Shown here: in pieces, positions 1 through 64,000 of the stretch
Layout: every line of letters begins with the position of its first letter
How positions within the stretch are numbered: position 1 is the first letter of the stretch
NCBI GenBank assembly: GCA_016281775.1
Contig: JAEEJH010000079.1
Span: 1,636 to 65,635 of the forward strand
From: Clostridiales bacterium
GTDB taxonomy: Bacteria > Bacillota > Clostridia > Oscillospirales > CAG-272
Reading direction: 5' to 3'
Length of the DNA stretch: 64,000 nucleotides
Position numbers and translations under genes: made by a program
The notes under the pieces: generated by a model
Seen by the model: only the letters and a program-made list of their open reading frames with translations
Database searches by the model: none
Told to the model about the DNA's origin: nothing

Positions 1-799
1 CACGCGCTTTTTCGAGGTCGTGCCCGACCTCTTTCAGCGCTTTGGTCATGTACTTGTGCACGTATTTCGAAATGGCGTCGCCTGCGTCGCCGCCTTTCGG
101 GTTCGTGATCCGGATCGCCGTGGTGAAGCCGTACGGAAAATCGTTAATGTTGTAAACGGTTTTGCCGTTTCTCTTGTGTCCGGAGTTCACCAGGTTCAGA
201 CCGTTTTCGTTCATGACGCCGTGAAAGTGGATCCCGACGTTTCCCTGGATCCGGAAGTCATCGCCCTGGTATCTCTCTCTCGCTTTGTTGATATTGTGGT
301 ACTCCGGCACGAGGATATACGCCAGGTGATCACGTCTGACGCGGTTATCGAGCCAGACGGAGAGCTTTTTTATGATCTCGTCGTAGTTCGTGCGGCTGAT
401 CTCCTGCTCGTTCAGTGTGAGCGTGACGAAAAGATTCAGTTGTCGGTTACACTGTATTTTGTCGTACAGTCTCCGGTGAGCCGTCTTGTAATTCCGGATC
501 ATCGCGTTTATCGCTTCGTCGACGTCAGAGCTGCTCTCGTCTTTGACGTCTTCCAGGTGTATGCCCATGTTGTCGCCGTACATCGTCTCGATGAGCTCGA
601 GCACCGGCGCGGGTGTTCCGACCGGCAGCGTTTTCCGGAAGCCGTCAAAGATCGCTTTGCTCGCGACGATGATCTGATACGGACGGAGTGATCCGTCCGG
701 CTGCGGGTAGTATTTAATCCGGACGTTGTAATCGGTGCGGCTACGCCGCGGTGCGCCGTTCGGCGCGGTTGACCTCTTCGAGGTCGGCTGAATAGACAC
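1..799 (-). CDS. Rolling-circle replication initiator (HUH endonuclease, superfamily I, two-tyrosine type). The C-terminus runs off the window at position 1 and the start is uncertain.
   Basis: This is my own reverse-strand translation; it is absent from the ORF track because no stop lies in the window. Motif 1 is NLFVTLTLNEQ (FVTLTL at 413-430). Motif 2 is GNVGIHFHGVMNE (HFH at 221-229). Motif 3 is AISKYVHKYMTKAL (YVHKY at 50-64). The frame stays open up to the stop at 824-826. The only canonical starts are GTG 797-799, GTG 602-604 and ATG 581-583, and none has a good Shine-Dalgarno sequence. The listed + ORF 20..691 is its antisense shadow. Confidence 0.65.
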   Translation of the reverse strand, partial: MSIQPTSKRSTAPNGAPRRSRTDYNVRIKYYPQPDGSLRPYQIIVASKAIFDGFRKTLPVGTPAPVLELIETMYGDNMGIHLEDVKDESSSDVDEAINAMIRNYKTAHRRLYDKIQCNRQLNLFVTLTLNEQEISRTNYDEIIKKLSVWLDNRVRRDHLAYILVPEYHNINKARERYQGDDFRIQGNVGIHFHGVMNENGLNLVNSGHKRNGKTVYNINDFPYGFTTAIRITNPKGGDAGDAISKYVHKYMTKALKEVGHDLEKAR

Positions 800-849
800 G
801 GTGCATGACGGAATGATGTGCCATTAATCGAGTAGTTTTCGAGAGTGCT

Positions 850-1075
850 AATCCGTAGTAAATGTAAGTCGCACGCGCGAGGCGTGCTCCGGAATCGGTA
901 GCGGCTGACGCCGCTTCCTGGAAGCCGGCAATTAGCCGGCTATCGCTCACTCCGTTCGCTCCGGTTCGGCGGCATACGTTCGCAAATTACGAACCGCGCC
1001 GCTCCAACCATCCCCGCTACGCCTACGGTTGAAGCGGCTTCGTTTGTGCCGCTACCCGCACGGTGACGCGTAACT
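850..1075. other. GC-rich noncoding block of consecutive hairpins and repeated GCCGCT-N-CC motifs, upstream of the rep gene. Candidate replication origin or intergenic region, or the end of the element.
   Basis: Hairpins read directly: GCACGC-gcgag-GCGTGC (871-887); AGCGGC-tgac-GCCGCT (900-915); AGCCGGC-aatta-GCCGGCT (923-941); CGGTTCG...CGAACCG (962-996), with a second GTTCG copy at 978-982; AGCGGC-9nt-GCCGCT (1033-1053). GCCGCT-N-CC occurs at 910-918, 998-1006 and 1048-1056. The two minus-strand ORFs listed here (741..950, 940..1182) have no RBS and an implausible composition. Confidence 0.4.
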
Positions 1076-1188
1076 CCAAATACTCGAGCGCTTTTTGCGG
1101 TAAAGTCTTTTTGTACAAAACGCCGGTATTTTGTATAATAATGCGTATTATTCCCTGCAGAGCCGGCGAGGCTTAAAAACAAGCCGGC

Positions 1189-3039
1189 TTAGTTCTCACC
1201 GATCACTATAAGGTAATCATCTTTATTCAACGTCACCTGTTCGTCAAGTGTGCGATCGAAATATACGTAATCGGAACCGCTCATCGCGCCAAGCAGAACG
1301 TGTCCGTTACTCAGCATCTTTCTGCGAAGTTCTCTGACCGTATACGTTCCCTCGGTCTGCATCGCGCCTGCGTTTTTCAGATACAGCTCGTTGCCTTTGT
1401 TTGACAGGATCTCGCGGAATACGTCTATCAACTCGGGGTTCTCGGCAAGCTGCGCCAGTATAAGCGACGACATACTTGACGTTACGAGAAAATCCGTTCT
1501 GTCGCCCATACCTACGAGATTCTGGTTCTGCTCTTTTTGCATTTCTACCGTTATGTTAAACCGCAGGCCGAACCTCGTTCTTATATCCCTGAGATTCAAA
1601 AGCATGAATATCACGTCCGTGTCGGCTTCGTCTGCATCTTTTTCGTGATCGTTCAGTACTACGATATGCCGCGAAGTTTTCGCCGCTTCGATCAATACGC
1701 TTTCCTGCCGCGGATCGTCTTGATTATAATTGATTTTCATGCATCTGTGTGCTGCGGCGTTTTGCAGTTCTTCCTGTTCTTCTGTTGTGATATCGGGACT
1801 GAAGATGAACACTTCCGACACGTTTTCAGGCAATTCCTGCAGTATCACCGGCAGAGTTTCGTTATGCCCTATAATGACCGCGTCTGTCTTATCAGCCGCT
1901 GTCCAGACGGTTTTTTCTTCTGTATTCGCCAATGCCGTGCCGCTTTCTTCAATCAAAGGCGGAGCGCATTCTTCGGAATATACAAGTATTCTGTCCGTCT
2001 CGGCGAGCTTATAATCGGGGCTCGGATTCAATACGGTCTTTCCTTCACGATATACGCCTACGGGTATCGCGTTGTTCAGCCTTACCGACAGCTCTTCAAA
2101 AGTCAATCCTTCGATACCGCATAGATCCTCCAGATAAAACTCCGACCCTTCAAAATTGAATACTTCCCTGAACAATTCGGACAGACCCGTCTGAGTGCAG
2201 GAATGGGCTATCATTTTTGCAAGTATACTGCTTGTCTGTAAAGTCGTTATATTGTTCGCCGCGGCGATCGACGCGGGAAATCTGTACTCGTTTTTGGATA
2301 TTATCGCGTTTACGCTTATCTCGGGAACGCCTTTTTTCTGCAAAAGCGACGAGACGGCGAGTATGGCTTTGATCGTCTTAAGATCGTCAGTAGGTGCGAC
2401 GATCACGGTTTTGCAAGTCTCAACCGAACATTTTTCAATAGACGCCGGATCTGTTATATCGACCGTTCTGCATACTATCCTTACGTTTTTCGGTATATCG
2501 AGGTTCTCCAGGATATTCTGCTCCATCTCCTGCCTTTCCATATCCTCAGCGATAACTATGCACGCGGGATTCTCCGCGGCGGCGAGAATGAGTTGATTCA
2601 AGAGAGTGTATTCACCCGGATAAAAACCGAGTACGACGATATGGTCTTTTTCAAGAACTAAAGAATTACCTCTTTTCAGATTATCGATCTTCTCTTCTAT
2701 CGCGCTCGTGATTATACCGATAAGAACGCTCGTGAACAAAACGCCGGATATTGCGGTTATCGCCATAATGATAACGTATCCGGGGCTTCCGTCCTCAAAC
2801 GAAGGCATCCATGCGTTGATAACGGTGGCTATACTGTCCCAGAATACCGACGCGACCTCTCCCTCTTCATTGAATCCGAGAAGGATTATAAGCGCCGCCA
2901 TGGTGACCGCCAAGATGACGGAAACGACGATCAGCGCGCGTATAAGACCGAGCGATCCTTTTGTCATCCGGTTGTCAAACCAGTATTGAAACCGTTCTTT
3001 CAGCGTGAATCTTCTTTGTCTGTCGGTTTCTTTTTTCAT
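1189..3039 (-). CDS. Membrane protein with two RCK/TrkA-N-like cytoplasmic modules (CASTOR/POLLUX-type putative ion channel)
   Basis: 616 aa. N-terminal TM helices are LIRALIVVSVILAVTMAALIILLGF and GYVIIMAITAISGVLFTSVLIGIITSAI. Two Rossmann-like modules follow (HIVVLGFYPGEY..., DAVIIGHNETLPVIL...). There is no canonical TVGYG selectivity filter. Confidence 0.55.
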   Translation of the reverse strand: MKKETDRQRRFTLKERFQYWFDNRMTKGSLGLIRALIVVSVILAVTMAALIILLGFNEEGEVASVFWDSIATVINAWMPSFEDGSPGYVIIMAITAISGVLFTSVLIGIITSAIEEKIDNLKRGNSLVLEKDHIVVLGFYPGEYTLLNQLILAAAENPACIVIAEDMERQEMEQNILENLDIPKNVRIVCRTVDITDPASIEKCSVETCKTVIVAPTDDLKTIKAILAVSSLLQKKGVPEISVNAIISKNEYRFPASIAAANNITTLQTSSILAKMIAHSCTQTGLSELFREVFNFEGSEFYLEDLCGIEGLTFEELSVRLNNAIPVGVYREGKTVLNPSPDYKLAETDRILVYSEECAPPLIEESGTALANTEEKTVWTAADKTDAVIIGHNETLPVILQELPENVSEVFIFSPDITTEEQEELQNAAAHRCMKINYNQDDPRQESVLIEAAKTSRHIVVLNDHEKDADEADTDVIFMLLNLRDIRTRFGLRFNITVEMQKEQNQNLVGMGDRTDFLVTSSMSSLILAQLAENPELIDVFREILSNKGNELYLKNAGAMQTEGTYTVRELRRKMLSNGHVLLGAMSGSDYVYFDRTLDEQVTLNKDDYLIVIGEN

Positions 3040-3070
3040 ATCAAGAACCTCTTCTCTTTTTATATTCCGT

Positions 3071-3856
3071 TTATTGATTAACAGTTATTGCCAGTGTATT
3101 TGCGGCGTCTCTGCCGAGTTTTTGTAAGCCGAGCGCGCTGAAATGTCCTCCGACGAACGGATTCATATATACGGGCTCACTGTTCATCTCCGAAGCTTCT
3201 TCGGTAAGCATAAGAAATAACCCGTCTTCTTTACAGACTCTGCTCTGCGCTTCGATGATCGCGTCGTCGCGCAGATCGTTCGTGAATCTGCCTACGCGAA
3301 TAATACAGAATCTTTGCAGACCTATATCGATTTGCAGCGCGTGAGCGATCTCTTTGATCTGTCTGATATAGGTATCTGTATCTTTGCCGATTATCGCGTC
3401 GCTTTCGCCCTGCAGCCAGATCAGATATACGCGGTCCGAGAAGTCTGTTGTTTTTCTGATCGCAGCTTTCGTCTTTTTTACAGTAGCAGTATACCACGCG
3501 CCGCCGGGCATGAAATATTCGAGTTCCGCCGCGCCTTTAGCCGCGCCTACGGCGGTCACTTCCCGCTTTGTCGCTTTTATATATGTGCGGCAGAATTCAG
3601 GAATAAGTGTCGTGTTGCCGTATGCAGAACCGCCGAAAACGTGCTTTTCATGCCAGGTCATACCCATATAATCTTCATACGCTTCGCCCGCTGTTCCGTC
3701 GAAGTGCAGATTCTCGCCGAACGGATCGCACAGCGGCAACAGACTGTCGGTCGCATATTTGTATTCATATGCGCCGCTGACCGCGGAACCGTCCGCAAGC
3801 CTTTCCGTCTGACCCTCCATATTGCTCTGACCGGCGAATATTATAATATCTTTCAT
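3071..3856 (-). CDS. SASA/DUF303-family carbohydrate (sialate-type) O-acetylesterase
   Basis: 261 aa. It has the N-terminal IIFAGQSNMEG block and the later IWLQGESD block typical of the SASA family. It overlaps the upstream ADH stop by 4 nt. Confidence 0.7.
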   Translation of the reverse strand: MKDIIIFAGQSNMEGQTERLADGSAVSGAYEYKYATDSLLPLCDPFGENLHFDGTAGEAYEDYMGMTWHEKHVFGGSAYGNTTLIPEFCRTYIKATKREVTAVGAAKGAAELEYFMPGGAWYTATVKKTKAAIRKTTDFSDRVYLIWLQGESDAIIGKDTDTYIRQIKEIAHALQIDIGLQRFCIIRVGRFTNDLRDDAIIEAQSRVCKEDGLFLMLTEEASEMNSEPVYMNPFVGGHFSALGLQKLGRDAANTLAITVNQ

Positions 3857-4947
3857 TTTATCAATAAGGTTTTTATGTTTTTACCCGCTTTTGCGTCTTC
3901 AAAGGCTTTGTTAACGTCCGATATGTGATAAAACGTGCCGAGTTTCAATACGGTATCCGTCAGTTCCGGACGTTCTTTCATAAATTCAAGATACGCTCTC
4001 ACGTCGCAGAAAGAATACTGTGAAGAGCCGATTATATGCAGCGCCTTGAAAGTGATTATCTCCGGACGAACGGAGACCGCTCCGCTGTCGCTGTATTGAC
4101 CGGGGATCAGATATACGCCGCGGTTGCGCAGTATTTCCAAACCTACCGGCACGGCGGCGGGCGCTCCGGAAGCTTCGATGCACAGATCGACGCCGAGACC
4201 GCTGTTTTCAGCCTGTAAAGCGTTTATGATCGAATCGGTACCGTCTTTTTCTATGCTGAATACCTTGTCTGCACCGAGTTTTTCAGCAAGCTCTTCTCTG
4301 TTTTTATTATCTCTTGCGGTGATAACGTAAACTTTTTTCGCTTTTACGGCCTTAAGATACGTAACTGCGAACAGACCTACCGGACCGAGCCCCTGTACTA
4401 CGGCGACCGTGTTTTCATCAATATCGACTCCGGCACGTTTTGCGAGGCTGATCGAATGAAAAACCGTGGGACCGGGGCACGCGAAGACAGCGACAGCTCT
4501 CGGATCGAGTCCGTCGGGTATTTTGATCAGGTTAGTCAGCGGCGTATAGTTGATCTCTGCGTAACCGCCGTAAAGATAAGGGGGCTTGTCTATGCTCACT
4601 CCGCTCGTCTCTTTCATATTTACGCAGTTTGCGTCGTCGCCGTTTTTGCACAGTAAGCACTCGCCGCAAGGTGTCGCGATATCCGCTATGACGTTATCGC
4701 CTTTTTTCAGACCGTACTTCTCCGCTTCGCTTTCGTCACAGCCGACAAGTCTTCCGACGAATTCATGTCCGATCACTGTCGGCCCCTCGACCGGAAGTTT
4801 GCCGCGGTGGATGTGTATGTCCGTACCGCAGACGCCGCTTGCTATCAGCTCGCTTTTGCCGTAACCGGACGGCGTTTCGGCAACGGGAAATTCCCTTACT
4901 TCAAACGGTTTTTCAGCTCCGACAAATACTGCTGCTTTTGCTTTCAT
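3853..4947 (-). CDS. Zinc-dependent medium-chain alcohol/polyol dehydrogenase
   Basis: 364 aa. It carries the GVCGTDIH catalytic Zn signature, the CGECLLCKNGDDANC structural Zn cysteine cluster, and the VQGLGPVG Rossmann motif. Confidence 0.85.
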   Translation of the reverse strand: MKAKAAVFVGAEKPFEVREFPVAETPSGYGKSELIASGVCGTDIHIHRGKLPVEGPTVIGHEFVGRLVGCDESEAEKYGLKKGDNVIADIATPCGECLLCKNGDDANCVNMKETSGVSIDKPPYLYGGYAEINYTPLTNLIKIPDGLDPRAVAVFACPGPTVFHSISLAKRAGVDIDENTVAVVQGLGPVGLFAVTYLKAVKAKKVYVITARDNKNREELAEKLGADKVFSIEKDGTDSIINALQAENSGLGVDLCIEASGAPAAVPVGLEILRNRGVYLIPGQYSDSGAVSVRPEIITFKALHIIGSSQYSFCDVRAYLEFMKERPELTDTVLKLGTFYHISDVNKAFEDAKAGKNIKTLLIK

Positions 4948-4956
4948 AACAGACTC

Positions 4957-5724
4957 CTATTCTATATAAGTTATAAAATATTTATTATATATTTCCTTTA
5001 TTGATTCTATTTCGGATGCGCTTTGTATCGGTACGTTTCTGTAAGCGTATTCGATCCCGAGCGCGTCGTATTTTGCGCTTCCGAGGCGGTGATACGGCAA
5101 AAGACCGACGCGTTTTACTCCCAGATCAAGCAGATCCGTACAGATACGTTCACATTCGCTCACGGCTGTGTTTATGCCCGGTATAAGCGGTATCCTCACG
5201 TGTACCGTCCTGCCTGACGATATGAGCCTTTTAAGATTGCAGCGCACAATATCTATGTCGCCGTTTATAATGCTGCTGTATATATTGCGGTCGGCAGACT
5301 TATAATCAAAGTAGAATATATCCGTTTGATCAATTACCGATTCAAAATACCGCCACGGCACGCAGCCGGCGGTATCTATCAGAGAAGTTACTCCGTTATC
5401 GTTAAGCATACGGCACAGTTCGCCTAGCGCCTCCGCTTGAAGCATCGGCTCACCGCCCGAGAAAGTCACACCGCCGCCGCTCGCTCTGTAATACTCGACG
5501 TCTTCAAGCACGTCCGCAAGCACTTCTTCCGTACTCATGATTTTTCCGCAAGTCACTTTTTTGCCGGTATTATAAGCAAGCGTCTGAGGCTGTGAAGAAA
5601 TGTTTTCGGGGTTATGACACCACGGGCAGCGCAGATTACAGCCTTTTAAGAAGACGGTCGTTCTTATGCCCGGTCCGTCGCCGGTCGAAAATCTCTGTAT
5701 GCTCGATACGTTCAGTTCTTTCAT
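4957..5724 (-). CDS. Glycyl-radical enzyme activating protein (radical SAM)
   Basis: 255 aa. It has GDGPGIRTTVFLKGCNLRCPWCHNPE (CxxxCxxC) near the N-terminus. It overlaps the upstream GRE stop by 4 nt. Confidence 0.9.
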   Translation of the reverse strand: MKELNVSSIQRFSTGDGPGIRTTVFLKGCNLRCPWCHNPENISSQPQTLAYNTGKKVTCGKIMSTEEVLADVLEDVEYYRASGGGVTFSGGEPMLQAEALGELCRMLNDNGVTSLIDTAGCVPWRYFESVIDQTDIFYFDYKSADRNIYSSIINGDIDIVRCNLKRLISSGRTVHVRIPLIPGINTAVSECERICTDLLDLGVKRVGLLPYHRLGSAKYDALGIEYAYRNVPIQSASEIESIKEIYNKYFITYIE

Positions 5725-7823
5725 ACCGTTTCGTGCTGAGTTCTGCTGAGTATGTCTTCCTGTACTTCTCTGCCGAGCGTTACGAATATCGCCGAGAAGC
5801 CCGAAACGCGCACGACGAGCGTCGGATAGTTCTCAGGGTGCTCCATAGCGTCGATCAGCGTTTCTCTCGACGTTGAATTTATCTGTATCTCCTGCCCGCC
5901 GCGACTGAAATAGACGCGTATCAGCTGAAGTAGTTTTTCGCGCTTGCCGTCTTTAAATGCCGCAGGCGTGAATTTCTGATTGACGACCGTACCGCACGCA
6001 CAGCGCGTATAATCGGGCTTGGAGAGGCTCAGAAGCGTCGACGTTACGCCTCGAGTATCGCATCCGTACGTAGGCGACGCCGCGTCTGATAACGGCTTGC
6101 CGGCGAGTCTTCCGTCAGGAGTAGCCGCAAGGTCTCTGCCCGCGTGTATATTCGATACATTAGCCGCCATGGCGGTGTAGACGGCGCCGCCGTCATACGT
6201 AGTATAGTTATCGAACATATCGTTAAGCGTCTTTGTATACCATACCGCGTATTTGTCGGCGTATTCACTGTTGTTGCCGTATTTGGGCGCCGATCTGCAG
6301 AGTTCGCGCAATTCTTCATATCCGGCGAAATCTGCTTTCAAGGCTTCTGCTATTTCGGAAAGTTTTGCTTTCTTTGTTTCATAGACGGTTTTTTCGATAG
6401 CCGCAAGCGAGTCGCTTACCGTACCGATGCCCATAAGAGCCGCACCGTGCACCGAAGGATATTTGCTGCCGCCCATGTTTATGTCGAGACCCCGTTCGAT
6501 ACAGAAGTCGCAGAAACACGACAGAAACGGCGACGTCATATTCTCCGGATCCTCCACGTACGCGTTCGCTCTCATTCTCTGTATATACTCTTCGACGCCT
6601 ATGGCGAGTTGAGCTTCGTATATGCTCATGAACTCGTCCATATCGGTTATGTTATCCAGCGCTTCCGCGTCGTATTTCAAAAGTATATCTTCAAGATAAC
6701 AGATCGGATCGAATCTGTTGTCTGACCACGGCGGCTGCATACCTGTTATGAAATTTTCGATACAGCCGACCATGCAGTAATTACGCACGTCTCTTATATC
6801 ATAGCCTTTGCGTGATAACGCTGTGATATTGACAGGATCGTTCATAAGCGCGGGATAACCGAGACCGGTGCCTATGACTTTGAGGCATTCATCGAGAAAT
6901 TCATCCGGGCAGTCGGGCGTTATACGCGCGGAGAGGTTCGGCCCCGGCAGATTTACGTCGCGCACGGCGTGAAGCACACAGTAACTCAGTCCGTTTACGG
7001 AACAGTTCCCTTCTTCATCAACGCCGCCGATACATATATTAACTACGTCGTCGCCGCCCGAGAATCTGCGTTCGCATATCTTCAAAAAAGCGTTTGCAAG
7101 CAGTTCTGTCGCATACTCGTCTGTAAGCGAGCCGTTTTCGATATCCTGTTTATAAAGTGGATACAAGAACATGTCGATGCGCCCTATCGCCATCGCGTAT
7201 CTGCCTTCGGAGACAAAGCAGTTGTGGATCATCCATACGAGCTGAAGCCCCTCCATAAAAGTCTTAGGAGCGTGTTTAGTCAAAGCAATGCAGTTGTCAG
7301 CAATAAGTGTAAGACGTTTTTCATCATATCCCGGCGTGCCGATAAGCGCTTTAGCGGCTTCGGCGTAAGCAGTCAGCTTATCGCACAGAGCGATAAGCGT
7401 TTTTTTCATACTGTCAAGAAATGCGATCTTTTCGGCGTCGTCTTTATGAGCTTCTTTAGATTTTTCGATTTTCCCGATAAGTCCCGGTATACCGATATTC
7501 ACGGCTGTGAAATAATCAGGCGCGAAATGATCTACTCCCTGCCAGAAATTGCGCTCAGGATATTTTGCCATATATTGCGAAACAAGTTCCGCATCCTCCT
7601 GCGTCGGCGCAACGTAATAAGGCCTTATACTGCCGACGATCAGATCGTTTTTGTAAATATAAGGTTTCGGTTGAGTGAACACGGCGGCGATCCCGTCGGC
7701 GCGTATATCCGGCAGGCATTCCGACCGGGACGCTTCATACCCGCGGCATTTGAACAGATGCGGACAGAATACGCCCTGCGGCGCATTTTTCATTTCTTCT
7801 TTAAGACCGTTCAGAATACTCAT
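5721..7823 (-). CDS. Glycyl radical enzyme, PFL2/dehydratase-like, unusually short (700 aa)
   Basis: The C-terminal glycyl radical motif is LVVRVSGFSAIFV (Gly675 codon at 5799-5801). The Cys loop is NYCMVGCIENF, with Cys354 (codon 6762-6764) followed by Glu356. That is the GCxE pattern seen in GRE eliminases/dehydratases. Confidence 0.85.
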   Translation of the reverse strand: MSILNGLKEEMKNAPQGVFCPHLFKCRGYEASRSECLPDIRADGIAAVFTQPKPYIYKNDLIVGSIRPYYVAPTQEDAELVSQYMAKYPERNFWQGVDHFAPDYFTAVNIGIPGLIGKIEKSKEAHKDDAEKIAFLDSMKKTLIALCDKLTAYAEAAKALIGTPGYDEKRLTLIADNCIALTKHAPKTFMEGLQLVWMIHNCFVSEGRYAMAIGRIDMFLYPLYKQDIENGSLTDEYATELLANAFLKICERRFSGGDDVVNICIGGVDEEGNCSVNGLSYCVLHAVRDVNLPGPNLSARITPDCPDEFLDECLKVIGTGLGYPALMNDPVNITALSRKGYDIRDVRNYCMVGCIENFITGMQPPWSDNRFDPICYLEDILLKYDAEALDNITDMDEFMSIYEAQLAIGVEEYIQRMRANAYVEDPENMTSPFLSCFCDFCIERGLDINMGGSKYPSVHGAALMGIGTVSDSLAAIEKTVYETKKAKLSEIAEALKADFAGYEELRELCRSAPKYGNNSEYADKYAVWYTKTLNDMFDNYTTYDGGAVYTAMAANVSNIHAGRDLAATPDGRLAGKPLSDAASPTYGCDTRGVTSTLLSLSKPDYTRCACGTVVNQKFTPAAFKDGKREKLLQLIRVYFSRGGQEIQINSTSRETLIDAMEHPENYPTLVVRVSGFSAIFVTLGREVQEDILSRTQHETV

Positions 7824-7834
7824 AATGACCTCCT

Positions 7835-8545
7835 TTATGATTCTTCAATGGACGTGAATCGCCATGACATTATCGTATCTCTTATGATCCCCGATCCGCA
7901 GTACGGGCAGACTGTCTGCGCGGTCGAGTCAAAAGCACCGCCGCATTGCGGGCAGATCAGCGTCTTCTGTTCTATATCGTTTTCGCGCAGTTTCAGCGTA
8001 TACTGTACCGCGTAACGCTCTTCGAAAGGCTTGCCGTCGAGCGAATACCCGACCGACGCCTGATACGTAATAGTCGCGTATTCTTTCGTTTTTTCATATT
8101 TGGATATCGCTACCGCGTGTACCTTTTCTCCGGTCACGTTTCCTTTAGCTTTGGCGGTGTCAGCCATCCGTTCAAGACCCGGTTCGGTAACACTGTCCGT
8201 AAAGCTCTCTTTACCTTCGTATTTTATCGACAGATATTCGAATATCAGTCTTTTTACGGCGCTCACAGCGTCACTTTCGTGAAAATCGGGAAAGTCCTTC
8301 AGTATCTGCGGCAGATATATAGAGGTCGCTCCGAAGACCGTTCTCGGCTCGGGGTTGAATTCCGCTTCTTTCGCGCTCTGTATCGCGTATTTGAGATCGC
8401 TCATTTTAAGCCCACCGAAAAGCGAATCAGCGCTCGATCTCACCTTTCGTTTGATTCTGCCGATAATAAACGATATAACGGCAATACCGACGATTATCCA
8501 TATAATCCACATATTTCTGCCGATGAACGAGATTATCTCTGCCAT
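7835..8545 (-). CDS. Hypothetical membrane-anchored protein with a C-terminal zinc ribbon
   Basis: 236 aa. It has one N-terminal TM helix (MWIIWIIVGIAVISFIIG) and a C-terminal CPQCGG...CPYCGS. Its stop is 11 nt from the GRE start, and 18 nt separate it from the upstream gene. Confidence 0.5.
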   Translation of the reverse strand: MAEIISFIGRNMWIIWIIVGIAVISFIIGRIKRKVRSSADSLFGGLKMSDLKYAIQSAKEAEFNPEPRTVFGATSIYLPQILKDFPDFHESDAVSAVKRLIFEYLSIKYEGKESFTDSVTEPGLERMADTAKAKGNVTGEKVHAVAISKYEKTKEYATITYQASVGYSLDGKPFEERYAVQYTLKLRENDIEQKTLICPQCGGAFDSTAQTVCPYCGSGIIRDTIMSWRFTSIEES

Positions 8546-8563
8546 ATACGCGGCTCCTTTTCA

Positions 8564-10648
8564 TTATGTTTTTCTGTATTTTGCGTTTTTGCCTACGCTC
8601 ATTCTGAAATCTATCTTTGATGGCGCCGGATGTTCCGATTCAGCCGTCTCAAGAAGTTTTTCGCGGTTTTCATCAAAACTTACGCCCGTCTTTTGCGCGA
8701 TAAGTCTTGCGTGATACTCGAACCAGAGATCAGTAAGGCTCGTCTCGCCTTCTCTGACCGCCGACAGATCATGTTCGAACAGTTTGCCTACATACTCAAG
8801 TTCGTTCAGCTTGAGCGCGCACGCGGCGGCGAGTATCATAATTCTGTCTTTATTCTGAAATTCGGTTTTAAGCGATCGAAACAGCTCCCACGATTTTTTA
8901 TACTTACCGTTTTCGTTGAGAAATTCCATATACTCGACCGCAAACGAGAAATCGCAGCCGGAGGCAGGGTCTGCAAAGATGAGATCGTAATACTTCTCAG
9001 CTCTTTCTTTATCGCCGCGCAGCCTGTATAATTCAGCAAGATTGCGTTTGGCCCATACGTTAGGCTCGCACCTGTCGGATAGAAGCCATTCGTCTTCGGC
9101 AAGTTTTTCATATACTCCGGCTTCGCTCCAGTATCTCGCTTCATCTGCGACTTTTGTATCGTCCCAGTGTTCAAAAAGCATATTGCCGTAATGCAGATGC
9201 GCGTACCAGTTATCTCTCTTCGATAAAAGCCTCATCCATTTATCAGACACCATCCATGAAGCCGGTATCTTATCGGGCTCGGTCCTCTTCAATTCTCCGC
9301 TGTTCAATAACGATATCCACACGGACTGTTCTTCCGAAAGTGAGCTTTCGGGAAAACAGGCGGTATCAGGAAGTTTTTTCTCACCGAATTTCTCCCGGCG
9401 CATATTCTCAAGAGCGCCCCAACCGCTCGCGCGGTGCACGATATCGCGTTCGGTCACGGCGATATCCGCGCTTTTGCGGTATTGCTCATCGCAGGCAAGC
9501 AGAAATTCTTCGCTTACCAGTCCTTCGACCGTAAGGCCGAACGCTGTATCCGCCTCGTCCAGACTGACGCCGTGTATTTTATCCGGCTCTATGAAAGCGC
9601 AGCCGAAGCACTGCGTCCACTCAATAACCGAGTTCTTCGGAAACGGTCTGTCGTGCATCTGACTTCTCGCTATACCCGCCTGTATCTCGATATATTCGCC
9701 GTTTACGCCGTCTGACAGATACTGCTGCCAGTGTCTGCCGCCGTCATGATTGCCCCAGCAAAACATTTTGTGATATATCAGCGGCGCGTTCGATCTGTCA
9801 TAGAAAGCGTAACCGTCTTTATTTACTGCCGCTTCCCACGAAGTTGCAGCGCCGTTTTCGGGTTGAAAGAAGTAGTCAAAACTCCTCGTCGCGTTGATCG
9901 AATACGACAGATCTCCCGGCATGACCGACAGATAAGGCAGTTTTTCGTAGGTCAGTGTGTTGCCGCATACCGCTATAACGTCCTTCGTCGACGAAAGTAC
10001 TCTCGTGCATCCGTCTTCCGGTACCGCAACGTTCGTCCACCAGTAAGTCGTTTTATCGGTATCGTCAGGATTTATGAGACGTACGTGAGAAAACAGCTGT
10101 CTTGAGGCCCGAGGCAGATGAAAATCTATCTGCCATATACATTCTTTAGCTCGTTCGAATTCGTATATACGCAGAAATTCTTCGCCGTCGCCGCCTTTAA
10201 GGATCGCCGCCCATATGTCATCACAGGTGAAATACGTATGACCCGGAGCGCCGAAATTCCATTCGATACCGCCTGACAGCCACGCGTCACGCACTGCAAG
10301 ATTGCCGGGTTGCACGACCGTATTAGCCATAAGCATTTCGCGCCCGTGCTCTTTATCGTACATAGACCACAGCTTACCGCCGAGAGACGGAGTGAAAACG
10401 GCTTTGATATATTCGTTTTCCATAACGACGGTATCGAGGCGCAGTATTTTGCGATCCCTCCCGTATCTGTTCTGCATTCTGTAAGGCAGAGTGCGCGGAC
10501 AGCTGTTGAGATCCTTCTCAGCCTCTTCGGGAAAACCCTCGCCGGTCCTGAACACCCAGAAGCCGGTGCGGCGTCTGAATCGGGGCAAGGGGTCGGTCCC
10601 CTCCGGTAAAGCGCCCGGTATAATGAGTTCGTCTTTTCTGACAGACAT
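8564..10648 (-). CDS. DUF5107-like protein (aldose-epimerase-like N-terminal part plus C-terminal helical/TPR-like repeats)
   Basis: 694 aa. I recognise the N-terminal pattern (LPYRMQNRYGRDR..., GGIEWNFG..GHT) as DUF5107-like. The C-terminal half is helical-repeat rich. The family assignment was not verified by search. Confidence 0.5.
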   Translation of the reverse strand: MSVRKDELIIPGALPEGTDPLPRFRRRTGFWVFRTGEGFPEEAEKDLNSCPRTLPYRMQNRYGRDRKILRLDTVVMENEYIKAVFTPSLGGKLWSMYDKEHGREMLMANTVVQPGNLAVRDAWLSGGIEWNFGAPGHTYFTCDDIWAAILKGGDGEEFLRIYEFERAKECIWQIDFHLPRASRQLFSHVRLINPDDTDKTTYWWTNVAVPEDGCTRVLSSTKDVIAVCGNTLTYEKLPYLSVMPGDLSYSINATRSFDYFFQPENGAATSWEAAVNKDGYAFYDRSNAPLIYHKMFCWGNHDGGRHWQQYLSDGVNGEYIEIQAGIARSQMHDRPFPKNSVIEWTQCFGCAFIEPDKIHGVSLDEADTAFGLTVEGLVSEEFLLACDEQYRKSADIAVTERDIVHRASGWGALENMRREKFGEKKLPDTACFPESSLSEEQSVWISLLNSGELKRTEPDKIPASWMVSDKWMRLLSKRDNWYAHLHYGNMLFEHWDDTKVADEARYWSEAGVYEKLAEDEWLLSDRCEPNVWAKRNLAELYRLRGDKERAEKYYDLIFADPASGCDFSFAVEYMEFLNENGKYKKSWELFRSLKTEFQNKDRIMILAAACALKLNELEYVGKLFEHDLSAVREGETSLTDLWFEYHARLIAQKTGVSFDENREKLLETAESEHPAPSKIDFRMSVGKNAKYRKT

Positions 10649-10659
10649 TTCGTCACCCT

Positions 10660-13600
10660 TTATTGATCGTCGTCATCATCGTCGACTGAGTTGAACATAC
10701 TGAACATGGTTATCTGATTCGTTTCGTCAAGACCGCTCAGTACGCCTTCATTTCTCAATATGTCTATAACGCCGTTCGTTAGCTTAGCGTACTGTTTCAG
10801 TTCGAGTATAGACGTGATCTTGTGTTTACTGCAGGCTTCAGCTATGTTTTCAGCCGCCGCCTCGCCCAAGCCGTTGAGGCTTGCGAACGGCACTCTGATC
10901 TTGCCGTTTTCAGGCAGAAAAGCTTTGCCGTCCGATTTGCCGAGTTTGACCGGCAGAAACTTTATACCGCGGCACATAGCTTCAAGTATGAGCTGACAAG
11001 CGGAATATACTTCGTTTTCCCGCTGAGTCGTTTCTTTTCTCTTTTCATAGTCCGCCATCCATTCACGCACCGCGGCTTTGCCTTTCATTACAAGGGCGGC
11101 GTCGAAACCGTCCGGCGCGGCGGTAAAATATGCAGCGTAGAATTCGAGAGGATTATAGACCTTGTGATAACCGAGCCGCAGAGCCGATATAACGTATGCA
11201 GCGGCGTGGGCCTTAGGGAACATATATTTGATCTTAAGGCACGATTCGATATACCATTCCGGTACGTTATGCTCGCGCATCGCCTGAAAATGTTCCTCTT
11301 TAAGGATTTTCGGCGGTTTATTTCCCTTACGTACTATCTCCATTATATTGAACGCCATCGAGGGTTCGAGACCTTTATACATAAGATATACCATTATGCT
11401 GTCGCGCGTTCCTATAACTTCGGATATGGTACAGGTGCCGCTCTTGATTAGATCCTGAGCGTTTCCGAGCCAGACGTTCGTGCCGTGCGAAAGTCCCGAT
11501 ACCTGCAGTAAGTCGGTAAAAGTTTTCGGCTGAGAGTCTTCAAGCATCTGGCGTACGAATTTCGTTCCGAATTCCGGCAGACCGAACGTACCGCTCTTGA
11601 GCGGATCGGCAGAACCCGATACGTCGATATCAGACGGAAGTATGCCGAGCGGTTCGCACGAGGTGAACAGCTTCATGACCTGCGGATCCGTAAGAGGCGT
11701 ATCAAGTATATTCGTATGCGTGTATTTTTCAAGTATCTTGTATTTTGTCGGCACATCGTGACCGAGTATATCGAGTTTAAGTATCGTATCGTGCAGATAT
11801 TCAAATGCAAAGTGCGTAGTTATGATATCCGACTTCGGATCGTCCGCCGGGTGCTGTACCGGCGTAAAATCGTACACCTCGTATTCTCTCGGCACAACTA
11901 TGATGCCGCCCGGATGCTGACCTGTCGTACGTTTACTGCCGACGAGCATACTTACAAGATGCTGTATCTCTGCGTTGCGAAGACTTATATTGTTGTCTTC
12001 AAGGTACTTCATCACGTACAGTCCGTACGCTGTCTTTGCCGCGAGCGTACCTATCGTACCGGCGCGGAAAACGTTCTCCGCTCCGAAAAGCACCTCGGTA
12101 TACTTATGCGCGTTAGCCTGAACGTCGCCCGAAAAGTTGAGATCTATGTCAGGCGATTTATCGCCTTTGAAGCCGAGAAACGTTTCAAACGGAATATCGT
12201 GACCGTCCCTTACGTATTTTGCTCCGCATTTCGGGCAGTTTTTCTCCGGCAGATCGAAGCCGGAGCCGTAAGAACCGTCGGTTATGAATTCCGAATTTTT
12301 GCAATTCGGGCATCTGTAATGAGGCGGCAGCGGGTTGACCTCGGTGATATTCGCCATAGTTGCAACGAATGATGAACCGACCGAGCCTCTCGAACCAACG
12401 AGATATCCCTGCGCCTCGCTGTTTTCAACGAGTTTTTTCGCAATGACGTACAGAACGCCGAATTTATGCTCGAATATAGATCCGAGTTCTTTTTCGAGTC
12501 TGTTTTTTACTATATCTGGCGGATTGTCGCCGTACAGGCGGTGCATGTTTTTATAGCAGATATCGCGCAGTTCGTCGTCAGCGCCGGGTATACTCGGAGG
12601 ATAACTGCCTTTCGGTATCGGGCGTATGTTTTCGATCATATCTGCAACGGCGTTCGTATTTCTCACAACGACGTCATATCTTGTCTCGCTGTCGAGATAA
12701 TAGAATTCGTCAAGCATTTCTTCGGTCGTACGCATATAAACGCCGATATCGTTATCCGAATCTTTGAGTTTCTTGCCGTGATATATTATGCGCTTGCCGA
12801 TCTCGTCGAATTTCTCTGTGACGTGAGCGTCTGTCGTCGCGCATACGGGTTTGCCGTTCTTCTGCCCGAGTTCTATGATACGTTTATTTATGGTAATAAG
12901 CTGTTCAATGCCGGAAACGGTCCCCTCTTTTACAAGGAACTGATTGTTAGAGAGCGGCTGTATTTCGAGATAATCGTAATACTGAGCTATCTCGTTGAGT
13001 TCTTCGTCGGATTTGCCGTCCAGTATCGCCTGATATAACTCTCCGGCACAGCAGGCGGAGCCTATAATGAGTCCTTCTCTGTATTCGTTCAGTACCGATT
13101 TGGGTATCTGCGGCTTTCTGTAATAATACTTGAGATTTGACAGAGAGACGAGCTTGTAAAGATTTTTAAGACCGGTTTTGTTCTTTGCGAGAATGATAAT
13201 ATGATGTGTTCTCTGCTTGAGAAAATCCGTACCGCCCGCCATGGCGGTATTCATTTCAGAGATCGTCCCGATCCCTTCTTCGCGCAGTCTTTCTATCATA
13301 CGGAAGAATATGAGCGCGAGCATTTCCGCATCGTCTGAAGCCCGGTGATGGTTGAAATCGCCTAAACCGTAATAATTGGCGATCACGTCGAGCTTATGCT
13401 TTTTCAGCTCCGGGTTGACGTAACGCGAAAGCGCGACCGTGTCTATATATACCGGTTCGAATTTTATATCATGGCGTTTTGCCGCCGCGGAAATGAAGTT
13501 GATATCGAACGACGCGTTATGCGCTATCAGCACGTCGTCGCCGGCAAACTCGAGAAACGCTTTTACCGCTTCTTCTTCAGACGGAGCTCCGACGAGCATC

Positions 13601-15135
13601 TCGTCGCTAATACCTGTCAGTTCCGTTATATTTTCCGGCACGTGACATTCGGGATCCACATACGTATTGAATACGTCTGTCACCTCGCCGTCCTTAACTT
13701 TTACGGCGCCGATCTCTATCAGTCTGCACGACAAAGCGGAAAGACCTGTCGTCTCGGTATCGAACACTACGAATTCATCCGAAAAAGTGCCCTCTCCCGC
13801 GCCGTAAGCCGCACGCTGGGTATCGTCTGTAAAATACCCCTCCATACCGTAGATGACTTTTATATCGATATCTTTGTCTTTTTTGAGTTTTTCCGCGGCG
13901 ATCATAGCTTCGGGAAAACCCTGAACGTTGCCGTGATCTGTTATCGCAACAGCTCTGTGACCCCACGCCGCGGAGATCTCAACCGCCTGATCCGGCGGTA
14001 TGGTGGCGTCAAGCGCTGACATCTGGGTATGCAAATGAAGCTCTACGCGCTTCTCTTCCGCCTTATCGGATCTTAACAGCTTTTTGACCGACATAACGCC
14101 GTCCGGAGACATAACGTAATCGCGATCGAACGTATCTATTTTTATTCTGCCTTTAACGGCTACGGCTTTGCCGTCCTTCATACCTGCCAGATCGGACGCC
14201 TTGTCCGCAGGCAGAACGGCTTTGACCTTCATGGTCGAGTCGCCGTCGGTCACGTAGAATGAAACCGACGTTTTGTCCTTGCCTCTGATCTCTCTCGAAT
14301 CACATCCGAAGACGGTACCGATTATACATACGTGAGACATCTGGCCGCCGATCGATCTTATCGGCACAGGTTCAATGCTGAATTCGCTGCCGTATATAAG
14401 TCCCGCGCCGACGGTATTGAACCTGAATCTGCCGATCATGACGTTTTCGGGATCCCGGTTGTCGTCGAACGGCGCTTCTTCGCAAAGCGAAACGAGCTTT
14501 TGCTTTATCTCTTTCTGTATCGCTTCTTTTTCGTTTGCGTTCTCTTCGTTTTTCCAGCGCTCATAGCTGTGAAGCTGCTGTATCGCTTTCTGAACCGTGT
14601 CGCGTTCTAATTCAGCCTGCTCGGCCTCGAACCGTTCGTAACCGGTACGGCCGTCGTCTACCAGGTGCAGATTGACTTTCTTTCTTATATCAAATTCTTC
14701 TTCTATTATCTTACTTATCGCAAACGCTGCGTCGGAGCATTCTATAAGCGCCATGCCGCTGCTCGTCTGGTGTACGTATATATCGATCTCGTCGCCTATA
14801 TCGGCTTCGTAGTTGATTATAAGTCCTCTCGTGAGCGCTTTTCTTGTACTTGCTTCTATAAATACTTCGCTAAGATATTTTGCACCGAAGAATTCCGACG
14901 GATATTTCGGAGCTATTCTTACGGACTTCATATCGTAAAACGCTCTTATGTTTTCTTCGGTTTTATAAAGCTGCTGTTTGCCGTATAGCCGAGAAAACTT
15001 CGCCGTGACGACGAAGTTCGTTTTATCCTGATCTATCTTGGTGCTGACGACGATACCGTCGGAGAGCAGTTTTTCTTCATCTCTGTCCTTCGGCTCGTAT
15101 TTCTGGAAAATCTCTTTAAGTGTCTTGTTTGCCAT
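10660..15135 (-). CDS. polC: DNA polymerase III PolC-type alpha subunit
   Basis: 1491 aa. It has a PHP domain (VELHLHTQMSALD) and an inserted DEDDh exonuclease (VVFDTETTGLS, HNASFDINF, HRASDDAEM). Zn-finger cysteines are CPNC...CPKC. The start overlaps the ispG stop by 1 nt. Confidence 0.95.
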   Translation of the reverse strand: MANKTLKEIFQKYEPKDRDEEKLLSDGIVVSTKIDQDKTNFVVTAKFSRLYGKQQLYKTEENIRAFYDMKSVRIAPKYPSEFFGAKYLSEVFIEASTRKALTRGLIINYEADIGDEIDIYVHQTSSGMALIECSDAAFAISKIIEEEFDIRKKVNLHLVDDGRTGYERFEAEQAELERDTVQKAIQQLHSYERWKNEENANEKEAIQKEIKQKLVSLCEEAPFDDNRDPENVMIGRFRFNTVGAGLIYGSEFSIEPVPIRSIGGQMSHVCIIGTVFGCDSREIRGKDKTSVSFYVTDGDSTMKVKAVLPADKASDLAGMKDGKAVAVKGRIKIDTFDRDYVMSPDGVMSVKKLLRSDKAEEKRVELHLHTQMSALDATIPPDQAVEISAAWGHRAVAITDHGNVQGFPEAMIAAEKLKKDKDIDIKVIYGMEGYFTDDTQRAAYGAGEGTFSDEFVVFDTETTGLSALSCRLIEIGAVKVKDGEVTDVFNTYVDPECHVPENITELTGISDEMLVGAPSEEEAVKAFLEFAGDDVLIAHNASFDINFISAAAKRHDIKFEPVYIDTVALSRYVNPELKKHKLDVIANYYGLGDFNHHRASDDAEMLALIFFRMIERLREEGIGTISEMNTAMAGGTDFLKQRTHHIIILAKNKTGLKNLYKLVSLSNLKYYYRKPQIPKSVLNEYREGLIIGSACCAGELYQAILDGKSDEELNEIAQYYDYLEIQPLSNNQFLVKEGTVSGIEQLITINKRIIELGQKNGKPVCATTDAHVTEKFDEIGKRIIYHGKKLKDSDNDIGVYMRTTEEMLDEFYYLDSETRYDVVVRNTNAVADMIENIRPIPKGSYPPSIPGADDELRDICYKNMHRLYGDNPPDIVKNRLEKELGSIFEHKFGVLYVIAKKLVENSEAQGYLVGSRGSVGSSFVATMANITEVNPLPPHYRCPNCKNSEFITDGSYGSGFDLPEKNCPKCGAKYVRDGHDIPFETFLGFKGDKSPDIDLNFSGDVQANAHKYTEVLFGAENVFRAGTIGTLAAKTAYGLYVMKYLEDNNISLRNAEIQHLVSMLVGSKRTTGQHPGGIIVVPREYEVYDFTPVQHPADDPKSDIITTHFAFEYLHDTILKLDILGHDVPTKYKILEKYTHTNILDTPLTDPQVMKLFTSCEPLGILPSDIDVSGSADPLKSGTFGLPEFGTKFVRQMLEDSQPKTFTDLLQVSGLSHGTNVWLGNAQDLIKSGTCTISEVIGTRDSIMVYLMYKGLEPSMAFNIMEIVRKGNKPPKILKEEHFQAMREHNVPEWYIESCLKIKYMFPKAHAAAYVISALRLGYHKVYNPLEFYAAYFTAAPDGFDAALVMKGKAAVREWMADYEKRKETTQRENEVYSACQLILEAMCRGIKFLPVKLGKSDGKAFLPENGKIRVPFASLNGLGEAAAENIAEACSKHKITSILELKQYAKLTNGVIDILRNEGVLSGLDETNQITMFSMFNSVDDDDDDQ

Positions 15136-16190
15136 TACAGTTTATTTATTTCTTCCCTTAGAACTTGCAGTATTTTATCGTACGGTATTTTCTTTTCGGG
15201 TCTTCCGCGTTTGAAAAGCAGAGCTTCGCCTTTGCCGCCGGCGATACCTAAGTCACATTCAGCCGCTTCGCCCGGTCCGTTTACGGCGCATCCCATAAGC
15301 GCGACCTTGACGGGGCGCGAGGGTCGAAGCTCCGGTATGATCGAATCGAATTCGTCGCAGAGTTTTATCAGATCGATCTGCGTTCTGCCGCACGTAGGGC
15401 ATGAAACGACCGATATGAGCGGAGATGACAGACCGAGCGATTCGAGCAGAGCCTTTGCCGCTCTGACCTCTTCGACCGGATCGTCCGTAAGCGAGACCCT
15501 TACCGTATCGCCTATACCGTCGCATAAAAGCGAACCTATTCCGACCGCGCTTTTATATAAGCCCGTTCTCTTTGTTCCCGCCTCGGTAACTCCGAGATGT
15601 ATCGGATAACCGCATTTTTCCGCGATGATCCGGTTAGCTTTTATCATCGTGATAACGTCGGACGATTTGACCGACAAAACTATATCGTCAAAATCGAAAC
15701 GCTCAAGAAGCGACGCGTGATACAGCGCGCTTTCCGCCAAAGCTTCGGGCGTCGGCGATCCGTATTTTGCAAGTATGTGCTTTTCGAGCGAACCGCCGTT
15801 GACGCCTATGCGTATCGGTATTCTTTTAAGTCTTGCCGCGTCGGCTACCGCTTTTATCCTGTCTTCGTCGCCGATATTGCCGGGGTTTATTCTGATCTTG
15901 TCTATACCGGCGTCAATGCAGGCAAGCGCCGTCTTGTAATCAAAATGTATGTCCGCTACGAACGGCATATACGGGAATTCGCTTTTGAATTCGTATATCG
16001 CGCGCGCGTCTTCGGGTTTTACGACGGCGAATCTGATTATATCGCAGCCGGCTTCGGCAAGTCTTTTGATTTGAGCTTTTGACGCTTCTGTATCGGCTGT
16101 GTCTGTGTTGAGCATCGACTGTACCGTTATGCGCGAGCCGCCGCCTATACTCACGCCGTTTGCTCTTATTTCTTTTGAAATCCTTCTCAT
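15135..16190 (-). CDS. ispG: 4-hydroxy-3-methylbut-2-en-1-yl diphosphate synthase
   Basis: 351 aa with full-length GcpE-like sequence. Cluster cysteines are SCPTCGRT ... GCAVNGPGE. Confidence 0.95.
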   Translation of the reverse strand: MRRISKEIRANGVSIGGGSRITVQSMLNTDTADTEASKAQIKRLAEAGCDIIRFAVVKPEDARAIYEFKSEFPYMPFVADIHFDYKTALACIDAGIDKIRINPGNIGDEDRIKAVADAARLKRIPIRIGVNGGSLEKHILAKYGSPTPEALAESALYHASLLERFDFDDIVLSVKSSDVITMIKANRIIAEKCGYPIHLGVTEAGTKRTGLYKSAVGIGSLLCDGIGDTVRVSLTDDPVEEVRAAKALLESLGLSSPLISVVSCPTCGRTQIDLIKLCDEFDSIIPELRPSRPVKVALMGCAVNGPGEAAECDLGIAGGKGEALLFKRGRPEKKIPYDKILQVLREEINKL

Positions 16191-17269
16191 GAAAACAGTG
16201 AAATAATATCTTTAAACGTTACGACGACCATAAGTATAAGCAGAACTATTATGCCCGCCAGATGAACGTAACCTTCGTATTTGGGATTTATCGGCTTGCC
16301 TCTGATCATCTCGATCAGCACGAACACTATACGCGAGCCGTCGAGCGCGGGCAGGGGCAGAAGATTGAATACGCCGAGATTCATCGTGATGAATATGCTC
16401 ATATACACGAGATTCGCCACGCCGAGTTTGGCGCTTTCTGCGACGGCTTTCGTCACACCTACGGGTCCAGATACGGCGCTCAGTCCGTACCTGCCGGTTA
16501 TAAGATCGAACAGCGACTGCCAGATCATTTTGATAGTAGAAAACGACGCGTGGACCGAATATGAGACGACGTTGCCGAACGTCTTCTCCATAGCCGATAC
16601 TTTGAAGAACATATCCCCGAATACAGCGCCCTGTTCCTCGATAACGGGAAATACGACGTTATGCAGAGTCACCGTCTCGCCGTTGCGGACTACGGTTATA
16701 TCGGTCGGTTCGTAACACTGGTGCATTATTTCGTACGCGAGCTCCTGGTAATATTTTACCTTTGTATCGCCTATCCGTACGATCCTGTCGCCGAGCAGTA
16801 TCTCTTCCGACTGCGTCTGCGTATAACTCTCGTCAAATTCAGCGACGGTAGTTCCGCCGACTAAAAAATTCGGAGTCGCAACGAGAATGAACATGGCTAT
16901 CACTCCCGTCAGAATATTCATCAGCGCGCCGGACGACAGTATTATCAGTCTTTTCCAAGGTTTGGCGGAATTGAGCGCGGCGGGATCGTCGTTTTCTTCA
17001 TCCTCGCCGAGCATTTTGACGTAACCGCCGATCGGAAAAAGACGCAGAGAATATTTGATTTCCGTTTTTTTGCTCGTATACGATACGAGCGCAGGTCCCA
17101 TACCGATCGAAAATTCAAGCACTTTTACGCCGAGCAGCCGCGCGGCGGTATAGTGACCGAGTTCATGTATGAGAATAAGCAGACCGAATATGAAGATCGC
17201 CACTATAACGTAAAGTATGTTCGTAACGATCTCCGGCATCAGTATGCCGCTAAATAAACTTATCGACAT
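16187..17269 (-). CDS. rseP: RIP metalloprotease RseP (site-2 protease, M50)
   Basis: 360 aa. It has the HELGHY zinc motif, a central PDZ-like segment, and the NLLPLPALDG motif. Confidence 0.9.
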   Translation of the reverse strand: MSISLFSGILMPEIVTNILYVIVAIFIFGLLILIHELGHYTAARLLGVKVLEFSIGMGPALVSYTSKKTEIKYSLRLFPIGGYVKMLGEDEENDDPAALNSAKPWKRLIILSSGALMNILTGVIAMFILVATPNFLVGGTTVAEFDESYTQTQSEEILLGDRIVRIGDTKVKYYQELAYEIMHQCYEPTDITVVRNGETVTLHNVVFPVIEEQGAVFGDMFFKVSAMEKTFGNVVSYSVHASFSTIKMIWQSLFDLITGRYGLSAVSGPVGVTKAVAESAKLGVANLVYMSIFITMNLGVFNLLPLPALDGSRIVFVLIEMIRGKPINPKYEGYVHLAGIIVLLILMVVVTFKDIISLFS

Positions 17270-17273
17270 TTAA

Positions 17274-18428
17274 TTACGGTTTCTCCTTAAGTGAATACGC
17301 TTTTGCTCTGACGTAAGCGTCTGTTTCAAGTATATCGGGCAGAGACGGCTCCTTGACGTCGCCGACGTCCGTTATGGCTTTGCTCACCAGTTCGTATATG
17401 CCGTTGAAACTGAGTCTGCCCTGCAGAAACAGCTCGGCAGCGACTTCGTTCGCGGCGTTATACGCGCAGGGTAATACCCCGCCTTTTTCCGCGCACGATT
17501 CAGCGAGCGCGAGCATCGGGAACGCTTCTCTATCGGGTTCAGCAAACGTAAGCTTCGATATCTTACACAGATCGAGTTCCTCAGCGACCGCGTCGCATCT
17601 GTTCGGATAAGTCAGAGCGTACTGAGCCGGATATCTCATATCCGGAACGGAAAGTTGAGCGATAACGCAGTTGTCTTTGAATTCGACCATCGAATGGACG
17701 ATGCTTTCGCGGTGTACGAGCACTTTTACCTTACCGTACCCGACGCCGAATAGGTGCATCGCCTCGATTATCTCAAGGCCTTTGTTTGCGAGCGTCGCGC
17801 TGTCTACGGTGATCTTTCTGCCCATCTTCCACGTCGGATGGTTCAAAGCGTCCGAGAGGGTGACTTTTTCAAGCTCTTTTTTCGTCATACCGAAAAACGG
17901 ACCGCCGGAAGCTGTAAGAAGTATTCTTTTGACTTCTCTTTTACTGCCGTTTTGCAGGCATTGAAAGATCGCGCAGTGTTCGCTGTCTACCGGCAATATC
18001 TTCGAGTTATGCTCTTTTTTGATCCTGTTGACTGTCTGACCGGCGCATACCATGCTTTCTTTGTTGGCAAGCGCAAGCGTCTTGCCTGACCGGAGAGCCG
18101 CAAGCGTCGGCATCAGCCCGTTTTTGCCGGATACCGCGTTATATACGACGTCGCACTCGACCTGTTCGGTCAGTTTGCACATCGAATCATAACCGGAGTA
18201 TACTTTGGTATCCGTATCCGCCACGGCGGCTTTCAGAAGCGACGCGGCGTTTTCGTCAACTGCGGCGCAGTAAATCGGTTTGAAACGCCGTATCTGCGTT
18301 TCAAGCGTTTTTATATCTTTGTTCGCCGCAACGAAGACGACGTCTGCGCCGAATCTGCCGCATACGTCCGCCGCCTGTGTGCCTACGGAACCGGTGGAAC
18401 CGAGTATCGCAACTTTCTTTTTTATCAT
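17274..18428 (-). CDS. dxr: 1-deoxy-D-xylulose 5-phosphate reductoisomerase
   Basis: I trimmed the start to MIKKKVAILGSTGSVG (ATG 18426-18428, overlapping the cdsA stop). It carries the NADPH-binding GSTGSVG motif. The longer listed ORF adds 12 non-conserved residues. Confidence 0.93.
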   Translation of the reverse strand: MIKKKVAILGSTGSVGTQAADVCGRFGADVVFVAANKDIKTLETQIRRFKPIYCAAVDENAASLLKAAVADTDTKVYSGYDSMCKLTEQVECDVVYNAVSGKNGLMPTLAALRSGKTLALANKESMVCAGQTVNRIKKEHNSKILPVDSEHCAIFQCLQNGSKREVKRILLTASGGPFFGMTKKELEKVTLSDALNHPTWKMGRKITVDSATLANKGLEIIEAMHLFGVGYGKVKVLVHRESIVHSMVEFKDNCVIAQLSVPDMRYPAQYALTYPNRCDAVAEELDLCKISKLTFAEPDREAFPMLALAESCAEKGGVLPCAYNAANEVAAELFLQGRLSFNGIYELVSKAITDVGDVKEPSLPDILETDAYVRAKAYSLKEKP

Positions 18429-19282
18429 ATTATGAATACCTTGAACGCGTCTATGACAGTACACAGCATGAAAAGAAACAGAGATACGGGGATAACGCTG
18501 TCAAATCTGTCAAGTATGCCGCCGTGACCCGGCAGGATGTTGCTGAAATCCTTGATCCCAAACCTGCGTTTTACGAGGGAAAGGACAAGATCGCCGAGCT
18601 GCGATATGACCGACGTTATGACTGCGAGTATTATAAGCGCACCGAATCTGATCTCTACGTTTTTGAAAAAGATTATAAGTACGAGCGCGTACAGGCAGAA
18701 GAAGAATATATTACCGAATACGCCGCCTATCGCGCCTTCTACGGATTTGTTCGGCGATACGACAGGAGCGAGCTTGTGTTTGCCGAACATCCTGCCGATA
18801 AACCACGCGAAAACGTCCGTACCCCACGCTGCAAGAAAGATGAGCGGTACGAGATAAGCGTTCATTTCCGATATCATCACCGCCGACTGAAGACCGGCAA
18901 GAATATAGATAAGCATAAACGCTGAAAAACCGTTTTTCTCTATATCGTATTTGTCGGGCTTGAATATACAGAGCGACATCAGATAGAAAGCCAGAAGCAT
19001 ATCCGCGAACACGATTATGAGAAGCAGAACGTGCCCGTCGGAAAGTCCGTCGGCTTTTATGAAATTGTATCTGCACAACGGCACTGTCAAAGTCGCCGCG
19101 ACTGAAGGTATCAATACGGCAGGACTTGCCGTACCGACGCATTTCATAATTTCAAAAACGGCGATGACCGAGACGGCGGTCATATATACGGTCATTATCG
19201 GCGTATCGGGTATCAGCGTCGGAAGCGTGAACAGTATTATGAATATCGCCGTTACTGATCTTTTTACGGTATTGCTTTTCAA
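18425..19282 (-). CDS. cdsA: Phosphatidate cytidylyltransferase
   Basis: 285 aa polytopic membrane protein with the C-terminal signature SLVKRRFGIKDFSNILPGHGGILDRFDS. Confidence 0.9.
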   Translation of the reverse strand: MKSNTVKRSVTAIFIILFTLPTLIPDTPIMTVYMTAVSVIAVFEIMKCVGTASPAVLIPSVAATLTVPLCRYNFIKADGLSDGHVLLLIIVFADMLLAFYLMSLCIFKPDKYDIEKNGFSAFMLIYILAGLQSAVMISEMNAYLVPLIFLAAWGTDVFAWFIGRMFGKHKLAPVVSPNKSVEGAIGGVFGNIFFFCLYALVLIIFFKNVEIRFGALIILAVITSVISQLGDLVLSLVKRRFGIKDFSNILPGHGGILDRFDSVIPVSLFLFMLCTVIDAFKVFII

Positions 19283-19303
19283 TTCGTCAGATGAGCGCGG
19301 CGG

Positions 19304-19990
19304 TCATACGCCGCCGTAACGCCTGTTTCTCCTCTTGAATTCTTCTAATGCGAGATCTACGTCTGAAGGCGTCATATCCGGCCACAGAGTATCTGTGATA
19401 TACAGTTCCGAATAAGCCGCCTGCCAGAGCATAAAGTTTGAAATACGGTATTCTCCGCCTGTCCTTACAATAAGATCGGGGTCGGGCGCCGGATACGTAT
19501 AGATACAGGACGAAATATCGTCTTCGTTTATCTTCGTTTTGCCTTCGGCTATAAGTCTGTTCACCGCGCCGCATATTTCAGCTCTGCCGCCGTAATTGAG
19601 CGCAATGAAAAGTTTCTTGTCAAGACCATCCGTCTTCTCTTCGAGCAGGTCGATCTTTTTTATCACGTCTTTGCTTATTCCCGACCGTTCGCCGATGAAT
19701 TTGACGCTGACGCCGCGCATAACGAGCTCCGGCAGATAATTGTCTATATATCTGCACAAAAGGTCGAATATCGCGTCGACTTCTCTTTTCGGCCGTTTCC
19801 AGTTCTCGGTCGAGAAGGCGTAGACGGTGACGTATTTGATGCCGATATCGCCGCAGTAATTGACGATCCGGCGAAACGTTTCGGCTCCGGCTTTGTGACC
19901 GTGTTCACGCGGCAGACCGCGTTTCTGCGCCCACCTGCCGTTGCCGTCCATTATAAACGCTATATGCGAAAGAGGCGCCGGGCAGTCCAT
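19304..19990 (-). CDS. uppS: Isoprenyl transferase (undecaprenyl diphosphate synthase)
   Basis: 228 aa with the HIAFIMDGNGRWA and FSTENWKRP motifs. Confidence 0.95.
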   Translation of the reverse strand: MDCPAPLSHIAFIMDGNGRWAQKRGLPREHGHKAGAETFRRIVNYCGDIGIKYVTVYAFSTENWKRPKREVDAIFDLLCRYIDNYLPELVMRGVSVKFIGERSGISKDVIKKIDLLEEKTDGLDKKLFIALNYGGRAEICGAVNRLIAEGKTKINEDDISSCIYTYPAPDPDLIVRTGGEYRISNFMLWQAAYSELYITDTLWPDMTPSDVDLALEEFKRRNRRYGGV

Positions 19991-20544
19991 CAGACTTCCA
20001 TTATCTCCTTAGTGCGCTTTGCGACGGCGGCGTCGATCTCTTTGATATATTTATCGGTAAGATCCTGCATCGCTTTGTCTGACTGTTTCTGTTCGTCTTC
20101 GGTCATTTCCGAATTTTTTTTCATCGCTTTGCTCTTTTCGTTAGCGTCGCGCCTGATGTTTCTTATGGCGACTTTCGAATCCTCGCCCATTTTTGCGATC
20201 TGCTTTGTAAGCTGGCGTCTGACTTCTTCGGTGACCTGCGGGAAAACGAGACGGAGGACTTTACCGTCGTTTGCCGGGTTGATGCCTACGTCGGAGGTCT
20301 GGATCGCTTTTTCGAGTTTTTTGAGCATGGACGGATCCCACGGGGATACGACGAGCGTTCTCGCGTCGGTGACGTTGAGGGCTGCTACCTGAGATATCTT
20401 CGTAGGCACGCCGTAATAATCGACCGTTATTTTGTCAAGAACGGCAGGATTGGCTCTGCCGGCGCGGATAGTGGAAAGCTCATACTGGAGCTGAGCGAGC
20501 GTTTTGCCCATTTTTTCTTCATAAGGTTTAGTGTCGAGTTTCAT
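19990..20544 (-). CDS. frr: Ribosome recycling factor
   Basis: 184 aa with typical Frr sequence (RAGRANPAVLD, NIRRDANE). Confidence 0.95.
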   Translation of the reverse strand: MKLDTKPYEEKMGKTLAQLQYELSTIRAGRANPAVLDKITVDYYGVPTKISQVAALNVTDARTLVVSPWDPSMLKKLEKAIQTSDVGINPANDGKVLRLVFPQVTEEVRRQLTKQIAKMGEDSKVAIRNIRRDANEKSKAMKKNSEMTEDEQKQSDKAMQDLTDKYIKEIDAAVAKRTKEIMEV

Positions 20545-20565
20545 TTTTTATTCTCCTTTTCATTC

Positions 20566-21303
20566 TTATTCAACTGTTATCGTGGTCCCTACGCGCTCGC
20601 CTCTCGCCGCGCGAAGAATGTTTTCTGCGGTGAGCGCGAACAGTTCCATCGGCATTTTTGCGCCGTCGGCTATCGTCGACGCGCTTATATCGATCACCTT
20701 GAGACCTTTTTCGATCATGGTCTTGCAGGGTATCGTATCATATTTTACGGCGTTCGGATTCTTTTTCGGGTCGGCGGAATATACGGCGTCGATATTTTTA
20801 GCGAGAAATACCGCGTCCGCGTTTATTTCGCAGGCACGCAGCACCGCCGCCGTGTCGGTCGAAAAGTACGGGTTGCCGGTACCTCCGCCGAATATTACGG
20901 TATAGCCCTCTTCAAAGTAAGATTCGGCGCGGCGTTTCGTGAACAGTTCGGCGACTTTGTTCATCTCCACGGCGGTCATTGCGACCGACTTGACTCCGCT
21001 GAGATTGAATATGTTCTCAACCGCCAGCGCGTTCATCACCGTGACGAGCATACCCATATCGTCCGCTCTTGCGCGCGAGAATTCCTTCGCCTGCGCGCCG
21101 CGGAAGACGTTGCCGCCGCCTGTGACTATGCCGACCTGTACGCCGCCTTCCGTAAGCGTTTTTACGGTCGCGGCGATCTCTTTGAGAAATTCCGTATCGT
21201 AAGGACCGACGATCTCGGTCTCTCCCGTTACTTCGTTTTTCTTTTTCTTTGACATAGCTTCGCCCGAGAGCTTTAAAAGTATCCGCTTATATTTGTATTC
21301 CAT
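20566..21303 (-). CDS. pyrH: UMP kinase
   Basis: 245 aa with RILLKLSGEA and GGGNVFRG motifs. Confidence 0.95.
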   Translation of the reverse strand: MEYKYKRILLKLSGEAMSKKKKNEVTGETEIVGPYDTEFLKEIAATVKTLTEGGVQVGIVTGGGNVFRGAQAKEFSRARADDMGMLVTVMNALAVENIFNLSGVKSVAMTAVEMNKVAELFTKRRAESYFEEGYTVIFGGGTGNPYFSTDTAAVLRACEINADAVFLAKNIDAVYSADPKKNPNAVKYDTIPCKTMIEKGLKVIDISASTIADGAKMPMELFALTAENILRAARGERVGTTITVE

Positions 21304-21382
21304 AAAGATCCGACCTTTCGAAAATATTTTACTTCAATATATATTGTACTATATATTTTTTAATTTGTAAAGAGAAAAATAT

Positions 21383-21420
21383 AAAAAAACAGCCCGTTTA
21401 CCGAAAATTTCGGTAAACGG
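21383..21420 (-). terminator. Rho-independent terminator after tsf
   Basis: A 10-bp stem, CCGTTTACCG (21394-21403) with CGGTAAACGG (21411-21420), and a 7-nt loop. On the minus strand it is followed by GCTGTTTTTTT. Confidence 0.8.
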
Positions 21421-21439
21421 AGCCGTTATTTTGTTACGC

Positions 21440-22363
21440 TCAGTCCTTTTTGACGAGTTTTTCTATCTCAGCCGCAAAGTCGTCTTCGCGTTTCTGCAGA
21501 CCTTCGCCCTTGTTGTAAACCACGAACGCCGCGACTTTCATCGCTTTGCCCTGTTCTTTGGCGACGGATTCAACGTACTTGCCTACGGTGTAATCGGAAT
21601 CCTTGACGTATTCCTGCCAAAGCAGACAGTTGGTGTCATAGAATTTCTCTATTCTGCCGGTTATCATCTTTTCGATGACCTGTGCGGGTTTGGAGGCGAG
21701 CTTCGGATCGTTTTTGATCTGCGCCGCAAGTATCTCTTTTTCGGATTCGATAACGGAAGCGGGAACGTCGCCTTTATCAAGATACGTCGGGTTCATGGCC
21801 GCGATCTGAAGAGCCACGTTCTTGCCGCATTCTGCGTAATCAGCGCCTTCTTCGCATTCCATCTTTACGATAACGCCTGTAACGCCGCCGCCGTGGATAT
21901 ATGTGACCACGTTGCCTTCTACGATAACGAAACGGCGGATGCTCATGTTTTCGCCTATAGTGAATATCTTGTCTTTCAGGCTTGCTTCAACGGTAAATTC
22001 GGAACCGTAAAGCGGGAGCTTGAGCAGATCTTCAACGTTAGCGGGTTTATATTCGAGTATGGTCTTTTCAACCTGTTTGACAAAATCGCGGAAAGAAGCG
22101 TTCTTCGCAACGAAGTCGGTTTCGGCGTTGACTTCGATCATAACGGCGGTCTTGCCATCTTCGGATACGAGTATGTCAACGACGCCTTCAGCGGCTATTC
22201 TCGCCGCCTTTTTGCCGGCTACCGCAAGACCTTTTTCACGGAGGATCTTGATAGCTTCTTCAAAATCGCCGTCAGCCTCAACAAGAGCCTTTTTGCAGTC
22301 CATCATGCCGCAGTTTGTTTTTGCGCGGAGTTCCGCAACGTCTTTAGCAGTGAAATTTGCCAT
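21440..22363 (-). CDS. tsf: Translation elongation factor Ts
   Basis: 307 aa with the N-terminal VAELRAKTNCGMMDCKKAL UBA-like motif. Confidence 0.95.
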   Translation of the reverse strand: MANFTAKDVAELRAKTNCGMMDCKKALVEADGDFEEAIKILREKGLAVAGKKAARIAAEGVVDILVSEDGKTAVMIEVNAETDFVAKNASFRDFVKQVEKTILEYKPANVEDLLKLPLYGSEFTVEASLKDKIFTIGENMSIRRFVIVEGNVVTYIHGGGVTGVIVKMECEEGADYAECGKNVALQIAAMNPTYLDKGDVPASVIESEKEILAAQIKNDPKLASKPAQVIEKMITGRIEKFYDTNCLLWQEYVKDSDYTVGKYVESVAKEQGKAMKVAAFVVYNKGEGLQKREDDFAAEIEKLVKKD

Positions 22364-22381
22364 GTTTTTATCCTGCCTTTC

Positions 22382-23140
22382 TTATTCTGCCGAATCGTCG
22401 GAAGCGGGAGCTTCTTCAGCTGTTTCGGCCGGTTTTTCTTCTTCGGGAGCGTTCTGCTCGCCCTGTCTGCCTTCGATAACGGCGTCTGCGAGAACGGAGC
22501 TGATCAGTTTGATCGCTCTGATGGCGTCGTCGTTGCCGGGGATGACGTAATCGGCGTCATCGGGGTCGCAGTTGGTATCGATGATGGCGATCACCGGGAT
22601 ACCGAGTTTCTTCGCTTCGAGAACGGCGTTTCTTTCTTTCTTCGGGTCGACTATGAATATAGCGGACGGAAGTTTGTCCATCGTTTTGATGCCGCCGTAG
22701 TTCTTCTGGAGCTCTTCGATCTCTTTGCCGAGCTTCGCGGCTTCTTTCTTCGGAAGATTGCTTATCGTTCCGTCAGCCTGCATCTGTTCGAGCTTTTCAA
22801 GTCTTTCGATGCTCTTCTTGATGGTTCTGAAGTTGGTAAGCATACCGCCGGGCCAACGAACGTTGACGTGGTACATGCCGCATCTTACCGCTTCTTCTTT
22901 GATGGCGTCGGCCGCCTGCTTTTTCGTACCGACGAAAAGAAGTGTACCACCCTCTTCGGAAAGCTGTCTGACGAACATATAAGCTTCCTCAAATTTCTTG
23001 ACGGTCTTGGAGAGGTCGATTATATAAATACCGTTTCTCTCCGTGAAGATGTATTCCTTCATTTTAGGGTTCCATCTTCTGGTCTGGTGTCCGAAATGGA
23101 CGCCTGCTTCAAGCAGCTGCTTGATAGTTACTACTGCCAT
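22382..23140 (-). CDS. rpsB: 30S ribosomal protein S2
   Basis: I trimmed the start to [25 protein letters not shown] (ATG 23138-23140), which is preceded by GAGGAGGAAAA. The 46-residue N-terminal extension of the listed ORF is not S2-like. Confidence 0.95.
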
Positions 23141-23274
23141 TTTATTTTCCTCCTCAGGTTTTTCCTCCACGGGTGATCCGCTTACCGTATATACGGACCT
23201 GTGCGGACGGTTTGAGCCGTGTGCGGATTTATTTTTATCCGTGCAGTTTTCGGATAAATTCAATGTAATATAAC

Positions 23275-23304
23275 ACAAAAAAGCTATTTGTGCAATAGCT
23301 TTTT
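23275..23304 (-). terminator. Rho-independent (bidirectional-looking) terminator after ylmC/ymxH
   Basis: Stem AGCTATT (23282-23288) with AATAGCT (23294-23300), flanked by an A-run on one side and a T-run on the other. Confidence 0.65.
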
Positions 23305-23329
23305 GAGTGATTTTAATTATAATTTACAT

Positions 23330-23623
23330 TTAATTTACAAATTTAAAGAACTTTTTCTTCGGTTTCGGCATCCTCCGGTACTCTCCCTCGCACCGCACGA
23401 GTATGATATCTCTTCCGAGCCGCTCTATGCACTCCCACGGTATGACTATATCGTCGCCTTTTGATATGCCGAGAAAATTGCATTCGCCGGGCACGATGAG
23501 CGCCGTCAGTCTGCCCGTACAGAGATCGAGCTCGGCGTTGCAGACGTAACCGAGGCGTCTGCCGTCGCAGACGTTTATCACTTCTCTTTCTTTCAGAGAA
23601 TCGAGCGTATCGAATTCAGGCAT
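23330..23623 (-). CDS. YlmC/YmxH family sporulation protein (PRC-barrel)
   Basis: 97 aa. VINVCDGRRLGYVCNAELDLCTGRLTALIVPG is typical of YlmC/YmxH. Confidence 0.8.
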   Translation of the reverse strand: MPEFDTLDSLKEREVINVCDGRRLGYVCNAELDLCTGRLTALIVPGECNFLGISKGDDIVIPWECIERLGRDIILVRCEGEYRRMPKPKKKFFKFVN

Positions 23624-23680
23624 ACAGCACCTCCCGGCAAACCGTTATTATATCATATGCGCCGGAAGAAAGATATATGA

Positions 23681-24901
23681 TCAGCCGAGAATGAATTTAT
23701 GGAATATTTTTTTGCCTTTTTTGATAACTACGGCTTTTTCGAGATCTTCTTTGGTCACCGCCGCGTATACGTCCGTGACCTTCGCTTCACCGCACATTAT
23801 GCCGCCCTGCTGTATAAGCCGTCTCGCTTCGCCCTTGGAAGGAGCGAGACCGGACAGAACGAGCATATCAATGACGGATATCTTACCGTCAATCAGATCG
23901 CTTTCGGCTATTTCGGTCGACGGCATGTCTTCGGAAGCACCGCCCGTAAACACGGATCTCGCCGCGGCGAGCGCCTTATCGGCCTCTTCTTTGCCGTGTA
24001 CCATTTCCGTCAGGCTGTGCGCGAGTATCTCTTTGACTTTGTTGAGCTCGCTGCCCTCGCATTTTTCATATTCGGCGATCTTTTCGATCGGTATGAAAGT
24101 GAGCATCTTCATGCACTTTATGACGTCGGCGTCGTCGACGTTTCGCCAGTACTGGAAGAAGTCGTAAGGCGAGGTCTTTTCGGGGTCGAGCCAGACGGCG
24201 TTGCCCGCGGTCTTACCCATCTTTTTGCCCTGGGAATCCGTAAGAAGCGTTATCGTCATCGCGTGCGCGTCTTTTCCGAGCTTTTTGCGTATCAGCTCCG
24301 TACCGCCGAGCATATTGCTCCACTGATCGTCGCCGCCGAACTGCATATTGCAGCCGTAATTCTTGAAAAGATAGTAGAAGTCGTAAGACTGCATGATCAT
24401 ATAGTTGAATTCAAAGAAGGAAAGTCCGCGTTCCATTCTCTGCTTGTAGCATTCGGCGCGAAGCATATTGTTTACTGAAAAGCAGGCTCCGACCTCGCGC
24501 AAAAGCTCCACGTAATTGAGTGAAAGCAGCCAGTCGGCGTTATTGACCATGATCGCTTTGCCTTCGCCAAATTCGATAAACTTCTCCATCTGTTTTTTGA
24601 AGCATTCGGCGTTGTGGTCGATATCTTCTCTCATAAGCATTTTTCTCATATCGGTCCTGCCGGTGGGGTCGCCTATCATCGTAGTGCCGCCGCCTATAAG
24701 CGCTATCGGTTTGTTGCCGGCGAGCTGTAGTCTTTTCATAAGCGTAAGCGCCATGAAATGACCCGCGGTAAGGCTGTCGGCGGTGCAGTCAAAGCCGATG
24801 TAAAACGTGGCTTTGCCTTCGTTTATCATATTTTTGATCTCTTCTTCGTTCGTTACCTGCGCTATAAGTCCGCGCGCGACGAGTTCATCGTACAACTTCA
24901 T
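23681..24901 (-). CDS. tyrS: Tyrosine--tRNA ligase
   Basis: 406 aa. It has a class I HIGH-type region (DSLTAGHF), a KMSKS-type loop (KKMGKT), and a C-terminal S4 domain. Confidence 0.95.
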   Translation of the reverse strand: MKLYDELVARGLIAQVTNEEEIKNMINEGKATFYIGFDCTADSLTAGHFMALTLMKRLQLAGNKPIALIGGGTTMIGDPTGRTDMRKMLMREDIDHNAECFKKQMEKFIEFGEGKAIMVNNADWLLSLNYVELLREVGACFSVNNMLRAECYKQRMERGLSFFEFNYMIMQSYDFYYLFKNYGCNMQFGGDDQWSNMLGGTELIRKKLGKDAHAMTITLLTDSQGKKMGKTAGNAVWLDPEKTSPYDFFQYWRNVDDADVIKCMKMLTFIPIEKIAEYEKCEGSELNKVKEILAHSLTEMVHGKEEADKALAAARSVFTGGASEDMPSTEIAESDLIDGKISVIDMLVLSGLAPSKGEARRLIQQGGIMCGEAKVTDVYAAVTKEDLEKAVVIKKGKKIFHKFILG

Positions 24902-24914
24902 TTTCTTTATCCTT

Positions 24915-26597
24915 TCAGGTTTCTGTTTTGTTCTTTTTAAGCATTTCTTCGGCGGTCTCGACGACTTTTTTCGTTATCTGCACGCCGCCTATTATTCTTG
25001 AAAGCTCCTCAACGCGCTCCCGGTCGTTAAGCGTTTTCGTAAAAGTCTGCGTTCTGTCTCCGACGTCTTTTTTATATACGAGCACGTGATTGTCTGCCTG
25101 TGCGGCGACCTGCGCCGAATGGGTTATTGCGATCACCTGGCACCCTTTCGCCGTATAACGGAGCCTTTGTCCGATGCGTTCAGACGTCGCGCCGGATATC
25201 CCGGTATCGACCTCGTCGTATATGACCGTATCTATATCGTCCTTACCGGCGAAAACGCTTTTGAGCGCAAGCATGATCCTCGACAGTTCTCCTCCGGATG
25301 CCGTCTTGTCAAGCGGTTTAAGTTCGTCGCCGGTATTCGCTGCGAGCAGAAATATCACGTCGTCGGCGCCTTTTGCGTTGAGCTGGACCCTTCTTACCAC
25401 GCTCGTTTCGAACCGGACCTTTTTCAGGTCGAGATAATACAACTCGTCCCTTACGGCTTTCGTAAGCAGCGCGGCGCCCTTTTCTCTCTTTTCCGACAGC
25501 TTTGCGGCAAGAGCTACCGCGGTCGCTTTTTCTTTTTTGATCTCTGCTTTGATTTCGTTGATCTCGTCGTCAACGGCGCGGAGCTTTTCGAGCTCACGCT
25601 TCATTTCCGCCGAATAAGCTTTGATCTCGTTTATGTCGGAACCGTATTTGCGTTTCAGCTGTCTTATCAGTCCGAGCCGTTCTTCGATCGCATCGAGCGC
25701 GGCGGCGGGATCGTCGCCGTATCCGTCGATCAGTTGTCTCACGGAATGGGCTATATCATCGATTTCGTATCGGAAACCGGAAAGCTTTTTTATATATTCC
25801 TCTATCTTGTCGCTGTGCTCCGTCTGATTAAGAGCCTCGAGAGCGTTCACGGCCAGTGCGATCTTATCAGACGCCGAAGCGGATTTTTCGCTTCTGTAAA
25901 GGCTTTTATATACCGTTTTTACGTATTTTGCCGTTTGTTCTATATTTTTTATCCGCTCACGCGAAGCGATAAGCTCGTCTTCTTCGCCGTCTTTCAGCTT
26001 TGCCGAATCTATCTCTTTGATCTGCCTTTGAAGTTCTTCTATCCTTCTTGCCTTTTCTTTTTCGTCCATCATAAGTGAACGCTGCTTCGATATCAGCCCG
26101 TTGAGCGTCTCAAAGCTCTTTGAATATTCGCCAAGCAGCGGCTTGTTTTCGCAGTAAGCGTCGAGATACGCTATATGAGTTTCCGTATCGAGAAGGTCCT
26201 GCGCGGAGTTCTGCCCGTGAATCGAGATCAGATTTTTCGTCACCGTTTTGAGTACGTACATCGGTACGGTCTTACCGTTGCATTTTATCAGATTTCTGCC
26301 GTTATCCGAGATCTCTCTGCAGATCAGCAGTTCGCCGTCGCAAGGTATGCCGGCTTCTGTTATATTTTTGATTTTATCCTCGCCGAGGCTGCAGAACAGC
26401 GCTTCAACGGACGCTGAAGTCTCGCCGGCGCGTATCAGATCTCTGTTTGCTTTTTCGCCGAGAAGTAAATTCACGCTGTCGATAATGATCGATTTGCCGG
26501 CACCGGTCTCGCCCGAGAGTACGGTAAAACCACGGTCGAATTCGATGTCGACCGTTTTTATCGTTGCCACGTTCTCAATATGAAGCGATACGAGCAT
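24915..26597 (-). CDS. recN: DNA repair protein RecN
   Basis: 560 aa. It has Walker A GETGAGKS, a long coiled-coil middle, and a C-terminal SGGELSRIMLA signature. Confidence 0.95.
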   Translation of the reverse strand: MLVSLHIENVATIKTVDIEFDRGFTVLSGETGAGKSIIIDSVNLLLGEKANRDLIRAGETSASVEALFCSLGEDKIKNITEAGIPCDGELLICREISDNGRNLIKCNGKTVPMYVLKTVTKNLISIHGQNSAQDLLDTETHIAYLDAYCENKPLLGEYSKSFETLNGLISKQRSLMMDEKEKARRIEELQRQIKEIDSAKLKDGEEDELIASRERIKNIEQTAKYVKTVYKSLYRSEKSASASDKIALAVNALEALNQTEHSDKIEEYIKKLSGFRYEIDDIAHSVRQLIDGYGDDPAAALDAIEERLGLIRQLKRKYGSDINEIKAYSAEMKRELEKLRAVDDEINEIKAEIKKEKATAVALAAKLSEKREKGAALLTKAVRDELYYLDLKKVRFETSVVRRVQLNAKGADDVIFLLAANTGDELKPLDKTASGGELSRIMLALKSVFAGKDDIDTVIYDEVDTGISGATSERIGQRLRYTAKGCQVIAITHSAQVAAQADNHVLVYKKDVGDRTQTFTKTLNDRERVEELSRIIGGVQITKKVVETAEEMLKKNKTET

Positions 26598-26608
26598 AAC
26601 AGACTTCC

Positions 26609-27088
26609 TCAGTTAGGTTTTGAATTAAGTATCTCCGTAAGTTTGTTTTTGACGTCTACTGCGTCTTTTTCAGTCTTGCAGGCAATGAATATGTTGTCGT
26701 CGCCCGCTATCGATCCGAGCACGCTTTCCCAGCCGAGATAGTCGACTGCGGCCGCGGCCGCAGGCGCCATTCCCGAAAATGTCTTGACTATGACAAGGTT
26801 CATCGCCGACGTACAGCTGATCACCGCCTCATACAGGACCGTCGCGTATTTGTTCTCCGTATATTCCGACGCTGTCGACGGGCTTTTATATTTATAAATT
26901 CCCTTTTTATCTGTAGCCTTGGTCAGCTTCAGTTCTCTTATGTCGCGCGATACCGTCGCCTGTGTAACTTCAAAACCCGAAGCGCGGAGCAGGTTCATAA
27001 GTTCTTCCTGCGTTTCGACGTCCTTTGAATCAATGAGCTCAAGTATCCTCATATGACGCATTTTCTTTACTTTGTTGCTTGTGTTCAT
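26609..27088 (-). CDS. argR: Arginine repressor
   Basis: 159 aa. It has a winged-helix N-terminus (QEELMNLLRASGFEVTQATVSRDIRELKL) and a C-terminal GSIAGDDNIFI oligomerisation/arginine-binding motif. Confidence 0.9.
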   Translation of the reverse strand: MNTSNKVKKMRHMRILELIDSKDVETQEELMNLLRASGFEVTQATVSRDIRELKLTKATDKKGIYKYKSPSTASEYTENKYATVLYEAVISCTSAMNLVIVKTFSGMAPAAAAAVDYLGWESVLGSIAGDDNIFIACKTEKDAVDVKNKLTEILNSKPN

Positions 27089-27091
27089 GAT

Positions 27092-27922
27092 CTACGTTCC
27101 GATCCTTTTGAGTATTTTTGAAGCGAAATTCATATCGTCGAAGACGACCGTTTGAGCGGTCAGCGACGATCTTTTTATTGCCGCCGTACAGCCGCGCCCG
27201 ATTTTTATATCTTCGGCTCCGTCAAGAGTCATATATACCGTCTTATCGGGAGTCGATACGTTTCTTACTTCTATCTCGCACCCGTCGTCGAAAACGAAAC
27301 TGCGCGAAGACGTAGTATGAGGGCAAACCGGAGTCACGATCAGGCACGGAGCCGTTGTATCGACCGCGGGTCCGCCGGCAGACATATTGAAGCCGCTCGA
27401 ACCGGTAGGGGTGCATACGATAAGCGCGGTACTTGCGTAACGCATCGTCTTTTCACCGTTGACCGTTATCTCCGTGTTTACCATTCGCGAAGCCCGCGCT
27501 TCCGCAAACACCGCGTCGTTCAGCGCCAAACGCTCCCTGCCGTCGTAAGTAACGGAAAGTACCGTTCTTTTTACTATTCTGTATTTACCCTCCGAGAGAT
27601 CCGAGAGCTTGTACAGTTCGTTCTTTTCGAGCGCCGAGAGATATCCGACTCTGCCGAGGTTTACGCCGACGACCGGTATACCGAACGCGGCGGCTTTTTT
27701 TGCACGGTCGATCAGCGTCCCGTCGCCGCCGAAAACTATGAGAAAATCCGTATCGGTATAAAGATCGTCTTCGCCGTCTGCGCGGACGGCGCCGTCGAAC
27801 TCACCGTATGAATACGGTATTTTAACCGTATTGCCGTTTGATAACAGTATCTTCACCGCTTCTCTTATCAGATCGGCCGCTTCGGGTTTATACGTATTAG
27901 CCGTTATTGCAAAACTGGACAT
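27092..27922 (-). CDS. nadK: NAD kinase
   Basis: 276 aa with the FGGDGTLI motif and TPTGSSGFNMSAGGP. Confidence 0.9.
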   Translation of the reverse strand: MSSFAITANTYKPEAADLIREAVKILLSNGNTVKIPYSYGEFDGAVRADGEDDLYTDTDFLIVFGGDGTLIDRAKKAAAFGIPVVGVNLGRVGYLSALEKNELYKLSDLSEGKYRIVKRTVLSVTYDGRERLALNDAVFAEARASRMVNTEITVNGEKTMRYASTALIVCTPTGSSGFNMSAGGPAVDTTAPCLIVTPVCPHTTSSRSFVFDDGCEIEVRNVSTPDKTVYMTLDGAEDIKIGRGCTAAIKRSSLTAQTVVFDDMNFASKILKRIGT

Positions 27923-27932
27923 TGTCAGTTCC

Positions 27933-28655
27933 TCATTCCTTGATATAATAAGAAAGAAATTCAGTATTGCCGTCGCCGCCTTTGACCGGCGAAACGGTAA
28001 GACCTTTATTAGTTAAACCCTGACCGGCGCAGAATGAAACGATTTTTTCGCATACAGGCCGGTGATATTCCGGCTTGGCAATGCCGTTTTTGCCTATCCC
28101 CGCTTTGCCGGCCTCGAACTGAGGTTTGATAAGCGAGACGAAAACGCCGCCGGGTCTTAGTATCTTCACTATATTCGGTATAATAAGCGTCTGCGATATG
28201 AACGAGACGTCTATCACGACGATATCGCAATACTCGTTTATAAGCTCGTATCCGAGTTCTCTTGCGTTGAAGCCTTCTATATTTATGACGCGCGGATCTG
28301 ACAGAAGAGACGGATCGAGCTGACCTCGCCCTCCGTCTATCGCGTAGACCTTCGCCGCTCCGCGCTGCAAAAGACAGTCCGTAAAGCCGCCGGTCGACGC
28401 GCCTATATCGGCGCAGACGAACCCTGAAACATTGATTTTAAATTTATCGAGCGCCGCTTCGAGCTTATAACCGCCTCGGCTGACGTATCTGGGCAGCTCT
28501 CCCGTTATCTCTATAACGTCGCTGTCGGTCATCTGATCGGACGGTTTTGAAACGGTTTTGCCGTTGAGTAAGACCGAACCGTTTTTTATAAGCTGCTGCG
28601 CCGCGCTCCTGCTTTTTGCGTAACCTTTGTTAAAAAGAAAAACGTCCGCTCTCAT
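27933..28655 (-). CDS. tlyA: TlyA-family rRNA 2'-O-methyltransferase (S4 plus FtsJ domains)
   Basis: 240 aa with N-terminal MRADVFLFNKGYAKSRSAAQQLIKNG (S4) and DIGASTGGFTDCLLQRGA (SAM motif). Confidence 0.9.
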   Translation of the reverse strand: MRADVFLFNKGYAKSRSAAQQLIKNGSVLLNGKTVSKPSDQMTDSDVIEITGELPRYVSRGGYKLEAALDKFKINVSGFVCADIGASTGGFTDCLLQRGAAKVYAIDGGRGQLDPSLLSDPRVINIEGFNARELGYELINEYCDIVVIDVSFISQTLIIPNIVKILRPGGVFVSLIKPQFEAGKAGIGKNGIAKPEYHRPVCEKIVSFCAGQGLTNKGLTVSPVKGGDGNTEFLSYYIKE

Positions 28656-28660
28656 ATCTT

Positions 28661-29239
28661 CTACTTTCTTTTGAAAAACGACAGGAATCTCGATACCGCA
28701 AGGACGATATTATAACTCTTTTTGATGCCGACAGATTTGCCGAGCGCCTTGCCGCCGACGGTTATACCCGTAATAAGAGACGTTATTATCAGGTTTGCAA
28801 TGAATTCTCTTTCCGGATCGGAAAACAAACTTATTATGATCGCTGCGCCGGTCGATCCGGATACGACGCCCGCGATGTCGCCGACTATATCGGCGCAGAT
28901 GTTGTTGACCTTTTCGGCGTTTCTGATCAGCGATACGGCTACCGTACCGGCTTTGAGCTTACGCGCCGACATGGACAAAAAAGGTTTGATATCAGCCGTT
29001 GTGACGGCGATACCGATTATATCAAATACTACGTTTATAAGTATAAAGATCAGAAGCACTATGAACGCCGCGGCAAGATTCAATCTTTCAAGCACTGAAT
29101 TCGATATCAGCGCAAGCAGTACCGAGCCGGCAATACTGATGAGCACGGCTTTGAAAAACCAGCTCCAGTCGACGGATCTTTTTTGTTTCGATCTCTTTTT
29201 ATCGCGTTTTTTTCGCGGTTTTTCGTCTGAATTATCCAA
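28661..29239 (-). CDS. oapA: Small 4-TM membrane protein in the OapA (OLE-associated protein A) position
   Basis: 192 aa. The TTG start at 29237-29239 lies 7 nt after GAAAGGAG. It has a Lys/Arg-rich N-terminus, four hydrophobic helices, and two Asp in a helix (CADIVGDIAG). It lies immediately 3' of the structured RNA and upstream of tlyA. The assignment rests on synteny and architecture only. Confidence 0.6.
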   Translation of the reverse strand: MDNSDEKPRKKRDKKRSKQKRSVDWSWFFKAVLISIAGSVLLALISNSVLERLNLAAAFIVLLIFILINVVFDIIGIAVTTADIKPFLSMSARKLKAGTVAVSLIRNAEKVNNICADIVGDIAGVVSGSTGAAIIISLFSDPEREFIANLIITSLITGITVGGKALGKSVGIKKSYNIVLAVSRFLSFFKRK

Positions 29240-29261
29240 AAACAGACTCCTTTCAAATAAA

Positions 29262-29866
29262 TAAGACGGTAACAGACTGCGTAAACCTTGCGGTATGAGG
29301 TCGAGTACTATTTCAGCATCTTCCGCCTCTCGTTACCGATCGGCGGTTTCCCATTATGGAAGAAGCCCGCCCGTCGCCGGCGCGGGGACTCGATTGCCTT
29401 TCCGTAGGATAGCCGCACTGCAATCCGCAGTCTGCCTTATTTTCATAAACAGCCTAGGGGATTTCCCCGATCAAGAGGTAGACCGATTTAGCCTCTTTTG
29501 CAGCGACGGTTTCAGCGAGCAATAGCATTGCCGCCCGGCCAAGGCAAGCAGCGCTTGGATCCCGCATTCGCCGGCACCACTCAAGGCAGGCTACACTATC
29601 CACAGCAACAGATTCGTACCGCGCGATAGGTTTAATCCCCTGCCCGTAATATATTTCCGAATGCCGTCAATACCACAGACAGGGGCCTCCACGGTAAGAG
29701 GGTCGCCACCGTATGCCGTTACGGCGCGCCCTCAGACCTATCTCCCAGCACCCACCCCAAACTGGGCGTAAGAAGCAAGCACAAGGAGCTTCATCGATAT
29801 GCCCTTTGACGGATTTTTAGGCCCGTTTTCAAACGATTTCTCTCAAACTAGGATACTGCACCGTCG
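29262..29866 (-). ncRNA. ole: Large structured noncoding RNA, most likely OLE (ornate, large, extremophilic) RNA
   Basis: There is a roughly 690-nt gap between ispA and the 4-TM gene with no credible ORF. A consensus promoter lies at 29874-29901. Many nested helices are readable, given here in plus coordinates: GAGGG 29698-29702 with CCCTC 29729-29733; GGCAGG 29585-29590 with CCTGCC 29639-29644; CTATC 29596-29600 with GATAG 29625-29629; AAGAGG 29473-29478 with CCTCTT 29492-29497; GGGG-attt-CCCC 29457-29468. The roughly 600 nt length and the xseA-xseB-ispA-[RNA]-membrane protein-tlyA-nadK-argR-recN context match published OLE loci. The ends are approximate. Confidence 0.75.
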
Positions 29867-29873
29867 AATTTTT

Positions 29874-29901
29874 ATTATACCATAAATTTTCGGAATTTCA
29901 A
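29874..29901 (-). promoter_or_regulatory. Sigma-A type promoter driving the structured RNA and oapA
   Basis: On the minus strand: TTGAAA (plus 29896-29901), a 16-nt spacer, then TATAAT (plus 29874-29879) preceded by TGG (extended -10). Confidence 0.65.
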
Positions 29902-29947
29902 TAGTTTTTGCAAAAAATATGCAGAATTATTAAATAAAAATTCAGTA

Positions 29948-30838
29948 TTATACGTTTCTTTCGAGCAAATAATCGGCTAAATCCATAAGATCTCTGCTCT
30001 TTTCACCGTATTTTGATATCGCGTTTTTCGCCGTTTCTGTAAGTTTTGCCGCAAGAGACTGAGCCTGACCGAGCGTCATGAAAGACAGTACGGTAGTTTT
30101 GCCGTTTTCGGCGTCGCTGCCGACAGGTTTACCGAACACCGCTTCATCGGCGATCACGTCAAGAATATCGTCACGTATCTGAAAAGCTCTGCCGACGCAC
30201 GAGGCGTAGATATCCGCGTTTTTATAGGTGTCGTCGTCCTCGCATCCCGCGGCAATAAGACCGAGCTTTGCGGCGCAGCGGATCAGCGCGCCGGTCTTCA
30301 GAGCGTTCATTTTTTCGTACTCTCTTTTATCGAGAGTTTTTGATTCGCCGATAAGATCCATCACCTGACCGCCGACCATGCCGAACATACCGGCACAACT
30401 CGACAGCGCTTTGACCGCTTTGACCTTGAGTTCCGGCGCGGCGTCCGAGTCTGCGATGATCTCAAATGCGTAAGTGTTCAGCGCGTCGCCTGCAAGAGTA
30501 GCGTTCGCCTCGCCGTAGACCTTATGGTTCGTCGGTTTGCCGCGTCTCAGATCGTCGTCGTCCATACACGGCAGATCGTCGTGTATAAGAGAATAAGTAT
30601 GTATACATTCGAGCGCCGAGGCGAAATACAGAGCGGTCTTGGAAAACGGATCTGCACCGGCAAGTTCCGAGAATTTCAGAACGAGAAACGGCCTGATCCT
30701 TTTACCGCCGTTTTTGACGCTGTAATTCACCGCCTCAAATATCACCGGATAATCGGCGTCCGTCATATCTAAAACGTCATATAAGAAACCGTTTACTTTC
30801 TCATTATATGACTTCATTGTTTCGGTTATTTTGCTCAT
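29948..30838 (-). CDS. ispA: Farnesyl/geranyl diphosphate synthase (polyprenyl synthetase)
   Basis: 296 aa with the first Asp-rich motif LIHDDLPCMDDDDLRRG and the second, FQIRDDILD. Confidence 0.9.
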   Translation of the reverse strand: MSKITETMKSYNEKVNGFLYDVLDMTDADYPVIFEAVNYSVKNGGKRIRPFLVLKFSELAGADPFSKTALYFASALECIHTYSLIHDDLPCMDDDDLRRGKPTNHKVYGEANATLAGDALNTYAFEIIADSDAAPELKVKAVKALSSCAGMFGMVGGQVMDLIGESKTLDKREYEKMNALKTGALIRCAAKLGLIAAGCEDDDTYKNADIYASCVGRAFQIRDDILDVIADEAVFGKPVGSDAENGKTTVLSFMTLGQAQSLAAKLTETAKNAISKYGEKSRDLMDLADYLLERNV

Positions 30839-31044
30839 ACTTCGCTCTCCGTCAGAAATCTTACTTTCTGCTCCGCTTCTTCAAGCATTTTGTTCGCACG
30901 CCCTATAAGTTTTACGCCTTCTTCGAACAGCGCGACCGATGCGTCGAGCGACGAATCAGGGCTCTCAAGCTGCTTGACTATCTCGTTGATTCTGGTTATG
31001 ATCTCTTCATACGTGCTTTTATCGTTTATTTCAGTCATTTTCAT
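30835..31044 (-). CDS. xseB: Exodeoxyribonuclease VII small subunit
   Basis: 69 aa helical protein. It overlaps xseA by 14 nt and ispA by 4 nt. Confidence 0.9.
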   Translation of the reverse strand: MKMTEINDKSTYEEIITRINEIVKQLESPDSSLDASVALFEEGVKLIGRANKMLEEAEQKVRFLTESEV

Positions 31045-32239
31045 TAACCTCCGTTATATTTGCGGTAAGATAACCGTCCGAAAACGTTACTTTTATCATA
31101 TCTCCCGGGTTTACGTCTTTAACGCCTGTCAGCGCTTTTTCATTATATTCAACGTAGGCGTAACCGCCCGACAGTATCTGCAGCGGACTTTTTGCGTTCA
31201 GTCTTGACGCCGCAGTCTCGAACGACGAGCGTTTTTTCATCAGTACCAGCTTCATCTCCGATCCGAGTTTATCTGCAAGCGAATCGAGCGCGAGACGCTT
31301 GTCAATTATGAAATTCCGTAAAGATTTCATCGAACCGGACTTTGAGATATCCGCAAGCTTCTTTTTTTCGTTGTTAATCTTTGATTCGAGCGAGCGCTTC
31401 ATCACGCCGTACGATGAAGCGAGTTCCGCTTTGAGCGACAGTTTGTCAGGCACGGCGAGTTCCGCCGCGGCAGAAGGAGTGGGAGTGCGCAGATCGGAGG
31501 CAAAATCGCATATCGTGAAATCCGTCTCATGACCTACAGCCGATATCACCGGTACCGCAGAAGCGCGGACGGCTCTTGCAAGCGCTTCCGAATTGAATGC
31601 GTACAGATCCTCAAGAGAACCGCCTCCTCGACCGATAATTATTAAGTCCGTCTTCTCTTGACGGTTGAAATAAGACAGACCGTCGATAAGCGTTTTTTCT
31701 GCGTTTTCGCCCTGTACAGTCGCCGGGTATACCGTTATTTCGCAAAGCGGGTAGCGCCTGCCGGTTATATTAATTATATCCCGTACCGCCGCGCCGGTCT
31801 GCGAAGTGATTACGCCGATTTTTTGAGGAAACTTCGGTATCGGTCTCTTCAAACTCTCGGCAAACAGCCCTTCTGATTCAAGTTTAGCCTTCAGCTGTTC
31901 ATAAGCAAGATACAGCGCGCCGACGCCGTCAGGCAGTATATCCGATACGTAAAGCTGGTAAGAACCGCCCGCCGTATACACGCGGACCGAACCCGTGCAA
32001 ACGACTTTCATTCCGTCGTCCGGTTGGAAGCGCAGATTCGCCGCGTCCGAGCGGAACATAACGCATTTGAGCTGAGAAGCGCTGTCTTTGAGCGTAAAAT
32101 AAATATGACCGCTCGCATAATGGTATTTGAAATTCGATATTTCACCCGATACGCCGACCGAGCGTAAATACGGAGAGCCGTCAAGGGTCATCTTAACCAG
32201 CTCGTTTATCTGGGTCACAGTCAAAATCTCATTTTTCAT
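31031..32239 (-). CDS. xseA: Exodeoxyribonuclease VII large subunit
   Basis: 402 aa with an N-terminal OB fold (ILTVTQINELVKMTLD...GEISNFKYHYASGHIYFTLKD) and the catalytic region GRGGGSLEDL. Confidence 0.95.
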   Translation of the reverse strand: MKNEILTVTQINELVKMTLDGSPYLRSVGVSGEISNFKYHYASGHIYFTLKDSASQLKCVMFRSDAANLRFQPDDGMKVVCTGSVRVYTAGGSYQLYVSDILPDGVGALYLAYEQLKAKLESEGLFAESLKRPIPKFPQKIGVITSQTGAAVRDIINITGRRYPLCEITVYPATVQGENAEKTLIDGLSYFNRQEKTDLIIIGRGGGSLEDLYAFNSEALARAVRASAVPVISAVGHETDFTICDFASDLRTPTPSAAAELAVPDKLSLKAELASSYGVMKRSLESKINNEKKKLADISKSGSMKSLRNFIIDKRLALDSLADKLGSEMKLVLMKKRSSFETAASRLNAKSPLQILSGGYAYVEYNEKALTGVKDVNPGDMIKVTFSDGYLTANITEVNEND

Positions 32240-33158
32240 TTATATATCTCTCATAGGCAAGAAGCGCCGTGCCTGCGGCGTTGTCGGACGAAAACGCCGA
32301 TTTTGCAAAATACGCTCCGTATTTATGTTTGAAATATTCCTTTATTATCCCGTTGGAAGCCACCCCGCCCGAAAACAGGATCGGGAGTTCTCTCTTTTTC
32401 AGCGCGTTGCCGGTCATTGAATCGAGCGTCGTTATAACGGTCTGCAGAACGTAAGCGGCAACGTATTCCGTCGGCCTGCCGGATCTGTACAGTTCTTCGG
32501 CTTTATTCTGAAGCCCGGACAGATTGCAGAAAGTATCTTTGACAGATGTCTTTATATCCGTGACCTTGCGTGAATTTGCGGAAGCGAGTTTTTCAAGCTC
32601 CGTTCCGCATGGAAAAGAAAGACCGAGCATTACGCCGGTCCGGTCGATGATCTGCCCCGCCGTCACGTCGAGCGTGCCGCCGACGACAGCCGTATCATAT
32701 CGCGCGGCGCTTCGCTTCACAAGAAGCAGCTCGAACGTGCCGCCGGATAAGTGGTATGCGTAGAACTCTCCAAATTCGGGCATTTCCGACGAAAATACCG
32801 CCGCTTTTATATGCCCCTCCTGATGAGAAAACGGGTATTCCGGAATGCCGAGCGTCTTCGATACCGCCGCGGCCGAGGCTCTGCCGGCAAGAAAACACGG
32901 CATATATGACCCTTCCGCGTTTCTCGGCTTATCGCTGTAACCGACCGCCGACACGGTTTTCAAATCGGTCTTTATCATCTCAAAGCAAAGCGGCAGATTT
33001 TTCGTATGTGCGAAAACCGCGTCGCTCTGACGCAGACCTGCCGCGCCTTCTGGCACCGGCAAAGGCAGTTTGACGTTTTCAGCGATCTCACCGTCAACGC
33101 AGACCGACAGCGACGTCGTGTAATTGCTCGTGTCTATGCCGAGTACGGTCACGCTCAT
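32229..33158 (-). CDS. Kae1/TsaD-family (peptidase M22, ASKHA fold) paralogue
   Basis: 309 aa with N-terminal VLGIDTSNYTTS and the metal-binding HQEGH (HxxxH). It is shorter than canonical TsaD. It overlaps nusB by 4 nt and xseA by 11 nt. Confidence 0.6.
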   Translation of the reverse strand: MSVTVLGIDTSNYTTSLSVCVDGEIAENVKLPLPVPEGAAGLRQSDAVFAHTKNLPLCFEMIKTDLKTVSAVGYSDKPRNAEGSYMPCFLAGRASAAAVSKTLGIPEYPFSHQEGHIKAAVFSSEMPEFGEFYAYHLSGGTFELLLVKRSAARYDTAVVGGTLDVTAGQIIDRTGVMLGLSFPCGTELEKLASANSRKVTDIKTSVKDTFCNLSGLQNKAEELYRSGRPTEYVAAYVLQTVITTLDSMTGNALKKRELPILFSGGVASNGIIKEYFKHKYGAYFAKSAFSSDNAAGTALLAYERYINEK

Positions 33159-33586
33159 TTTTTGATACCTTCGCCTTTTACCGCCGCGTTGAGCACGCCG
33201 TTGATGAAAGCCGGGGCCTGTTCGGTATCGTATTTTTTGGCAAGCTCTACCGCTTCGTTGAGCGCGACCTTTACCGGCACGTCGCCAACGTTGACAGCTT
33301 CAAAAAGGCACAGTCTCATTATCGCGAGCGATACGCGCGACAGTCTGTCGAGAGTCCATCCGGACAGATATTTAGATATAATTCCGTCGAGCCGTTCATA
33401 GGATTCACAGACGCCGTAGAATACCGTACTGACGTAACTGTCTTCTTCGTATCCGTAGATCCTGATCGCCTGCTCGTACATCTCCGCAGGAGACACGCTC
33501 GGATTCATCGAGAATTCAAATATGAGGCAGAACGCCTGCTCGCGCAGTTCTCTTCTGCTTATTCTCGGTTTGTTTTCACTGTTCAT
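33155..33586 (-). CDS. nusB: Transcription antitermination factor NusB
   Basis: 143 aa with typical NusB sequence (RRELREQAFCLIFE..., EAVELAKKYDTEQAPAFINGVLN). Confidence 0.9.
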   Translation of the reverse strand: MNSENKPRISRRELREQAFCLIFEFSMNPSVSPAEMYEQAIRIYGYEEDSYVSTVFYGVCESYERLDGIISKYLSGWTLDRLSRVSLAIMRLCLFEAVNVGDVPVKVALNEAVELAKKYDTEQAPAFINGVLNAAVKGEGIKK

Positions 33587-33596
33587 AATATTTCCT

Positions 33597-33632
33597 TAAA
33601 AAAGCTCCGAGCGGGTTTACACCCACCCGGAG
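33597..33632 (-). terminator. Intrinsic terminator or attenuator between the lipoprotein gene and nusB
   Basis: On the minus strand: CTCCGGGTGGGTGTAAACCCGCTCGGAG (outer stem plus 33605-33609 with 33628-33632), followed by CTTTTTT. It ends about 10 nt before the nusB RBS (AAGGA). Confidence 0.6.
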
Positions 33633-33650
33633 TCTGATTCCTTTCGGGAT

Positions 33651-34571
33651 TTATTCCGCGGCTTCCGTGACCGTATCGGTCTCGGCAGGCTGTTCGACCT
33701 TGACCTCGACGTATTCGAACATTATCTCGTATCTTTCGTCGATCATTGTGTTTGAAAGATCGCCCTCGATCTCCTCTTCGTCGATGAGGCAGATCCATTT
33801 GTGAGTGTCGTCTTCAGCAACGTTGCCGATCTTGACGACTCTCTTGCCGTCTTCTGAAAGCGTAAGACCGAGCGTCTGGTCGATGTCGATATGCTTTTTA
33901 TCGTAGGTATCGTATTCGCCCTGCAGATAGTATGCTATCGTCATATCGGCCTTTTCGCCTACGTATGAAAACTTCTGATCTTCAAAAAGCGTCACGGCGC
34001 CGTTCATCGCTTTGAAATTTGCGGTAAACGTGCGGTAAGTCTGTTCTTTATACTTGAACTCAAGCAGATCGTACGTATGTATCTCGTCGTTTACCGGATC
34101 GGCTTCCTTACCGTTGATATAGAAACGCCATTCGTACATATCGTTCGACGTCGAACTCTTGCCTGCGGCAACGCCGAGAACCGTGTCAAGCGTATATTCG
34201 ACCGTGCCTTCAAACTGTGAAACGATTATCGTCGGCATCGGCTGTTTTTTATCTTTCTCCGCTATAGCAAGTTCAAGCGCGTAAAGGCCCGTCGGTTTCG
34301 TGCGGTAAAGCTGACACGCCGCCTCGTCGGTCAGAAGACCGTCCTCGTTCGTTGCAGGAACAGCGACTTCGTCTTCGGGAGCGACGCGAAGTCTGTCAAG
34401 GCTCATTTTGGGCTTGGCGTTGTCGGCGGGGTTCGTATAGATATATACCGAAACGTACGCGTTTTTCTCGCTGTAAAGTCCGCCTCTCGTGTTGCACGCG
34501 GTAAACGACGTTACCGTGACCGCGACCAGTACGATAGATAAAACTGTAATCAATAAGTTTCTGATTTTCAT
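33651..34571 (-). CDS. Lipoprotein, hypothetical (possible DUF4430-like C-terminal part)
   Basis: I trimmed the start to MKIRNLLITVLSIVLVAVTVTSFTAC (ATG 34569-34571; AGGAGGA lies 11 nt upstream). A lipobox Cys is present. The function is unknown. Confidence 0.6.
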   Translation of the reverse strand: MKIRNLLITVLSIVLVAVTVTSFTACNTRGGLYSEKNAYVSVYIYTNPADNAKPKMSLDRLRVAPEDEVAVPATNEDGLLTDEAACQLYRTKPTGLYALELAIAEKDKKQPMPTIIVSQFEGTVEYTLDTVLGVAAGKSSTSNDMYEWRFYINGKEADPVNDEIHTYDLLEFKYKEQTYRTFTANFKAMNGAVTLFEDQKFSYVGEKADMTIAYYLQGEYDTYDKKHIDIDQTLGLTLSEDGKRVVKIGNVAEDDTHKWICLIDEEEIEGDLSNTMIDERYEIMFEYVEVKVEQPAETDTVTEAAE

Positions 34572-34604
34572 ATCGGAATAGCTCCTCCTGATGGTTCTTT
34601 TATG

Positions 34605-34633
34605 ATTATACATCAAATTGTCAAGATTGTCAA
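34605..34633 (-). promoter_or_regulatory. Consensus sigma-A promoter of the lipoprotein gene, with a tandem CTTGACAAT duplication
   Basis: On the minus strand: TTGACA (plus 34628-34633), a 17-nt spacer, then TATAAT (plus 34605-34610). The 9-mer ATTGTCAAG is tandemly duplicated at 34617-34625 and 34626-34634, giving two TTGACA boxes. Confidence 0.6.
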
Positions 34634-34650
34634 GTAAATATTTAATAAAA

Positions 34651-37314
34651 TTAAGGCGTCTGCACCGAATTATCCGGTGAATTATGCAGCGAACAGTATG
34701 AATTGAAATACTTGTCGACTTTTCTCACGCGTCCTACGTACGTTTTGGGTTCGAGTGTGTTAGAATAGAACTGTGACAGCGGCGAATAATCGGGCGACGC
34801 GTCGCCGAGCGGTCTGAACGTATACTGAGCGTCGGTCACTTCAAGCTGGAACGGGAACGCTCTTTCCGTCTCTGAAACGAGCGCGTACTGGATTATATTC
34901 TCACAGTTCGGACCGGCTATCTGATTGGAATCCGCGCAGAAATCTATCAGCACGTGACGCGTGCAGTATTCCTTCGGCTCAGTGCCGTTGACGTAATAAC
35001 CCGTTTCGTATCTGCCTCCGCGCGGATCGTGACCGCACAGTTCAGGGTTGTAAAGCTGACCGGAATCCTTGCAGATCGTACACGTGACTATATCGCCGTA
35101 CTGTTCGAACTGCTGTATCAGCTCGCCGCCGTTCTTTTTCGCTTCATCGTACATCGGTTTATGAAGTTTCGTCATGATCTTATCGAAAATGAACATGCCG
35201 GGGTTGACGGTGTACGAATGCAGGGCCGAAGGCTGAACGAAACCGTACCAGACTGCGCCTACATAATAAGGAGTGAACCCGCAGAACCATCTGTCGTACT
35301 CGTACATCGACGTACCGGTCTTACCGGCTACCGCGGTCATATCATCGATCTTGAGATACTTCTTATAGTTTTCAACTACGTTTTCCATCATTTTGGTCAT
35401 TATCGTGCAAGTATCGCTTCTGAACACTTCCGTAGACTGCGGTTCGTTGTTGAGCACGACGTTGCCCGCCGAATCGACGACCTGATAATATGTTCTGCTC
35501 TTGTTGTGCACTCCGCCGTTCGTAAACGTTGTATAAGCGCTCGCCATTTCGCGCACGGTGATACCGAGCGTCGTCGCGCCGAGAGCAAGCGGCGCGAGGT
35601 TAAGGTCGGTCATAGTCACGCCGTTCTTATTCGTATAAGACTCCACAAGGTTCGTGATGCCGAGTTTCAGCAAAAACTCGTAAGAACGCTCGACCGTGAC
35701 GCGTTCGAGGACCTTGACGGCGACCGTGTTGAGCGATACCGTCACGGCGTAATTAATGTTTTCAAGACCCGTATATTTCTTATTGACGTTTTTCGGCCAC
35801 GTGTAACCGCCGCTGCCAAACGTATACGGCGTATCGTCCACTACCGTGCCCCAGGTTATAAGCCCCAGTTCAAGCGCCGGCGAATACGTCGAGAGCGGTT
35901 TTATCGAAGAACCCGGAGACCTTCTCGCCTGAGTCGCCAAATTTAGTATACGGCTCTGTGTTTTCGGACCTCGTCTGCCGATTATACCGAGTATGTCGCC
36001 CGAATACGGATCGCATACGACCATAGCGGACTGAGGGAGTATGACGAAAGACTCTTCCGGAAAGTTACTGTCGTCGAGGTAGCATTCTTCGAGCGTTTTC
36101 TGTACGAACGGATCCATGGCAGTGTATATCTTATATCCGCCGGAGAACACAAGGTTCGACGCGACTTCACGTGTGACGTTCCTCTGCTCCATGAAATCTG
36201 CTATAAGGTCTTCGATTACCGCGTCGATATAGTCGGATGAAACGCTTTTGCCGGTATTCTTCTCTTTGCTCGAACTCTTTGTTTCCTTATAGATCGTAAG
36301 AGGTTGATCCCACGATTCGTTGAATTCCTCCTCGGTGATATAACCGTAAGAGAGCATCGTTTTGAGTATCGTATTACGTCTCTCCTGATTATATTCCGGG
36401 TTCTGTATCGGGTCGTATTTAGTGGGATACTTGACTATGGCGGCGAGAGCCGCGCCTTCGGTCAGAGTCAGCTCGGATACCTCCTTGCCGAAATACTTCT
36501 GAGCCGCAGTTTTCAGCCCGTAGCAGCCCTGAGACAGATAGATAGTGTTCAGATAAAGTTCAAGTATCTCCGATTTGTCGAGTTTCTGTTCAAGATACAG
36601 CGCCCGGAACATTTCCTGTATTTTACGCTGGATCGAATAATCGTCGTCGCCCGTAAGATTCTTTACGAGCTGCTGAGTTATCGTTGAACCGCCGAAGGTG
36701 GAACCGGAAGGCATGATAAAGTTCCGCGCCGCGCCGAGAGTTCTGTACCAGTCGACGCCCTGATGATCCCAGAATCTGTGGTCCTCAATGGCGACGTAAG
36801 CTTTTATGACGTGATCGGGCACTTCCTGTATCGAGACCCAGATCCTGTTCTCGCCGCCGTTGATGCGCTCGCTCTCCATTTCAACAGCCGCGCCGTTCTC
36901 GTCGTAATAATAGAACATCGTAGTGGCGTTCTGCTCGGTTTTGAGCAGCTCCGTATCGAGCACGGGATCTATGTTGTTCTTGAGATAAAGCGCGAATACA
37001 AAGCCTACGATCAAAGCCGTAAGCACGCCGATAACGAGTATCGTGATGAGGATATTTATTATATAAGTGAAAAGTCTGAAAAGAAAATGCGCCGCAAGAA
37101 CGAAAGCGTGTTTTATAGCTTTGAACCAGTTGATATGGTAACCGCGCTTTTCATCGCGCTTTTTTCTTCTCTCTTTTCTTTTTTCTCTGCATTTTTTGAA
37201 AAAACTTACCGTTTTTCCGAAAGCCGCGGCGATCTTTTCGCCGACCGTTTTGAGAAACTGTTTGAATTTGTTTATGACCGGCACCCCCTTCCTGTCATTC
37301 GGTGAAGCGATCAT
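34651..37314 (-). CDS. Class A penicillin-binding protein (glycosyltransferase GT51 plus transpeptidase)
   Basis: 887 aa. It has an N-terminal TM helix, the GT51 motif AIEDHRFWDHQGVD, and the transpeptidase SxxK (SPGSSIKP), with KTGT later. There is a Cys-rich C-terminal extension. Confidence 0.9.
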   Translation of the reverse strand: MIASPNDRKGVPVINKFKQFLKTVGEKIAAAFGKTVSFFKKCREKRKERRKKRDEKRGYHINWFKAIKHAFVLAAHFLFRLFTYIINILITILVIGVLTALIVGFVFALYLKNNIDPVLDTELLKTEQNATTMFYYYDENGAAVEMESERINGGENRIWVSIQEVPDHVIKAYVAIEDHRFWDHQGVDWYRTLGAARNFIMPSGSTFGGSTITQQLVKNLTGDDDYSIQRKIQEMFRALYLEQKLDKSEILELYLNTIYLSQGCYGLKTAAQKYFGKEVSELTLTEGAALAAIVKYPTKYDPIQNPEYNQERRNTILKTMLSYGYITEEEFNESWDQPLTIYKETKSSSKEKNTGKSVSSDYIDAVIEDLIADFMEQRNVTREVASNLVFSGGYKIYTAMDPFVQKTLEECYLDDSNFPEESFVILPQSAMVVCDPYSGDILGIIGRRGPKTQSRILNLATQARRSPGSSIKPLSTYSPALELGLITWGTVVDDTPYTFGSGGYTWPKNVNKKYTGLENINYAVTVSLNTVAVKVLERVTVERSYEFLLKLGITNLVESYTNKNGVTMTDLNLAPLALGATTLGITVREMASAYTTFTNGGVHNKSRTYYQVVDSAGNVVLNNEPQSTEVFRSDTCTIMTKMMENVVENYKKYLKIDDMTAVAGKTGTSMYEYDRWFCGFTPYYVGAVWYGFVQPSALHSYTVNPGMFIFDKIMTKLHKPMYDEAKKNGGELIQQFEQYGDIVTCTICKDSGQLYNPELCGHDPRGGRYETGYYVNGTEPKEYCTRHVLIDFCADSNQIAGPNCENIIQYALVSETERAFPFQLEVTDAQYTFRPLGDASPDYSPLSQFYSNTLEPKTYVGRVRKVDKYFNSYCSLHNSPDNSVQTP

Positions 37315-37388
37315 TTGATTTATTATAACACAACCGCGATACGGTTTTCTATATTTGTTTTTTAAATTTTATATGAACGGCGAACGGC

Positions 37389-40300
37389 TCATTTTACGTT
37401 TTCATCGCCGCACAGCGCTTTCAGAAACGCCGTAAGACCGGGTGTGAGCGTGACCGGGGCCGACATTCTGTAATATTTCTTATTTTCTTCGGAACAGATC
37501 GTCACCGCCGTTTTTGAATATTCGTCGGTATAGACGGCAAGCGCGGCCTTGATCTTTATTATGTCCGGATATTTCGTCTCATCCATCGACGGGACTTTGA
37601 TATAAAGTCTGCTTACATCCGTCTTCGTCTGTTCCGTTTTATCGGCGGGTTTATATTCGGTATCGCTTTTGAGCGCCGTTACCGTGTCGGCAGAAAGCCT
37701 GACGTCCTCGTCTTCGCGCTTAGAAAGCGTACCGGTGACCGTCACCGCCGAGTCGGCGTAAAGCAGATATCTGTACTTATCGTACCTGTTGGGAAAGATT
37801 ATTACCTCGATCTCTCCGTATCTGTCTTCGAGCCGTACGAAAGCCATCGTCTGCCCTTTTTTCGTGGTCTTGACCGTCATTGACGAAACAATGCCGCATA
37901 CCGTGACCTTCTGCCCGTCTTTGTAGGTTTCTTCCGCGTCTTCCGTATCGTCGGCGAACGAAGCGGTTATCTCCGATATCTCGTCAGGCGACATCGCTTC
38001 TCTGTTTTTCGAGTATCCGTCAAGCATATGGCCGGAAAAATACTGACCCGTCGTTTCTTTCTCCATGGTCAGCAGATCGCGGAATGCAAATTCGGGTATA
38101 TCTGGGTATTTGAACTCCCCGCGCTCCGAATCGTCTTCGATCGCTGAAAACATGTCGATCTGACCGGTGAGATTCTTTTTCGCCGTGCCGATCTCCCGTT
38201 CGAGTATCTCTTCGAAAGATATGAGCATACGGCTTCTGTATACTCCGAGGGAATCGAAAGCTCCGCTTTTTATAAGCGATTCTATCTGTTTTCTGTTCGA
38301 ATCGTACACCGCCATACGCCTTATAAAATCGTACAGCGACGAGAACGGCTTTTTCTCCCGCTCCGTTATTATGCTGTTGACGAAGTTGACGCCGACGTTT
38401 TTGATCGCGAGCAGACCGAAGCGTATATTGCTCCCCTTCTCGTTTCTCACGACGTGATAGAACATTCCGCTCTCGTTTATGTCCGGCGGCAGGACCTTTA
38501 TGCCGCGCTTTGAGCATTCGCTTATATATTCGGCGGTCTTCGGCGTGTTCGAAAGCACGCTCGTAAGGAGCGCCGACATATATTCGGCGAAATAGCGGCA
38601 TTTCAAATATGCGGTTCTGTAAGTAAGGAACGCGTACGATGCGGCGTGAGATTTGTTGAAAGCGTATTCAGCGAATTTTGCAAGCTGGTCAAAAAGCTTC
38701 GACGCGTCTTCTTCGGACAGTCCGTTAGCGACCGCGCCTTTGATGATGACCTCGCCGTTTTCGGTCTGGCCGTGGATGAAAATATCCCTCTGTTCCGCCA
38801 TCTGATCCGTCTTTTTCTTCGACATAAGGCGGCGGACTATATCGGCTTTTCCGTACGAATATCCGGCGACGGCGCGGAATATCTGCATCACCTGTTCCTG
38901 ATATACCGCTACGCCGTTGGTCACGTCGAGTATCGGTTTCAGCAGCGGCGTGATATACTTTATCTTCGACGGATCTTCCCTGTTTTCGAGAAACTGAGGT
39001 ATGGAATCCATCGGGCCGGGTCTGTACAAAGCTATTGCCGCGATTATGTCTTCGAGCTTGTCGGGCTTCATCTGTGAAAGCATCCTGCGCATACCGGTGC
39101 TCTCAAGCTGGAACACGCCTTCTCCCTGACCTTTTGCGAGCATTTCATAAGTCTTAGCGTCGTCAAACGGGACTTTGGTTATATCGAAATCCGGTTCGTA
39201 CTCCCTTATCTGTTTTTCCGTATCTGAAATTATCGACAGATATCTTATGCCGAGAAAGTCGAATTTGACAAGACCGAGCTTTGCCGACGTATCCATATCG
39301 TACTGCGTTACGGTGATGTCGCCGCTCGTCGCGAGCGGAACGTACTCGTAAACGGGACTGCCCGTAATTATGACGCCCGCCGCGTGAGTCGAGACGTTGC
39401 GCGGCATGCCTTCGACCTGCATCGCGGTGTCTATAAGCGTCTTGACGTCGCGTTCGCTGTCGTAACGGTCTTTCAGATCTTTGCCCTCGGGCGACTCCAG
39501 CGCTCCGGCAATGGTGATGCCGAGCTTCTGCGGAATGAGTTTGGCGACGGAATCCACGTCGCCGTAAGACATACCGAGAGCGCGGCCCACGTCGCGCACG
39601 GCGGCTCTTGCGGCGAGCGTACCGAACGTAATTATCTGACAAACTCTGTCTCTGCCGTATTTTTCGGTAACGTATTCTATGACTTTATGACGCTGCGTAT
39701 CGGCGAAATCCACGTCGAAATCGGGCATCCCCTTACGTTCCGGGTTCAGAAATCTTTCAAACATCAATTCGTATCTCACCGGATCGACGTCGGTGATCCC
39801 GATGAGAAAAGCTATAAGGCTGCCGGCGCCCGATCCTCTGCCGGGGCCGGTCGTAACACCGTGAGTTTTGGCGTAGCTGACGTAATCGGCTACGATGAGA
39901 TAATATTCGTTGAAGCCCATTTTGTCGATGACCGACAGCTCGTATTCGATCCTTGTTCTGTACACATCGTCATTGTTTTCTTCAGTAAAGACGAGCATAC
40001 CGTCCGCCATGCGTTTTTCGTAGCCTTTGTACGAAAGTTCACGCAGATATTCGCGCGGTCCGACGCCGCCGGGCGGCGAAAACTGCGGAAGATACAGTTT
40101 GCTGAAATCAAAATCGAAATCGCACATATCGGCGATCTTCTGCGTGTTTTCTATCGCCGCGCCGTTCGGGCCGAATATGCGGCGCATCTCGGCTTCTGAT
40201 TTCAGATAGAACTCGTCCGTATCGAAACCGATCGGTCTGCCGTCGGTTATCACGCTGTTCGTCTGCACGCACAAAAGCACCGCCTGGGTATCGGCGTCGC

Positions 40301-40934
40301 GTTTCGCTATATAATGCGCGTCGTTCGTCGCGGCGAGAGGTATGCCCGTTTCTTCGGAGAGCCTGATGATCTCCGGCATTATTTCCTCTTCTTCTTCGGT
40401 GCCGTGATCCTGTATTTCAAGATAAAAGCTGCCTTTGCCGAATATCTTATTGAGCCAGAGCGCGTATTCTTTCGCCTTGTCGTAAAAACCGCGTGCGATC
40501 ATCCTCGGTATATACCCGGCTATACAGCCGGATAGGCAGACGAGTCCCTCGCTGTGAGAAGCGAGCAGCTCGTTATCTATCCTCGGGCGGATATAAAAGC
40601 CTTCGGTAAATCCTTTCGAGACCATATAAATCAGATTTTTATAACCGGTTTCGTTTTTGCAGAGCAGGATCATGTGATTGTACGCGTCTTCTTTTGTCTT
40701 CGTCTTTTCGAACCGCGTGACCGGCGCGACGTAGACCTCACAGCCGATTATCGGCTTTACGCCCTCGGCTTTACAGGCGTTATAAAACGCCACGGCCCCG
40801 TACATGGCGCCGTGATCGGTCAGAGCGACGGCGTTCTGCCCGAGCGATTTTACGGCGCGCGGTATGTCTTCAATCCGGCAGGCGCCGTCAAGAAGACTGT
40901 ATTCGCTGTGAACGTGAAGATGAACAAAACTCAT
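37389..40934 (-). CDS. dnaE: DNA polymerase III alpha subunit DnaE
   Basis: 1181 aa with N-terminal PHP (FVHLHVHSEYSLLDGA), a polymerase core, and a C-terminal OB fold. Confidence 0.95.
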   Translation of the reverse strand: MSFVHLHVHSEYSLLDGACRIEDIPRAVKSLGQNAVALTDHGAMYGAVAFYNACKAEGVKPIIGCEVYVAPVTRFEKTKTKEDAYNHMILLCKNETGYKNLIYMVSKGFTEGFYIRPRIDNELLASHSEGLVCLSGCIAGYIPRMIARGFYDKAKEYALWLNKIFGKGSFYLEIQDHGTEEEEEIMPEIIRLSEETGIPLAATNDAHYIAKRDADTQAVLLCVQTNSVITDGRPIGFDTDEFYLKSEAEMRRIFGPNGAAIENTQKIADMCDFDFDFSKLYLPQFSPPGGVGPREYLRELSYKGYEKRMADGMLVFTEENNDDVYRTRIEYELSVIDKMGFNEYYLIVADYVSYAKTHGVTTGPGRGSGAGSLIAFLIGITDVDPVRYELMFERFLNPERKGMPDFDVDFADTQRHKVIEYVTEKYGRDRVCQIITFGTLAARAAVRDVGRALGMSYGDVDSVAKLIPQKLGITIAGALESPEGKDLKDRYDSERDVKTLIDTAMQVEGMPRNVSTHAAGVIITGSPVYEYVPLATSGDITVTQYDMDTSAKLGLVKFDFLGIRYLSIISDTEKQIREYEPDFDITKVPFDDAKTYEMLAKGQGEGVFQLESTGMRRMLSQMKPDKLEDIIAAIALYRPGPMDSIPQFLENREDPSKIKYITPLLKPILDVTNGVAVYQEQVMQIFRAVAGYSYGKADIVRRLMSKKKTDQMAEQRDIFIHGQTENGEVIIKGAVANGLSEEDASKLFDQLAKFAEYAFNKSHAASYAFLTYRTAYLKCRYFAEYMSALLTSVLSNTPKTAEYISECSKRGIKVLPPDINESGMFYHVVRNEKGSNIRFGLLAIKNVGVNFVNSIITEREKKPFSSLYDFIRRMAVYDSNRKQIESLIKSGAFDSLGVYRSRMLISFEEILEREIGTAKKNLTGQIDMFSAIEDDSERGEFKYPDIPEFAFRDLLTMEKETTGQYFSGHMLDGYSKNREAMSPDEISEITASFADDTEDAEETYKDGQKVTVCGIVSSMTVKTTKKGQTMAFVRLEDRYGEIEVIIFPNRYDKYRYLLYADSAVTVTGTLSKREDEDVRLSADTVTALKSDTEYKPADKTEQTKTDVSRLYIKVPSMDETKYPDIIKIKAALAVYTDEYSKTAVTICSEENKKYYRMSAPVTLTPGLTAFLKALCGDENVK

Positions 40935-40937
40935 TTT

Positions 40938-41852
40938 CTACTCCGATACGATGTTTTTTGCAAATTCTATGATCCTTTTCAGTCTGTGGTTTATGCCGGA
41001 TTTAGTAAGCTTGGGCTCAGACATCTCGGAAAGTTCGTTTAAAGAAGCCTGCGGATTTTCATACCTTAATACGGCGGTAGTTCGAAGATCCGGCGGCAGC
41101 TCGTCAAGCTTACCGGCTTCCATTATTATCTTTATCGCAGACAACGCCTGTGTAGCCGCGTTCACCGTTTTTTTAATATTTGCGGTATCGCAGTTGACGG
41201 CTCTGTTCGCGAGACTGCGGCTCTCTCTGATTATCGACTCGTTGATATAATCGAAACTCGCGGCGGATGCTCCGATAAACCCGAGAAAATCGGCGATATC
41301 ATCGCATTTTTTAAAATAAATCACGTTATTCGAATTTCTGACCGTAAGATGAGGGTTAAGACCGTTTTCGTTGAGCAGTTTTACCGTATCGTTCACGAGA
41401 TTCTTTCGCGGAGACGATATTTCAAGGTGGAACGAGCTCTGCGGTTTACTGACGGTACCGGCGGCTATGAACGCGCCGCGCATGAAAACGGAAAAGCATC
41501 TGCCGCATCTTTGATCAAAAACCGCTTCGTTGATTCGGTATAACGTTACGGGATCAGACGGAAAAAGCTCGGACATTTTCGCTATCTCTTTTCTGTCGTT
41601 TACCGTTATCTTACAGCTTCTGTCTTTCGTTGACGAGGCAACGCCGTATTTTACGCCGTATAACTCGCTCATAAGCGCACAGACGGCGTCGGCTGCGTAT
41701 CTGTTTTCGGTTATGATCTTTATCCTGTCTTTACTGTAAACGTTTGAATAGGTCAGCATACCCATTAAAAGAGCCTTTTTACAGCATGACTTCGACGGAA
41801 GATCTGTCAGAAGCGTATCTTTTGTTTTACTTGAAAAAGACATATCAGTCAA
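40938..41852 (-). CDS. whiA: DNA-binding protein WhiA
   Basis: 304 aa with a degenerate LAGLIDADG-like core (MRGAFIAAGTVS) and a C-terminal HTH. It overlaps murB by 8 nt. Confidence 0.9.
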   Translation of the reverse strand: MTDMSFSSKTKDTLLTDLPSKSCCKKALLMGMLTYSNVYSKDRIKIITENRYAADAVCALMSELYGVKYGVASSTKDRSCKITVNDRKEIAKMSELFPSDPVTLYRINEAVFDQRCGRCFSVFMRGAFIAAGTVSKPQSSFHLEISSPRKNLVNDTVKLLNENGLNPHLTVRNSNNVIYFKKCDDIADFLGFIGASAASFDYINESIIRESRSLANRAVNCDTANIKKTVNAATQALSAIKIIMEAGKLDELPPDLRTTAVLRYENPQASLNELSEMSEPKLTKSGINHRLKRIIEFAKNIVSE

Positions 41853-42747
41853 TAAACCTCAATTCACATTCGAGTTCGACACCCTCGCGCTCTCTTATAA
41901 CGCTTTTAATATACGTGACAAGTTCTCTAACGTCCTCTGCTTTTGCTCCGCCTATATTGACGATGAAACCGGCGTGTTTTTCAGAGACCTGCGCGCCGCC
42001 GACGGTATATCCTTTAAGGCCCGCCGCCTCGATCATCTGACCGGTGTATCTGCCCGGATAACGCTTGAAAACCGAACCCGCGCTCGGATAATTGAGCGGT
42101 TGTTTATCCTTTCTTCTTTGAAGAACGTCTTTCATCAGCTCCGCTATTTTCTCTTTTTCACCGTAAGATAAAGTGAATTCAGCTGACAGAATTATCTCGT
42201 CCGAACCGTCCGAAAACCGACTGCGGCGGTATCCGAACTCGCATTCATCGTTCGTATAAAACTTTATAACGTTTTCAGTAGGAGAATACGCGGTTACGGA
42301 AGTACATATATCTTTGATCTCTCCTCCGTATGCGCCTGCGTTCATGAATACAGCGCCGCCGACGCTGCCGGGTATTCCGTAAGCAAATTCAGCGCCTGAA
42401 AGCGAATTCTCGCACGCAGTTTTGCAGACGTTATAAAGGATCGTCCCGCAGCTCGCTTTTATCACGCAACCGTCGATAACGGTATCTTCGTCAATGTATT
42501 TCGTAAGCAAGACGACGCCGTTATAGCCGTTATCCGAAAACAGAACGTTTGAGCCTGCGCCGATAACGGCATATCTTATATTTTCCGATTTGAGCTGATT
42601 TACTGTATTTATAAGTTCACCGGCGTTTTTCGGATATACGGCGAAACAGCTTCCGCCGATCCGAAAAGACGTAAATTCCGAAGCCGGTTTGTTTTCTTCA
42701 AAAGCGATACCGGCGCCGTTAAGAAAATCGATAAAATTTTTGTTCAT
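41845..42747 (-). CDS. murB: UDP-N-acetylenolpyruvoylglucosamine reductase
   Basis: 300 aa with an FAD-binding N-terminal domain (IGAGSNVLF) and SAGSVFKRY. Confidence 0.95.
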   Translation of the reverse strand: MNKNFIDFLNGAGIAFEENKPASEFTSFRIGGSCFAVYPKNAGELINTVNQLKSENIRYAVIGAGSNVLFSDNGYNGVVLLTKYIDEDTVIDGCVIKASCGTILYNVCKTACENSLSGAEFAYGIPGSVGGAVFMNAGAYGGEIKDICTSVTAYSPTENVIKFYTNDECEFGYRRSRFSDGSDEIILSAEFTLSYGEKEKIAELMKDVLQRRKDKQPLNYPSAGSVFKRYPGRYTGQMIEAAGLKGYTVGGAQVSEKHAGFIVNIGGAKAEDVRELVTYIKSVIREREGVELECELRFID

Positions 42748-42950
42748 GATCCACCTCGGATATTATTCAATTATATCATACTACGAATATTTAAAAAATT
42801 CAATACCGAATTTGAAATTTCCGCTCCGTTTTGCATTGAATATACTGTATATTTATGCATCAACCCGTCATTTTGCACAATCGCGTTCTGCGCCGTTCGA
42901 TTTTTTCGAAAATCCGAACGGAATTTTGCACGTATTTTTGAAAACGCTAT

Positions 42951-42978
42951 TTACATTTCGGCGGATATATGGTATAAT
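42951..42978 (+). promoter_or_regulatory. Sigma-A type promoter for the TPR/DUF4037 pair
   Basis: TTACAT (42951-42956), a 16-nt spacer, then TATAAT (42973-42978) preceded by TGG. It lies 25 nt upstream of the ATG at 43004. Confidence 0.55.
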
Positions 42979-43003
42979 CGGTCAGAACTTATCGGAGGCG
43001 ACT

Positions 43004-43834
43004 ATGAAAGATCACGATATCATCAAACCCGAAGATTACGCCGAGCCGGAATGTCCTCTCTGCATGGATGCGGACAAGACCGTTAAACCCATCGACGTTA
43101 AAAGGTTTACGGCGAAGCTCGATTCGTATTTTGATAAAAACGATTACGAAGGTGCGCGCCGTCATCTTGAATACTGGTACGCCGAAGCTGTCGCAGGCAG
43201 CGATCTGCGCGGCCGTTTCAGCGTGCTGAACGAAATGCTCGGCTATTACAGAAAAGTCGGCGATAAAGAAAAAGCTTTCCGTACCGTTGATGAAGTATTG
43301 CGTGTTATCAGTGAACTCGGAACCGAAGAAAGCGTCGGTTCCGCCACGGCGTATATCAACGTCGGAACGGTATATAAATCATTCGGTATGGCGGAAAAAG
43401 CTCTTCCCTTCTTTACGCATGCTCTTTCAATATATCGAGCCGATCTTAAGCCCGACGACGTCAGATTCGGAGGCTTATATAACAATATGGCGCTCGTGCT
43501 GGCAGATCTGAAACGGTATGATGAAGCGTTTGAATGCTATAATAAAGCGCTCGGTATAATGCTGAATACCGGAAACGGAAAACCGGAGGCTGCGGTCACA
43601 TGTCTTAATATGGCTAACGCCGCCGAAGCGAAGCTGGGTCTCGAAGAAGCTGAAGAGACGATCACGGAATATCTCGATCTCGCCGAAACGTACCTTGACG
43701 ACCCAGAAAACGAAAGAAACGGCAATTACGCTTTTGTGTGTGAAAAATGCGCGCCCGTGTTTTCGTATTACGGCAGATTCTTCTACGCCGAACAGTTAAA
43801 GAAAAGGATGAGTGCGATTTATGAAGGGACTTGA
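43004..43834 (+). CDS. Tetratricopeptide-repeat protein
   Basis: I trimmed the start to MKDHDIIKPEDY (ATG 43004; GGAGG at 42994-42998). It has repeated 34-residue TPR-like units (e.g. AYINVGTVYKSFGMAEKALPFFTHALSIY, LYNNMALVLADLKRYDEAFECYNKALGI). The 105-residue upstream extension of the listed ORF lies in an AT-rich intergenic region. Confidence 0.75.
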   Translation: MKDHDIIKPEDYAEPECPLCMDADKTVKPIDVKRFTAKLDSYFDKNDYEGARRHLEYWYAEAVAGSDLRGRFSVLNEMLGYYRKVGDKEKAFRTVDEVLRVISELGTEESVGSATAYINVGTVYKSFGMAEKALPFFTHALSIYRADLKPDDVRFGGLYNNMALVLADLKRYDEAFECYNKALGIMLNTGNGKPEAAVTCLNMANAAEAKLGLEEAEETITEYLDLAETYLDDPENERNGNYAFVCEKCAPVFSYYGRFFYAEQLKKRMSAIYEGT

Positions 43835-44759
43835 GATATCACGTTCGTTTTATGATGAATTCGGCGCGCCGATGCTCTCCGCTTTTACAGACGTTTTACC
43901 TTACGTCGCGGTCGGGCTCTGCGGATCAGGTTCGGAGTGCGGCGGCTTTGACGACGAAATATCGCGCGATCACGATTTCGAACCCGGATTCTGTATATTT
44001 ATCCCCGACGAATCAACAGTCGACAGAAAGACGGCTTTCGCGCTTGAACGCGCATACGCAAAACTCCCCAAAGAATACTGCGGTCTTACGCGTCTGGCCG
44101 TGAGTCCCGTCGGCGGCAGCCGCCACGGAGTTATCAGGACCGCCGATTTCTTTACCGAAAAGGTCGGTTCGCCCGACGGCGTTCTTACGGTTGAGCGTTG
44201 GCTCCGCACTCCTCAATATGCGCTGTTCGAAGCGACTAACGGCGCGATATTTTCCGACAATTACGGAGAAGTCAGCCGCATCAGACGCGCCTTGCTTTCC
44301 ATGCCCGAAGACGTAACGAAAAAACGGCTTGCCGGAAATCTGCTTATAATGGCGCAATCCGGTCAGTACAATTATATGCGCTGTATATCGCACGGCGAGA
44401 CCGCCGCCGCCCAACTGGCTGTTTTCGAATTCTGCAAGGCCGCCGTAGAGGTCATATTCCTGTTAAACGGCAGATATATGCCGTATTATAAATGGTGTTT
44501 CAGAGCTTTGCGCGAACTGCCGCTTCTATCTTCCGGTGCGGAATCATTTGAATTTCTTATAACGACGGAAAACACGCCGGACCTGTCCGAAACAAAGTAT
44601 TTTATGATCGAAGAGATCGCTTCTTCCGTTATTTCCGTACTGCAGCAACGCGATCTGACGAAAGCGATCTGCGGCGATCTTGAAAAGCACGCTTATTCCG
44701 TAAACGATTCGATCGACGATCCGAATATCAGAAATCTCAATATTTTTTACTGCGTATGA
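43821..44759 (+). CDS. DUF4037-like (nucleotidyltransferase-fold) protein
   Basis: The start is MKGLEISRSFYDEFGAPML, overlapping the end of the TPR gene by 14 nt. It has the NTase-like motif GLCGSGSECGGFDDEISRDHDFEPGF. The family is recognised from memory only. Confidence 0.65.
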   Translation: MKGLEISRSFYDEFGAPMLSAFTDVLPYVAVGLCGSGSECGGFDDEISRDHDFEPGFCIFIPDESTVDRKTAFALERAYAKLPKEYCGLTRLAVSPVGGSRHGVIRTADFFTEKVGSPDGVLTVERWLRTPQYALFEATNGAIFSDNYGEVSRIRRALLSMPEDVTKKRLAGNLLIMAQSGQYNYMRCISHGETAAAQLAVFEFCKAAVEVIFLLNGRYMPYYKWCFRALRELPLLSSGAESFEFLITTENTPDLSETKYFMIEEIASSVISVLQQRDLTKAICGDLEKHAYSVNDSIDDPNIRNLNIFYCV

Positions 44760-44790
44760 AAAAAAGCCGGGCGACCCGGCTTTTTTCTTT
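44757..44790. terminator. Bidirectional rho-independent terminator between convergent genes
   Basis: AAAAAGCCGGG-cga-CCCGGCTTTTTT (stem 44766-44771 with 44775-44780), with an A-run and a T-run on either side. Confidence 0.8.
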
Positions 44791-44797
44791 TTATTTT

Positions 44798-47700
44798 TTA
44801 ACTCAGCGCGTTATATAGTGCGTCGAGCGTTTTTCTGTCCAGTATCTTTTCGTTCGCTATTATCAGCAGGCCGTCAGATGTGACCGTGACTTTTTTACCC
44901 GCAGCTTCGATCAGACTGTCCGCTTTTACGTATTTAATGCCGTAATGGTCATACGTCTTCTGACCTTCGCAGTTTATTCCGAGCCGGTGTTCGACAAACG
45001 ACGCGGGCAGATAGAATTCGTAACCCGATGCGAGCAGCGTCGCTTTCGTGCTGTTTTGTATCAGCATGATCTGTTTGCCTTTTACAAACGCGTTGTAGCT
45101 GTTCGCTTTGAGCACGATCATATCGTCGGTAAGGCAGTCAGGCGTCGCGGTCTGCGCATCGGAAAGCGTATAGTGATAACGGAATCTGCCGTCGGGAGCC
45201 GCGTCGCCTTTGTCGATGAATCCCATTATATCGCCGTCGTTTACCGAATTGTCAGCCCATTTGAAATCGAAAGCGTCGCCTTCACAGCCGACAAGCGATT
45301 TTTGAACTTTGATCACGAGGACTTTACCGTTTTGGGTTATTTCAGCTTCGCCGACCTGCTCGAAATTCCAGCCGTCTTTAAATCTTTCGACGCTTACTCT
45401 ACCGGTACCGTCGTTCATATCGCCGTACATGATCTCGCGGTTTAATACGTAGTTATAACCTTCCCAGCCGTCAGCCGCGTCGCCGTTGCCGTCAATGAAC
45501 AGATTCATCCAGCTGCTGCCTTTTCTCTCTGTTATATCTTCCGCGCATTCTGCGTAGAAATACAGATATTCGCCGTCGCCGGATACTTTCGCCGTGATTA
45601 TATCGTTTCTGCCGGTATCGTTTGTATAAGTCAGTTCGCCGACGTGAGAGAGGTGATCTCTGTGCGCCGTATCGCCGTATGCGTCGCGGTATTCGGGACC
45701 TACGTCGTACCATTGTGTAAGAGATCCATTGATATTGACCGTCTTCTGACCGAACGCGGTCTGGACCGTTCTCGCGCCTTTATATTTACGTACGTTGTCG
45801 ACAGTCTGATAATAGTAGTTATCTCCGAAACCGCCTTTCATCGGTTCTATATCGCGCGAATATTCAGGATCGAGATTGTCAACGTAATAATTGAACTCTT
45901 TGACCTTGGGGTCGCCGGATACTTTATACTCGAGCGCGATCGTCTGTCCCTTGGCGTCGCCTTCCCAGCGACCTGCCCACCACTCGTTCCAGCCGGTTAT
46001 CATTATCAGTTCGGGCGCGTTCTGCAGCGCGTGATCGAACTGCTCCTGATAAGCGAGCCCTTTACCTGTAGTTTTGTGATACAGACCGAAGCCCATATCC
46101 CATTTACCTTCTTCGACAAGGTATTTGGGTTCGCCTTTCTTGAACGTGTAGCTTCTGCCGGCGTTGGTGCCGTAGCTGCCGTTTGCCCAGAAACCGCAGG
46201 CGACCGTCATCTGTTCGAGTTTTCTCGTTCCGTCTTCCTGTCTTACGAATCCTCCTTTCTGCGGGTACATCGTAGCCCACGGCCAGCAGTCGCAGCCTTC
46301 AAGATCCGTATACCAGGTATCCTTGTCGTTTGCCCACGAATATCTGACGGTGAAAAAGTCTCTCTGTTCCTTATTCAGTATGCTGACCGCGGGTTTTTCC
46401 GTAAGCATTATAACGGGTTTGCCGTTCCAGTAAAACCACATATCTTCATACAGTCCCGGTTCGTAAAGCGCGCGCCAGATATTGTTCAGCTCTGCGGCGT
46501 TCGTGCCTTTTATAATGAAGCAGACGTCGGGCGTTTTCGTACCCTCCTGCCGCATCTGCGACCACACGCGCAGCACGGCAGTATAGTTCTGACTGTAAAG
46601 CGGTCCGTTAGTCGCGTCAAAATAGACGAAATCTACACCCGCCTCCGCAAGCATCGTACCGTGCTTTCTTATCACCCATTCGTCGTCGGACGCATAATAT
46701 CCGAAATACGGTTCGCCCCAATAGTGTACCGAGCCGAGAGATCCTTGCTGCATGACCTTCCACATCTCGTCTATACCGCCTTTTTCGTATGCGGCCGTAT
46801 GGTCGTATATCGGCAGTTTGTTGTTTGACGTCTCGTGCCACAGAAAGTAGAATATACCGACCTTCGCTCCGTTTGGCGCTCCGGCCGCGGTCGTTACGGT
46901 TCTGCCTTCGGCGTCGGTCGCTGTCCACGTATCCGCGAACAGATCGCGCGTGTTCGGTTTGATACCGTTGTTTTCGGTATTTCCGATTTCTCTTATCGTC
47001 GTTATCCTGATATTGTCAAGCGTTGCATCGTCGCTCGATATATGGTTCCAGAAATGAGCGTAACCGCCTTTTGTGATATCGCTTTTAACGGTATCGGTAA
47101 CGGAAGGTCTGTCCGCTCCGGGTTTATACATATCGATCTTTCTGCCGTCGATCTTGATATACGCAAGTTCTTTGCCTTCTGCTCCTCCGTATATCTTTAT
47201 AACGTTTTCATTCGGATCGTCTACGATCTTAATATGCTCGCCGGCGGTGAAATCAAAGTCGACTTTCATATATGCCGTCGTCGGCCATTCGCCTCTTCTT
47301 ATACCGAGCTGATCGTTGCGCATCGCTATCCATACGCCGGTGTGATCCGTCGGTATAGCCTGTTCCGATCCGAGCCTCAGCCCTATGTATAAAGTGAACC
47401 ATTCGTACGGGCTGTCGGTATGACAGCTGCGCACGTCGAAATCGTACTGCGTCTCCGTAGTTTCCGACATTGCAAAGACCGGATATATGCCCGATACTTC
47501 TTCTTTCGGTAAAACCGCTTTCGTTCCGTCCGAATAAGCGTGCAGATAATACGAGAACGGCCCCATTTCGCCGTCGCCCTTATATTCATATTTGCCAGTC
47601 TCGAGAACGTTGTCGATATTATAATCGGCAAGAACTATCTCAGTCGAGTCTTTATACTCTATCGGTTCTTCGACGTAAGGCGCCTCCGTTTCTTCTTCGG

Positions 47701-47842
47701 TCGTGCTTTCCGTCTCGGACGCAGCCGCGGTGACTGCGGATGTGCCTGCCGTTACCGGCGGATCGGCGCCGCCGTCACAGCCTGTCAAAAGCGCCGCGGC
47801 GGTGAATATGACGATCACGAGGCTCAGTATTTTTTTCAACAT
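44798..47842 (-). CDS. Large surface lipoprotein with a glycoside-hydrolase-like TIM-barrel core and a C-terminal copper-amine-oxidase-N-like domain
   Basis: I trimmed the start to MLKKILSLVIVIFTAAALLTGC (lipobox). A Thr/Glu/Ala-rich linker follows. The central segment, GIFYFLWHE...YWGEPYFGYYASDDEWVIRKHGTMLAEAGVDFVYFDATNG, resembles uncharacterised GH-like families. The C-terminal MIVLKANSYNAFVKGKQIML...FYLPASFV resembles the stalk domain common in Clostridia surface proteins. Confidence 0.6.
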   Translation of the reverse strand: MLKKILSLVIVIFTAAALLTGCDGGADPPVTAGTSAVTAAASETESTTEEETEAPYVEEPIEYKDSTEIVLADYNIDNVLETGKYEYKGDGEMGPFSYYLHAYSDGTKAVLPKEEVSGIYPVFAMSETTETQYDFDVRSCHTDSPYEWFTLYIGLRLGSEQAIPTDHTGVWIAMRNDQLGIRRGEWPTTAYMKVDFDFTAGEHIKIVDDPNENVIKIYGGAEGKELAYIKIDGRKIDMYKPGADRPSVTDTVKSDITKGGYAHFWNHISSDDATLDNIRITTIREIGNTENNGIKPNTRDLFADTWTATDAEGRTVTTAAGAPNGAKVGIFYFLWHETSNNKLPIYDHTAAYEKGGIDEMWKVMQQGSLGSVHYWGEPYFGYYASDDEWVIRKHGTMLAEAGVDFVYFDATNGPLYSQNYTAVLRVWSQMRQEGTKTPDVCFIIKGTNAAELNNIWRALYEPGLYEDMWFYWNGKPVIMLTEKPAVSILNKEQRDFFTVRYSWANDKDTWYTDLEGCDCWPWATMYPQKGGFVRQEDGTRKLEQMTVACGFWANGSYGTNAGRSYTFKKGEPKYLVEEGKWDMGFGLYHKTTGKGLAYQEQFDHALQNAPELIMITGWNEWWAGRWEGDAKGQTIALEYKVSGDPKVKEFNYYVDNLDPEYSRDIEPMKGGFGDNYYYQTVDNVRKYKGARTVQTAFGQKTVNINGSLTQWYDVGPEYRDAYGDTAHRDHLSHVGELTYTNDTGRNDIITAKVSGDGEYLYFYAECAEDITERKGSSWMNLFIDGNGDAADGWEGYNYVLNREIMYGDMNDGTGRVSVERFKDGWNFEQVGEAEITQNGKVLVIKVQKSLVGCEGDAFDFKWADNSVNDGDIMGFIDKGDAAPDGRFRYHYTLSDAQTATPDCLTDDMIVLKANSYNAFVKGKQIMLIQNSTKATLLASGYEFYLPASFVEHRLGINCEGQKTYDHYGIKYVKADSLIEAAGKKVTVTSDGLLIIANEKILDRKTLDALYNALS

Positions 47843-47907
47843 AAACAATACCTCCGGTCTTGTTGAGTACAATATACCACATAATAACAAAAAAATCAAT
47901 AGAAAAT

Positions 47908-47938
47908 CAAAAACTGCGGCATAAAACCGCAGTTTTTA
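47908..47938 (-). terminator. Rho-independent terminator after the lipid kinase gene
   Basis: Stem CTGCGG (47914-47919) with CCGCAG (47927-47932), flanked by an A-run and a T-run. Confidence 0.7.
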
Positions 47939-47948
47939 CAGTATTTGT

Positions 47949-48806
47949 TTATTTTGCCTCTTTTGTTCTCACGGTGTATTCCGTAACGTTGAGCACCGTC
48001 TCGCCGTCTATCTGAAGCGCGGTCGGCGCGTCGAATTCGACTTTGACCTCTCTGCCGGTCCTGACTTCGCACATCTCGGTATGCTTTACGTGTTCGCCTT
48101 TGAATATCGACGGGAAGACCATAAGCGTTTTGAGCTTGCCGGAGCCGTACATGACGAGCGTCGATACTGTACCGTTGTTTTTGCGGTCCTGATCGGGCGT
48201 CGGCATCATACCGCCGCCGTAAAATCTTCCGTTCATCGTCGGGGCAAGCCAGACTTTTTTATATTCCTTCGTTACTCCGTCTACGGTGACCTTCGCGTTC
48301 GTTCTCTTATAATGGAACAAAAGACCCTTTATGGCTATTCCGGCGTAATTGATCGGTTTATCAGACTTCTCGCGCAGCTGATCGCCGACTTCACAGCAGT
48401 ATCCGTCAATGCCGTAACCGATGCCGTTGATGAATTTGCACGTCTTGCCGTTTACCGTGACCTCGGGCAGACCTGAGAGATATTCGTTTATCTTTACGAG
48501 CGTACCGGGTTCTTTGCCGAGATCGTGCAGAAAGTCGTTGCCGGTACCCGTCGCGTAAAACAGTATATCGTTTTCAGGCAGTATATCAGATACGTCGTTT
48601 GCAAAATGATTGAGCGTTCCGTCACCGCCGCAGATGACGACGGCGTCTTCGCTCCCGAGTCCGGAAAAGAACTCATTGAAATCTTTTACGGTAGTAACGT
48701 CGATGAACTCCTTTTCTTCCGTAAGAAGTCCTTTGAGTTCTTCGACCACCTTGCCGCCCGTGCCGTTACCGGACTTCGGATTATAGAGAACGAAGTATTT
48801 TTTCAT
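47949..48806 (-). CDS. Diacylglycerol/lipid kinase (YegS/BmrU family)
   Basis: I trimmed the start to MKKYFVLYNPKSGNG. It carries the catalytic-domain motif ICGGDGTLNHF. Confidence 0.8.
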   Translation of the reverse strand: MKKYFVLYNPKSGNGTGGKVVEELKGLLTEEKEFIDVTTVKDFNEFFSGLGSEDAVVICGGDGTLNHFANDVSDILPENDILFYATGTGNDFLHDLGKEPGTLVKINEYLSGLPEVTVNGKTCKFINGIGYGIDGYCCEVGDQLREKSDKPINYAGIAIKGLLFHYKRTNAKVTVDGVTKEYKKVWLAPTMNGRFYGGGMMPTPDQDRKNNGTVSTLVMYGSGKLKTLMVFPSIFKGEHVKHTEMCEVRTGREVKVEFDAPTALQIDGETVLNVTEYTVRTKEAK

Positions 48807-48920
48807 GTTTTTTATCCTCCACAATGCAAAAATATATACTTTTTTCGACAAATCCGGTTTTATTTTAAAGGACTGAAGACGATTATTCTATACAAAATCT
48901 TAAACAATCTATGAATTTAT

Positions 48921-49484
48921 TCAATCGTATAACGATTTTATGATATTTACCGTCTTTTCGGCGCAGAGTATCTCGCCCTCTTCGGTAAGATGCAGCATAT
49001 CGTCGCTTCGGATATACCTCGGAATGTCCGCCATCACCGCGGAATGCAGATCGTTTATGATGACGCCCTGCTTTTCAAGTTCGGGCACGATCGCCTCGTT
49101 ATATCTTTTTATGACCGCGTTATCATCATAGACGTTGCCGGGATATACGGGCGTTGTCGTTGCGAATATGACTTTACCGCACGTTTCGGTAAGCTGTCTC
49201 GCTATGCGCTTCATCGTATCGGTATATTCCTTGATATAAGTAAACGGACCGTCTCCGAAGAGGTCGCAGATATCCCACAGGCCGTTGTTCCAGTGTACTA
49301 TATCCGATCCCTTGATTTCGTTCTGCAGATCGAACAGCATTCTCAGAGTATACGCCGCGAACCGGCAGTTGTCTTCGGGCTGATATACCGTATATCCGTC
49401 TCCGAGCATCGCTCCGACGTGCTTGCCGTAACCGATAAGTCTGATCGAATCGCCGAGAAGCGTGACTTTTTTCTTGTTTTCCAT
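48921..49484 (-). CDS. SGNH/GDSL-family hydrolase
   Basis: 187 aa with block I VTLLGDSI, a GLWD-type block III, and a C-terminal D..H (DMLHLT). Confidence 0.75.
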   Translation of the reverse strand: MENKKKVTLLGDSIRLIGYGKHVGAMLGDGYTVYQPEDNCRFAAYTLRMLFDLQNEIKGSDIVHWNNGLWDICDLFGDGPFTYIKEYTDTMKRIARQLTETCGKVIFATTTPVYPGNVYDDNAVIKRYNEAIVPELEKQGVIINDLHSAVMADIPRYIRSDDMLHLTEEGEILCAEKTVNIIKSLYD

Positions 49485-49576
49485 ATTAACCTCCGTTTGT
49501 TATCTTACAGGTATGATACCATTTTTACGCCGCGTTGTCAATACGGTTATTCAAAAAATCGAAACAATGCGCGGCA

Positions 49577-49608
49577 AAACAGGCCGCCTTAAATCGGACG
49601 GCCTGTTT
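49577..49608 (-). terminator. Rho-independent terminator after cysK
   Basis: Stem ACAGGCCG (49579-49586) with CGGCCTGT (49599-49606). The U-tract on the minus strand is short (GTTTTG). Confidence 0.55.
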
Positions 49609-49654
49609 GTAATTCATTATATTTGAATAAACCTTGATTTGCGCCGGTCAAGCG

Positions 49655-50593
49655 TTACGCTTCGTCGGTGAAAAGCGGGGTCGAATAGTATCTGTCGCCG
49701 CTGTCGGGAAGCAGAGCGACGACGGTTTTGCCGGCGTTCTCAGGTCTTCTCGCAAGTTCCAGTGCCGAGAAAAGCGCCGCGCCGGAAGAAATGCCGACCG
49801 AGATACCTTCTTTTTTGGCGAGCAGTTTCGCGGCGGCAAACGCGTCTTCGTTCTTTACTCTGACGATCTCATCGTAGATCTTCGTATTGAGGACCGCGGG
49901 TACGAAGCCGGCTCCTATGCCCTGGATCTTATGCGGTCCGGCTTTGCCTTCGGAAAGGACCGGAGACGTGTCGGGTTCGACAGCGACGATCTTTATATCT
50001 GGATTCTGTTCTTTCAGATATTCGCCTGCGCCCGTGAGCGTGCCGCCGGTGCCGACGCCCGCCGTGAAGATATCGACTTTGCCGTCGGTATCCGCCCAAA
50101 TTTCGGGGCCGGTAGTCGCTTTGTGTATCGCGGGGTTGGCGGGGTTGACGAACTGCCCGGGAATGAACGAGCCTTCGATGGCTGCCGCGAGTTCTTCCGC
50201 TTTAGCTATCGCGCCTTTCATGCCCTTCGCGCCTTCGGTGAGCACTATTTCCGCGCCGTACGCTTTCAGAATGTTTCTGCGTTCGACGCTCATCGTCTCG
50301 GGCATGGTGAGTATGCAGCGGTAACCCTTTGCGGCGGCGATCGACGCGAGGCCTATGCCGGTATTGCCGGAAGTCGGCTCGATTATGACGGAGCCTTCTT
50401 TGAGAAGTCCCTTTTCTTCGGCGTCTTCTATCATCGCCTTCGCTATTCTGTCTTTTACGGAGCCGGCGGGATTGAAGTATTCAAGCTTTACGAGTACGGT
50501 CGCTTCCAGACCGAGTTCCTTCTCGATATTTGTTATTTCTACGAGCGGCGTATTGCCGATAAGACCGAGTGTGCCTTTATATATCTTTGACAT
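49655..50593 (-). CDS. cysK: Cysteine synthase A (O-acetylserine sulfhydrylase)
   Basis: I trimmed the start to [19 protein letters not shown] (ATG 50591-50593, after AAGGAGAAAAG). It has the PLP lysine motif NPAGSVKDR and GTGGT. Confidence 0.95.
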
Positions 50594-50606
50594 TTTCTTT
50601 TCTCCT

Positions 50607-51887
50607 TTACTGATGCAGTGCGGTGAAACCCGCTTCAAGATCGTTTATTATATCGGTTATGTGTTCCGTGCCTATCGAAAGGCGTATTGTGTTCTGGTGT
50701 ATGTTCTGCTCGCCGAGCTCTTCTTCGGACAGCTGCGAATGAGTCGTCGAAGCAGGATGTATGACAAGCGATTTGACGTCGGCAACGTTTGCAAGAAGCG
50801 AAAATATTTTCAGCGCGTCAATGAATTTCCACGCCTCTTCTCTTCCGCCTTTTACGTCGAAAGTGAAGATCGAACCGCCGCCGTTCGGAAAATACTTTTT
50901 ATAGATCTCGTGCTGAGGATGTTCGGGAAGCGACGGATGATTCACTTTTTCGACGAGAGGATGTTTAGACAGATACTCTATAACCTTTTTCGTATTTTCG
51001 GTGTGTCTGTCTATACGGAGCGACAGAGTCTCTATGCCCTGAAGCAGAAGAAACGCGTTGAACGGCGATATCGCCGCGCCCGTGTCGCGCAGGATGACCG
51101 CACGAACGTAAGTCACGAACGCCGCGGCTCCCGCCGCCTGAGTGAAAGCGACGCCGTGATAACTCGGATTCGGAGCGGCTATCTCGGGATATTTTTCCGG
51201 GCTCCATTCAAATCTGCCCGAATCCACGATAATGCCTCCGAGCGTCGTACCGTGACCGCCCAAGAATTTTGTTGCCGAATGCACGACGATATCGGCGCCG
51301 TGTTCGATCGGGCGGATAAGATACGGCGTGCCGAACGTGTTGTCAATCACGAGCGGAATACCGTGAGAATGAGCGATATCGGCCACCGCTTCGATATCCG
51401 GCACGTCCGAATTCGGATTGCCGAGCGTCTCGATGAACAGCGCTTTCGTTTCCGGTCTGATCGCCGCTTCGACCTGTTCCGGGTCGTTTATGTCAACAAA
51501 AGTCGTTTCTATACCGAAATTCGGCAGCGTATGAGCCATAAGGTTATAACTGCCGCCGTAGATCGTCTTCTGAGATACTATGTGGCCGCCTTTTCCCGCA
51601 AGGGCTTCGAGCGTGTAAGTAATTGCGGCCGCGCCGGAAGCCAGTGCAAGCGCTGCGACGCCGCCTTCAAGGGCCGCGATACGCTTCTCAAGCACGTCCT
51701 GCGTGGAATTAGTAAGTCTGCCGTATATGTTGCCCGCGTCGGTAAGGCCGAATCTCGCCGCCGCGTGTTCGCTGTTGTGAAATACGTATGAAGTAGTCTG
51801 ATATATCGGTACGGCTCTCGAATCGGTCGCGGGATCTGCCTGTTCCTGCCCGACGTGGAGCTGTAAAGTTTCAAATTTGTAGCTCAT
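50607..51887 (-). CDS. metY: O-acetylhomoserine/O-acetylserine sulfhydrylase (PLP)
   Basis: 426 aa with the Cys/Met-metabolism PLP motif [12 protein letters not shown]. Confidence 0.9.
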
Positions 51888-52282
51888 GCTATACCTCCTT
51901 TTTTCTTTTCCGGATGTTTATTGTAGTAATCTTCAAGCGCGCCGCGTATTGCTTCTTCAGCAAGCACCGAACAGTGCATTTTATAGTCCGGCAGACCGTC
52001 GAGAGCCTCGGCGACGGCTTTATTCGTCAGCCGCATCGCCTCGGATACGGGTTTGCCTTTTATGAGTTCGGTCGCCATCGAGCTCGACGCTATCGCGCTG
52101 CCGCATCCGAACGTTTCGAATTTGACGTCCGTAATAATATCGTCCTCTATTTTCAGATACACTTTCATTATATCTCCGCAGCGGGCGTTGCCTACTTCGC
52201 CTACGCCGTCCGCGTCTTCGATTATACCGACGTTGCGGGGATTTCTGAAATGATCCATCACTTTTTCACTGTATAATGCCAT
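51884..52282 (-). CDS. nifU: Fe-S cluster assembly scaffold (NifU N-terminal/IscU type)
   Basis: 132 aa with the three cluster cysteines in NARCGD, FGCGSAIA and MHCSVLA. Confidence 0.9.
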   Translation of the reverse strand: MALYSEKVMDHFRNPRNVGIIEDADGVGEVGNARCGDIMKVYLKIEDDIITDVKFETFGCGSAIASSSMATELIKGKPVSEAMRLTNKAVAEALDGLPDYKMHCSVLAEEAIRGALEDYYNKHPEKKKGGIA

Positions 52283-52294
52283 AGTATTTTCTCC

Positions 52295-53482
52295 TTAAAG
52301 TAAGAATTTCGATTTACCGGCGCAGAGATCGCGCCATACCGGTGAAAAGCCGCGCAGATATGAAACGACTTCTTTAACAGATTCAATTATATAATCGACC
52401 TGTTCTTCAGTCGCATCGTTGCCGAGCGTGAGCCTGAGCGAGCCGTGAGCGACGTCGTGCGGTCTGCCGATCGCCAGTAGAACGTGGCTCGGATCTAGAG
52501 AACCCGACGTGCACGCCGAGCCGGACGAAGCAGAAATGCCTTTGTCGTCGAGCAAAAGCAGAAGCGATTCCCCTTCTATCCCTTCAAAGCAGAAATTTGC
52601 GTTTGACGGCAGTCTTTGTACCGGGTCGCCGTTTAGCGCGGAATGAGGTATCTCATTCAGTCCTCTCATAAGTCTGTCTCTCAGCGAGGTGAGCTTTTCG
52701 GCGTGTAGACTCATATTGGAAACCGATTCTTCGAGCGCCGCCGCGCAGGCGACTATGCCCGGCACGTTTTCGGTACCGGCTCGTTTGCCGCGCTCCTGCG
52801 CGCCGCCTTCAATAAGATTATGAAGCCTTATACCTTTTTTTACGTAAAGGAATCCGACGCCCTTCGGTCCGTGGAACTTATGCGCGGACGCCGACATCAT
52901 ATCAATATTGTCGTCGACGACGCTTACCGGTATATGCCCGACCGCCTGTACGGCGTCGGTATGGAACACGACTTTTTTGTTTATGCATATCCCGCCTATC
53001 CGGCGTATCGGCTGTATAGTGCCGATCTCATTGTTGGCGTACATCACCGTAACGAGAAAAGTTCTGTCGTCAATCGCTTTTTCTACTTCGTCCGCGTCGA
53101 CGATACCACCCGCTCCGACCGGCAGATATACGACTTCAAACCCTTCTTTTTCAAGTTTTCGAAGCGTATGAAGCACGGCGTGATGCTCTATCGCGTCTGT
53201 TATTATCTTTATTTTGCCTTCTTTTTTTCCGTTTGCGGCGGCGGTCAGTATCGCCTGATTATCCGATTCCGACCCGCCGGATGTAAAATATATTTCTTTC
53301 GGCGAAGCGCCGATACATCGCGCGACTGTTTCGCGCGCGTTCTCTATCGCTTCTTTCGCCCTTTGCCCTTCCGAATACAAACTCGACGGGTTGCCGTATA
53401 TATCCGTGATATAAGGCATCATCGCTTCGACGGCTTTTTTGCTCATTTTCGTCGTAGCGGCGTTGTCTGCGTAAATTCTCAT
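52295..53482 (-). CDS. nifS: Cysteine desulfurase NifS
   Basis: 395 aa with the PLP lysine in SAHKFHGPKGVG and the catalytic loop SSGSACTSG. Confidence 0.9.
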   Translation of the reverse strand: MRIYADNAATTKMSKKAVEAMMPYITDIYGNPSSLYSEGQRAKEAIENARETVARCIGASPKEIYFTSGGSESDNQAILTAAANGKKEGKIKIITDAIEHHAVLHTLRKLEKEGFEVVYLPVGAGGIVDADEVEKAIDDRTFLVTVMYANNEIGTIQPIRRIGGICINKKVVFHTDAVQAVGHIPVSVVDDNIDMMSASAHKFHGPKGVGFLYVKKGIRLHNLIEGGAQERGKRAGTENVPGIVACAAALEESVSNMSLHAEKLTSLRDRLMRGLNEIPHSALNGDPVQRLPSNANFCFEGIEGESLLLLLDDKGISASSGSACTSGSLDPSHVLLAIGRPHDVAHGSLRLTLGNDATEEQVDYIIESVKEVVSYLRGFSPVWRDLCAGKSKFLL

Positions 53483-53520
53483 CTTTCAGTTCTCCTTTCG
53501 GCTCTATTATACTCGCATTC

Positions 53521-53539
53521 ACCTATTATGTCAATAGGT
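53521..53539. promoter_or_regulatory. Perfect palindrome ACCTATT-atgtc-AATAGGT in the nifS/rrf2 divergent region (candidate Rrf2 operator)
   Basis: Read directly: 7-bp arms at 53521-53527 and 53533-53539. A third ACCTATT copy lies at 53588-53594. A second palindrome, TTTACC-ctgc-GGTAAA, lies at 53593-53608, next to the rrf2 RBS. Confidence 0.45.
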
Positions 53540-53636
53540 AATTAGCCTTTTATTTTTTACAATCTGTAAACTTTTTGCGCTTGATTTACCTATTTACCCT
53601 GCGGTAAAATATGTTTTGATGAAAGGAGTGACTGAT

Positions 53637-54026
53637 ATGATCTCAACGAAAGGTCGCTACGCTATGCGCGTTATGATCGATCTCGCCGAAAACGGCGGCG
53701 GTCCTCTGCCGCTTAAGGATATTGCCGAAAGGCAGGAAATATCTAAAAAATATCTTGAAATAATAGTAAAAGAACTCGTAGAACACGGTCTGGTAAAAGG
53801 CAGCAGCGGAAAAGGCGGCGGATACCGTCTCTGCAAACCCGCGGCCGAGTATTCCGTGGGCGAGATACTCGAAGCCTCCGAGGGACCTTATAATGCCGTA
53901 GCGTGCCTCGGTTCGGATCAGGTCTGCCCGCGCGCCGACAAATGCAGGACTTTGCCGCTCTGGAGCGAATTCGACAGGCTCGTACACGACTTTTTCTATT
54001 CGAAAAAGCTCACAGATTTATTATAA
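53637..54026 (+). CDS. Rrf2-family transcriptional regulator (IscR/CymR-like, with three-Cys cluster ligands)
   Basis: I trimmed the start to MISTKGRYAMRVMIDLA (ATG 53637, after AAAGGAG). It has a winged HTH and the Cys triad in ACLGSDQVCPRADKC. Confidence 0.85.
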   Translation: MISTKGRYAMRVMIDLAENGGGPLPLKDIAERQEISKKYLEIIVKELVEHGLVKGSSGKGGGYRLCKPAAEYSVGEILEASEGPYNAVACLGSDQVCPRADKCRTLPLWSEFDRLVHDFFYSKKLTDLL

Positions 54027-54030
54027 AGGT

Positions 54031-55227
54031 TCATACATGTTTTTCTCTGTACTCGTTCGGCGTCATCCGCGCGTATTTTTTGAACGTGCCGGAAAAGTGA
54101 CCGCACGACGAAAAGCCGAGATAAGCGCTTATTGCCGAGATCGGTTTATCTGAATAGCGGAGGAGGCGTTTCGCCTCTTCCGTTTTTTCTTTCAGTATGA
54201 ATTCCGTCAGCGTCACGCCGGTCTCCGCTTTGAATTTTGCCGACAGGTAAGGGCGGCTGAAAAAGAATTCCTCCGCCATTTTCTCTACGCTGATCTTCTC
54301 GGATAAATGATGCCTTACGTAATTCGCAACGTCGAGAGTGAGTTTCGTCTCATATCTGCCGCGCCGCAGCTTGCCGACCTGCTCGGTGAACTCGAAAAGC
54401 ATATTGTACTGCAGATTCATGATCTCGTCGTAACCCGAGAGCATTTCAGCGCGTCGGATATAAGCGTCAGAGAGCGTAAAAGCGTCGTCTTCACTCATGC
54501 CGCCGCGGATCGCGGCGCGTGAAACCAGAGTCGCGGTAACGATAAAAGTATTGCGGAGCTGGCGCAGCTGATCTGCGGCTATCGTGCCGCCGCTTATCGC
54601 CGGAGCCGATTCGGTCCACCTTTTCAACGCCGCCGCGTCGCCTCTTCTCACGATATCCATGATCGCCTCTTCGAGCGCGAGAGTGTTATGCGATCTGGTT
54701 CTCGCTTCTTCTCCGTCATATACGTATTCCGTTCTCTGCCGTTCGACGTCTTTTTTTATCTTTACCTGGTCTGTCTGCCTTATCGAAAGCTCGTGTATCT
54801 CGAGCGTCTGCCCTCCGTTCAGAAAGTGGTTGAGCAGACATACCGTCTGTAATAATTTTTCCACCGGCATACGGGCGACGGAGTTCATCCCTTCGACAAA
54901 GGCGTTCACCTCGTCCGGCGCGACGTCCGCCTTGAATGCAAGTTCTCTGAGCTTTTGGCCGTTTGCCATTATCTGTGCGGTCGGACCGATAACGATCTTT
55001 ACGTCGCCCGAGTTTATAACGCCGTAATAGTGGAACAGCGGCGTTGCGTAATACCCCACGTCTGAGGCTATACCGAATATTTCTTTTTTATATATTTCCA
55101 TCGGATCGCGCGGCAGATATACCGGAAAACTGCGGTAAAACTCTTCTCCGCCCTTATAGACTCTGACCGGTACGCCCGAAAGCTCCGCCGTTGATTTCGC
55201 TATATACCTGTAATCAATTCCGCTCAC
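54031..55227 (-). CDS. AraC-family transcriptional regulator with a long N-terminal sensor region
   Basis: 398 aa. The C-terminal double HTH (YLSAKFKAETGVTLTEFILKEKTEEAKRLLRYSDKPISAISAYLGFSSCGHFSGTFKKYARMTPNEYR) is typical of AraC. Confidence 0.8.
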   Translation of the reverse strand: MSGIDYRYIAKSTAELSGVPVRVYKGGEEFYRSFPVYLPRDPMEIYKKEIFGIASDVGYYATPLFHYYGVINSGDVKIVIGPTAQIMANGQKLRELAFKADVAPDEVNAFVEGMNSVARMPVEKLLQTVCLLNHFLNGGQTLEIHELSIRQTDQVKIKKDVERQRTEYVYDGEEARTRSHNTLALEEAIMDIVRRGDAAALKRWTESAPAISGGTIAADQLRQLRNTFIVTATLVSRAAIRGGMSEDDAFTLSDAYIRRAEMLSGYDEIMNLQYNMLFEFTEQVGKLRRGRYETKLTLDVANYVRHHLSEKISVEKMAEEFFFSRPYLSAKFKAETGVTLTEFILKEKTEEAKRLLRYSDKPISAISAYLGFSSCGHFSGTFKKYARMTPNEYREKHV

Positions 55228-55346
55228 TTTTTCGGCTCCTTTTTCAAATTACATTACCATTATAATATATTCATTACGAAAATGCAAGACTTTTTGCATT
55301 TTTTAAGATATAATGTTATTGTGGTCAAACAAGGAGGTATATTGCA

Positions 55347-57482
55347 TTGGATACAGAAAAGATTCTTGCAAAAATGACGGTCGAAGAAAAAGCGGCTCTC
55401 GTCTCAGGCACCGATTTCATGTATACGAACCCGATACCGCGGCTCGGCGTGCCGAGTCTCTGCACGTCCGACGGACCGCACGGCCTGCGCAAGCAGAAAG
55501 GTTCGGGAGATAACGGTATCAGCGCGTCCGAGCCGGCGACGGCGTTTCCGACCGCCGCCTGCACGGCGTCCGGCTGGAATCCCGATAATCTCCGCAGAAT
55601 GGGAGAGGCGATAGCTGAAGAATGCCGCTATTACGGCGTGCATACGCTGCTCGGTCCGGGCATGAACATAAAACGCAACCCTCTGTGCGGCAGGAATTTC
55701 GAATACTTTTCTGAAGATCCCCTGCTTGCCGGCACGCTCGGGGCGGCGATGGTCGAAGGCGTGCAGTCAAAAGGCGTCGGAGTCTCGCTAAAGCATTTCG
55801 CGCTCAACAACAGTGAGAATTACAGATTCATGGGCAATTCCGCGGCGAGCGAAAACGCGATACGCAGTATATACCTCAAACCGTTCGAGTACGCCGTAAA
55901 GCGCGCACGTCCGGCGACCGTCATGTGTGCGTACAACCGGATAAACGGCACGTACTGTTCAGAAAACAAACGGCTGCTTACCGGTATCTTACGGGACGAA
56001 TGGGGTTTCGACGGCGTTGTGATGAGCGACTGGGGCGCGGTGCGCGACAGAGTCGAAGCGCTGAAAGCCGGTCTCGATCTCGAAATGCCGGGCGACACGG
56101 CGATCTGCCGCAGAAGGATCCTCGACGCCGTCGCCGACGGGTCGCTCGACGTAAACGATCTCGACAAAGCATGCCGCAATATTTTGAAATGGATCGATAA
56201 GTATTACAGACCCGCAAGCGAAACTACGCCGGACTGGGAAGCGCATAACGATCTTTGCGCCGAAATCGCCGCCGACTGCGCGGTGCTGATGAAAAACGAC
56301 GGCGTACTTCCGCTCGATAAGCGCTCTAAACTGTATATCACGGGCGAGCTTTTCAAAAATATGCGCTATCAGGGCGCCGGCAGTTCCATGATAAACCCGA
56401 CGTTTCTGACTTCTCCCGCCGACGCTTTTGAGACGAGGGGCATTTTCTCCGTGCCGCTTGACGAATGCGACGCGGCCGTCGTCTTCGCGGGACTTACAGA
56501 TATGTACGAATCGGAAGGCTGTGACAGAGAAAACATGAAACTGCCCGAAGACCAGCTTTCGGAAATAGATATGCTGTGCGAGACCGGCAAAAAAGTCGTC
56601 GTCGTGCTGTTCGACGGTTCTCCCGTCGAGCTGCCATTTGCCGACAAAGTTTCGGCGATACTCAATATGTATCTGCCCGGGCAGAACGGTGGGACCGCGG
56701 TCGCTGATCTGCTGTTCGGCGACAAAAATCCGTCCGGAAAGCTCGCCGAAACGTGGCCGGTCCGGTATGAAGACGTGCCCGGTCACGACACGTTCGGCAA
56801 AAGCGTCGTCGAGGTCTACGCGGAAGGCGTTGAAGTCGGTTACAGATACTATAATAAACATAACGTACCCGTCCGTTATCCGTTCGGTTTCGGTCTGTCG
56901 TATACGACTTTTGAAAAGACCGACTGGATAAAAGACAAAAACTCCTATTCTCAGACAGTAACGAATACAGGCGGCCGTTTCGGCGCCGAGGTCGCACAGC
57001 TTTATATCGGCGGCGAGCTGTGCGGATTTGAAAAAGTTTATTTACAACCGGGCGAGTCGAAGACGGTGACCGTCACGGTCGACGACGGACAGAAGACGGT
57101 CTATTCCGACGAATTTACCGTGCCCGATCCGCCGCCGAAACTGCCGATAACGCTCGAATCGCGTTTTTCCGATCTGCGTCAGACGTTTTTCGGCAGGATA
57201 CTATATAAAGGTATGATGTCTTACGCCGACGGCGAGCTGAAAAAAGCAAACAAAATGCCGGACGGGGCCGATAAAAACAACGCGATAAAAGGCGCTCTGT
57301 TTCTGAAACGCATATTCGACAGCAATTCTCTGCGCTCCCTCTCGATGTCGGCGGGAAGATCTCTTCCGTACAACGTCGCGTCGGGCTTGGTTGAGATATC
57401 GAACGGACGGCTGATCCGCGGGCTTCGCCTTATACTCACGCCGATCAAAGTACCGAAACTTCCGAAGGAGGAAAAAGAATAA
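55347..57482 (+). CDS. Glycoside hydrolase family 3 beta-glucosidase
   Basis: 711 aa. The TTG start lies 9 nt after AAGGAGG. It has the N-terminal [19 protein letters not shown], and the nucleophile region GVVMSDWGA, plus a C-terminal Fn3-like region. Confidence 0.9.
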
Positions 57483-59035
57483 TGAAACTTCCGAGCAGCC
57501 TTGTAAAATCGCCCGACGTTACGAAAAAAGAAAAATGGCTCGGGTATCTCATAGGTCCCGCCGGAGCGCTGCTCCTCAACGCCGTGCTCGCAACGTATCT
57601 GAACGTCTATTATACCGACGTGCTTAAACTTAAAGGACTGTGGGGTGGTCTGTTTCTCTTCATATTCCCGATAGTTTCAAAAGTCATCGACGCGGTCACG
57701 AACATCTTTATGGGAAGAGTTATCGACCGGACGAAAACGAAAGAAGGCAAGGCGCGTCCGTGGCTGTTCTTATCGGCGTTTCTCGTACCGCTGACCGCCG
57801 TTCTTCTCTTCACCGTGCCCGAATCGAGCGATACCGTAAAAGTCATCTGGGTCATACTGTCTTATAACCTGTTTTACTCGTTTGCATATACGATATTCAA
57901 TATGAGCCACAGTCTCATGGTGCCGCTGTCGACGAGAAACGGCAAAGACAGAGGCGGCCTTTCCGTATTCAACCAGATCACGACGATAATGATGTCGGGA
58001 ATACTCGTAGCTCTCGTCTTTCCCATGATCATCATGCCGGCGATAGGGGTCGACAAAGCGAAATGGATAACGCTCATGGCGATAATATCCATAGTCGCGC
58101 TGCCTCTGACGCTGCTCGAATATTTCTTTACGAAAGAACGTCTTACCGAAGAAGCCGACGACAAGACCGATAAAACTCTGTCGTTCAAAGACGCTGCAAA
58201 GATCATATTCGGCGATAAATACATGGTTCTCATCTACCTGTATTTCTTTGTCTATACTGTCGGTATGTGTATGAAGAACATAGGCCTCGTATATTACTGC
58301 AACTATGTTCTCGGCACTTATAACGACGGCGTTACGCAGATGCTCGTTTCGGTCATCGGCGGCATCCCCATGGGTATCGGTATATTCGCCGTCTGGCCGC
58401 TCGCAAAGCGTTTCGGCAAGCGAAACGTCACGATGTGGGGATTCGTTTTATACGCGACAGGTTCGCTCATATGCTGGATATTCCCGACGAACATGGTATT
58501 GGTGCTCGTCGGTCAGTTCATCAAGAACATCGGCGGTCTGCCGTGCGCTTACGTGTTCATGGCTCTGTTCGCCGACTGCCTTGATCATCTTGAATGGAAG
58601 ACGGGCAGACGCGTCGACGGCAATGCGATGTCGATATACAACATCATCGCCGTGGCGATGGTCGGCATCATCACCGGCGTTTTCAACCTGCTGCTTTTCA
58701 AGACCGGTTACATAGAACCGATGGAATTCAAAGCCGTAGCCGACGCGGGCTACCCCGCCATATCCGAAGCGGCGTCGCTTATCGGCGACAGAATACCGCA
58801 GATCGCGCTCGAACTCATCAAGCCTGACGGCAAAGGCATATACACCGTCGCGTTTGAACAACCCGAGGCTGTCGGGCGTATGTTCACTCTCGCGTTCGTC
58901 GGTATCGAAGTATTCACCGGCGTTATATCCGCCGTGATACTGAGATTCATAAACGTAGAAAAGACGATAGACAGTGAACAGGCGGAGATCAAAGCGCGGC
59001 ACGCCGCGAACAAGCAGGAGGCGGAAGCGGAATGA
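57482..59035 (+). CDS. Glycoside-pentoside-hexuronide (GPH/MelB-type) cation symporter
   Basis: 517 aa, about 12 TM helices. The N-terminal [13 protein letters not shown] and [17 protein letters not shown] motifs are typical of GPH transporters. Its start abuts the GH3 stop. Confidence 0.85.
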
Positions 59036-61560
59036 AAGCTGTAAAATTACATACCGAATACCTGATAAACCCTCTCGGTATCGACATACCGCGTCCTCGC
59101 CTTATGTGGAACTGTGAGGGCGGTATAAAGCAGACCGCTTATCGCATAGTGACCGAAAAGTGGGACAGCGGCAAAATCCCAAGCGCTTCTATGTATGCCG
59201 AATATCCGGTCGATACAGCCGACCGCGAACGCGTTACGTGGAAAATAACTCTGTGGGACGAAAACGGAGAACCCGGCGAGATCAGCGAAGCTTTTTTCGA
59301 GAACGGCATATCGTCATGGCGAGCGAAATGGATAACGGGCGGCTATAAGGTAAAAAAGAAAAACAGATATCCGGTCGACTGTTTCCGCAAAACGTTCAGC
59401 GCCGGAAAACCCGTCAAAGCGGCGCGGCTCTATATCACCGCGTGCGGTCTGTATGAAGCGAAGATAGACGGCGTAAAAGTCGGCAGTTTCTGCCTCGCGC
59501 CGGGTCACACCGATTACCGCAGGCGCGTACAGTATCAGACGTATGACGTGACCGGAATGATTAAGCGCGGCGAAAACGCTCTCACGGTACAGCTTGCCGA
59601 CGGATGGTACCGCGGCTCGTGCGGCGCGTGGGGACGCAGAAATCAGTACGGATCGGAAACGAAACTGCTCGCGCAGCTCGAGATAACTTACGAAGACGGC
59701 GCGGTTCAGACCGTTTGTACCGACGAAAGCTGGCAATGGTCAAACGACGGCCCGATACGCTTTGCTGACAACAAAGACGGTGAGACCGTCGAATCGTTCC
59801 GCTCCCCGTCGTATTCAAAAACCGCCAAAGTCACGCGTCACGGCACAGTACCTGTCTGTTCAAATAACGTACAGGTCGGCGAGCACGAAACGTTCGCACC
59901 GATCCTGATCACAACGCCGTCCGGCAAAAAAGTGCTCGATTTCGGGCAGAATATAGCGGGATATATACGTTTTTCGATGAACGCTCACGAAGGGGACTGC
60001 GTCGTTCTGCGCTTCGGCGAGATGCTCGACCGTAACGGCGAATTCACGCAGAAGAATTTTCAGCTGTCATATAAAGAACGCACAACTCCGCTTCAGCGTA
60101 TAGACTATACCTGCAAAGAAGGCTTGAACGAGTATAAAACGACGTTCGCCGTCTTCGGTTTCCGTTACGCGCTTATTGAGACGGAAGCGCCTTTCGATCC
60201 TTCAGACTTTACCGCCGTCGCCGTTTATTCCGATCTTGAGCAAACGGGAACGTTTGACTGCTCGAACGAACTGCTCAACCGCTTTTTCGACGCAGCGTTA
60301 TGGTCTGCGAAAGGCAATCACCTCGACGTGCCGACAGACTGTCCTACAAGAGAACGGCACGGCTGGTCGGGCGACGCGCTGATATTCGCAAATACGGCAA
60401 GCTATCTCTTCAATTTCGCGCCGTTTTCACGCAAATACGTAAACGATCTGAACGACGCACAGCATAAAAACGGCTGTTTTACTCAGATAGCTCCCGTCGG
60501 CGGCGTCGATTTCTATATGAGACCTATGGACGGCTCGGCGGGCTGGTCGGACGCCGGCGTGCTTATACCGTGGACGGTATACGTTAAATACGGCGACAGG
60601 CGTATACTTGAGCGGAATTATGAAAATATGCGCAGATTCGCGTTATACAAAATAAGGTCGATCGGCAGACTGTATCCGACTGCAAAGCCGACGGGCGTCG
60701 GTATAAAATATCGCGGTTCGATCTCCAATTATGGTCAGTCGTACGGAGAATGGGCGGAGCCCGTCGACGTCAACGCTTTCTCGGTATCAGATTTCATATC
60801 GCCGCATCCCGAGGAAACTACGGCTTATATCGTTTATATGCTGCGTCACATGGTAAAGATCGCCGGCATACTCGGTAAAACGGACGACGCGGCTTTATAT
60901 GAAAAGTACGCGGAAAAAGCGGTAAAAGGTTACAGGACGCTCGTCAGAACTAAAAAATACAGCCTCGATACCGACAGGCAGGCGAAACTCGTAAGACCGC
61001 TTTATATGGATCTGCTTGACGAAGAACAGGCCGAATTTGCAAAAAAGCGTCTTATAAAAGCGCTCGACAAATACGGCTGGCGGCTCGGCACGGGCTTTTT
61101 ATCCACTCCTATGATACTTTACGTTCTTTCTGATATAGATACGGAATACGCTTACCGTCTTCTTGAAAACGAAGAGATCCCCGGCTGGCTCTCCATGCCT
61201 AAGCACGGCGCGAACACGGTTTGGGAAAGCTGGGAGGGTCCGTACAAGTCCGACGGCGGTACAGATTCGCTGAACCACTACTCGAAAGGCGCGCTCGTCG
61301 AATGGCTATTCTCCTTTATGTGCGGCATCAACGTCACGGGCGAAAACCGATTTACAATCTCACCTCATCCGGGCGGCGGATTCACGTACGCAGAAGCCCG
61401 CTACGAAAGCGTATACGGCGCGGTCGTCAGCCGGTTTGACAGAACGATAGGTAATACGGTCTATACAGTGACCGTTCCGTGCGGATGCACGGCCGAAGTC
61501 ATACTGCCGGGCGGCAAGACGTTTACGGCAGGACCCGGAGTACATACCTATACAGAATAA
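59032..61560 (+). CDS. Alpha-L-rhamnosidase (GH78)
   Basis: 842 aa. It has the N-terminal [21 protein letters not shown] typical of bacterial rhamnosidase N-domains and the six-hairpin region [17 protein letters not shown]. It overlaps the transporter stop by 4 nt. Confidence 0.85.
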
Positions 61561-61565
61561 AAACT

Positions 61566-61602
61566 AAACGCGGCGTGCAGACGGAATGTGCGCCGCGTTT
61601 TT
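61566..61602 (+). terminator. Rho-independent terminator after the GH78 gene
   Basis: Stem AAACGCGGCG (61566-61575) with CGCCGCGTTT (61591-61600), followed by TTTTTG. Confidence 0.8.
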
Positions 61603-61623
61603 GTAATTTTTATATTCGGATAC

Positions 61624-61651
61624 TTGACAAAATGAATAAATGAAATATAAT
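61624..61651 (+). promoter_or_regulatory. Consensus sigma-A promoter for the LRR lipoprotein gene
   Basis: TTGACA (61624-61629), a 16-nt spacer, then TATAAT (61646-61651). Confidence 0.65.
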
Positions 61652-61685
61652 TATAGATAGATTTATACTTACGCGAGGTAACCGA

Positions 61686-62654
61686 ATGAAAAGAATAATT
61701 GCATTTTTGCTTGTGATCTTCACGCTTTCCGCGCTTGCGGCGTGCGGCGGCGCTAAACCTGCCGATACCGCGGCAGACACGAAAACCCAGGCAAACACTC
61801 AGCCTGCTCAGACGTCCGCACTGACGGAAAATCCTTCCGACCCGGGCGCCGATACGAAAGCGGCAGAGACCGAAACGCAGAGTGGCAAAGAACCGATCGC
61901 CGGCAGTGAAGGTCTTGCGGTATCCGAATCGATAGACGAATGCAGGATAACCGGCTTAGGCACGAGCACCGAAAAAGATATCGTGATCCCGTCGCATATT
62001 AACGGCAAACCGGTAACGCTTATTGACGAATGCGCTTTTCAGGAAAACAAGGAGATAACGAGCGTCGTCATTCCCTGGACGGTCAAAAAGATCGACGAAG
62101 ACGCTTTCGCGGGATGCACGGCTCTTGTTTCCGTCACTTTTTCGGAAGGTCTCGAATACATAAGCGAAGGCGGCTTTTACGGATGTTCTTCGCTTACGAA
62201 ACTTACTTTGCCTGCGTCGCTGATAAGCGTAGGCAACCGCGGTTTTGCTTACTGCGGAGCTCTGACCGAGTTAACTTTTCTCGGCAATACGACCGTTGTA
62301 AACAGCGGATTTAATGATTGCGAGAATCTCAAATCCATTGTATTTGAAGGCAAAACGGGCGAGTCTTATATGATACGCGACAACGCTTTTCAAAGCATCA
62401 AAGCTCTTGAACGCCTTGTGCTTGCTCCGGGACTTACGGAGATCGGATCCTGGAATTTCTCCGAATCCTCGCTTCTGAAAGCGGTATTCCTTCCCAAATC
62501 GATCACCAAGCTCGGCGCCTGCGCGTTTCTGCGTTCGGGTGTTGAAAAAGTATATTACGAGGGCACGGAGGAAGAATGGAAAAACGTGACGGTTAAAGAA
62601 GCGACGTTCACACCTGAAATAATATACAATTCAAGCCCTGAAGACGTAAAATGA
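61686..62654 (+). CDS. Leucine-rich-repeat (BspA/LRR_5-type) surface lipoprotein
   Basis: 322 aa. It has a lipobox (LSALAAC) and a Thr/Ala/Gln linker. Repeated units of about 23 residues follow (VVIPWTVKKIDEDAFAGCTALVSVTF, EGLEYISEGGFYGCSSLTKLTL, ...). Confidence 0.75.
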   Translation: MKRIIAFLLVIFTLSALAACGGAKPADTAADTKTQANTQPAQTSALTENPSDPGADTKAAETETQSGKEPIAGSEGLAVSESIDECRITGLGTSTEKDIVIPSHINGKPVTLIDECAFQENKEITSVVIPWTVKKIDEDAFAGCTALVSVTFSEGLEYISEGGFYGCSSLTKLTLPASLISVGNRGFAYCGALTELTFLGNTTVVNSGFNDCENLKSIVFEGKTGESYMIRDNAFQSIKALERLVLAPGLTEIGSWNFSESSLLKAVFLPKSITKLGACAFLRSGVEKVYYEGTEEEWKNVTVKEATFTPEIIYNSSPEDVK

Positions 62655-64000
62655 TGAAGCTGTTGAAAATCACGTCGCTTATACTCGTCATCGCCGCCGT
62701 CATCTCTGTTTTCGCCGGATGCGGAGCCTTTATAAGAAAGAATAACAGAACGGACGGTTCAGACGGCAGACCTACCGGCAAACGTGCTGAAGCGGATACC
62801 GTCAGGCTCTCTTCCGCGCTTGAGGGCGCAAAGCCGGGCGACAAGTTCGATCTCGGCGCGTGGGAACAGGACGGCAGCGCCAAAAACGGCGCGGAAGGCA
62901 TATCGTGGACCGTTCTTTATCAGGGCGTAGGCAAAGCGCTCGTGCTCGCAGAAAACGTTCTCGAATACGTTTATTTCAAAAATCCCGACAAAGACGTCAA
63001 ATTTGCGCGCTGTCTATACAGAGATTCGGATATAAGAGCGTATCTGAACTCCGATTTTTACACTAACGCTTTCACGGAAAACGAAAGATCGGTCATTTTA
63101 AAATCGTCGATAAAGACAAATTACGTAGAAGACTATCAGAACAAAACGTACGTGACGGAAGACAGAGTGTTTCTTCTGTCGGTAGACGAAGTCTCGAGAT
63201 ACGTGATCGGTGACGGCACCCGTCTGCACGGTATACCGACCGATTATCTCAACAGCAGATACGGCAAATACATGAGCCCTCTGCAGGACGTGCCGGGAAT
63301 CGAAAAAGCTATGTCGTGGTGGCTGCGCGATATGGGTTCTGACTCGGGCAGCGCCGCGTACGTCGCGGGCTTCGGCAAAAAGCCGGATACGATCGGCTGG
63401 GATATCGACAGCCGTGCCGGTCTCCGCCCCGCCATGTGGATCGTATATAACGAAACCGACATGAAGGCTTATGAAAACGGGCAGATAGAACCGAAGCCCG
63501 ATCGGGAGCTTGACGGGAAGATCGCTTCTCTGCAAGTCAGAGACAGGTTCGCTTTCGGCAGATACGATCTTGATCCGTATGAACTGAACGGTTATGAAGA
63601 TTTCGAATGGCTCGTACTCGGTGAAGACGACTCTTCTCTTCTGATCATGTCGGTCGGGCGAACGGAGCAGATGCCGTTTTTCGAGCGGTCGGGAGACGCG
63701 GTACCCGAAAAAGTCAACTGGGCTGTATCTACTCTTCGCGCATACATAAACAGTGCAGACTTTATAAACGGACTTTTCAGCCCGCAGGAAAAGGCTAAGC
63801 TGCTTCTTACTCACGTCACTACCGACGAATCCGCTTCTCTGTCTTACGGGCGCGACCCCGGCGGCGATACGGACGACTTTCTGTTCATACCGGAACGGGC
63901 GGAAATCGAAAGATATTTCCCGGATGAAGCGGCAAGAGGCCTCGGCGGCACGGCGACTTACTGGCTCCGCTCACCGGAGGGAAGTCTGCCGTATATGTAT
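62651..64000 (+). CDS. Lipoprotein with tandem DUF6273-like domains. The 3' end runs off the window.
   Basis: This is my own translation from ATG 62651, which overlaps the preceding stop (ATGA): MMKLLKITSLILVIAAVISVFAGC... . A module occurs twice: ISWTVLYQG.GKALVLAENVLEYVYF...IRAYLNSDFYTNAFTENERSVIL...RVFLLSVDEVSRY...WWLRD...GLRPAMWIV, then FEWLVLGEDDSSLLIM...LRAYINSADFINGLFSPQEK...FLFIPERAEIERYF...YWLRSP. There is no stop before 64000. The listed minus ORF 63098..63814 is its antisense shadow. Confidence 0.6.
   Translation, partial: MMKLLKITSLILVIAAVISVFAGCGAFIRKNNRTDGSDGRPTGKRAEADTVRLSSALEGAKPGDKFDLGAWEQDGSAKNGAEGISWTVLYQGVGKALVLAENVLEYVYFKNPDKDVKFARCLYRDSDIRAYLNSDFYTNAFTENERSVILKSSIKTNYVEDYQNKTYVTEDRVFLLSVDEVSRYVIGDGTRLHGIPTDYLNSRYGKYMSPLQDVPGIEKAMSWWLRDMGSDSGSAAYVAGFGKKPDTIGWDIDSRAGLRPAMWIVYNETDMKAYENGQIEPKPDRELDGKIASLQVRDRFAFGRYDLDPYELNGYEDFEWLVLGEDDSSLLIMSVGRTEQMPFFERSGDAVPEKVNWAVSTLRAYINSADFINGLFSPQEKAKLLLTHVTTDESASLSYGRDPGGDTDDFLFIPERAEIERYFPDEAARGLGGTATYWLRSPEGSLPYMY

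Follow-up and report, generated by a model that had tools for sequence, protein, structure and literature searches.

Glycyl radical enzyme (GRE) eliminases control host-relevant reactions of gut microbes, among them those of TMA, H2S, propanol, and hydroxyproline use, and a 2026 review notes that whole GRE clades remain without assignment. The same review names the CXE motif as a feature common to GRE 1,2-eliminases and dehydratases and associates a Cys/Glu/His arrangement with the dehydratase mechanism. The described enzyme that is closest in sequence to the GRE studied here is B12-independent glycerol dehydratase (GD; DhaB1 of Clostridium butyricum, PDB 1R8W), which has a CXE Cys loop, a general-acid His (His164), an Asp (Asp447), an adjacent activase with a ferredoxin domain, and a partner dehydrogenase of the iron type (DhaT). 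Further described relatives are the GRE 1,2-propanediol dehydratase (PD; Roseburia inulinivorans 5I2A/5I2G; 9RCO), choline trimethylamine-lyase (CutC), and E. coli YbiW and PflD. The latter two are isomerases that act on carbohydrates (1,5-anhydroglucitol-6-P and 1,5-anhydromannitol-6-P) to give a keto product, and their loci carry PTS, aldolase, and phosphatase genes together with the ferredoxin-containing activases YbiY and PflC. A ferredoxin domain is present in nearly all non-PFL activases.

The locus that we compare with these systems lies in a stretch of 64,000 nucleotides from a Clostridiales bacterium (GCA_016281775.1, JAEEJH010000079.1:1636-65635), which we refer to as the window.

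Gene layout, transcription, and flanks

Positions 3071-7823 of the window form a genuine operon of a compact GRE, an activase, a Zn-dependent dehydrogenase (Zn-ADH), and a SASA esterase, encoded in this order on the minus strand (Table 1); open reading frames and Pfam matches bear out the gene content given in the earlier note. Two of the junctions are 4-nt overlaps, with ATGA shared by the GRE stop and the activase start and, again, by the ADH stop and the SASA start, so that the translational coupling of GRE and activase and the ADH/SASA overlap claimed previously could both be read directly in the junction sequence. The activase stop is separated from the ADH start by 9 nt, and a strong Shine-Dalgarno sequence (AAGGAGG) is found upstream of the GRE start. 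The GRE/activase junction was spanned by a rumen metatranscriptome contig (n = 1, short), and promoter and terminator scans of the locus gave no signal above chance.

Table 1. Positions of the operon genes and of two neighboring genes in the window.
Feature	Position	Strand	Basis
Compact glycyl radical enzyme (GRE), 700 aa	5721..7823	-	Pfam PF02901 + PF01228, translation, invariant columns, AF2, Foldseek
GRE-activating radical SAM enzyme, 255 aa	4957..5724	-	TIGR02494, translation, alignment with PflA, YbiY, PflC, junction
Medium-chain Zn-dependent dehydrogenase, 364 aa	3853..4947	-	Pfam ADH_N + ADH_zinc_N, translation, homologue conservation
SASA/DUF303 SGNH-type esterase, 261 aa, predicted cytoplasmic	3071..3856	-	PF03629, translation, homologue conservation
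DUF5107/TPR protein, 694 aa	8564-10648	-	Pfam
Membrane-anchored zinc-ribbon protein, 236 aa	7835-8545	-	Pfam

The gap between polC and the GRE gene is filled by the tightly packed DUF5107/TPR and zinc-ribbon genes (7835..10648), which are probably co-transcribed with the GRE. Both lie outside the conserved module, since they are GRE-adjacent only in the closest relative (L001), and polC directly abuts the GRE gene in L003, L006, and L011. The flanks were highly variable among related loci: A divergent AraC regulator is common there and absent from this window, and no conserved flanking transporter, kinase, aldolase, aldehyde dehydrogenase, or microcompartment shell gene was found among them. 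Genes for glycoside hydrolases, a rhamnosidase, and a pectinesterase occur here and there beside related loci, where an L-rhamnose isomerase or alpha-L-rhamnosidase is also an occasional neighbor.

A discrete clade of compact GREs

The GRE shows the PFL-like barrel and the C-terminal glycyl radical domain of the superfamily (PF02901, PFL-like, 5.2e-113; PF01228, Gly_radical, 4.2e-27). Its translation contains the RVSGF motif with Gly675 and the Cys loop VGCIEN with Cys354 and Glu356, just as the earlier note had read them, and both the Gly loop (RVSG675F) and the Cys loop (GC354IE) are invariant in 73 homologues. An AF2 model yielded a confident barrel (pLDDT 93.3) that Foldseek matched to 50 GRE structures at TM 0.84-0.91, the nearest being the GD and PD dehydratases (TM 0.90-0.91), followed by CutC. 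In sequence, no characterized GRE exceeds 34% identity with the compact GRE (GD, 34%; CutC, 33%; YbiW, 31%; PflD, 29%), its best PDB match reaches 327 bits versus 1631 for the self match, and it stays under the cut-off of every curated NCBIfam model. The clustering with a characterized clade that would have refuted the earlier note was thus not found.

With 65-150 aa less than the characterized PFL2-type GREs (765-850 aa), the protein is compact, as had been proposed, but it does not lack the ~100 or more N-terminal residues supposed at that point: Alignment showed that the N terminus is kept and that the shortfall is accounted for chiefly by a pair of internal deletions (~27 residues each) within the N-terminal third, to which smaller loop deletions add. 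A gene-calling artifact was rejected as the cause, because >100 homologues at 58-91% identity all measure 695-735 aa. The GRE belongs to a discrete clade with lengths of 690-726 aa and has relatives in 320 species genomes, the 80 closest of which are without exception MAGs from herbivore guts. Across 38-81% GRE identity, dozens of species-level genomes show the same gene order, and the compact GRE-ADH operon is common in rumen and hindgut Clostridia.

Catalytic residues and pocket

The thiyl Cys354 and Glu356 form the CXE motif (C354-I-E356), which confirms that the Glu sits two residues after the Cys as in eliminases and dehydratases. His99 aligns with GD His164 in both HMMER and MAFFT alignments, and Asp368 is the equivalent of GD Asp447. 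CXE, His99, and Asp368 are invariant across 73 family members, and the His, the Asp, and the Cys and Glu of CXE are kept in every member of the wider short-GRE clade (36-52%). The GRE thus combines CXE with the general-acid His of the C-O-cleaving eliminases and dehydratases. The isomerases YbiW and PflD also hold CXE and the His, and hence the GRE might instead cleave a ring or ether C-O bond.

Structure prediction and active-site comparison placed GD and PD nearest, with the catalytic residues kept but the substrate-specifying residues not. GD is the best match in sequence (1.3e-96) and in structure (TM 0.91), although identity falls to 28% in the structural alignment and the GRE is 87 residues shorter. 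In GD, Ser282, Tyr339, and Tyr640 are residues that we take, following the GD literature, to bind the C3-OH or third carbon of glycerol; in the alignment to GD, they become Ala210, Val260, and Ala553. The HSIS strand of GD reads YAMA in the GRE, and GD His446 is replaced by Ser. Asp98, Asn555, and Arg370 are polar residues specific to the clade, with Arg370 and Asp368 predicted to share one face of strand 366-371. As assigned from sequence alignment to GD and predicted secondary structure, the replaced third-carbon residues and these three polar ones point to a pocket that is roomier than that of GD and polar. Acidic and aromatic residues also abound in the pocket region (Asp98, Asp258, Asp259, Asp368, Trp366, Phe358, and Tyr209).

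Several described classes were compared, and the GRE matched none of them. Pyruvate formate-lyase is incompatible with the single Cys in VGCIEN, where no Cys-Cys pair occurs, and with a TIGR01255 score of 125 bits (cut-off, 994). GD itself is not matched, given the replacement of Ser282/Tyr339/Tyr640 and a TIGR01774 score of 398 bits (cut-off, 678). PD (TM 0.90 to the GRE model, identity ~27%) shares the eliminase catalytic residues, and both enzymes have hydrophobic residues at some positions where GD has polar ones, but the Phe and Val of PD (GD positions 339 and 642) correspond to Val260 and Asn555, and, unlike for PD, neither microcompartment shell genes nor an aldehyde dehydrogenase occurs at any of the 80 loci, which sets the GRE apart from the 1,2-propanediol dehydratase class. 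CutC has the CXE motif, nearly equals GD in HMMER (4e-95), and superimposes at TM 0.89; the GRE falls outside its class by TIGR04394 (351 bits; cut-off, 1050) and by its differing choline-binding residues, and it has no cut-type microcompartment context. In the alignment, Ser367, Asp368, and Phe371 take the places of CutC Thr502, Ser503, and Tyr506, and the presence of His99 speaks for oxygen in the leaving group, unlike in CutC. Last, at 31% and 29% identity, and with none of the PTS, aldolase, and phosphatase genes or ferredoxin-containing activases of the E. coli loci conserved here, the GRE does not fit the YbiW/PflD isomerase class with its sugar-phosphate context.

Activase, dehydrogenase, and esterase

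The adjacent overlapping gene encodes a cognate radical-SAM activase (Pfam Radical_SAM/Fer4_12) with the cluster motif CX3CX2C (Cys29/33/36). Alignment showed that the auxiliary ferredoxin-like insert, present in YbiY and PflC, is absent in this activase and in four family members, which also distinguishes it from the activase of GD. In its length class (255 versus 246 aa), its single CX3CX2C motif, and the missing insert, it resembles PflA. Unlike PflA, however, it is PFL2-type by sequence, with a TIGR02494 score of 241 bits (cut-off, 174) in two matched stretches that skip the insert, and with 34-35% identity to YbiY/PflC versus 31% to PflA. A sister GRE (50% identical) is accompanied by a 300-aa activase that still has Fer4 domains. 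Since the activase groups with the PFL2-type and the sister lineage keeps these domains, the minimal activase is the product of a secondary loss of the ferredoxin domain, a feature that the earlier note had overlooked.

The ADH has the hallmarks of a Zn-dependent medium-chain dehydrogenase, with catalytic (Cys40/His61/Glu62/Cys157) and structural (Cys94/97/100/108) zinc ligands and a GxGxxG motif at 186-191, all invariant in 56 homologues; it lies under the cut-off of every NCBIfam equivalog model. An ADH follows the GRE or the activase in 81% of the related loci that have room for it (55/68), where the ADHs are 60-75% identical, and reverse look-ups from the ADH, whose best 120 database homologues are 65-82% identical, likewise land in GRE clusters. 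In deep branches, where GRE identity drops to 38-41%, the flanking ADHs are still orthologous (40-44% identical). From the 55 of 68 loci and these deep branches, we conclude that the GRE-ADH adjacency is not fortuitous, a possibility that had been raised before. In another deep branch, a Gfo/Idh/MocA-AKR fusion replaces the ADH, a Gfo/Idh/MocA gene lies near the GRE in 4 loci, and neither an ADH nor a substitute oxidoreductase lies adjacent in 11 of the 62 loci whose downstream sequence is long enough.

The esterase (PF03629, 1.2e-16, 61.5 bits) has no signal peptide and displays the motifs predicted for a SASA/SGNH carbohydrate esterase, namely, the nucleophile motif GQS11NM, a QGESD block (Q149-D153), and His238; Ser11, Gly150-Asp153 (also given as Q149-D153), and His238 are invariant in 22 homologues. 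SASA genes occur in several arrangements at 22 of the 80 loci (~27%), and a GRE branch at 38% identity has a different SGNH esterase (GDSL_2) whose gene overlaps that of the GRE, such that two different SGNH families were recruited beside compact GREs. The association anticipated in the earlier note thus recurs among homologues, but with ~70% of the loci lacking SASA, the SGNH esterase is an accessory and not a core partner.

Discussion

We favor, with roughly even confidence, a reaction sequence in which a neutral polyol of more than glycerol size is dehydrated by a radical mechanism and the resulting carbonyl is then reduced with NAD(P)H, whereby the operon would act as a self-contained radical deoxygenation module. 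The minimal activase would place the radical on Gly675, which in turnover would generate the Cys354 thiyl, and the thiyl would take a hydrogen from the hydroxyl-bearing carbon of a vicinal diol or polyol. Glu356 would deprotonate that hydroxyl while His99 protonates the neighboring C-O leaving group (water, possibly an alkoxide), and elimination would give a carbonyl-conjugated radical that, upon return of the hydrogen from Cys354, yields an aldehyde or ketone. As for GD, a dehydrogenase is expected to reduce this product, here the co-evolving Zn-MDR in place of DhaT; the net conversion of a diol to a mono-alcohol would provide an electron sink for the fermenting cell. Alternatively, the ADH could work ahead of the GRE and supply it with its substrate. 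At loci that encode it, the cytoplasmic SGNH esterase may free the needed hydroxyl from an acetyl (acyl) ester of the substrate; the earlier note had suggested an O-acetylated sugar or polyol-like compound. A neutral polyol of plant origin that exceeds glycerol and propanediol in size is the probable substrate.

Other chemistries deserve consideration. As the GVDH of the GRE parallels GDAH/GQGH of YbiW and PflD, which also keep CXE and superimpose at TM 0.89-0.90, the GRE could be an isomerase or C-O lyase of their type that cleaves a ring or ether C-O bond, for example in an anhydro-alditol, an O-methyl-cyclitol, or a glyceryl or other glycoside, with the ADH then reducing the keto product. 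The partner oxidoreductases, being of sugar- or cyclitol-acting types (polyol-type Zn-ADH, Gfo/Idh/MocA-AKR fusion, and Gfo/Idh/MocA), and the carbohydrate-active genes scattered in the flanks are in line with this; the low identity (29-31%), the missing PTS, kinase, or aldolase context, and the slightly closer sequence and fold of GD and PD render it unlikely. We assign a similarly low probability to the view that the GRE is the compact orthologue, without a microcompartment, of a known dehydratase of small diols, acting on 1,2-propanediol, glycerol, ethylene glycol, or 2,3-butanediol, with the ADH making the alcohol (e.g., propanol from deoxyhexose- or silage-derived propanediol). GD and PD are indeed the best matches in structure and sequence, the catalytic His, Cys, Glu, and Asp are conserved, the hydrophobic changes at GD Tyr339 and Tyr640 parallel the GD-to-PD switch, a transporter-free module suits a membrane-permeant diol, and the common AraC-family regulation and occasional rhamnose-related neighbors fit as well. 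However, the PD signature Phe/Val is unmatched (Val260 and an invariant polar Asn555), HSIS is changed to YAMA, the pocket appears larger with its clade-specific Asp98 and Arg370, and free C2-C4 diols would give little reason for an acetyl-esterase partner.

The nearly equal CutC and GD scores (4e-95 versus 1e-96), the acidic and aromatic pocket region, and the esterases and, in some contexts, HAD phosphatases that could free choline-like head groups would suit a C-N or C-S lyase acting on an amino alcohol, a sulfonate, or a quaternary amine such as choline or a related compound liberated from esters or phosphoesters, with the ADH reducing the aldehyde. We consider this quite improbable given the TIGR04394 score far under its cut-off and the invariant His99, which is expected for an -OH or -OR leaving group; moreover, the Arg/Gln/Arg sulfonate triad that the 2026 review describes for IslA, IseG, and HpsG apparently has no counterpart. 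Finally, the empty promoter and terminator scans and the variable flanks might suggest an incidental gene order or an inactive, decaying GRE, with the four genes not forming a pathway. The intact and invariant catalytic motifs, the translational coupling, the transcript across the GRE/activase junction (that single short contig), and above all the conservation of the gene order across dozens of genomes effectively refute this, leaving it hardly any probability.

Beyond the favored dehydration, we tentatively propose that the short-GRE/Zn-ADH pair may carry out a GRE reaction that has not been described, namely, the radical deoxygenation or C-O cleavage of an abundant plant-derived substrate (a polyol, a cyclitol, or a glyceryl or other glycoside) that is supplied in some cases as an acetyl ester. 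If true, this GRE would be the first of the eliminase class to have a ferredoxin-less activase as its natural partner. According to the 2026 review, activase insolubility and cluster reconstitution are the main bottleneck in GRE biochemistry; a compact GRE with a single-cluster-motif, ferredoxin-less activase offers a simpler system to reconstitute, the sister lineage that retains the ferredoxin domain provides a natural comparison for the role of that domain, and the dedicated ADH partner supplies a ready-made coupled assay for substrate screening of the clade. For the organisms, an undescribed reaction of this kind would mean that Clostridia of the rumen and hindgut have a widespread and so far unrecognized sink for NAD(P)H, and a reductive deoxygenation module would compete for rumen reducing equivalents, with a bearing on fermentation balance and methane.

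Gene organization of the module

Positions 1-15135 hold a single, tightly packed run of minus-strand genes, in which the earlier note had described an operon at 3071-7823 for a glycyl radical enzyme (GRE), its activase, a Zn-dependent dehydrogenase (ADH), and an SGNH-type (SASA) esterase. That observation was correct, as ORFs, Pfam assignments, motifs, and overlaps all match, and the four-gene set was borne out in every particular by ORF calls, Pfam, translation, and junction sequence. An ATGA joins the stop codon of the GRE to the start codon of the activase, and another does so for ADH and SASA; 9 bases separate activase and ADH, AAGGAGG lies upstream of the GRE start, and the translated GRE contains VGC354-I-E356-N and RVSG675F (numbering checked in alignments). 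The locus was present in a single rumen metatranscriptome run, as one near-perfect contig (254 nt, 1 mismatch, positions 5607-5860) running across the GRE/activase junction, which lends weak support to co-transcription of these two genes. Promoter and terminator scans yielded counts equal to the shuffled expectation, so that operon boundaries were not definable from them.

Features of the GRE module, its surroundings, and the OLE RNA region (window positions)
Feature	Position	Strand	Length	Support
Castor/Pollux-RCK channel protein	1189-3039	-	616 aa	Pfam
SASA esterase	3071-3856	-	261 aa	Pfam
Zn-ADH	3853-4947	-	364 aa	Pfam
Activase	4957-5724	-	255 aa	Pfam
GRE	5721-7823	-	700 aa	Pfam
Zinc-ribbon protein, membrane-anchored	7835-8545	-	236 aa	Pfam
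DUF5107/TPR protein	8564-10648	-	694 aa	Pfam
polC	10660-15135	-		Pfam
Conserved housekeeping run, rpsB to polC	10660-23278	-		
192-aa ORF	28661-29239		192 aa	
OLE RNA, full-length	29250-29880	-		Rfam RF01071, 425 bits, E 1e-121
Polyprenyl synthetase	29948-30838			

The module forms the end of a housekeeping run (rpsB, tsf, pyrH, frr, uppS, cdsA, dxr, an rseP-like M50 protease, ispG, and polC), with no recognisable terminator between polC and the genes downstream, and it also lies just 3' of polC at L003, L006, and L011, three loci carrying related GREs. Packed into the interval between polC and the GRE, at spacings of 11-18 nt, are the genes for the DUF5107/TPR protein and for the zinc-ribbon protein, which has a hydrophobic segment at its N-terminus and a CxxC...CxxC zinc ribbon at its C-terminus. 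We rejected these two as pathway members, since L001, the closest relative, is the only other locus where they accompany the GRE. The channel gene begins 31 nt past the SASA stop and was not found beside the GRE at other loci. Elsewhere, an ornate large extremophilic (OLE) RNA is flanked by a polyprenyl synthetase gene and by an otherwise unassigned ORF that could be OapA, with FtsJ/TlyA-like, NAD kinase, ArgR, and RecN genes beyond; ARAGORN found no tRNA genes in the whole 64 kb.

A discrete clade of short GREs

The GRE is genuine, conserved, and distinct. It has more than 100 relatives at 58-91% identity, all of 695-735 aa, which stem without exception from uncultured Clostridia and bear only the name "hypothetical" or a generic one. 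With each GTDB species represented by one genome, relatives turned up in 320 genomes; the best 80 (52-81% identity) were MAGs only, obtained from rumen, omasum, caecum, or faeces, with cattle, goat, sheep, yak, buffalo, deer, horse, and chicken as hosts. The sequencing runs in which exactly this DNA occurs came from gut metagenomes, bovine or other. When 1.8 billion cluster representatives were searched exhaustively with HMMER, a discrete short-GRE clade of ~15-20 representatives emerged (690-726 aa, 36-52% identical); its members align from residue ~15-40 onward, and below them come ordinary 750-850-aa GREs at ≤37% identity. The earlier note was right about the length of 700 aa but had attributed it to a shorter N-terminus; in the alignment, two internal deletions of ~27 residues, both in the N-terminal third, account for most of the shortness and loop deletions for the remainder, and the terminus itself is not truncated.

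The best PDB matches were B12-independent glycerol dehydratase (GD; 1R8W, 1.3e-96, 327 bits against a self-score of 1631 bits) and choline trimethylamine-lyase (CutC; 4e-95). MAFFT identities were 34% to GD, 33% to CutC, and 31% and 29% to the E. coli GRE isomerases YbiW and PflD, and no NCBIfam model reached its cut-off (398 vs 678 bits for the broad PFL2/GD subfamily model). With at most 34% identity to these four enzymes and scores below every NCBIfam cut-off, the GRE lies outside the characterised clades, as had been claimed. A confident AlphaFold2 model built with 73 homologues (pLDDT 93.3, pTM 0.93) matched, in Foldseek, GD (TM 0.91), the GRE 1,2-propanediol dehydratases (PDs) 9RCO and 5I2G (0.90), and CutC (0.89), followed by HypD, HpzG, PflD, HplG, and YbiW.

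Active-site residues and the likely reaction

We mapped residues by HMMER alignments to GD and CutC, by comparing GD with PDs and PflD, and by a MAFFT multiple alignment. Cys433, Glu435, His164, and Asp447 of GD correspond to Cys354, Glu356, His99, and Asp368 of the GRE, each of which is invariant across 73 family members; His99, Asp368, and the Cys and Glu of the CXE motif are also kept in the deep clade (36-52% identity). In the accepted GD mechanism (2026 review), the thiyl radical takes a hydrogen from C1, whose hydroxyl is deprotonated by Glu435, and His164 donates a proton to the departing C2-OH. Judged by these residues, the GRE machinery is probably of the C-O eliminase type.

Other positions differ from GD: His281-Ser282-Ile-Ser284 is replaced by Tyr209-Ala210-Met-Ala212, Tyr339 by Val260 (inside an invariant GGDDVVN), His446 by Ser367, Tyr640 by Ala553, and Ser642 by Asn555. 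The clade has signatures of its own, namely, Asp98 directly preceding His99, Asn555 together with Asn558, an RVSGFSA glycine loop, and Arg370, which lies two residues past Asp368 on a predicted strand (366-371) and would therefore be on the same strand face. We infer a pocket that is roomier and polar, unlike that of any aligned characterised GRE (GD, PD, CutC, YbiW, or PflD).

Other reactions can be weighed against these data. The enzyme is unlikely to be an ordinary small-diol dehydratase in compact form: although GD and the PDs are its closest structural matches, the two substitutions that distinguish PD from GD in specificity (Phe for Tyr339 and Val for Ser642) are not reproduced in it. 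We regard as similarly doubtful a YbiW/PflD-like isomerase or ether lyase; YbiW and PflD have the lowest identities among the four GREs compared. A C-N or C-S lyase appears highly improbable, although CutC is among the nearest matches.

A minimal activase

The activase has the CX3CX2C motif and lacks the Cys-rich insert, as do four aligned family activases, whereas E. coli YbiY and PflC, the activases of YbiW and PflD, carry it. It scored above the cut-off of the PFL2-type activase model, in two matched stretches that skip the insert, and its identity is marginally higher to YbiY (35%) and PflC (34%) than to the PFL-activating enzyme PflA (31%). According to the 2026 review, the ferredoxin domain is missing only from PFL-AE and the class III RNR activase. 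The activase of a sister GRE (50% identical; locus L088:5585-6487, 300 aa) retains Fer4 domains, and since this sister lineage keeps the domain, its absence here is a secondary loss within an eliminase-type system. The two activases form a natural pair for testing the role of the auxiliary clusters.

Conservation of the gene neighbourhood

Neighbourhoods were counted by tblastn of the window proteins against 80 loci (best of 320), with loci that have room for the partner as denominators. The activase comes straight after the GRE in 59 of 69 loci and the ADH occurs with the GRE in 55 of 68 (81%); where the activase is absent, the ADH directly abuts the GRE. SASA was found in the downstream position at 17/62 loci (27%) and anywhere in the locus at 22/80, usually after the ADH, with other placements before the GRE (3 loci), after the activase without ADH (2 loci), or on the opposite strand (1 locus). 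The adjacency of GRE and ADH is thus not fortuitous, while that of the esterase, which the earlier note had treated as part of the same set, holds only in part. A divergent AraC-family regulator lies upstream of the GRE at 25 of 67 loci and is absent from the window. Beyond the module, the flanks are heterogeneous, with at most 5 occurrences per Pfam family among 124 immediate neighbours (AKR 5, GH32/43-like 5, and GNAT 4 being the commonest), and these included no conserved transporter, kinase, aldolase, aldehyde dehydrogenase, or microcompartment shell gene. In ADH-less loci, Pfam annotation of neighbour genes gave no recurrent substitute oxidoreductase beside the GRE.

The pairing reaches deep branches. 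In one branch, at 38% GRE identity, a Zn-ADH gene precedes that of the GRE, whose 3' end is overlapped by a GDSL_2 SGNH esterase gene; in another, at 41%, the Zn-ADH gene lies immediately upstream of the GRE gene. The two dehydrogenases show 44% and 40% identity, respectively, to the window ADH and carry its motifs. In a further 38% branch, the GRE is accompanied by a Gfo/Idh/MocA-aldo/keto-reductase fusion, and the activase there includes a ferredoxin domain. The 50% sister combines AraC, GRE, and its 300-aa activase, near genes for a Maa-type O-acetyltransferase, an RpiR/SIS regulator, and a HAD hydrolase, and in two branches the GRE stands alone. The top 120 database homologues of the window ADH are 65-82% identical and generically named; the 2 inspected both lie in clusters of AraC with GRE-activase-ADH, giving no ADH relative outside a GRE context. 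Catalytic residues are kept in all accessory enzymes. Because the pairing extends to deep branches and ADH homologues sit in GRE clusters, the GRE-dehydrogenase pair is old and co-inherited. It has also recruited esterases, from two SGNH families.

At a further locus (L089:5557-10148), a 42%-identical short GRE without adjacent activase or ADH ends a nucleotide-sugar cluster (UDP-GlcNAc 2-epimerase, CTP_transf_3, and an HMGL-like protein) that looks like nonulosonic-acid biosynthesis; an alpha-L-rhamnosidase adjoins this GRE.

A proposed three-step module

The best-supported interpretation of the GRE operon is a self-contained three-step module. In some lineages, the esterase would first de-esterify the substrate, whereupon the GRE would remove water from a neutral vicinal diol or polyol by radical chemistry (or catalyse a different C-O elimination on it), and the Zn-ADH would reduce the carbonyl product at the expense of NAD(P)H. 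Since no ATP-yielding branch or transporter is attached, the simplest role would be an electron sink, or pretreatment of a membrane-permeant or intracellularly generated plant-derived compound. Neither the ADH, whose nearest PDB structure is the uncharacterised Thermotoga 1VJ0 (1e-36), nor the SASA protein, a weak match to the Arabidopsis esterase 2APJ, provided a substrate clue in PDB or NCBIfam. One may speculate about propanediol (from deoxyhexoses or silage), longer alditols, and cyclitols (pinitol, quinate), and further about galactolipid glyceryl glycosides, the glycerol side chain of O-acetylated sialic acid, and choline esters.

The gene combination had been proposed to match no characterised GRE pathway, and this is upheld by the 2026 superfamily review, in which none of the characterised eliminases and isomerases corresponds to the short-GRE clade; full-text literature searches found nothing on this clade either. 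The GRE chemistry is of a recognisable class, and the clade that carries it is uncharacterised, structurally reduced, and equipped with a dehydrogenase of its own and a minimal activase.

Follow-up and report, generated by a model that had tools for sequence, protein, structure and literature searches.

OLE RNAs are among the largest conserved non-coding RNAs of bacteria and form a family of real interest. They are membrane-associated molecules of about 600 nt, recently proposed to span the membrane, with around 25% of their nucleotides reported to be more than 97% conserved, and their hosts are Bacillota, typically anaerobes or extremophiles. Work on the full-length type has reportedly used Halalkalibacterium halodurans, and for the RNAs of Clostridium acetobutylicum and C. 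botulinum cryo-EM structures are said to be available. The protein OapA is said, for the H. halodurans pair only, to bind OLE RNA 2:1 and to bring the RNA to the membrane. GOLLD, ROOL and the raiA motif are likewise large, highly structured bacterial non-coding RNAs; as far as we know they are without a membrane-protein partner gene, and their genomic contexts differ.

More than 2,800 genomic representatives of the OLE family are known (PMC11332333), and several elements of the RNA have been assigned to partners. The OLE kink-turn (k-turn) is recognised by OapC (PMC9723947, PMC12286853), and binding of OapB needs a GNRA loop together with a 1-nt bulge, P13 being the primary OapB site and P14.1 a weak secondary one (PMC7936274). 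The P13 element also separates the full-length OLE type from variant 1 (PMC7936274, PMC11332333). In the cryo-EM structures of the RNA, loop L4 forms an A-A dimer bridge (PMC12286853, PMC12265935), and the palindromes of loop L9.3 covary between GGCC, GAUC and AGCU (PMC12286853). On the protein side, H. halodurans OapA has been reported to give a sub-threshold CNNM match and a structural match to 7M1U, the DxxxD motif being missing from CNNM domains (PMC11332333).

Here, we describe a locus from a 64-kb stretch of DNA (the window, i.e., the whole stretch analysed), in which a first-pass annotation made from the sequence had read an OLE/OapA locus. That reading is supported by a full-length match to the OLE family and by the identity of the adjacent 192-aa protein as OapA, and every element named in it lies essentially where the annotation placed it. 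We are highly confident that the stretch carries an ole-oapA module, in which the gene of a standard full-length OLE RNA precedes that of the membrane anchor OapA. The module probably comes from an uncultured Clostridia bacterium of rumen or gut origin, the closest loci being rumen or gut metagenome-assembled genomes (MAGs) labelled Ruminococcus sp. or Clostridia bacterium.

Methods

Synteny was assessed in species-representative genomes, in a sample of about 119 OLE loci. Loci were collected by a 19-nt signature, which is imperfectly specific and also matched a Streptomyces assembly (L085) without OLE. The 3' ends of OLE RNAs were set by Rfam coordinates; delimitation by regular expression failed for most loci. 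Covariation was measured in 24 OLE RNAs, including that of the window, which were aligned with MAFFT blind to structure. The BLASTP database for the 192-aa protein held only the 95 OLE-adjacent proteins, from loci ranging from Bacillaceae to Clostridia.

Results

The Rfam OLE model (RF01071) matched the minus strand of the window over its full length (model positions 1-616 of 616, not truncated) with 425.5 bits and an E-value of 1.4e-121, against a curated gathering score of 50. The match bounds define a 631-nt OLE RNA gene at 29250..29880. This was the sole Rfam match in the 64-kb window, which gave none to GOLLD, ROOL or the raiA motif, and the full-length OLE match excludes the alternative, raised in the first-pass annotation, that a different large RNA occupies the same niche. 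The score lies at the low end of the family: the 24 other loci scored give 391-554 bits, plus one outlier at 256, and most OLE loci reach approximately 500-550 bits. The window is identical to the Rfam consensus at 216 of its 249 upper-case (conserved) nucleotides. Among 110 other OLE RNAs, 173 positions reach at least 95% conservation, and the window has the conserved nucleotide at 168 of them.

The minus strand had been described as packed with nested helices, and this holds far above chance, as demonstrated by the model score, canonical pairing at 143 of the 159 consensus pairs (the remaining 16 are non-canonical), covariation, and an MFE z-score of -3.4 for the window RNA. Of the cells of the structure-blind alignment, 86.3% were paired, a value that fell to 39-46% when partners were slid by 1-3 columns; changes on both sides were present at 124/172 pairs, and 0 of 500 shuffles matched any of the observed covariation measures.

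The structured core extends from the 5' strand of P1 at 29865 to its 3' strand at 29265 (minus strand). P1 is formed by GACGGU (29860..29865) and ACCGUC (29265..29270), and is absent from the Rfam structure; in alignment A2, five of its six pairs are changed on both sides and 99.3% of cells are paired; where G-C and U-A pairs are usual, the window has the rarer A-U and C-G. P2 (by the published numbering, in our own reading) joins the invariant CAGUAUCCUAG (29848..29858) to CUAGGCUG (29450-29457), with all eight pairs standard in 24/24 sequences; seven of the eight never vary, and these therefore neither back nor contradict the helix. Next to it, the 5' strand of P3/P3.1, UUGAGAG..AUCG (29834..29846), pairs with CGGU....CUCUUGA (29471-29485); this is the stem which, we take it, published models propose to cross the membrane. 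It consists of 7 + 4 = 11 bp with a 2x4 internal loop between them (RNAduplex -7.2 kcal/mol), which places it among the shortest and weakest of the sample. Its equivalents pair in 21 of 22 other delimitable OLE RNAs (11-16 bp) despite their differing sequences, and the published typical sum for P3/P3.1 is around 12 bp (PMC12265935).

The elements associated with dimerisation and protein binding follow. The P4 hairpin (29808..29827) carries the A-rich loop CCUAAAAA, with its run of A at 29814-29818; the window loop is identical to the consensus, and its UAAA core is invariant in the 24 sequences. At the level of sequence, the window thus has both the L4 dimerisation element CCUAAAAAUCC (29811-29821) and, as the putative kissing loop of the dimer, the L9.3 palindrome GGCC (29537-29540). 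The latter lies in the long P9 arm (29491..29587; loop UUGGCCGG), of which 31 of the 35 model pairs are canonical. The segment bearing the J4a/5 part of the candidate k-turn, AAAGGGCAUAUCGAUGAAG (29789..29807), matches the consensus except at one variable base and is nearly invariant in the 24 sequences. Judged by their strands, J4a/5 (AUCGAUGAAG) and the partner J6/7 (CCGUGGAG, 29687-29694) match the consensus, and J5/6 reads A-UAGG against UUAAGG. P13 (29366..29386) is an 8-bp hairpin with 8/8 model pairs canonical, a GNRA tetraloop (GCGA, 29374-29377) and a single bulged G at 29381, where B. halodurans OLE has a U. P14.1 (29325..29344) is capped by the GNRA loop GUAA (29333-29336), and its stem contains a tandem G-A/A-G.

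The mini-hairpin P15 (29308..29316) reads CU-GAAAU-AG, where more than 95% of OLE RNAs have GG-GAAAU-CC. Two of the window's five deviations from the positions at least 95% conserved, G565C and C573G, fall here, and in alignment A2 they form with G566U and C572A a double compensatory swap that is common only to the sister locus L001. The junction ACUAAGUGG of most OLE RNAs is replaced by the longer CUAUCCUACGGAAAGG at 29397-29412. Two segments of domain 2 also deviate, AGUGG being AAAGG and GGGGAAAUCC being GCUGAAAUAG. We explain the second of these changes as the swap internal to P15. A coupling between the two segments was considered and rejected, as three loci (L032, L054 and L126) carry the first change without the second. 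The low score, the 16 non-canonical pairs, the replaced junction and the short P3 do not contradict membership of the OLE family.

Upstream of P1, a sigma-70-type promoter-like site for ole (29874..29901, minus strand) consists of TTGAAA, a 16-nt spacer and TATAAT with the TG of an extended -10, and has 11 of 12 consensus positions as well as the TG preceding the -10. The sister locus has an identical TTGAAA-16-TGtTATAAT at an equal distance from P1. Transcription would start a few nucleotides ahead of P1 if the organism uses this site. For B. halodurans, experiments have shown that OLE has a proximal promoter, from which transcription begins close to P1 (PMC3413148). At the other end, the ribosome-binding site (RBS) of oapA, AAAGGAG (29247..29253, minus strand), stands 7 nt before a TTG start, which itself is only about 25 nt from the 3' strand of P1 and 10 nt past the Rfam match. 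The first-pass annotation had the RNA ending directly before this RBS, which calls for a small correction: the structured part ends with the 3' strand of P1 at 29265, and the unstructured tail of the Rfam match overlaps the RBS. There is no minus-strand terminator-like site between 28400 and 30200. The short spacing, the position of the RBS in the Rfam tail and the lack of a terminator-like site indicate that ole and oapA are co-transcribed at least in part.

The gap between ispA and the 192-aa open reading frame (ORF) is non-coding, as had been proposed, and it measures 708 nt (29240-29947) in place of the approximately 690 nt first given. It contains no sense-strand ORF of at least 50 aa.

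The gene of the 192-aa protein, oapA, occupies 28661..29239 on the minus strand. The basic N-terminus noted earlier is borne out by 12 K/R among the first 30 residues, and the sequence CADIVGDIAG corresponds to residues 115-124, which puts D117 and D121 inside the predicted long helix of residues 108-138. Four transmembrane (TM) helices had been proposed, in agreement with the long helices of an AlphaFold2 model (25-52, 55-81, 108-138 and 142-173; mean pLDDT 76.6), which we read as membrane spans; by hydropathy alone, 25-84 and 118-140 are the only segments that stand out. The topology of OapA was derived from the positive-inside rule and is likewise a prediction. In BLASTP, all 95 of the OLE-adjacent ORFs (150-260 aa) were matched at an E-value of 1e-22 or better with 28-91% identity, this being 28-47% to most sampled OapA and 91% to the protein of the sister MAG. 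Residues D117 and D121 do not vary in either alignment (of 95 and of 57 sequences), and every invariant OapA residue is retained, including D117-x-x-x-D121, K164 and K168. D73 and G163-K164-x-x-x-K168 are also present, and the N- and C-terminal tails are basic. The protein departs from the majority residue at eight sites with at least 80% conservation (N69, I84, L88, S91, A97, A116, I118 and G171).

Domain searches of the protein gave a score of 19.3 bits for PF01595 (CNNM), below the cut-off of 28.4, and no further domain. The top three Foldseek matches were all to MtCorB (7M1T_B, 7M1T_A and 7M1U_A; probability 1.00), with a query-normalised TM-score of 0.47-0.56 over about 137 aligned columns. 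Searches of NCBIfam and of PDB sequences found no match, and the link to CNNM comes from the fold comparison and the weak Pfam match only. The comparison with OapA, by homology, DxxxD, the sub-threshold CNNM match and the MtCorB structure 7M1U, identifies the protein as an orthologue of OapA, with DxxxD and a CNNM-like fold.

The gene order xseA-xseB-ispA-RNA-membrane protein-tlyA-nadK-argR-recN was confirmed with Pfam and NCBIfam. Upstream of ole on the minus strand lies ispA (farnesyl diphosphate synthase, 29948..30838; PF00348, E 5.6e-60; NF045485, 311 bits against a cut-off of 275). Downstream of oapA, tlyA (27933-28655), nadK (27092-27922), argR (26609-27088) and recN (24915-26597), all assigned by Pfam and NCBIfam, form a co-directional block at 24915..28655 (minus strand) with gaps of 3-13 nt. 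In the synteny sample, 98 loci were testable for their immediate neighbours: OLE is followed directly by oapA in 97 of them and preceded directly by ispA in 75. Among the 45 loci with enough downstream sequence, tlyA was present in 39, argR in 32 and recN in 32. A full-text search of the literature on OLE RNA with ispA, recN and xseA gave nothing usable on this gene order.

Genes for the other partners were sought among the small or unannotated ORFs of the 64-kb window with the gene map and Pfam, and none was found for OapB (YbzG; KOW/SBB domain), OapC (YbxF; L7Ae-type) or bS21. We would expect all three elsewhere in the genome, because the P13 and k-turn sites appear intact. The ORF map is itself fallible, a spurious 581-aa ORF on the plus strand having concealed rpsB and tsf, and 64 kb is too little from which to conclude that OapB and OapC are absent. 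To our knowledge, the genes of OapB and OapC are not linked to ole in other Bacillota.

Discussion

The only feature that could suggest a protein-coding region with an incidental RNA match is a 76-aa ORF on the opposite strand (29295-29525). The longest sense-strand ORF within the 631-nt OLE match has only 49 aa, there is nothing of 50 aa or more in the whole gap, and no reading frame is conserved, the longest ORFs of the 24 homologues varying in strand, position and length. Furthermore, substitutions are governed by base-pair covariation and indels are located in hairpin loops, and we give no credence to a coding function. A decaying relic, still recognisable to the model although past selection, was also considered, given the score of 425 bits against the family's usual range, the non-canonical model pairs, the replacement of a conserved junction at 29397-29412 and the weak P3. 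The comparison with L001, a species-level sister locus whose RNA is 94.9% identical to that of the window, led us to reject it. The two RNAs differ at 11 of 344 paired columns against 21 of 287 unpaired columns, and eight pairs differ without any losing its pairing: three show double compensatory changes, affecting both sides, a further two are altered on a single side, another two have become paired, and the last is unpaired in either RNA. Of the 173 near-invariant positions 168 are kept, oapA is intact with every invariant residue present, and the promoter-like site is conserved in the sister, therefore we regard decay as very improbable.

The same intergenic features that argue for co-transcription of ole with oapA, i.e., the distance of about 25 nt from P1 to the oapA start, the RBS inside the Rfam tail and the lack of a terminator-like site between the two genes, would also suit an element whose main action is in cis, where it would serve oapA-tlyA-nadK-argR-recN as a 5' leader, very long and structured (riboswitch- or attenuator-like). 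Against this, no expression platform is visible, neither a terminator nor a helix sequestering the RBS. The window RNA also appears to retain the elements for dimerisation and protein binding in a ribonucleoprotein (RNP), and OLE RNA in H. halodurans is a discrete, very stable and abundant molecule that functions with OapA in trans-complementation (PMC3413148). A role mainly in cis is therefore extremely unlikely, and the region is best read as the gene of a standard OLE RNA adjoining that of its membrane anchor.

For an OLE RNA of this kind, a mode of action can be proposed only by analogy, since its steps are known from work on Halalkalibacterium halodurans and on two species of Clostridium. 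Its own promoter would drive abundant synthesis of the RNA, which would in addition be carried on the long nusB...recN transcript. It may then fold into two domains and form a homodimer via the A-A bridge of L4 and the GGCC kissing loop, and OapA dimers would hold it at the membrane together with OapB, OapC and bS21. The resulting particle might aid the cell under short-chain alcohols, cold, excess Mg2+ or poor carbon sources. The window RNA keeps what appear to be the published elements for dimerisation, for binding of OapB and OapC, and for the P3 stem.

The replacement of the ACUAAGUGG junction by a longer segment, the C-G/U-A pairs of P15 and the short, weak P3 could be taken to mean that domain 2 has been remodelled in a lineage of rumen or gut Clostridia represented by the window and L001. 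The cause could be an altered or absent partner at this site and, if so, the lineage would be a natural variant for mapping what domain 2 binds; we consider this unlikely. Separately, a Christensenellales clade has an intact oapA in an unchanged gene order but lacks an ole gene next to it; its loci (under L005-L031) come from Christensenella and Christensenellaceae MAGs such as MGBC118395, MGBC120929, BRZ_QI__bin43 and BRZ_MM__bin39. These oapA-only loci could help to distinguish what OapA does from what the RNA does, and an OLE-independent function of OapA was proposed from them as part of the same unlikely reading.

The present copy is one more ordinary OLE sequence that any Rfam-based annotation would flag, and its practical value is small, lying in additional covariation data points at P1, P15 and P9 (the P9 pairs being compared with the sister MAG). 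The locus also serves as a compact example of the module, with its own strong promoter-like site and without dxs.

Compared with the known systems, the locus is of an ordinary, already described kind and does not depart from the known OLE family. Its RNA is of the full-length type and is neither the reduced variant 1 nor variant 2 of PMC11332333. All model helices of a typical OLE RNA are kept, including P7, P8 and the long P9, and what sets it apart are lineage-level differences only, namely the score, P15, the base bulged from P13, the ACUAAGUGG junction, the 11-bp P3/P3.1 and the missing dxs. The neighbourhood likewise follows the usual OLE order, except that dxs is not found between oapA and tlyA. 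The protein resembles OapA in being small, encoded directly after ole, with four long helices, DxxxD in a predicted TM helix, and basic K164/K168 and tails, and it differs in its use of a TTG start. The CNNM/CorB/MpfA Mg2+ transporters (PF01595; PDB 7M1T, 7M1U) provide the best structural match through the fold of their TM domain; however, the window protein lacks CBS and CorC domains, carries DxxxD and scores below the Pfam cut-off, and by curated criteria it therefore falls outside that family.

Family assignment and coding context

The element in the window is confirmed to be an ordinary, full-length member of the well-described OLE RNA family (ornate large extremophilic RNA), accompanied by its canonical partner gene and neighbourhood. 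When the whole window was compared with Rfam 15, OLE (RF01071) was the sole match, at 29250-29880 on the minus strand, spanning model positions 1-616 of 616 at 425.5 bits (E 1.4e-121) against a gathering score of 50. The first-pass annotation had proposed an OLE RNA with its membrane partner OapA at this locus, and both its observation and its interpretation are borne out. It had also described a non-coding stretch of about 690 bases between ispA (29948-30838, minus) and a 192-aa ORF (28661-29239, minus); reading both strands confirmed the stretch and corrected its length to 708 bases. On the sense strand this gap holds no ORF of at least 50 aa, the longest within the 631-nt OLE hit being 49 aa.

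Parsing of the Rfam alignment gave 143 canonical pairs out of 159 consensus base pairs in the window, and the window agreed with the consensus at 216 of its 249 upper-case nucleotides. Other OLE loci were gathered from species-representative genomes using a conserved 19-nt signature, AAAGGGCANATCGATGAAG, which returned 120 loci. One of these, on a contig of Streptomyces sp. NPDC007856, carried the signature with no Rfam OLE and no neighbour genes; it was rejected as a chance match and excluded from the neighbour counts, and the signature alone is therefore not fully specific. In a MAFFT alignment of the window with 110 other OLE RNAs, the window was identical at 168 of the 173 positions that are at least 95% conserved. 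Of the five positions that disagree, two (G565C and C573G) fall in the P15 mini-hairpin (29308-29316), where together with G566U and C572A, read straight off alignment A2 described below, they convert GG-GAAAU-CC to CU-GAAAU-AG, a double compensatory swap common only to the window and its sister MAG locus, L001.

Structural conservation

Alignment A2 comprised the window and 23 Rfam-delimited OLE RNAs, aligned with MAFFT blind to structure, and the pairs tested on it were the projected Rfam pairs, P1 and the invariant CAGU..CUAG helix. Standard pairing was found in 86.3% of cells, compared with 39-46% when partners were slid by 1-3 columns, changes on both sides occurred in 124 of 172 pairs, and none of 500 shuffles reached any of the observed pairing measures. 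P1, which is absent from the Rfam structure, covaries at five of its six pairs, with the window holding rarer variants, and the minimum-free-energy fold had a z-score of -3.4.

That the window OLE might be a relic was considered through its closest public relative, L001 (rumen MAG RUG11869), whose OLE is 94.9% and OapA 91% identical. Eight base pairs differ between the two, of which three are double-sided changes, two are one-sided with pairing kept, two gain pairing and one is unpaired in both. Pairing is lost in none of the eight, so the structure is under selection in this lineage and the relic hypothesis is left unsupported.

Every published OLE element that can be checked at the sequence level is present on the minus strand of the window, with roles taken from earlier work (PMC12286853, PMC12265935, PMC9723947, PMC7936274). 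These include the A-rich L4 loop (29811-29821; dimer bridge B1), the GGCC palindrome in L9.3 (29537-29540; kissing-loop bridge), the J4a/5 strand AUCGAUGAAG (within 29789-29807), predicted to contribute to the k-turn bound by OapC, its putative k-turn partner, the J6/7 strand CCGUGGAG (29687-29694), and the P13 hairpin (29366-29386), the primary OapB site, with a GCGA tetraloop and one bulged base. The P14.1 hairpin (29325-29344) carries a GUAA loop, and P3/P3.1 (29834-29846 with 29471-29485), the stem proposed to cross the membrane, has 11 bp interrupted by a small internal loop, compared with a published typical sum of ~12 bp.

Deviations from the family are minor. The bit score is near the bottom of the range of the 24 other scored loci (391-554, with one outlier of 256), P3 is comparatively weak, and the bulged base of P13 is G where B. 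halodurans has U. Lineage-specific changes in OLE domain 2 comprise the P15 swap and, at 29397-29412, the substitution of CUAUCCUACGGAAAGG for the near-invariant ACUAAGUGG junction; L001 has a shorter version, and three further comparison loci (L032, L054 and L126) also differ at the junction. The outlier, at 4992-5727 of a Christensenellaceae MAG locus (L004), spans the full model over 736 nt but scores just 256 bits, which marks it as far more divergent, or richer in insertions, than the other loci.

Transcription and gene neighbourhood

A promoter-like site at 29901-29874 (TTGAAA, 16 nt, then TATAAT preceded by TG; 11 of 12 matches) would place the transcription start a few bases before P1. 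L001 has the same elements and spacing, and work in B. halodurans (PMC3413148) showed that a proximal promoter starting next to P1 drives most expression of OLE. Between ole and oapA there is no terminator-like site, and strong minus-strand terminator-like sites occur only at 33632-33605 and 21421-21393, so OLE lies within a long cluster of co-directional genes that begins with nusB, includes recN and continues into tyrS, rpsB and tsf. We infer that these promoter and terminator signals are used in the window's organism.

Pfam and NCBIfam upheld the neighbour genes named in the first-pass annotation: xseA, xseB, ispA (FPP synthase), and those for a methyltransferase of the TlyA family, NAD kinase, ArgR and RecN. 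The tyrS gene lies beyond recN, and neighbours from xseA to tyrS are all on the minus strand, 3-13 nt apart. The cluster includes argR (26609-27088), whose product is mentioned as an unpublished candidate OLE-binding protein (PMC12265935). A 581-aa plus-strand ORF at 21431-23176 has no Pfam match and was rejected as spurious, the real genes being those on the minus strand at 21440-23278, which by sequence look like tsf (21440-22363) and rpsB (22382-23278). Downstream of these, pyrH was recognised by reading, followed, judging from ORF size and N-terminal sequence only, by frr, uppS, cdsA, dxr, rseP, ispG and a 1491-aa polC-like gene.

Across OLE loci with enough sequence, oapA was directly downstream in 97 of 98 and ispA directly upstream in 75 of 98, while tlyA (39/45), argR on the same strand (32/45) and recN (32/45) followed downstream. 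In most loci tlyA starts ~3.1 kb past the signature, and a dxs-sized ORF (~560-630 aa) occupies the interval between oapA and tlyA in those inspected (L039 and Christensenellales loci). The window has no dxs at that position, and tlyA directly follows oapA, 5 nt apart (27933-29239). In an Ammoniphilus sp. MAG (L039), a full-length OLE scoring 499.7 bits lies downstream of ispA and upstream of tlyA-nadK-argR-recN, yet the ORF directly after it is a 628-aa dxs-sized one; of the 98 testable loci, this alone lacks an adjacent oapA.

OapA loci without adjacent ole

A search with the window OapA also found ~21 loci, from a clade of Christensenella, Christensenellaceae and uncultured Clostridia MAGs, that have an OapA orthologue and no adjacent ole (L005, L009-L013, L015-L019, L021-L023 and L025-L031; oapA match from ~6001 in most). 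Their gene order, xseA-ispA-oapA-(~563 aa, dxs-like)-tlyA, is as in OLE loci. The interval from ispA to oapA, just 17-117 nt (mostly 36-39 nt), is too short for an ole gene, and Rfam detected no OLE at the seven loci scanned. No family-invariant residue is missing from their OapA proteins (187-236 aa, most 191-201), which also keep the motif NAEKVNNICADVIGD. Either ole has moved to another site in these genomes, or OapA functions without it in this clade.

OapA and comparison with known systems

The oapA gene of the window has a TTG start, with an AAAGGAG ribosome-binding site 7 nt upstream. The basic N-terminus that the first-pass annotation described in its product has 12 K/R in residues 1-30, and the CADIVGDIAG named there occupies residues 115-124. 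The protein matched all 95 OLE-following ORFs of 150-260 aa (28-91% identity; BLASTP E of at most 1e-22, with the database restricted to these 95 proteins), including those of cultured Lederbergia, Alkaliphilus, Clostridium, Caloramator, Thermincola and Paenibacillus, and it retains every family-invariant residue (D73, D117, G120, D121, S127/G128, K164 and K168). Among 5.8 billion proteins it had 542 relatives, nearly all of them unnamed proteins of uncultured Clostridia, some with a precomputed PF01595 match or the name CNNM domain-containing protein. Its own Pfam CNNM match was sub-threshold (19.3 bits, cut-off 28.4), and NCBIfam and PDB sequence searches gave no match. An AlphaFold2 model from a 57-sequence alignment (mean pLDDT 76.6, pTM 0.65) has four long helices, read as four putative transmembrane spans, and its three best PDB matches came from entries 7M1T and 7M1U, both of MtCorB, an archaeal CNNM protein; the match ranked after them had E >1.

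By analogy with studies in H. halodurans and Clostridium, from which its mode of action is inferred, the window's OLE would be expressed at a high level, form dimers and be held at the membrane by OapA, where it would act with OapB, OapC and bS21 in adapting the cell to stress from alcohol, cold, Mg2+ and carbon source. The RNA has P7, P8 and the long P9 and is therefore of the full-length type rather than the reduced variant 1 or 2 (PMC11332333). H. halodurans OapA is reported to have weak CNNM similarity, a DxxxD motif, which CNNM domains are without, and 7M1U as its top structural match (PMC11332333), and the window protein gives the same picture in its CNNM similarity, DxxxD motif and match to 7M1U.
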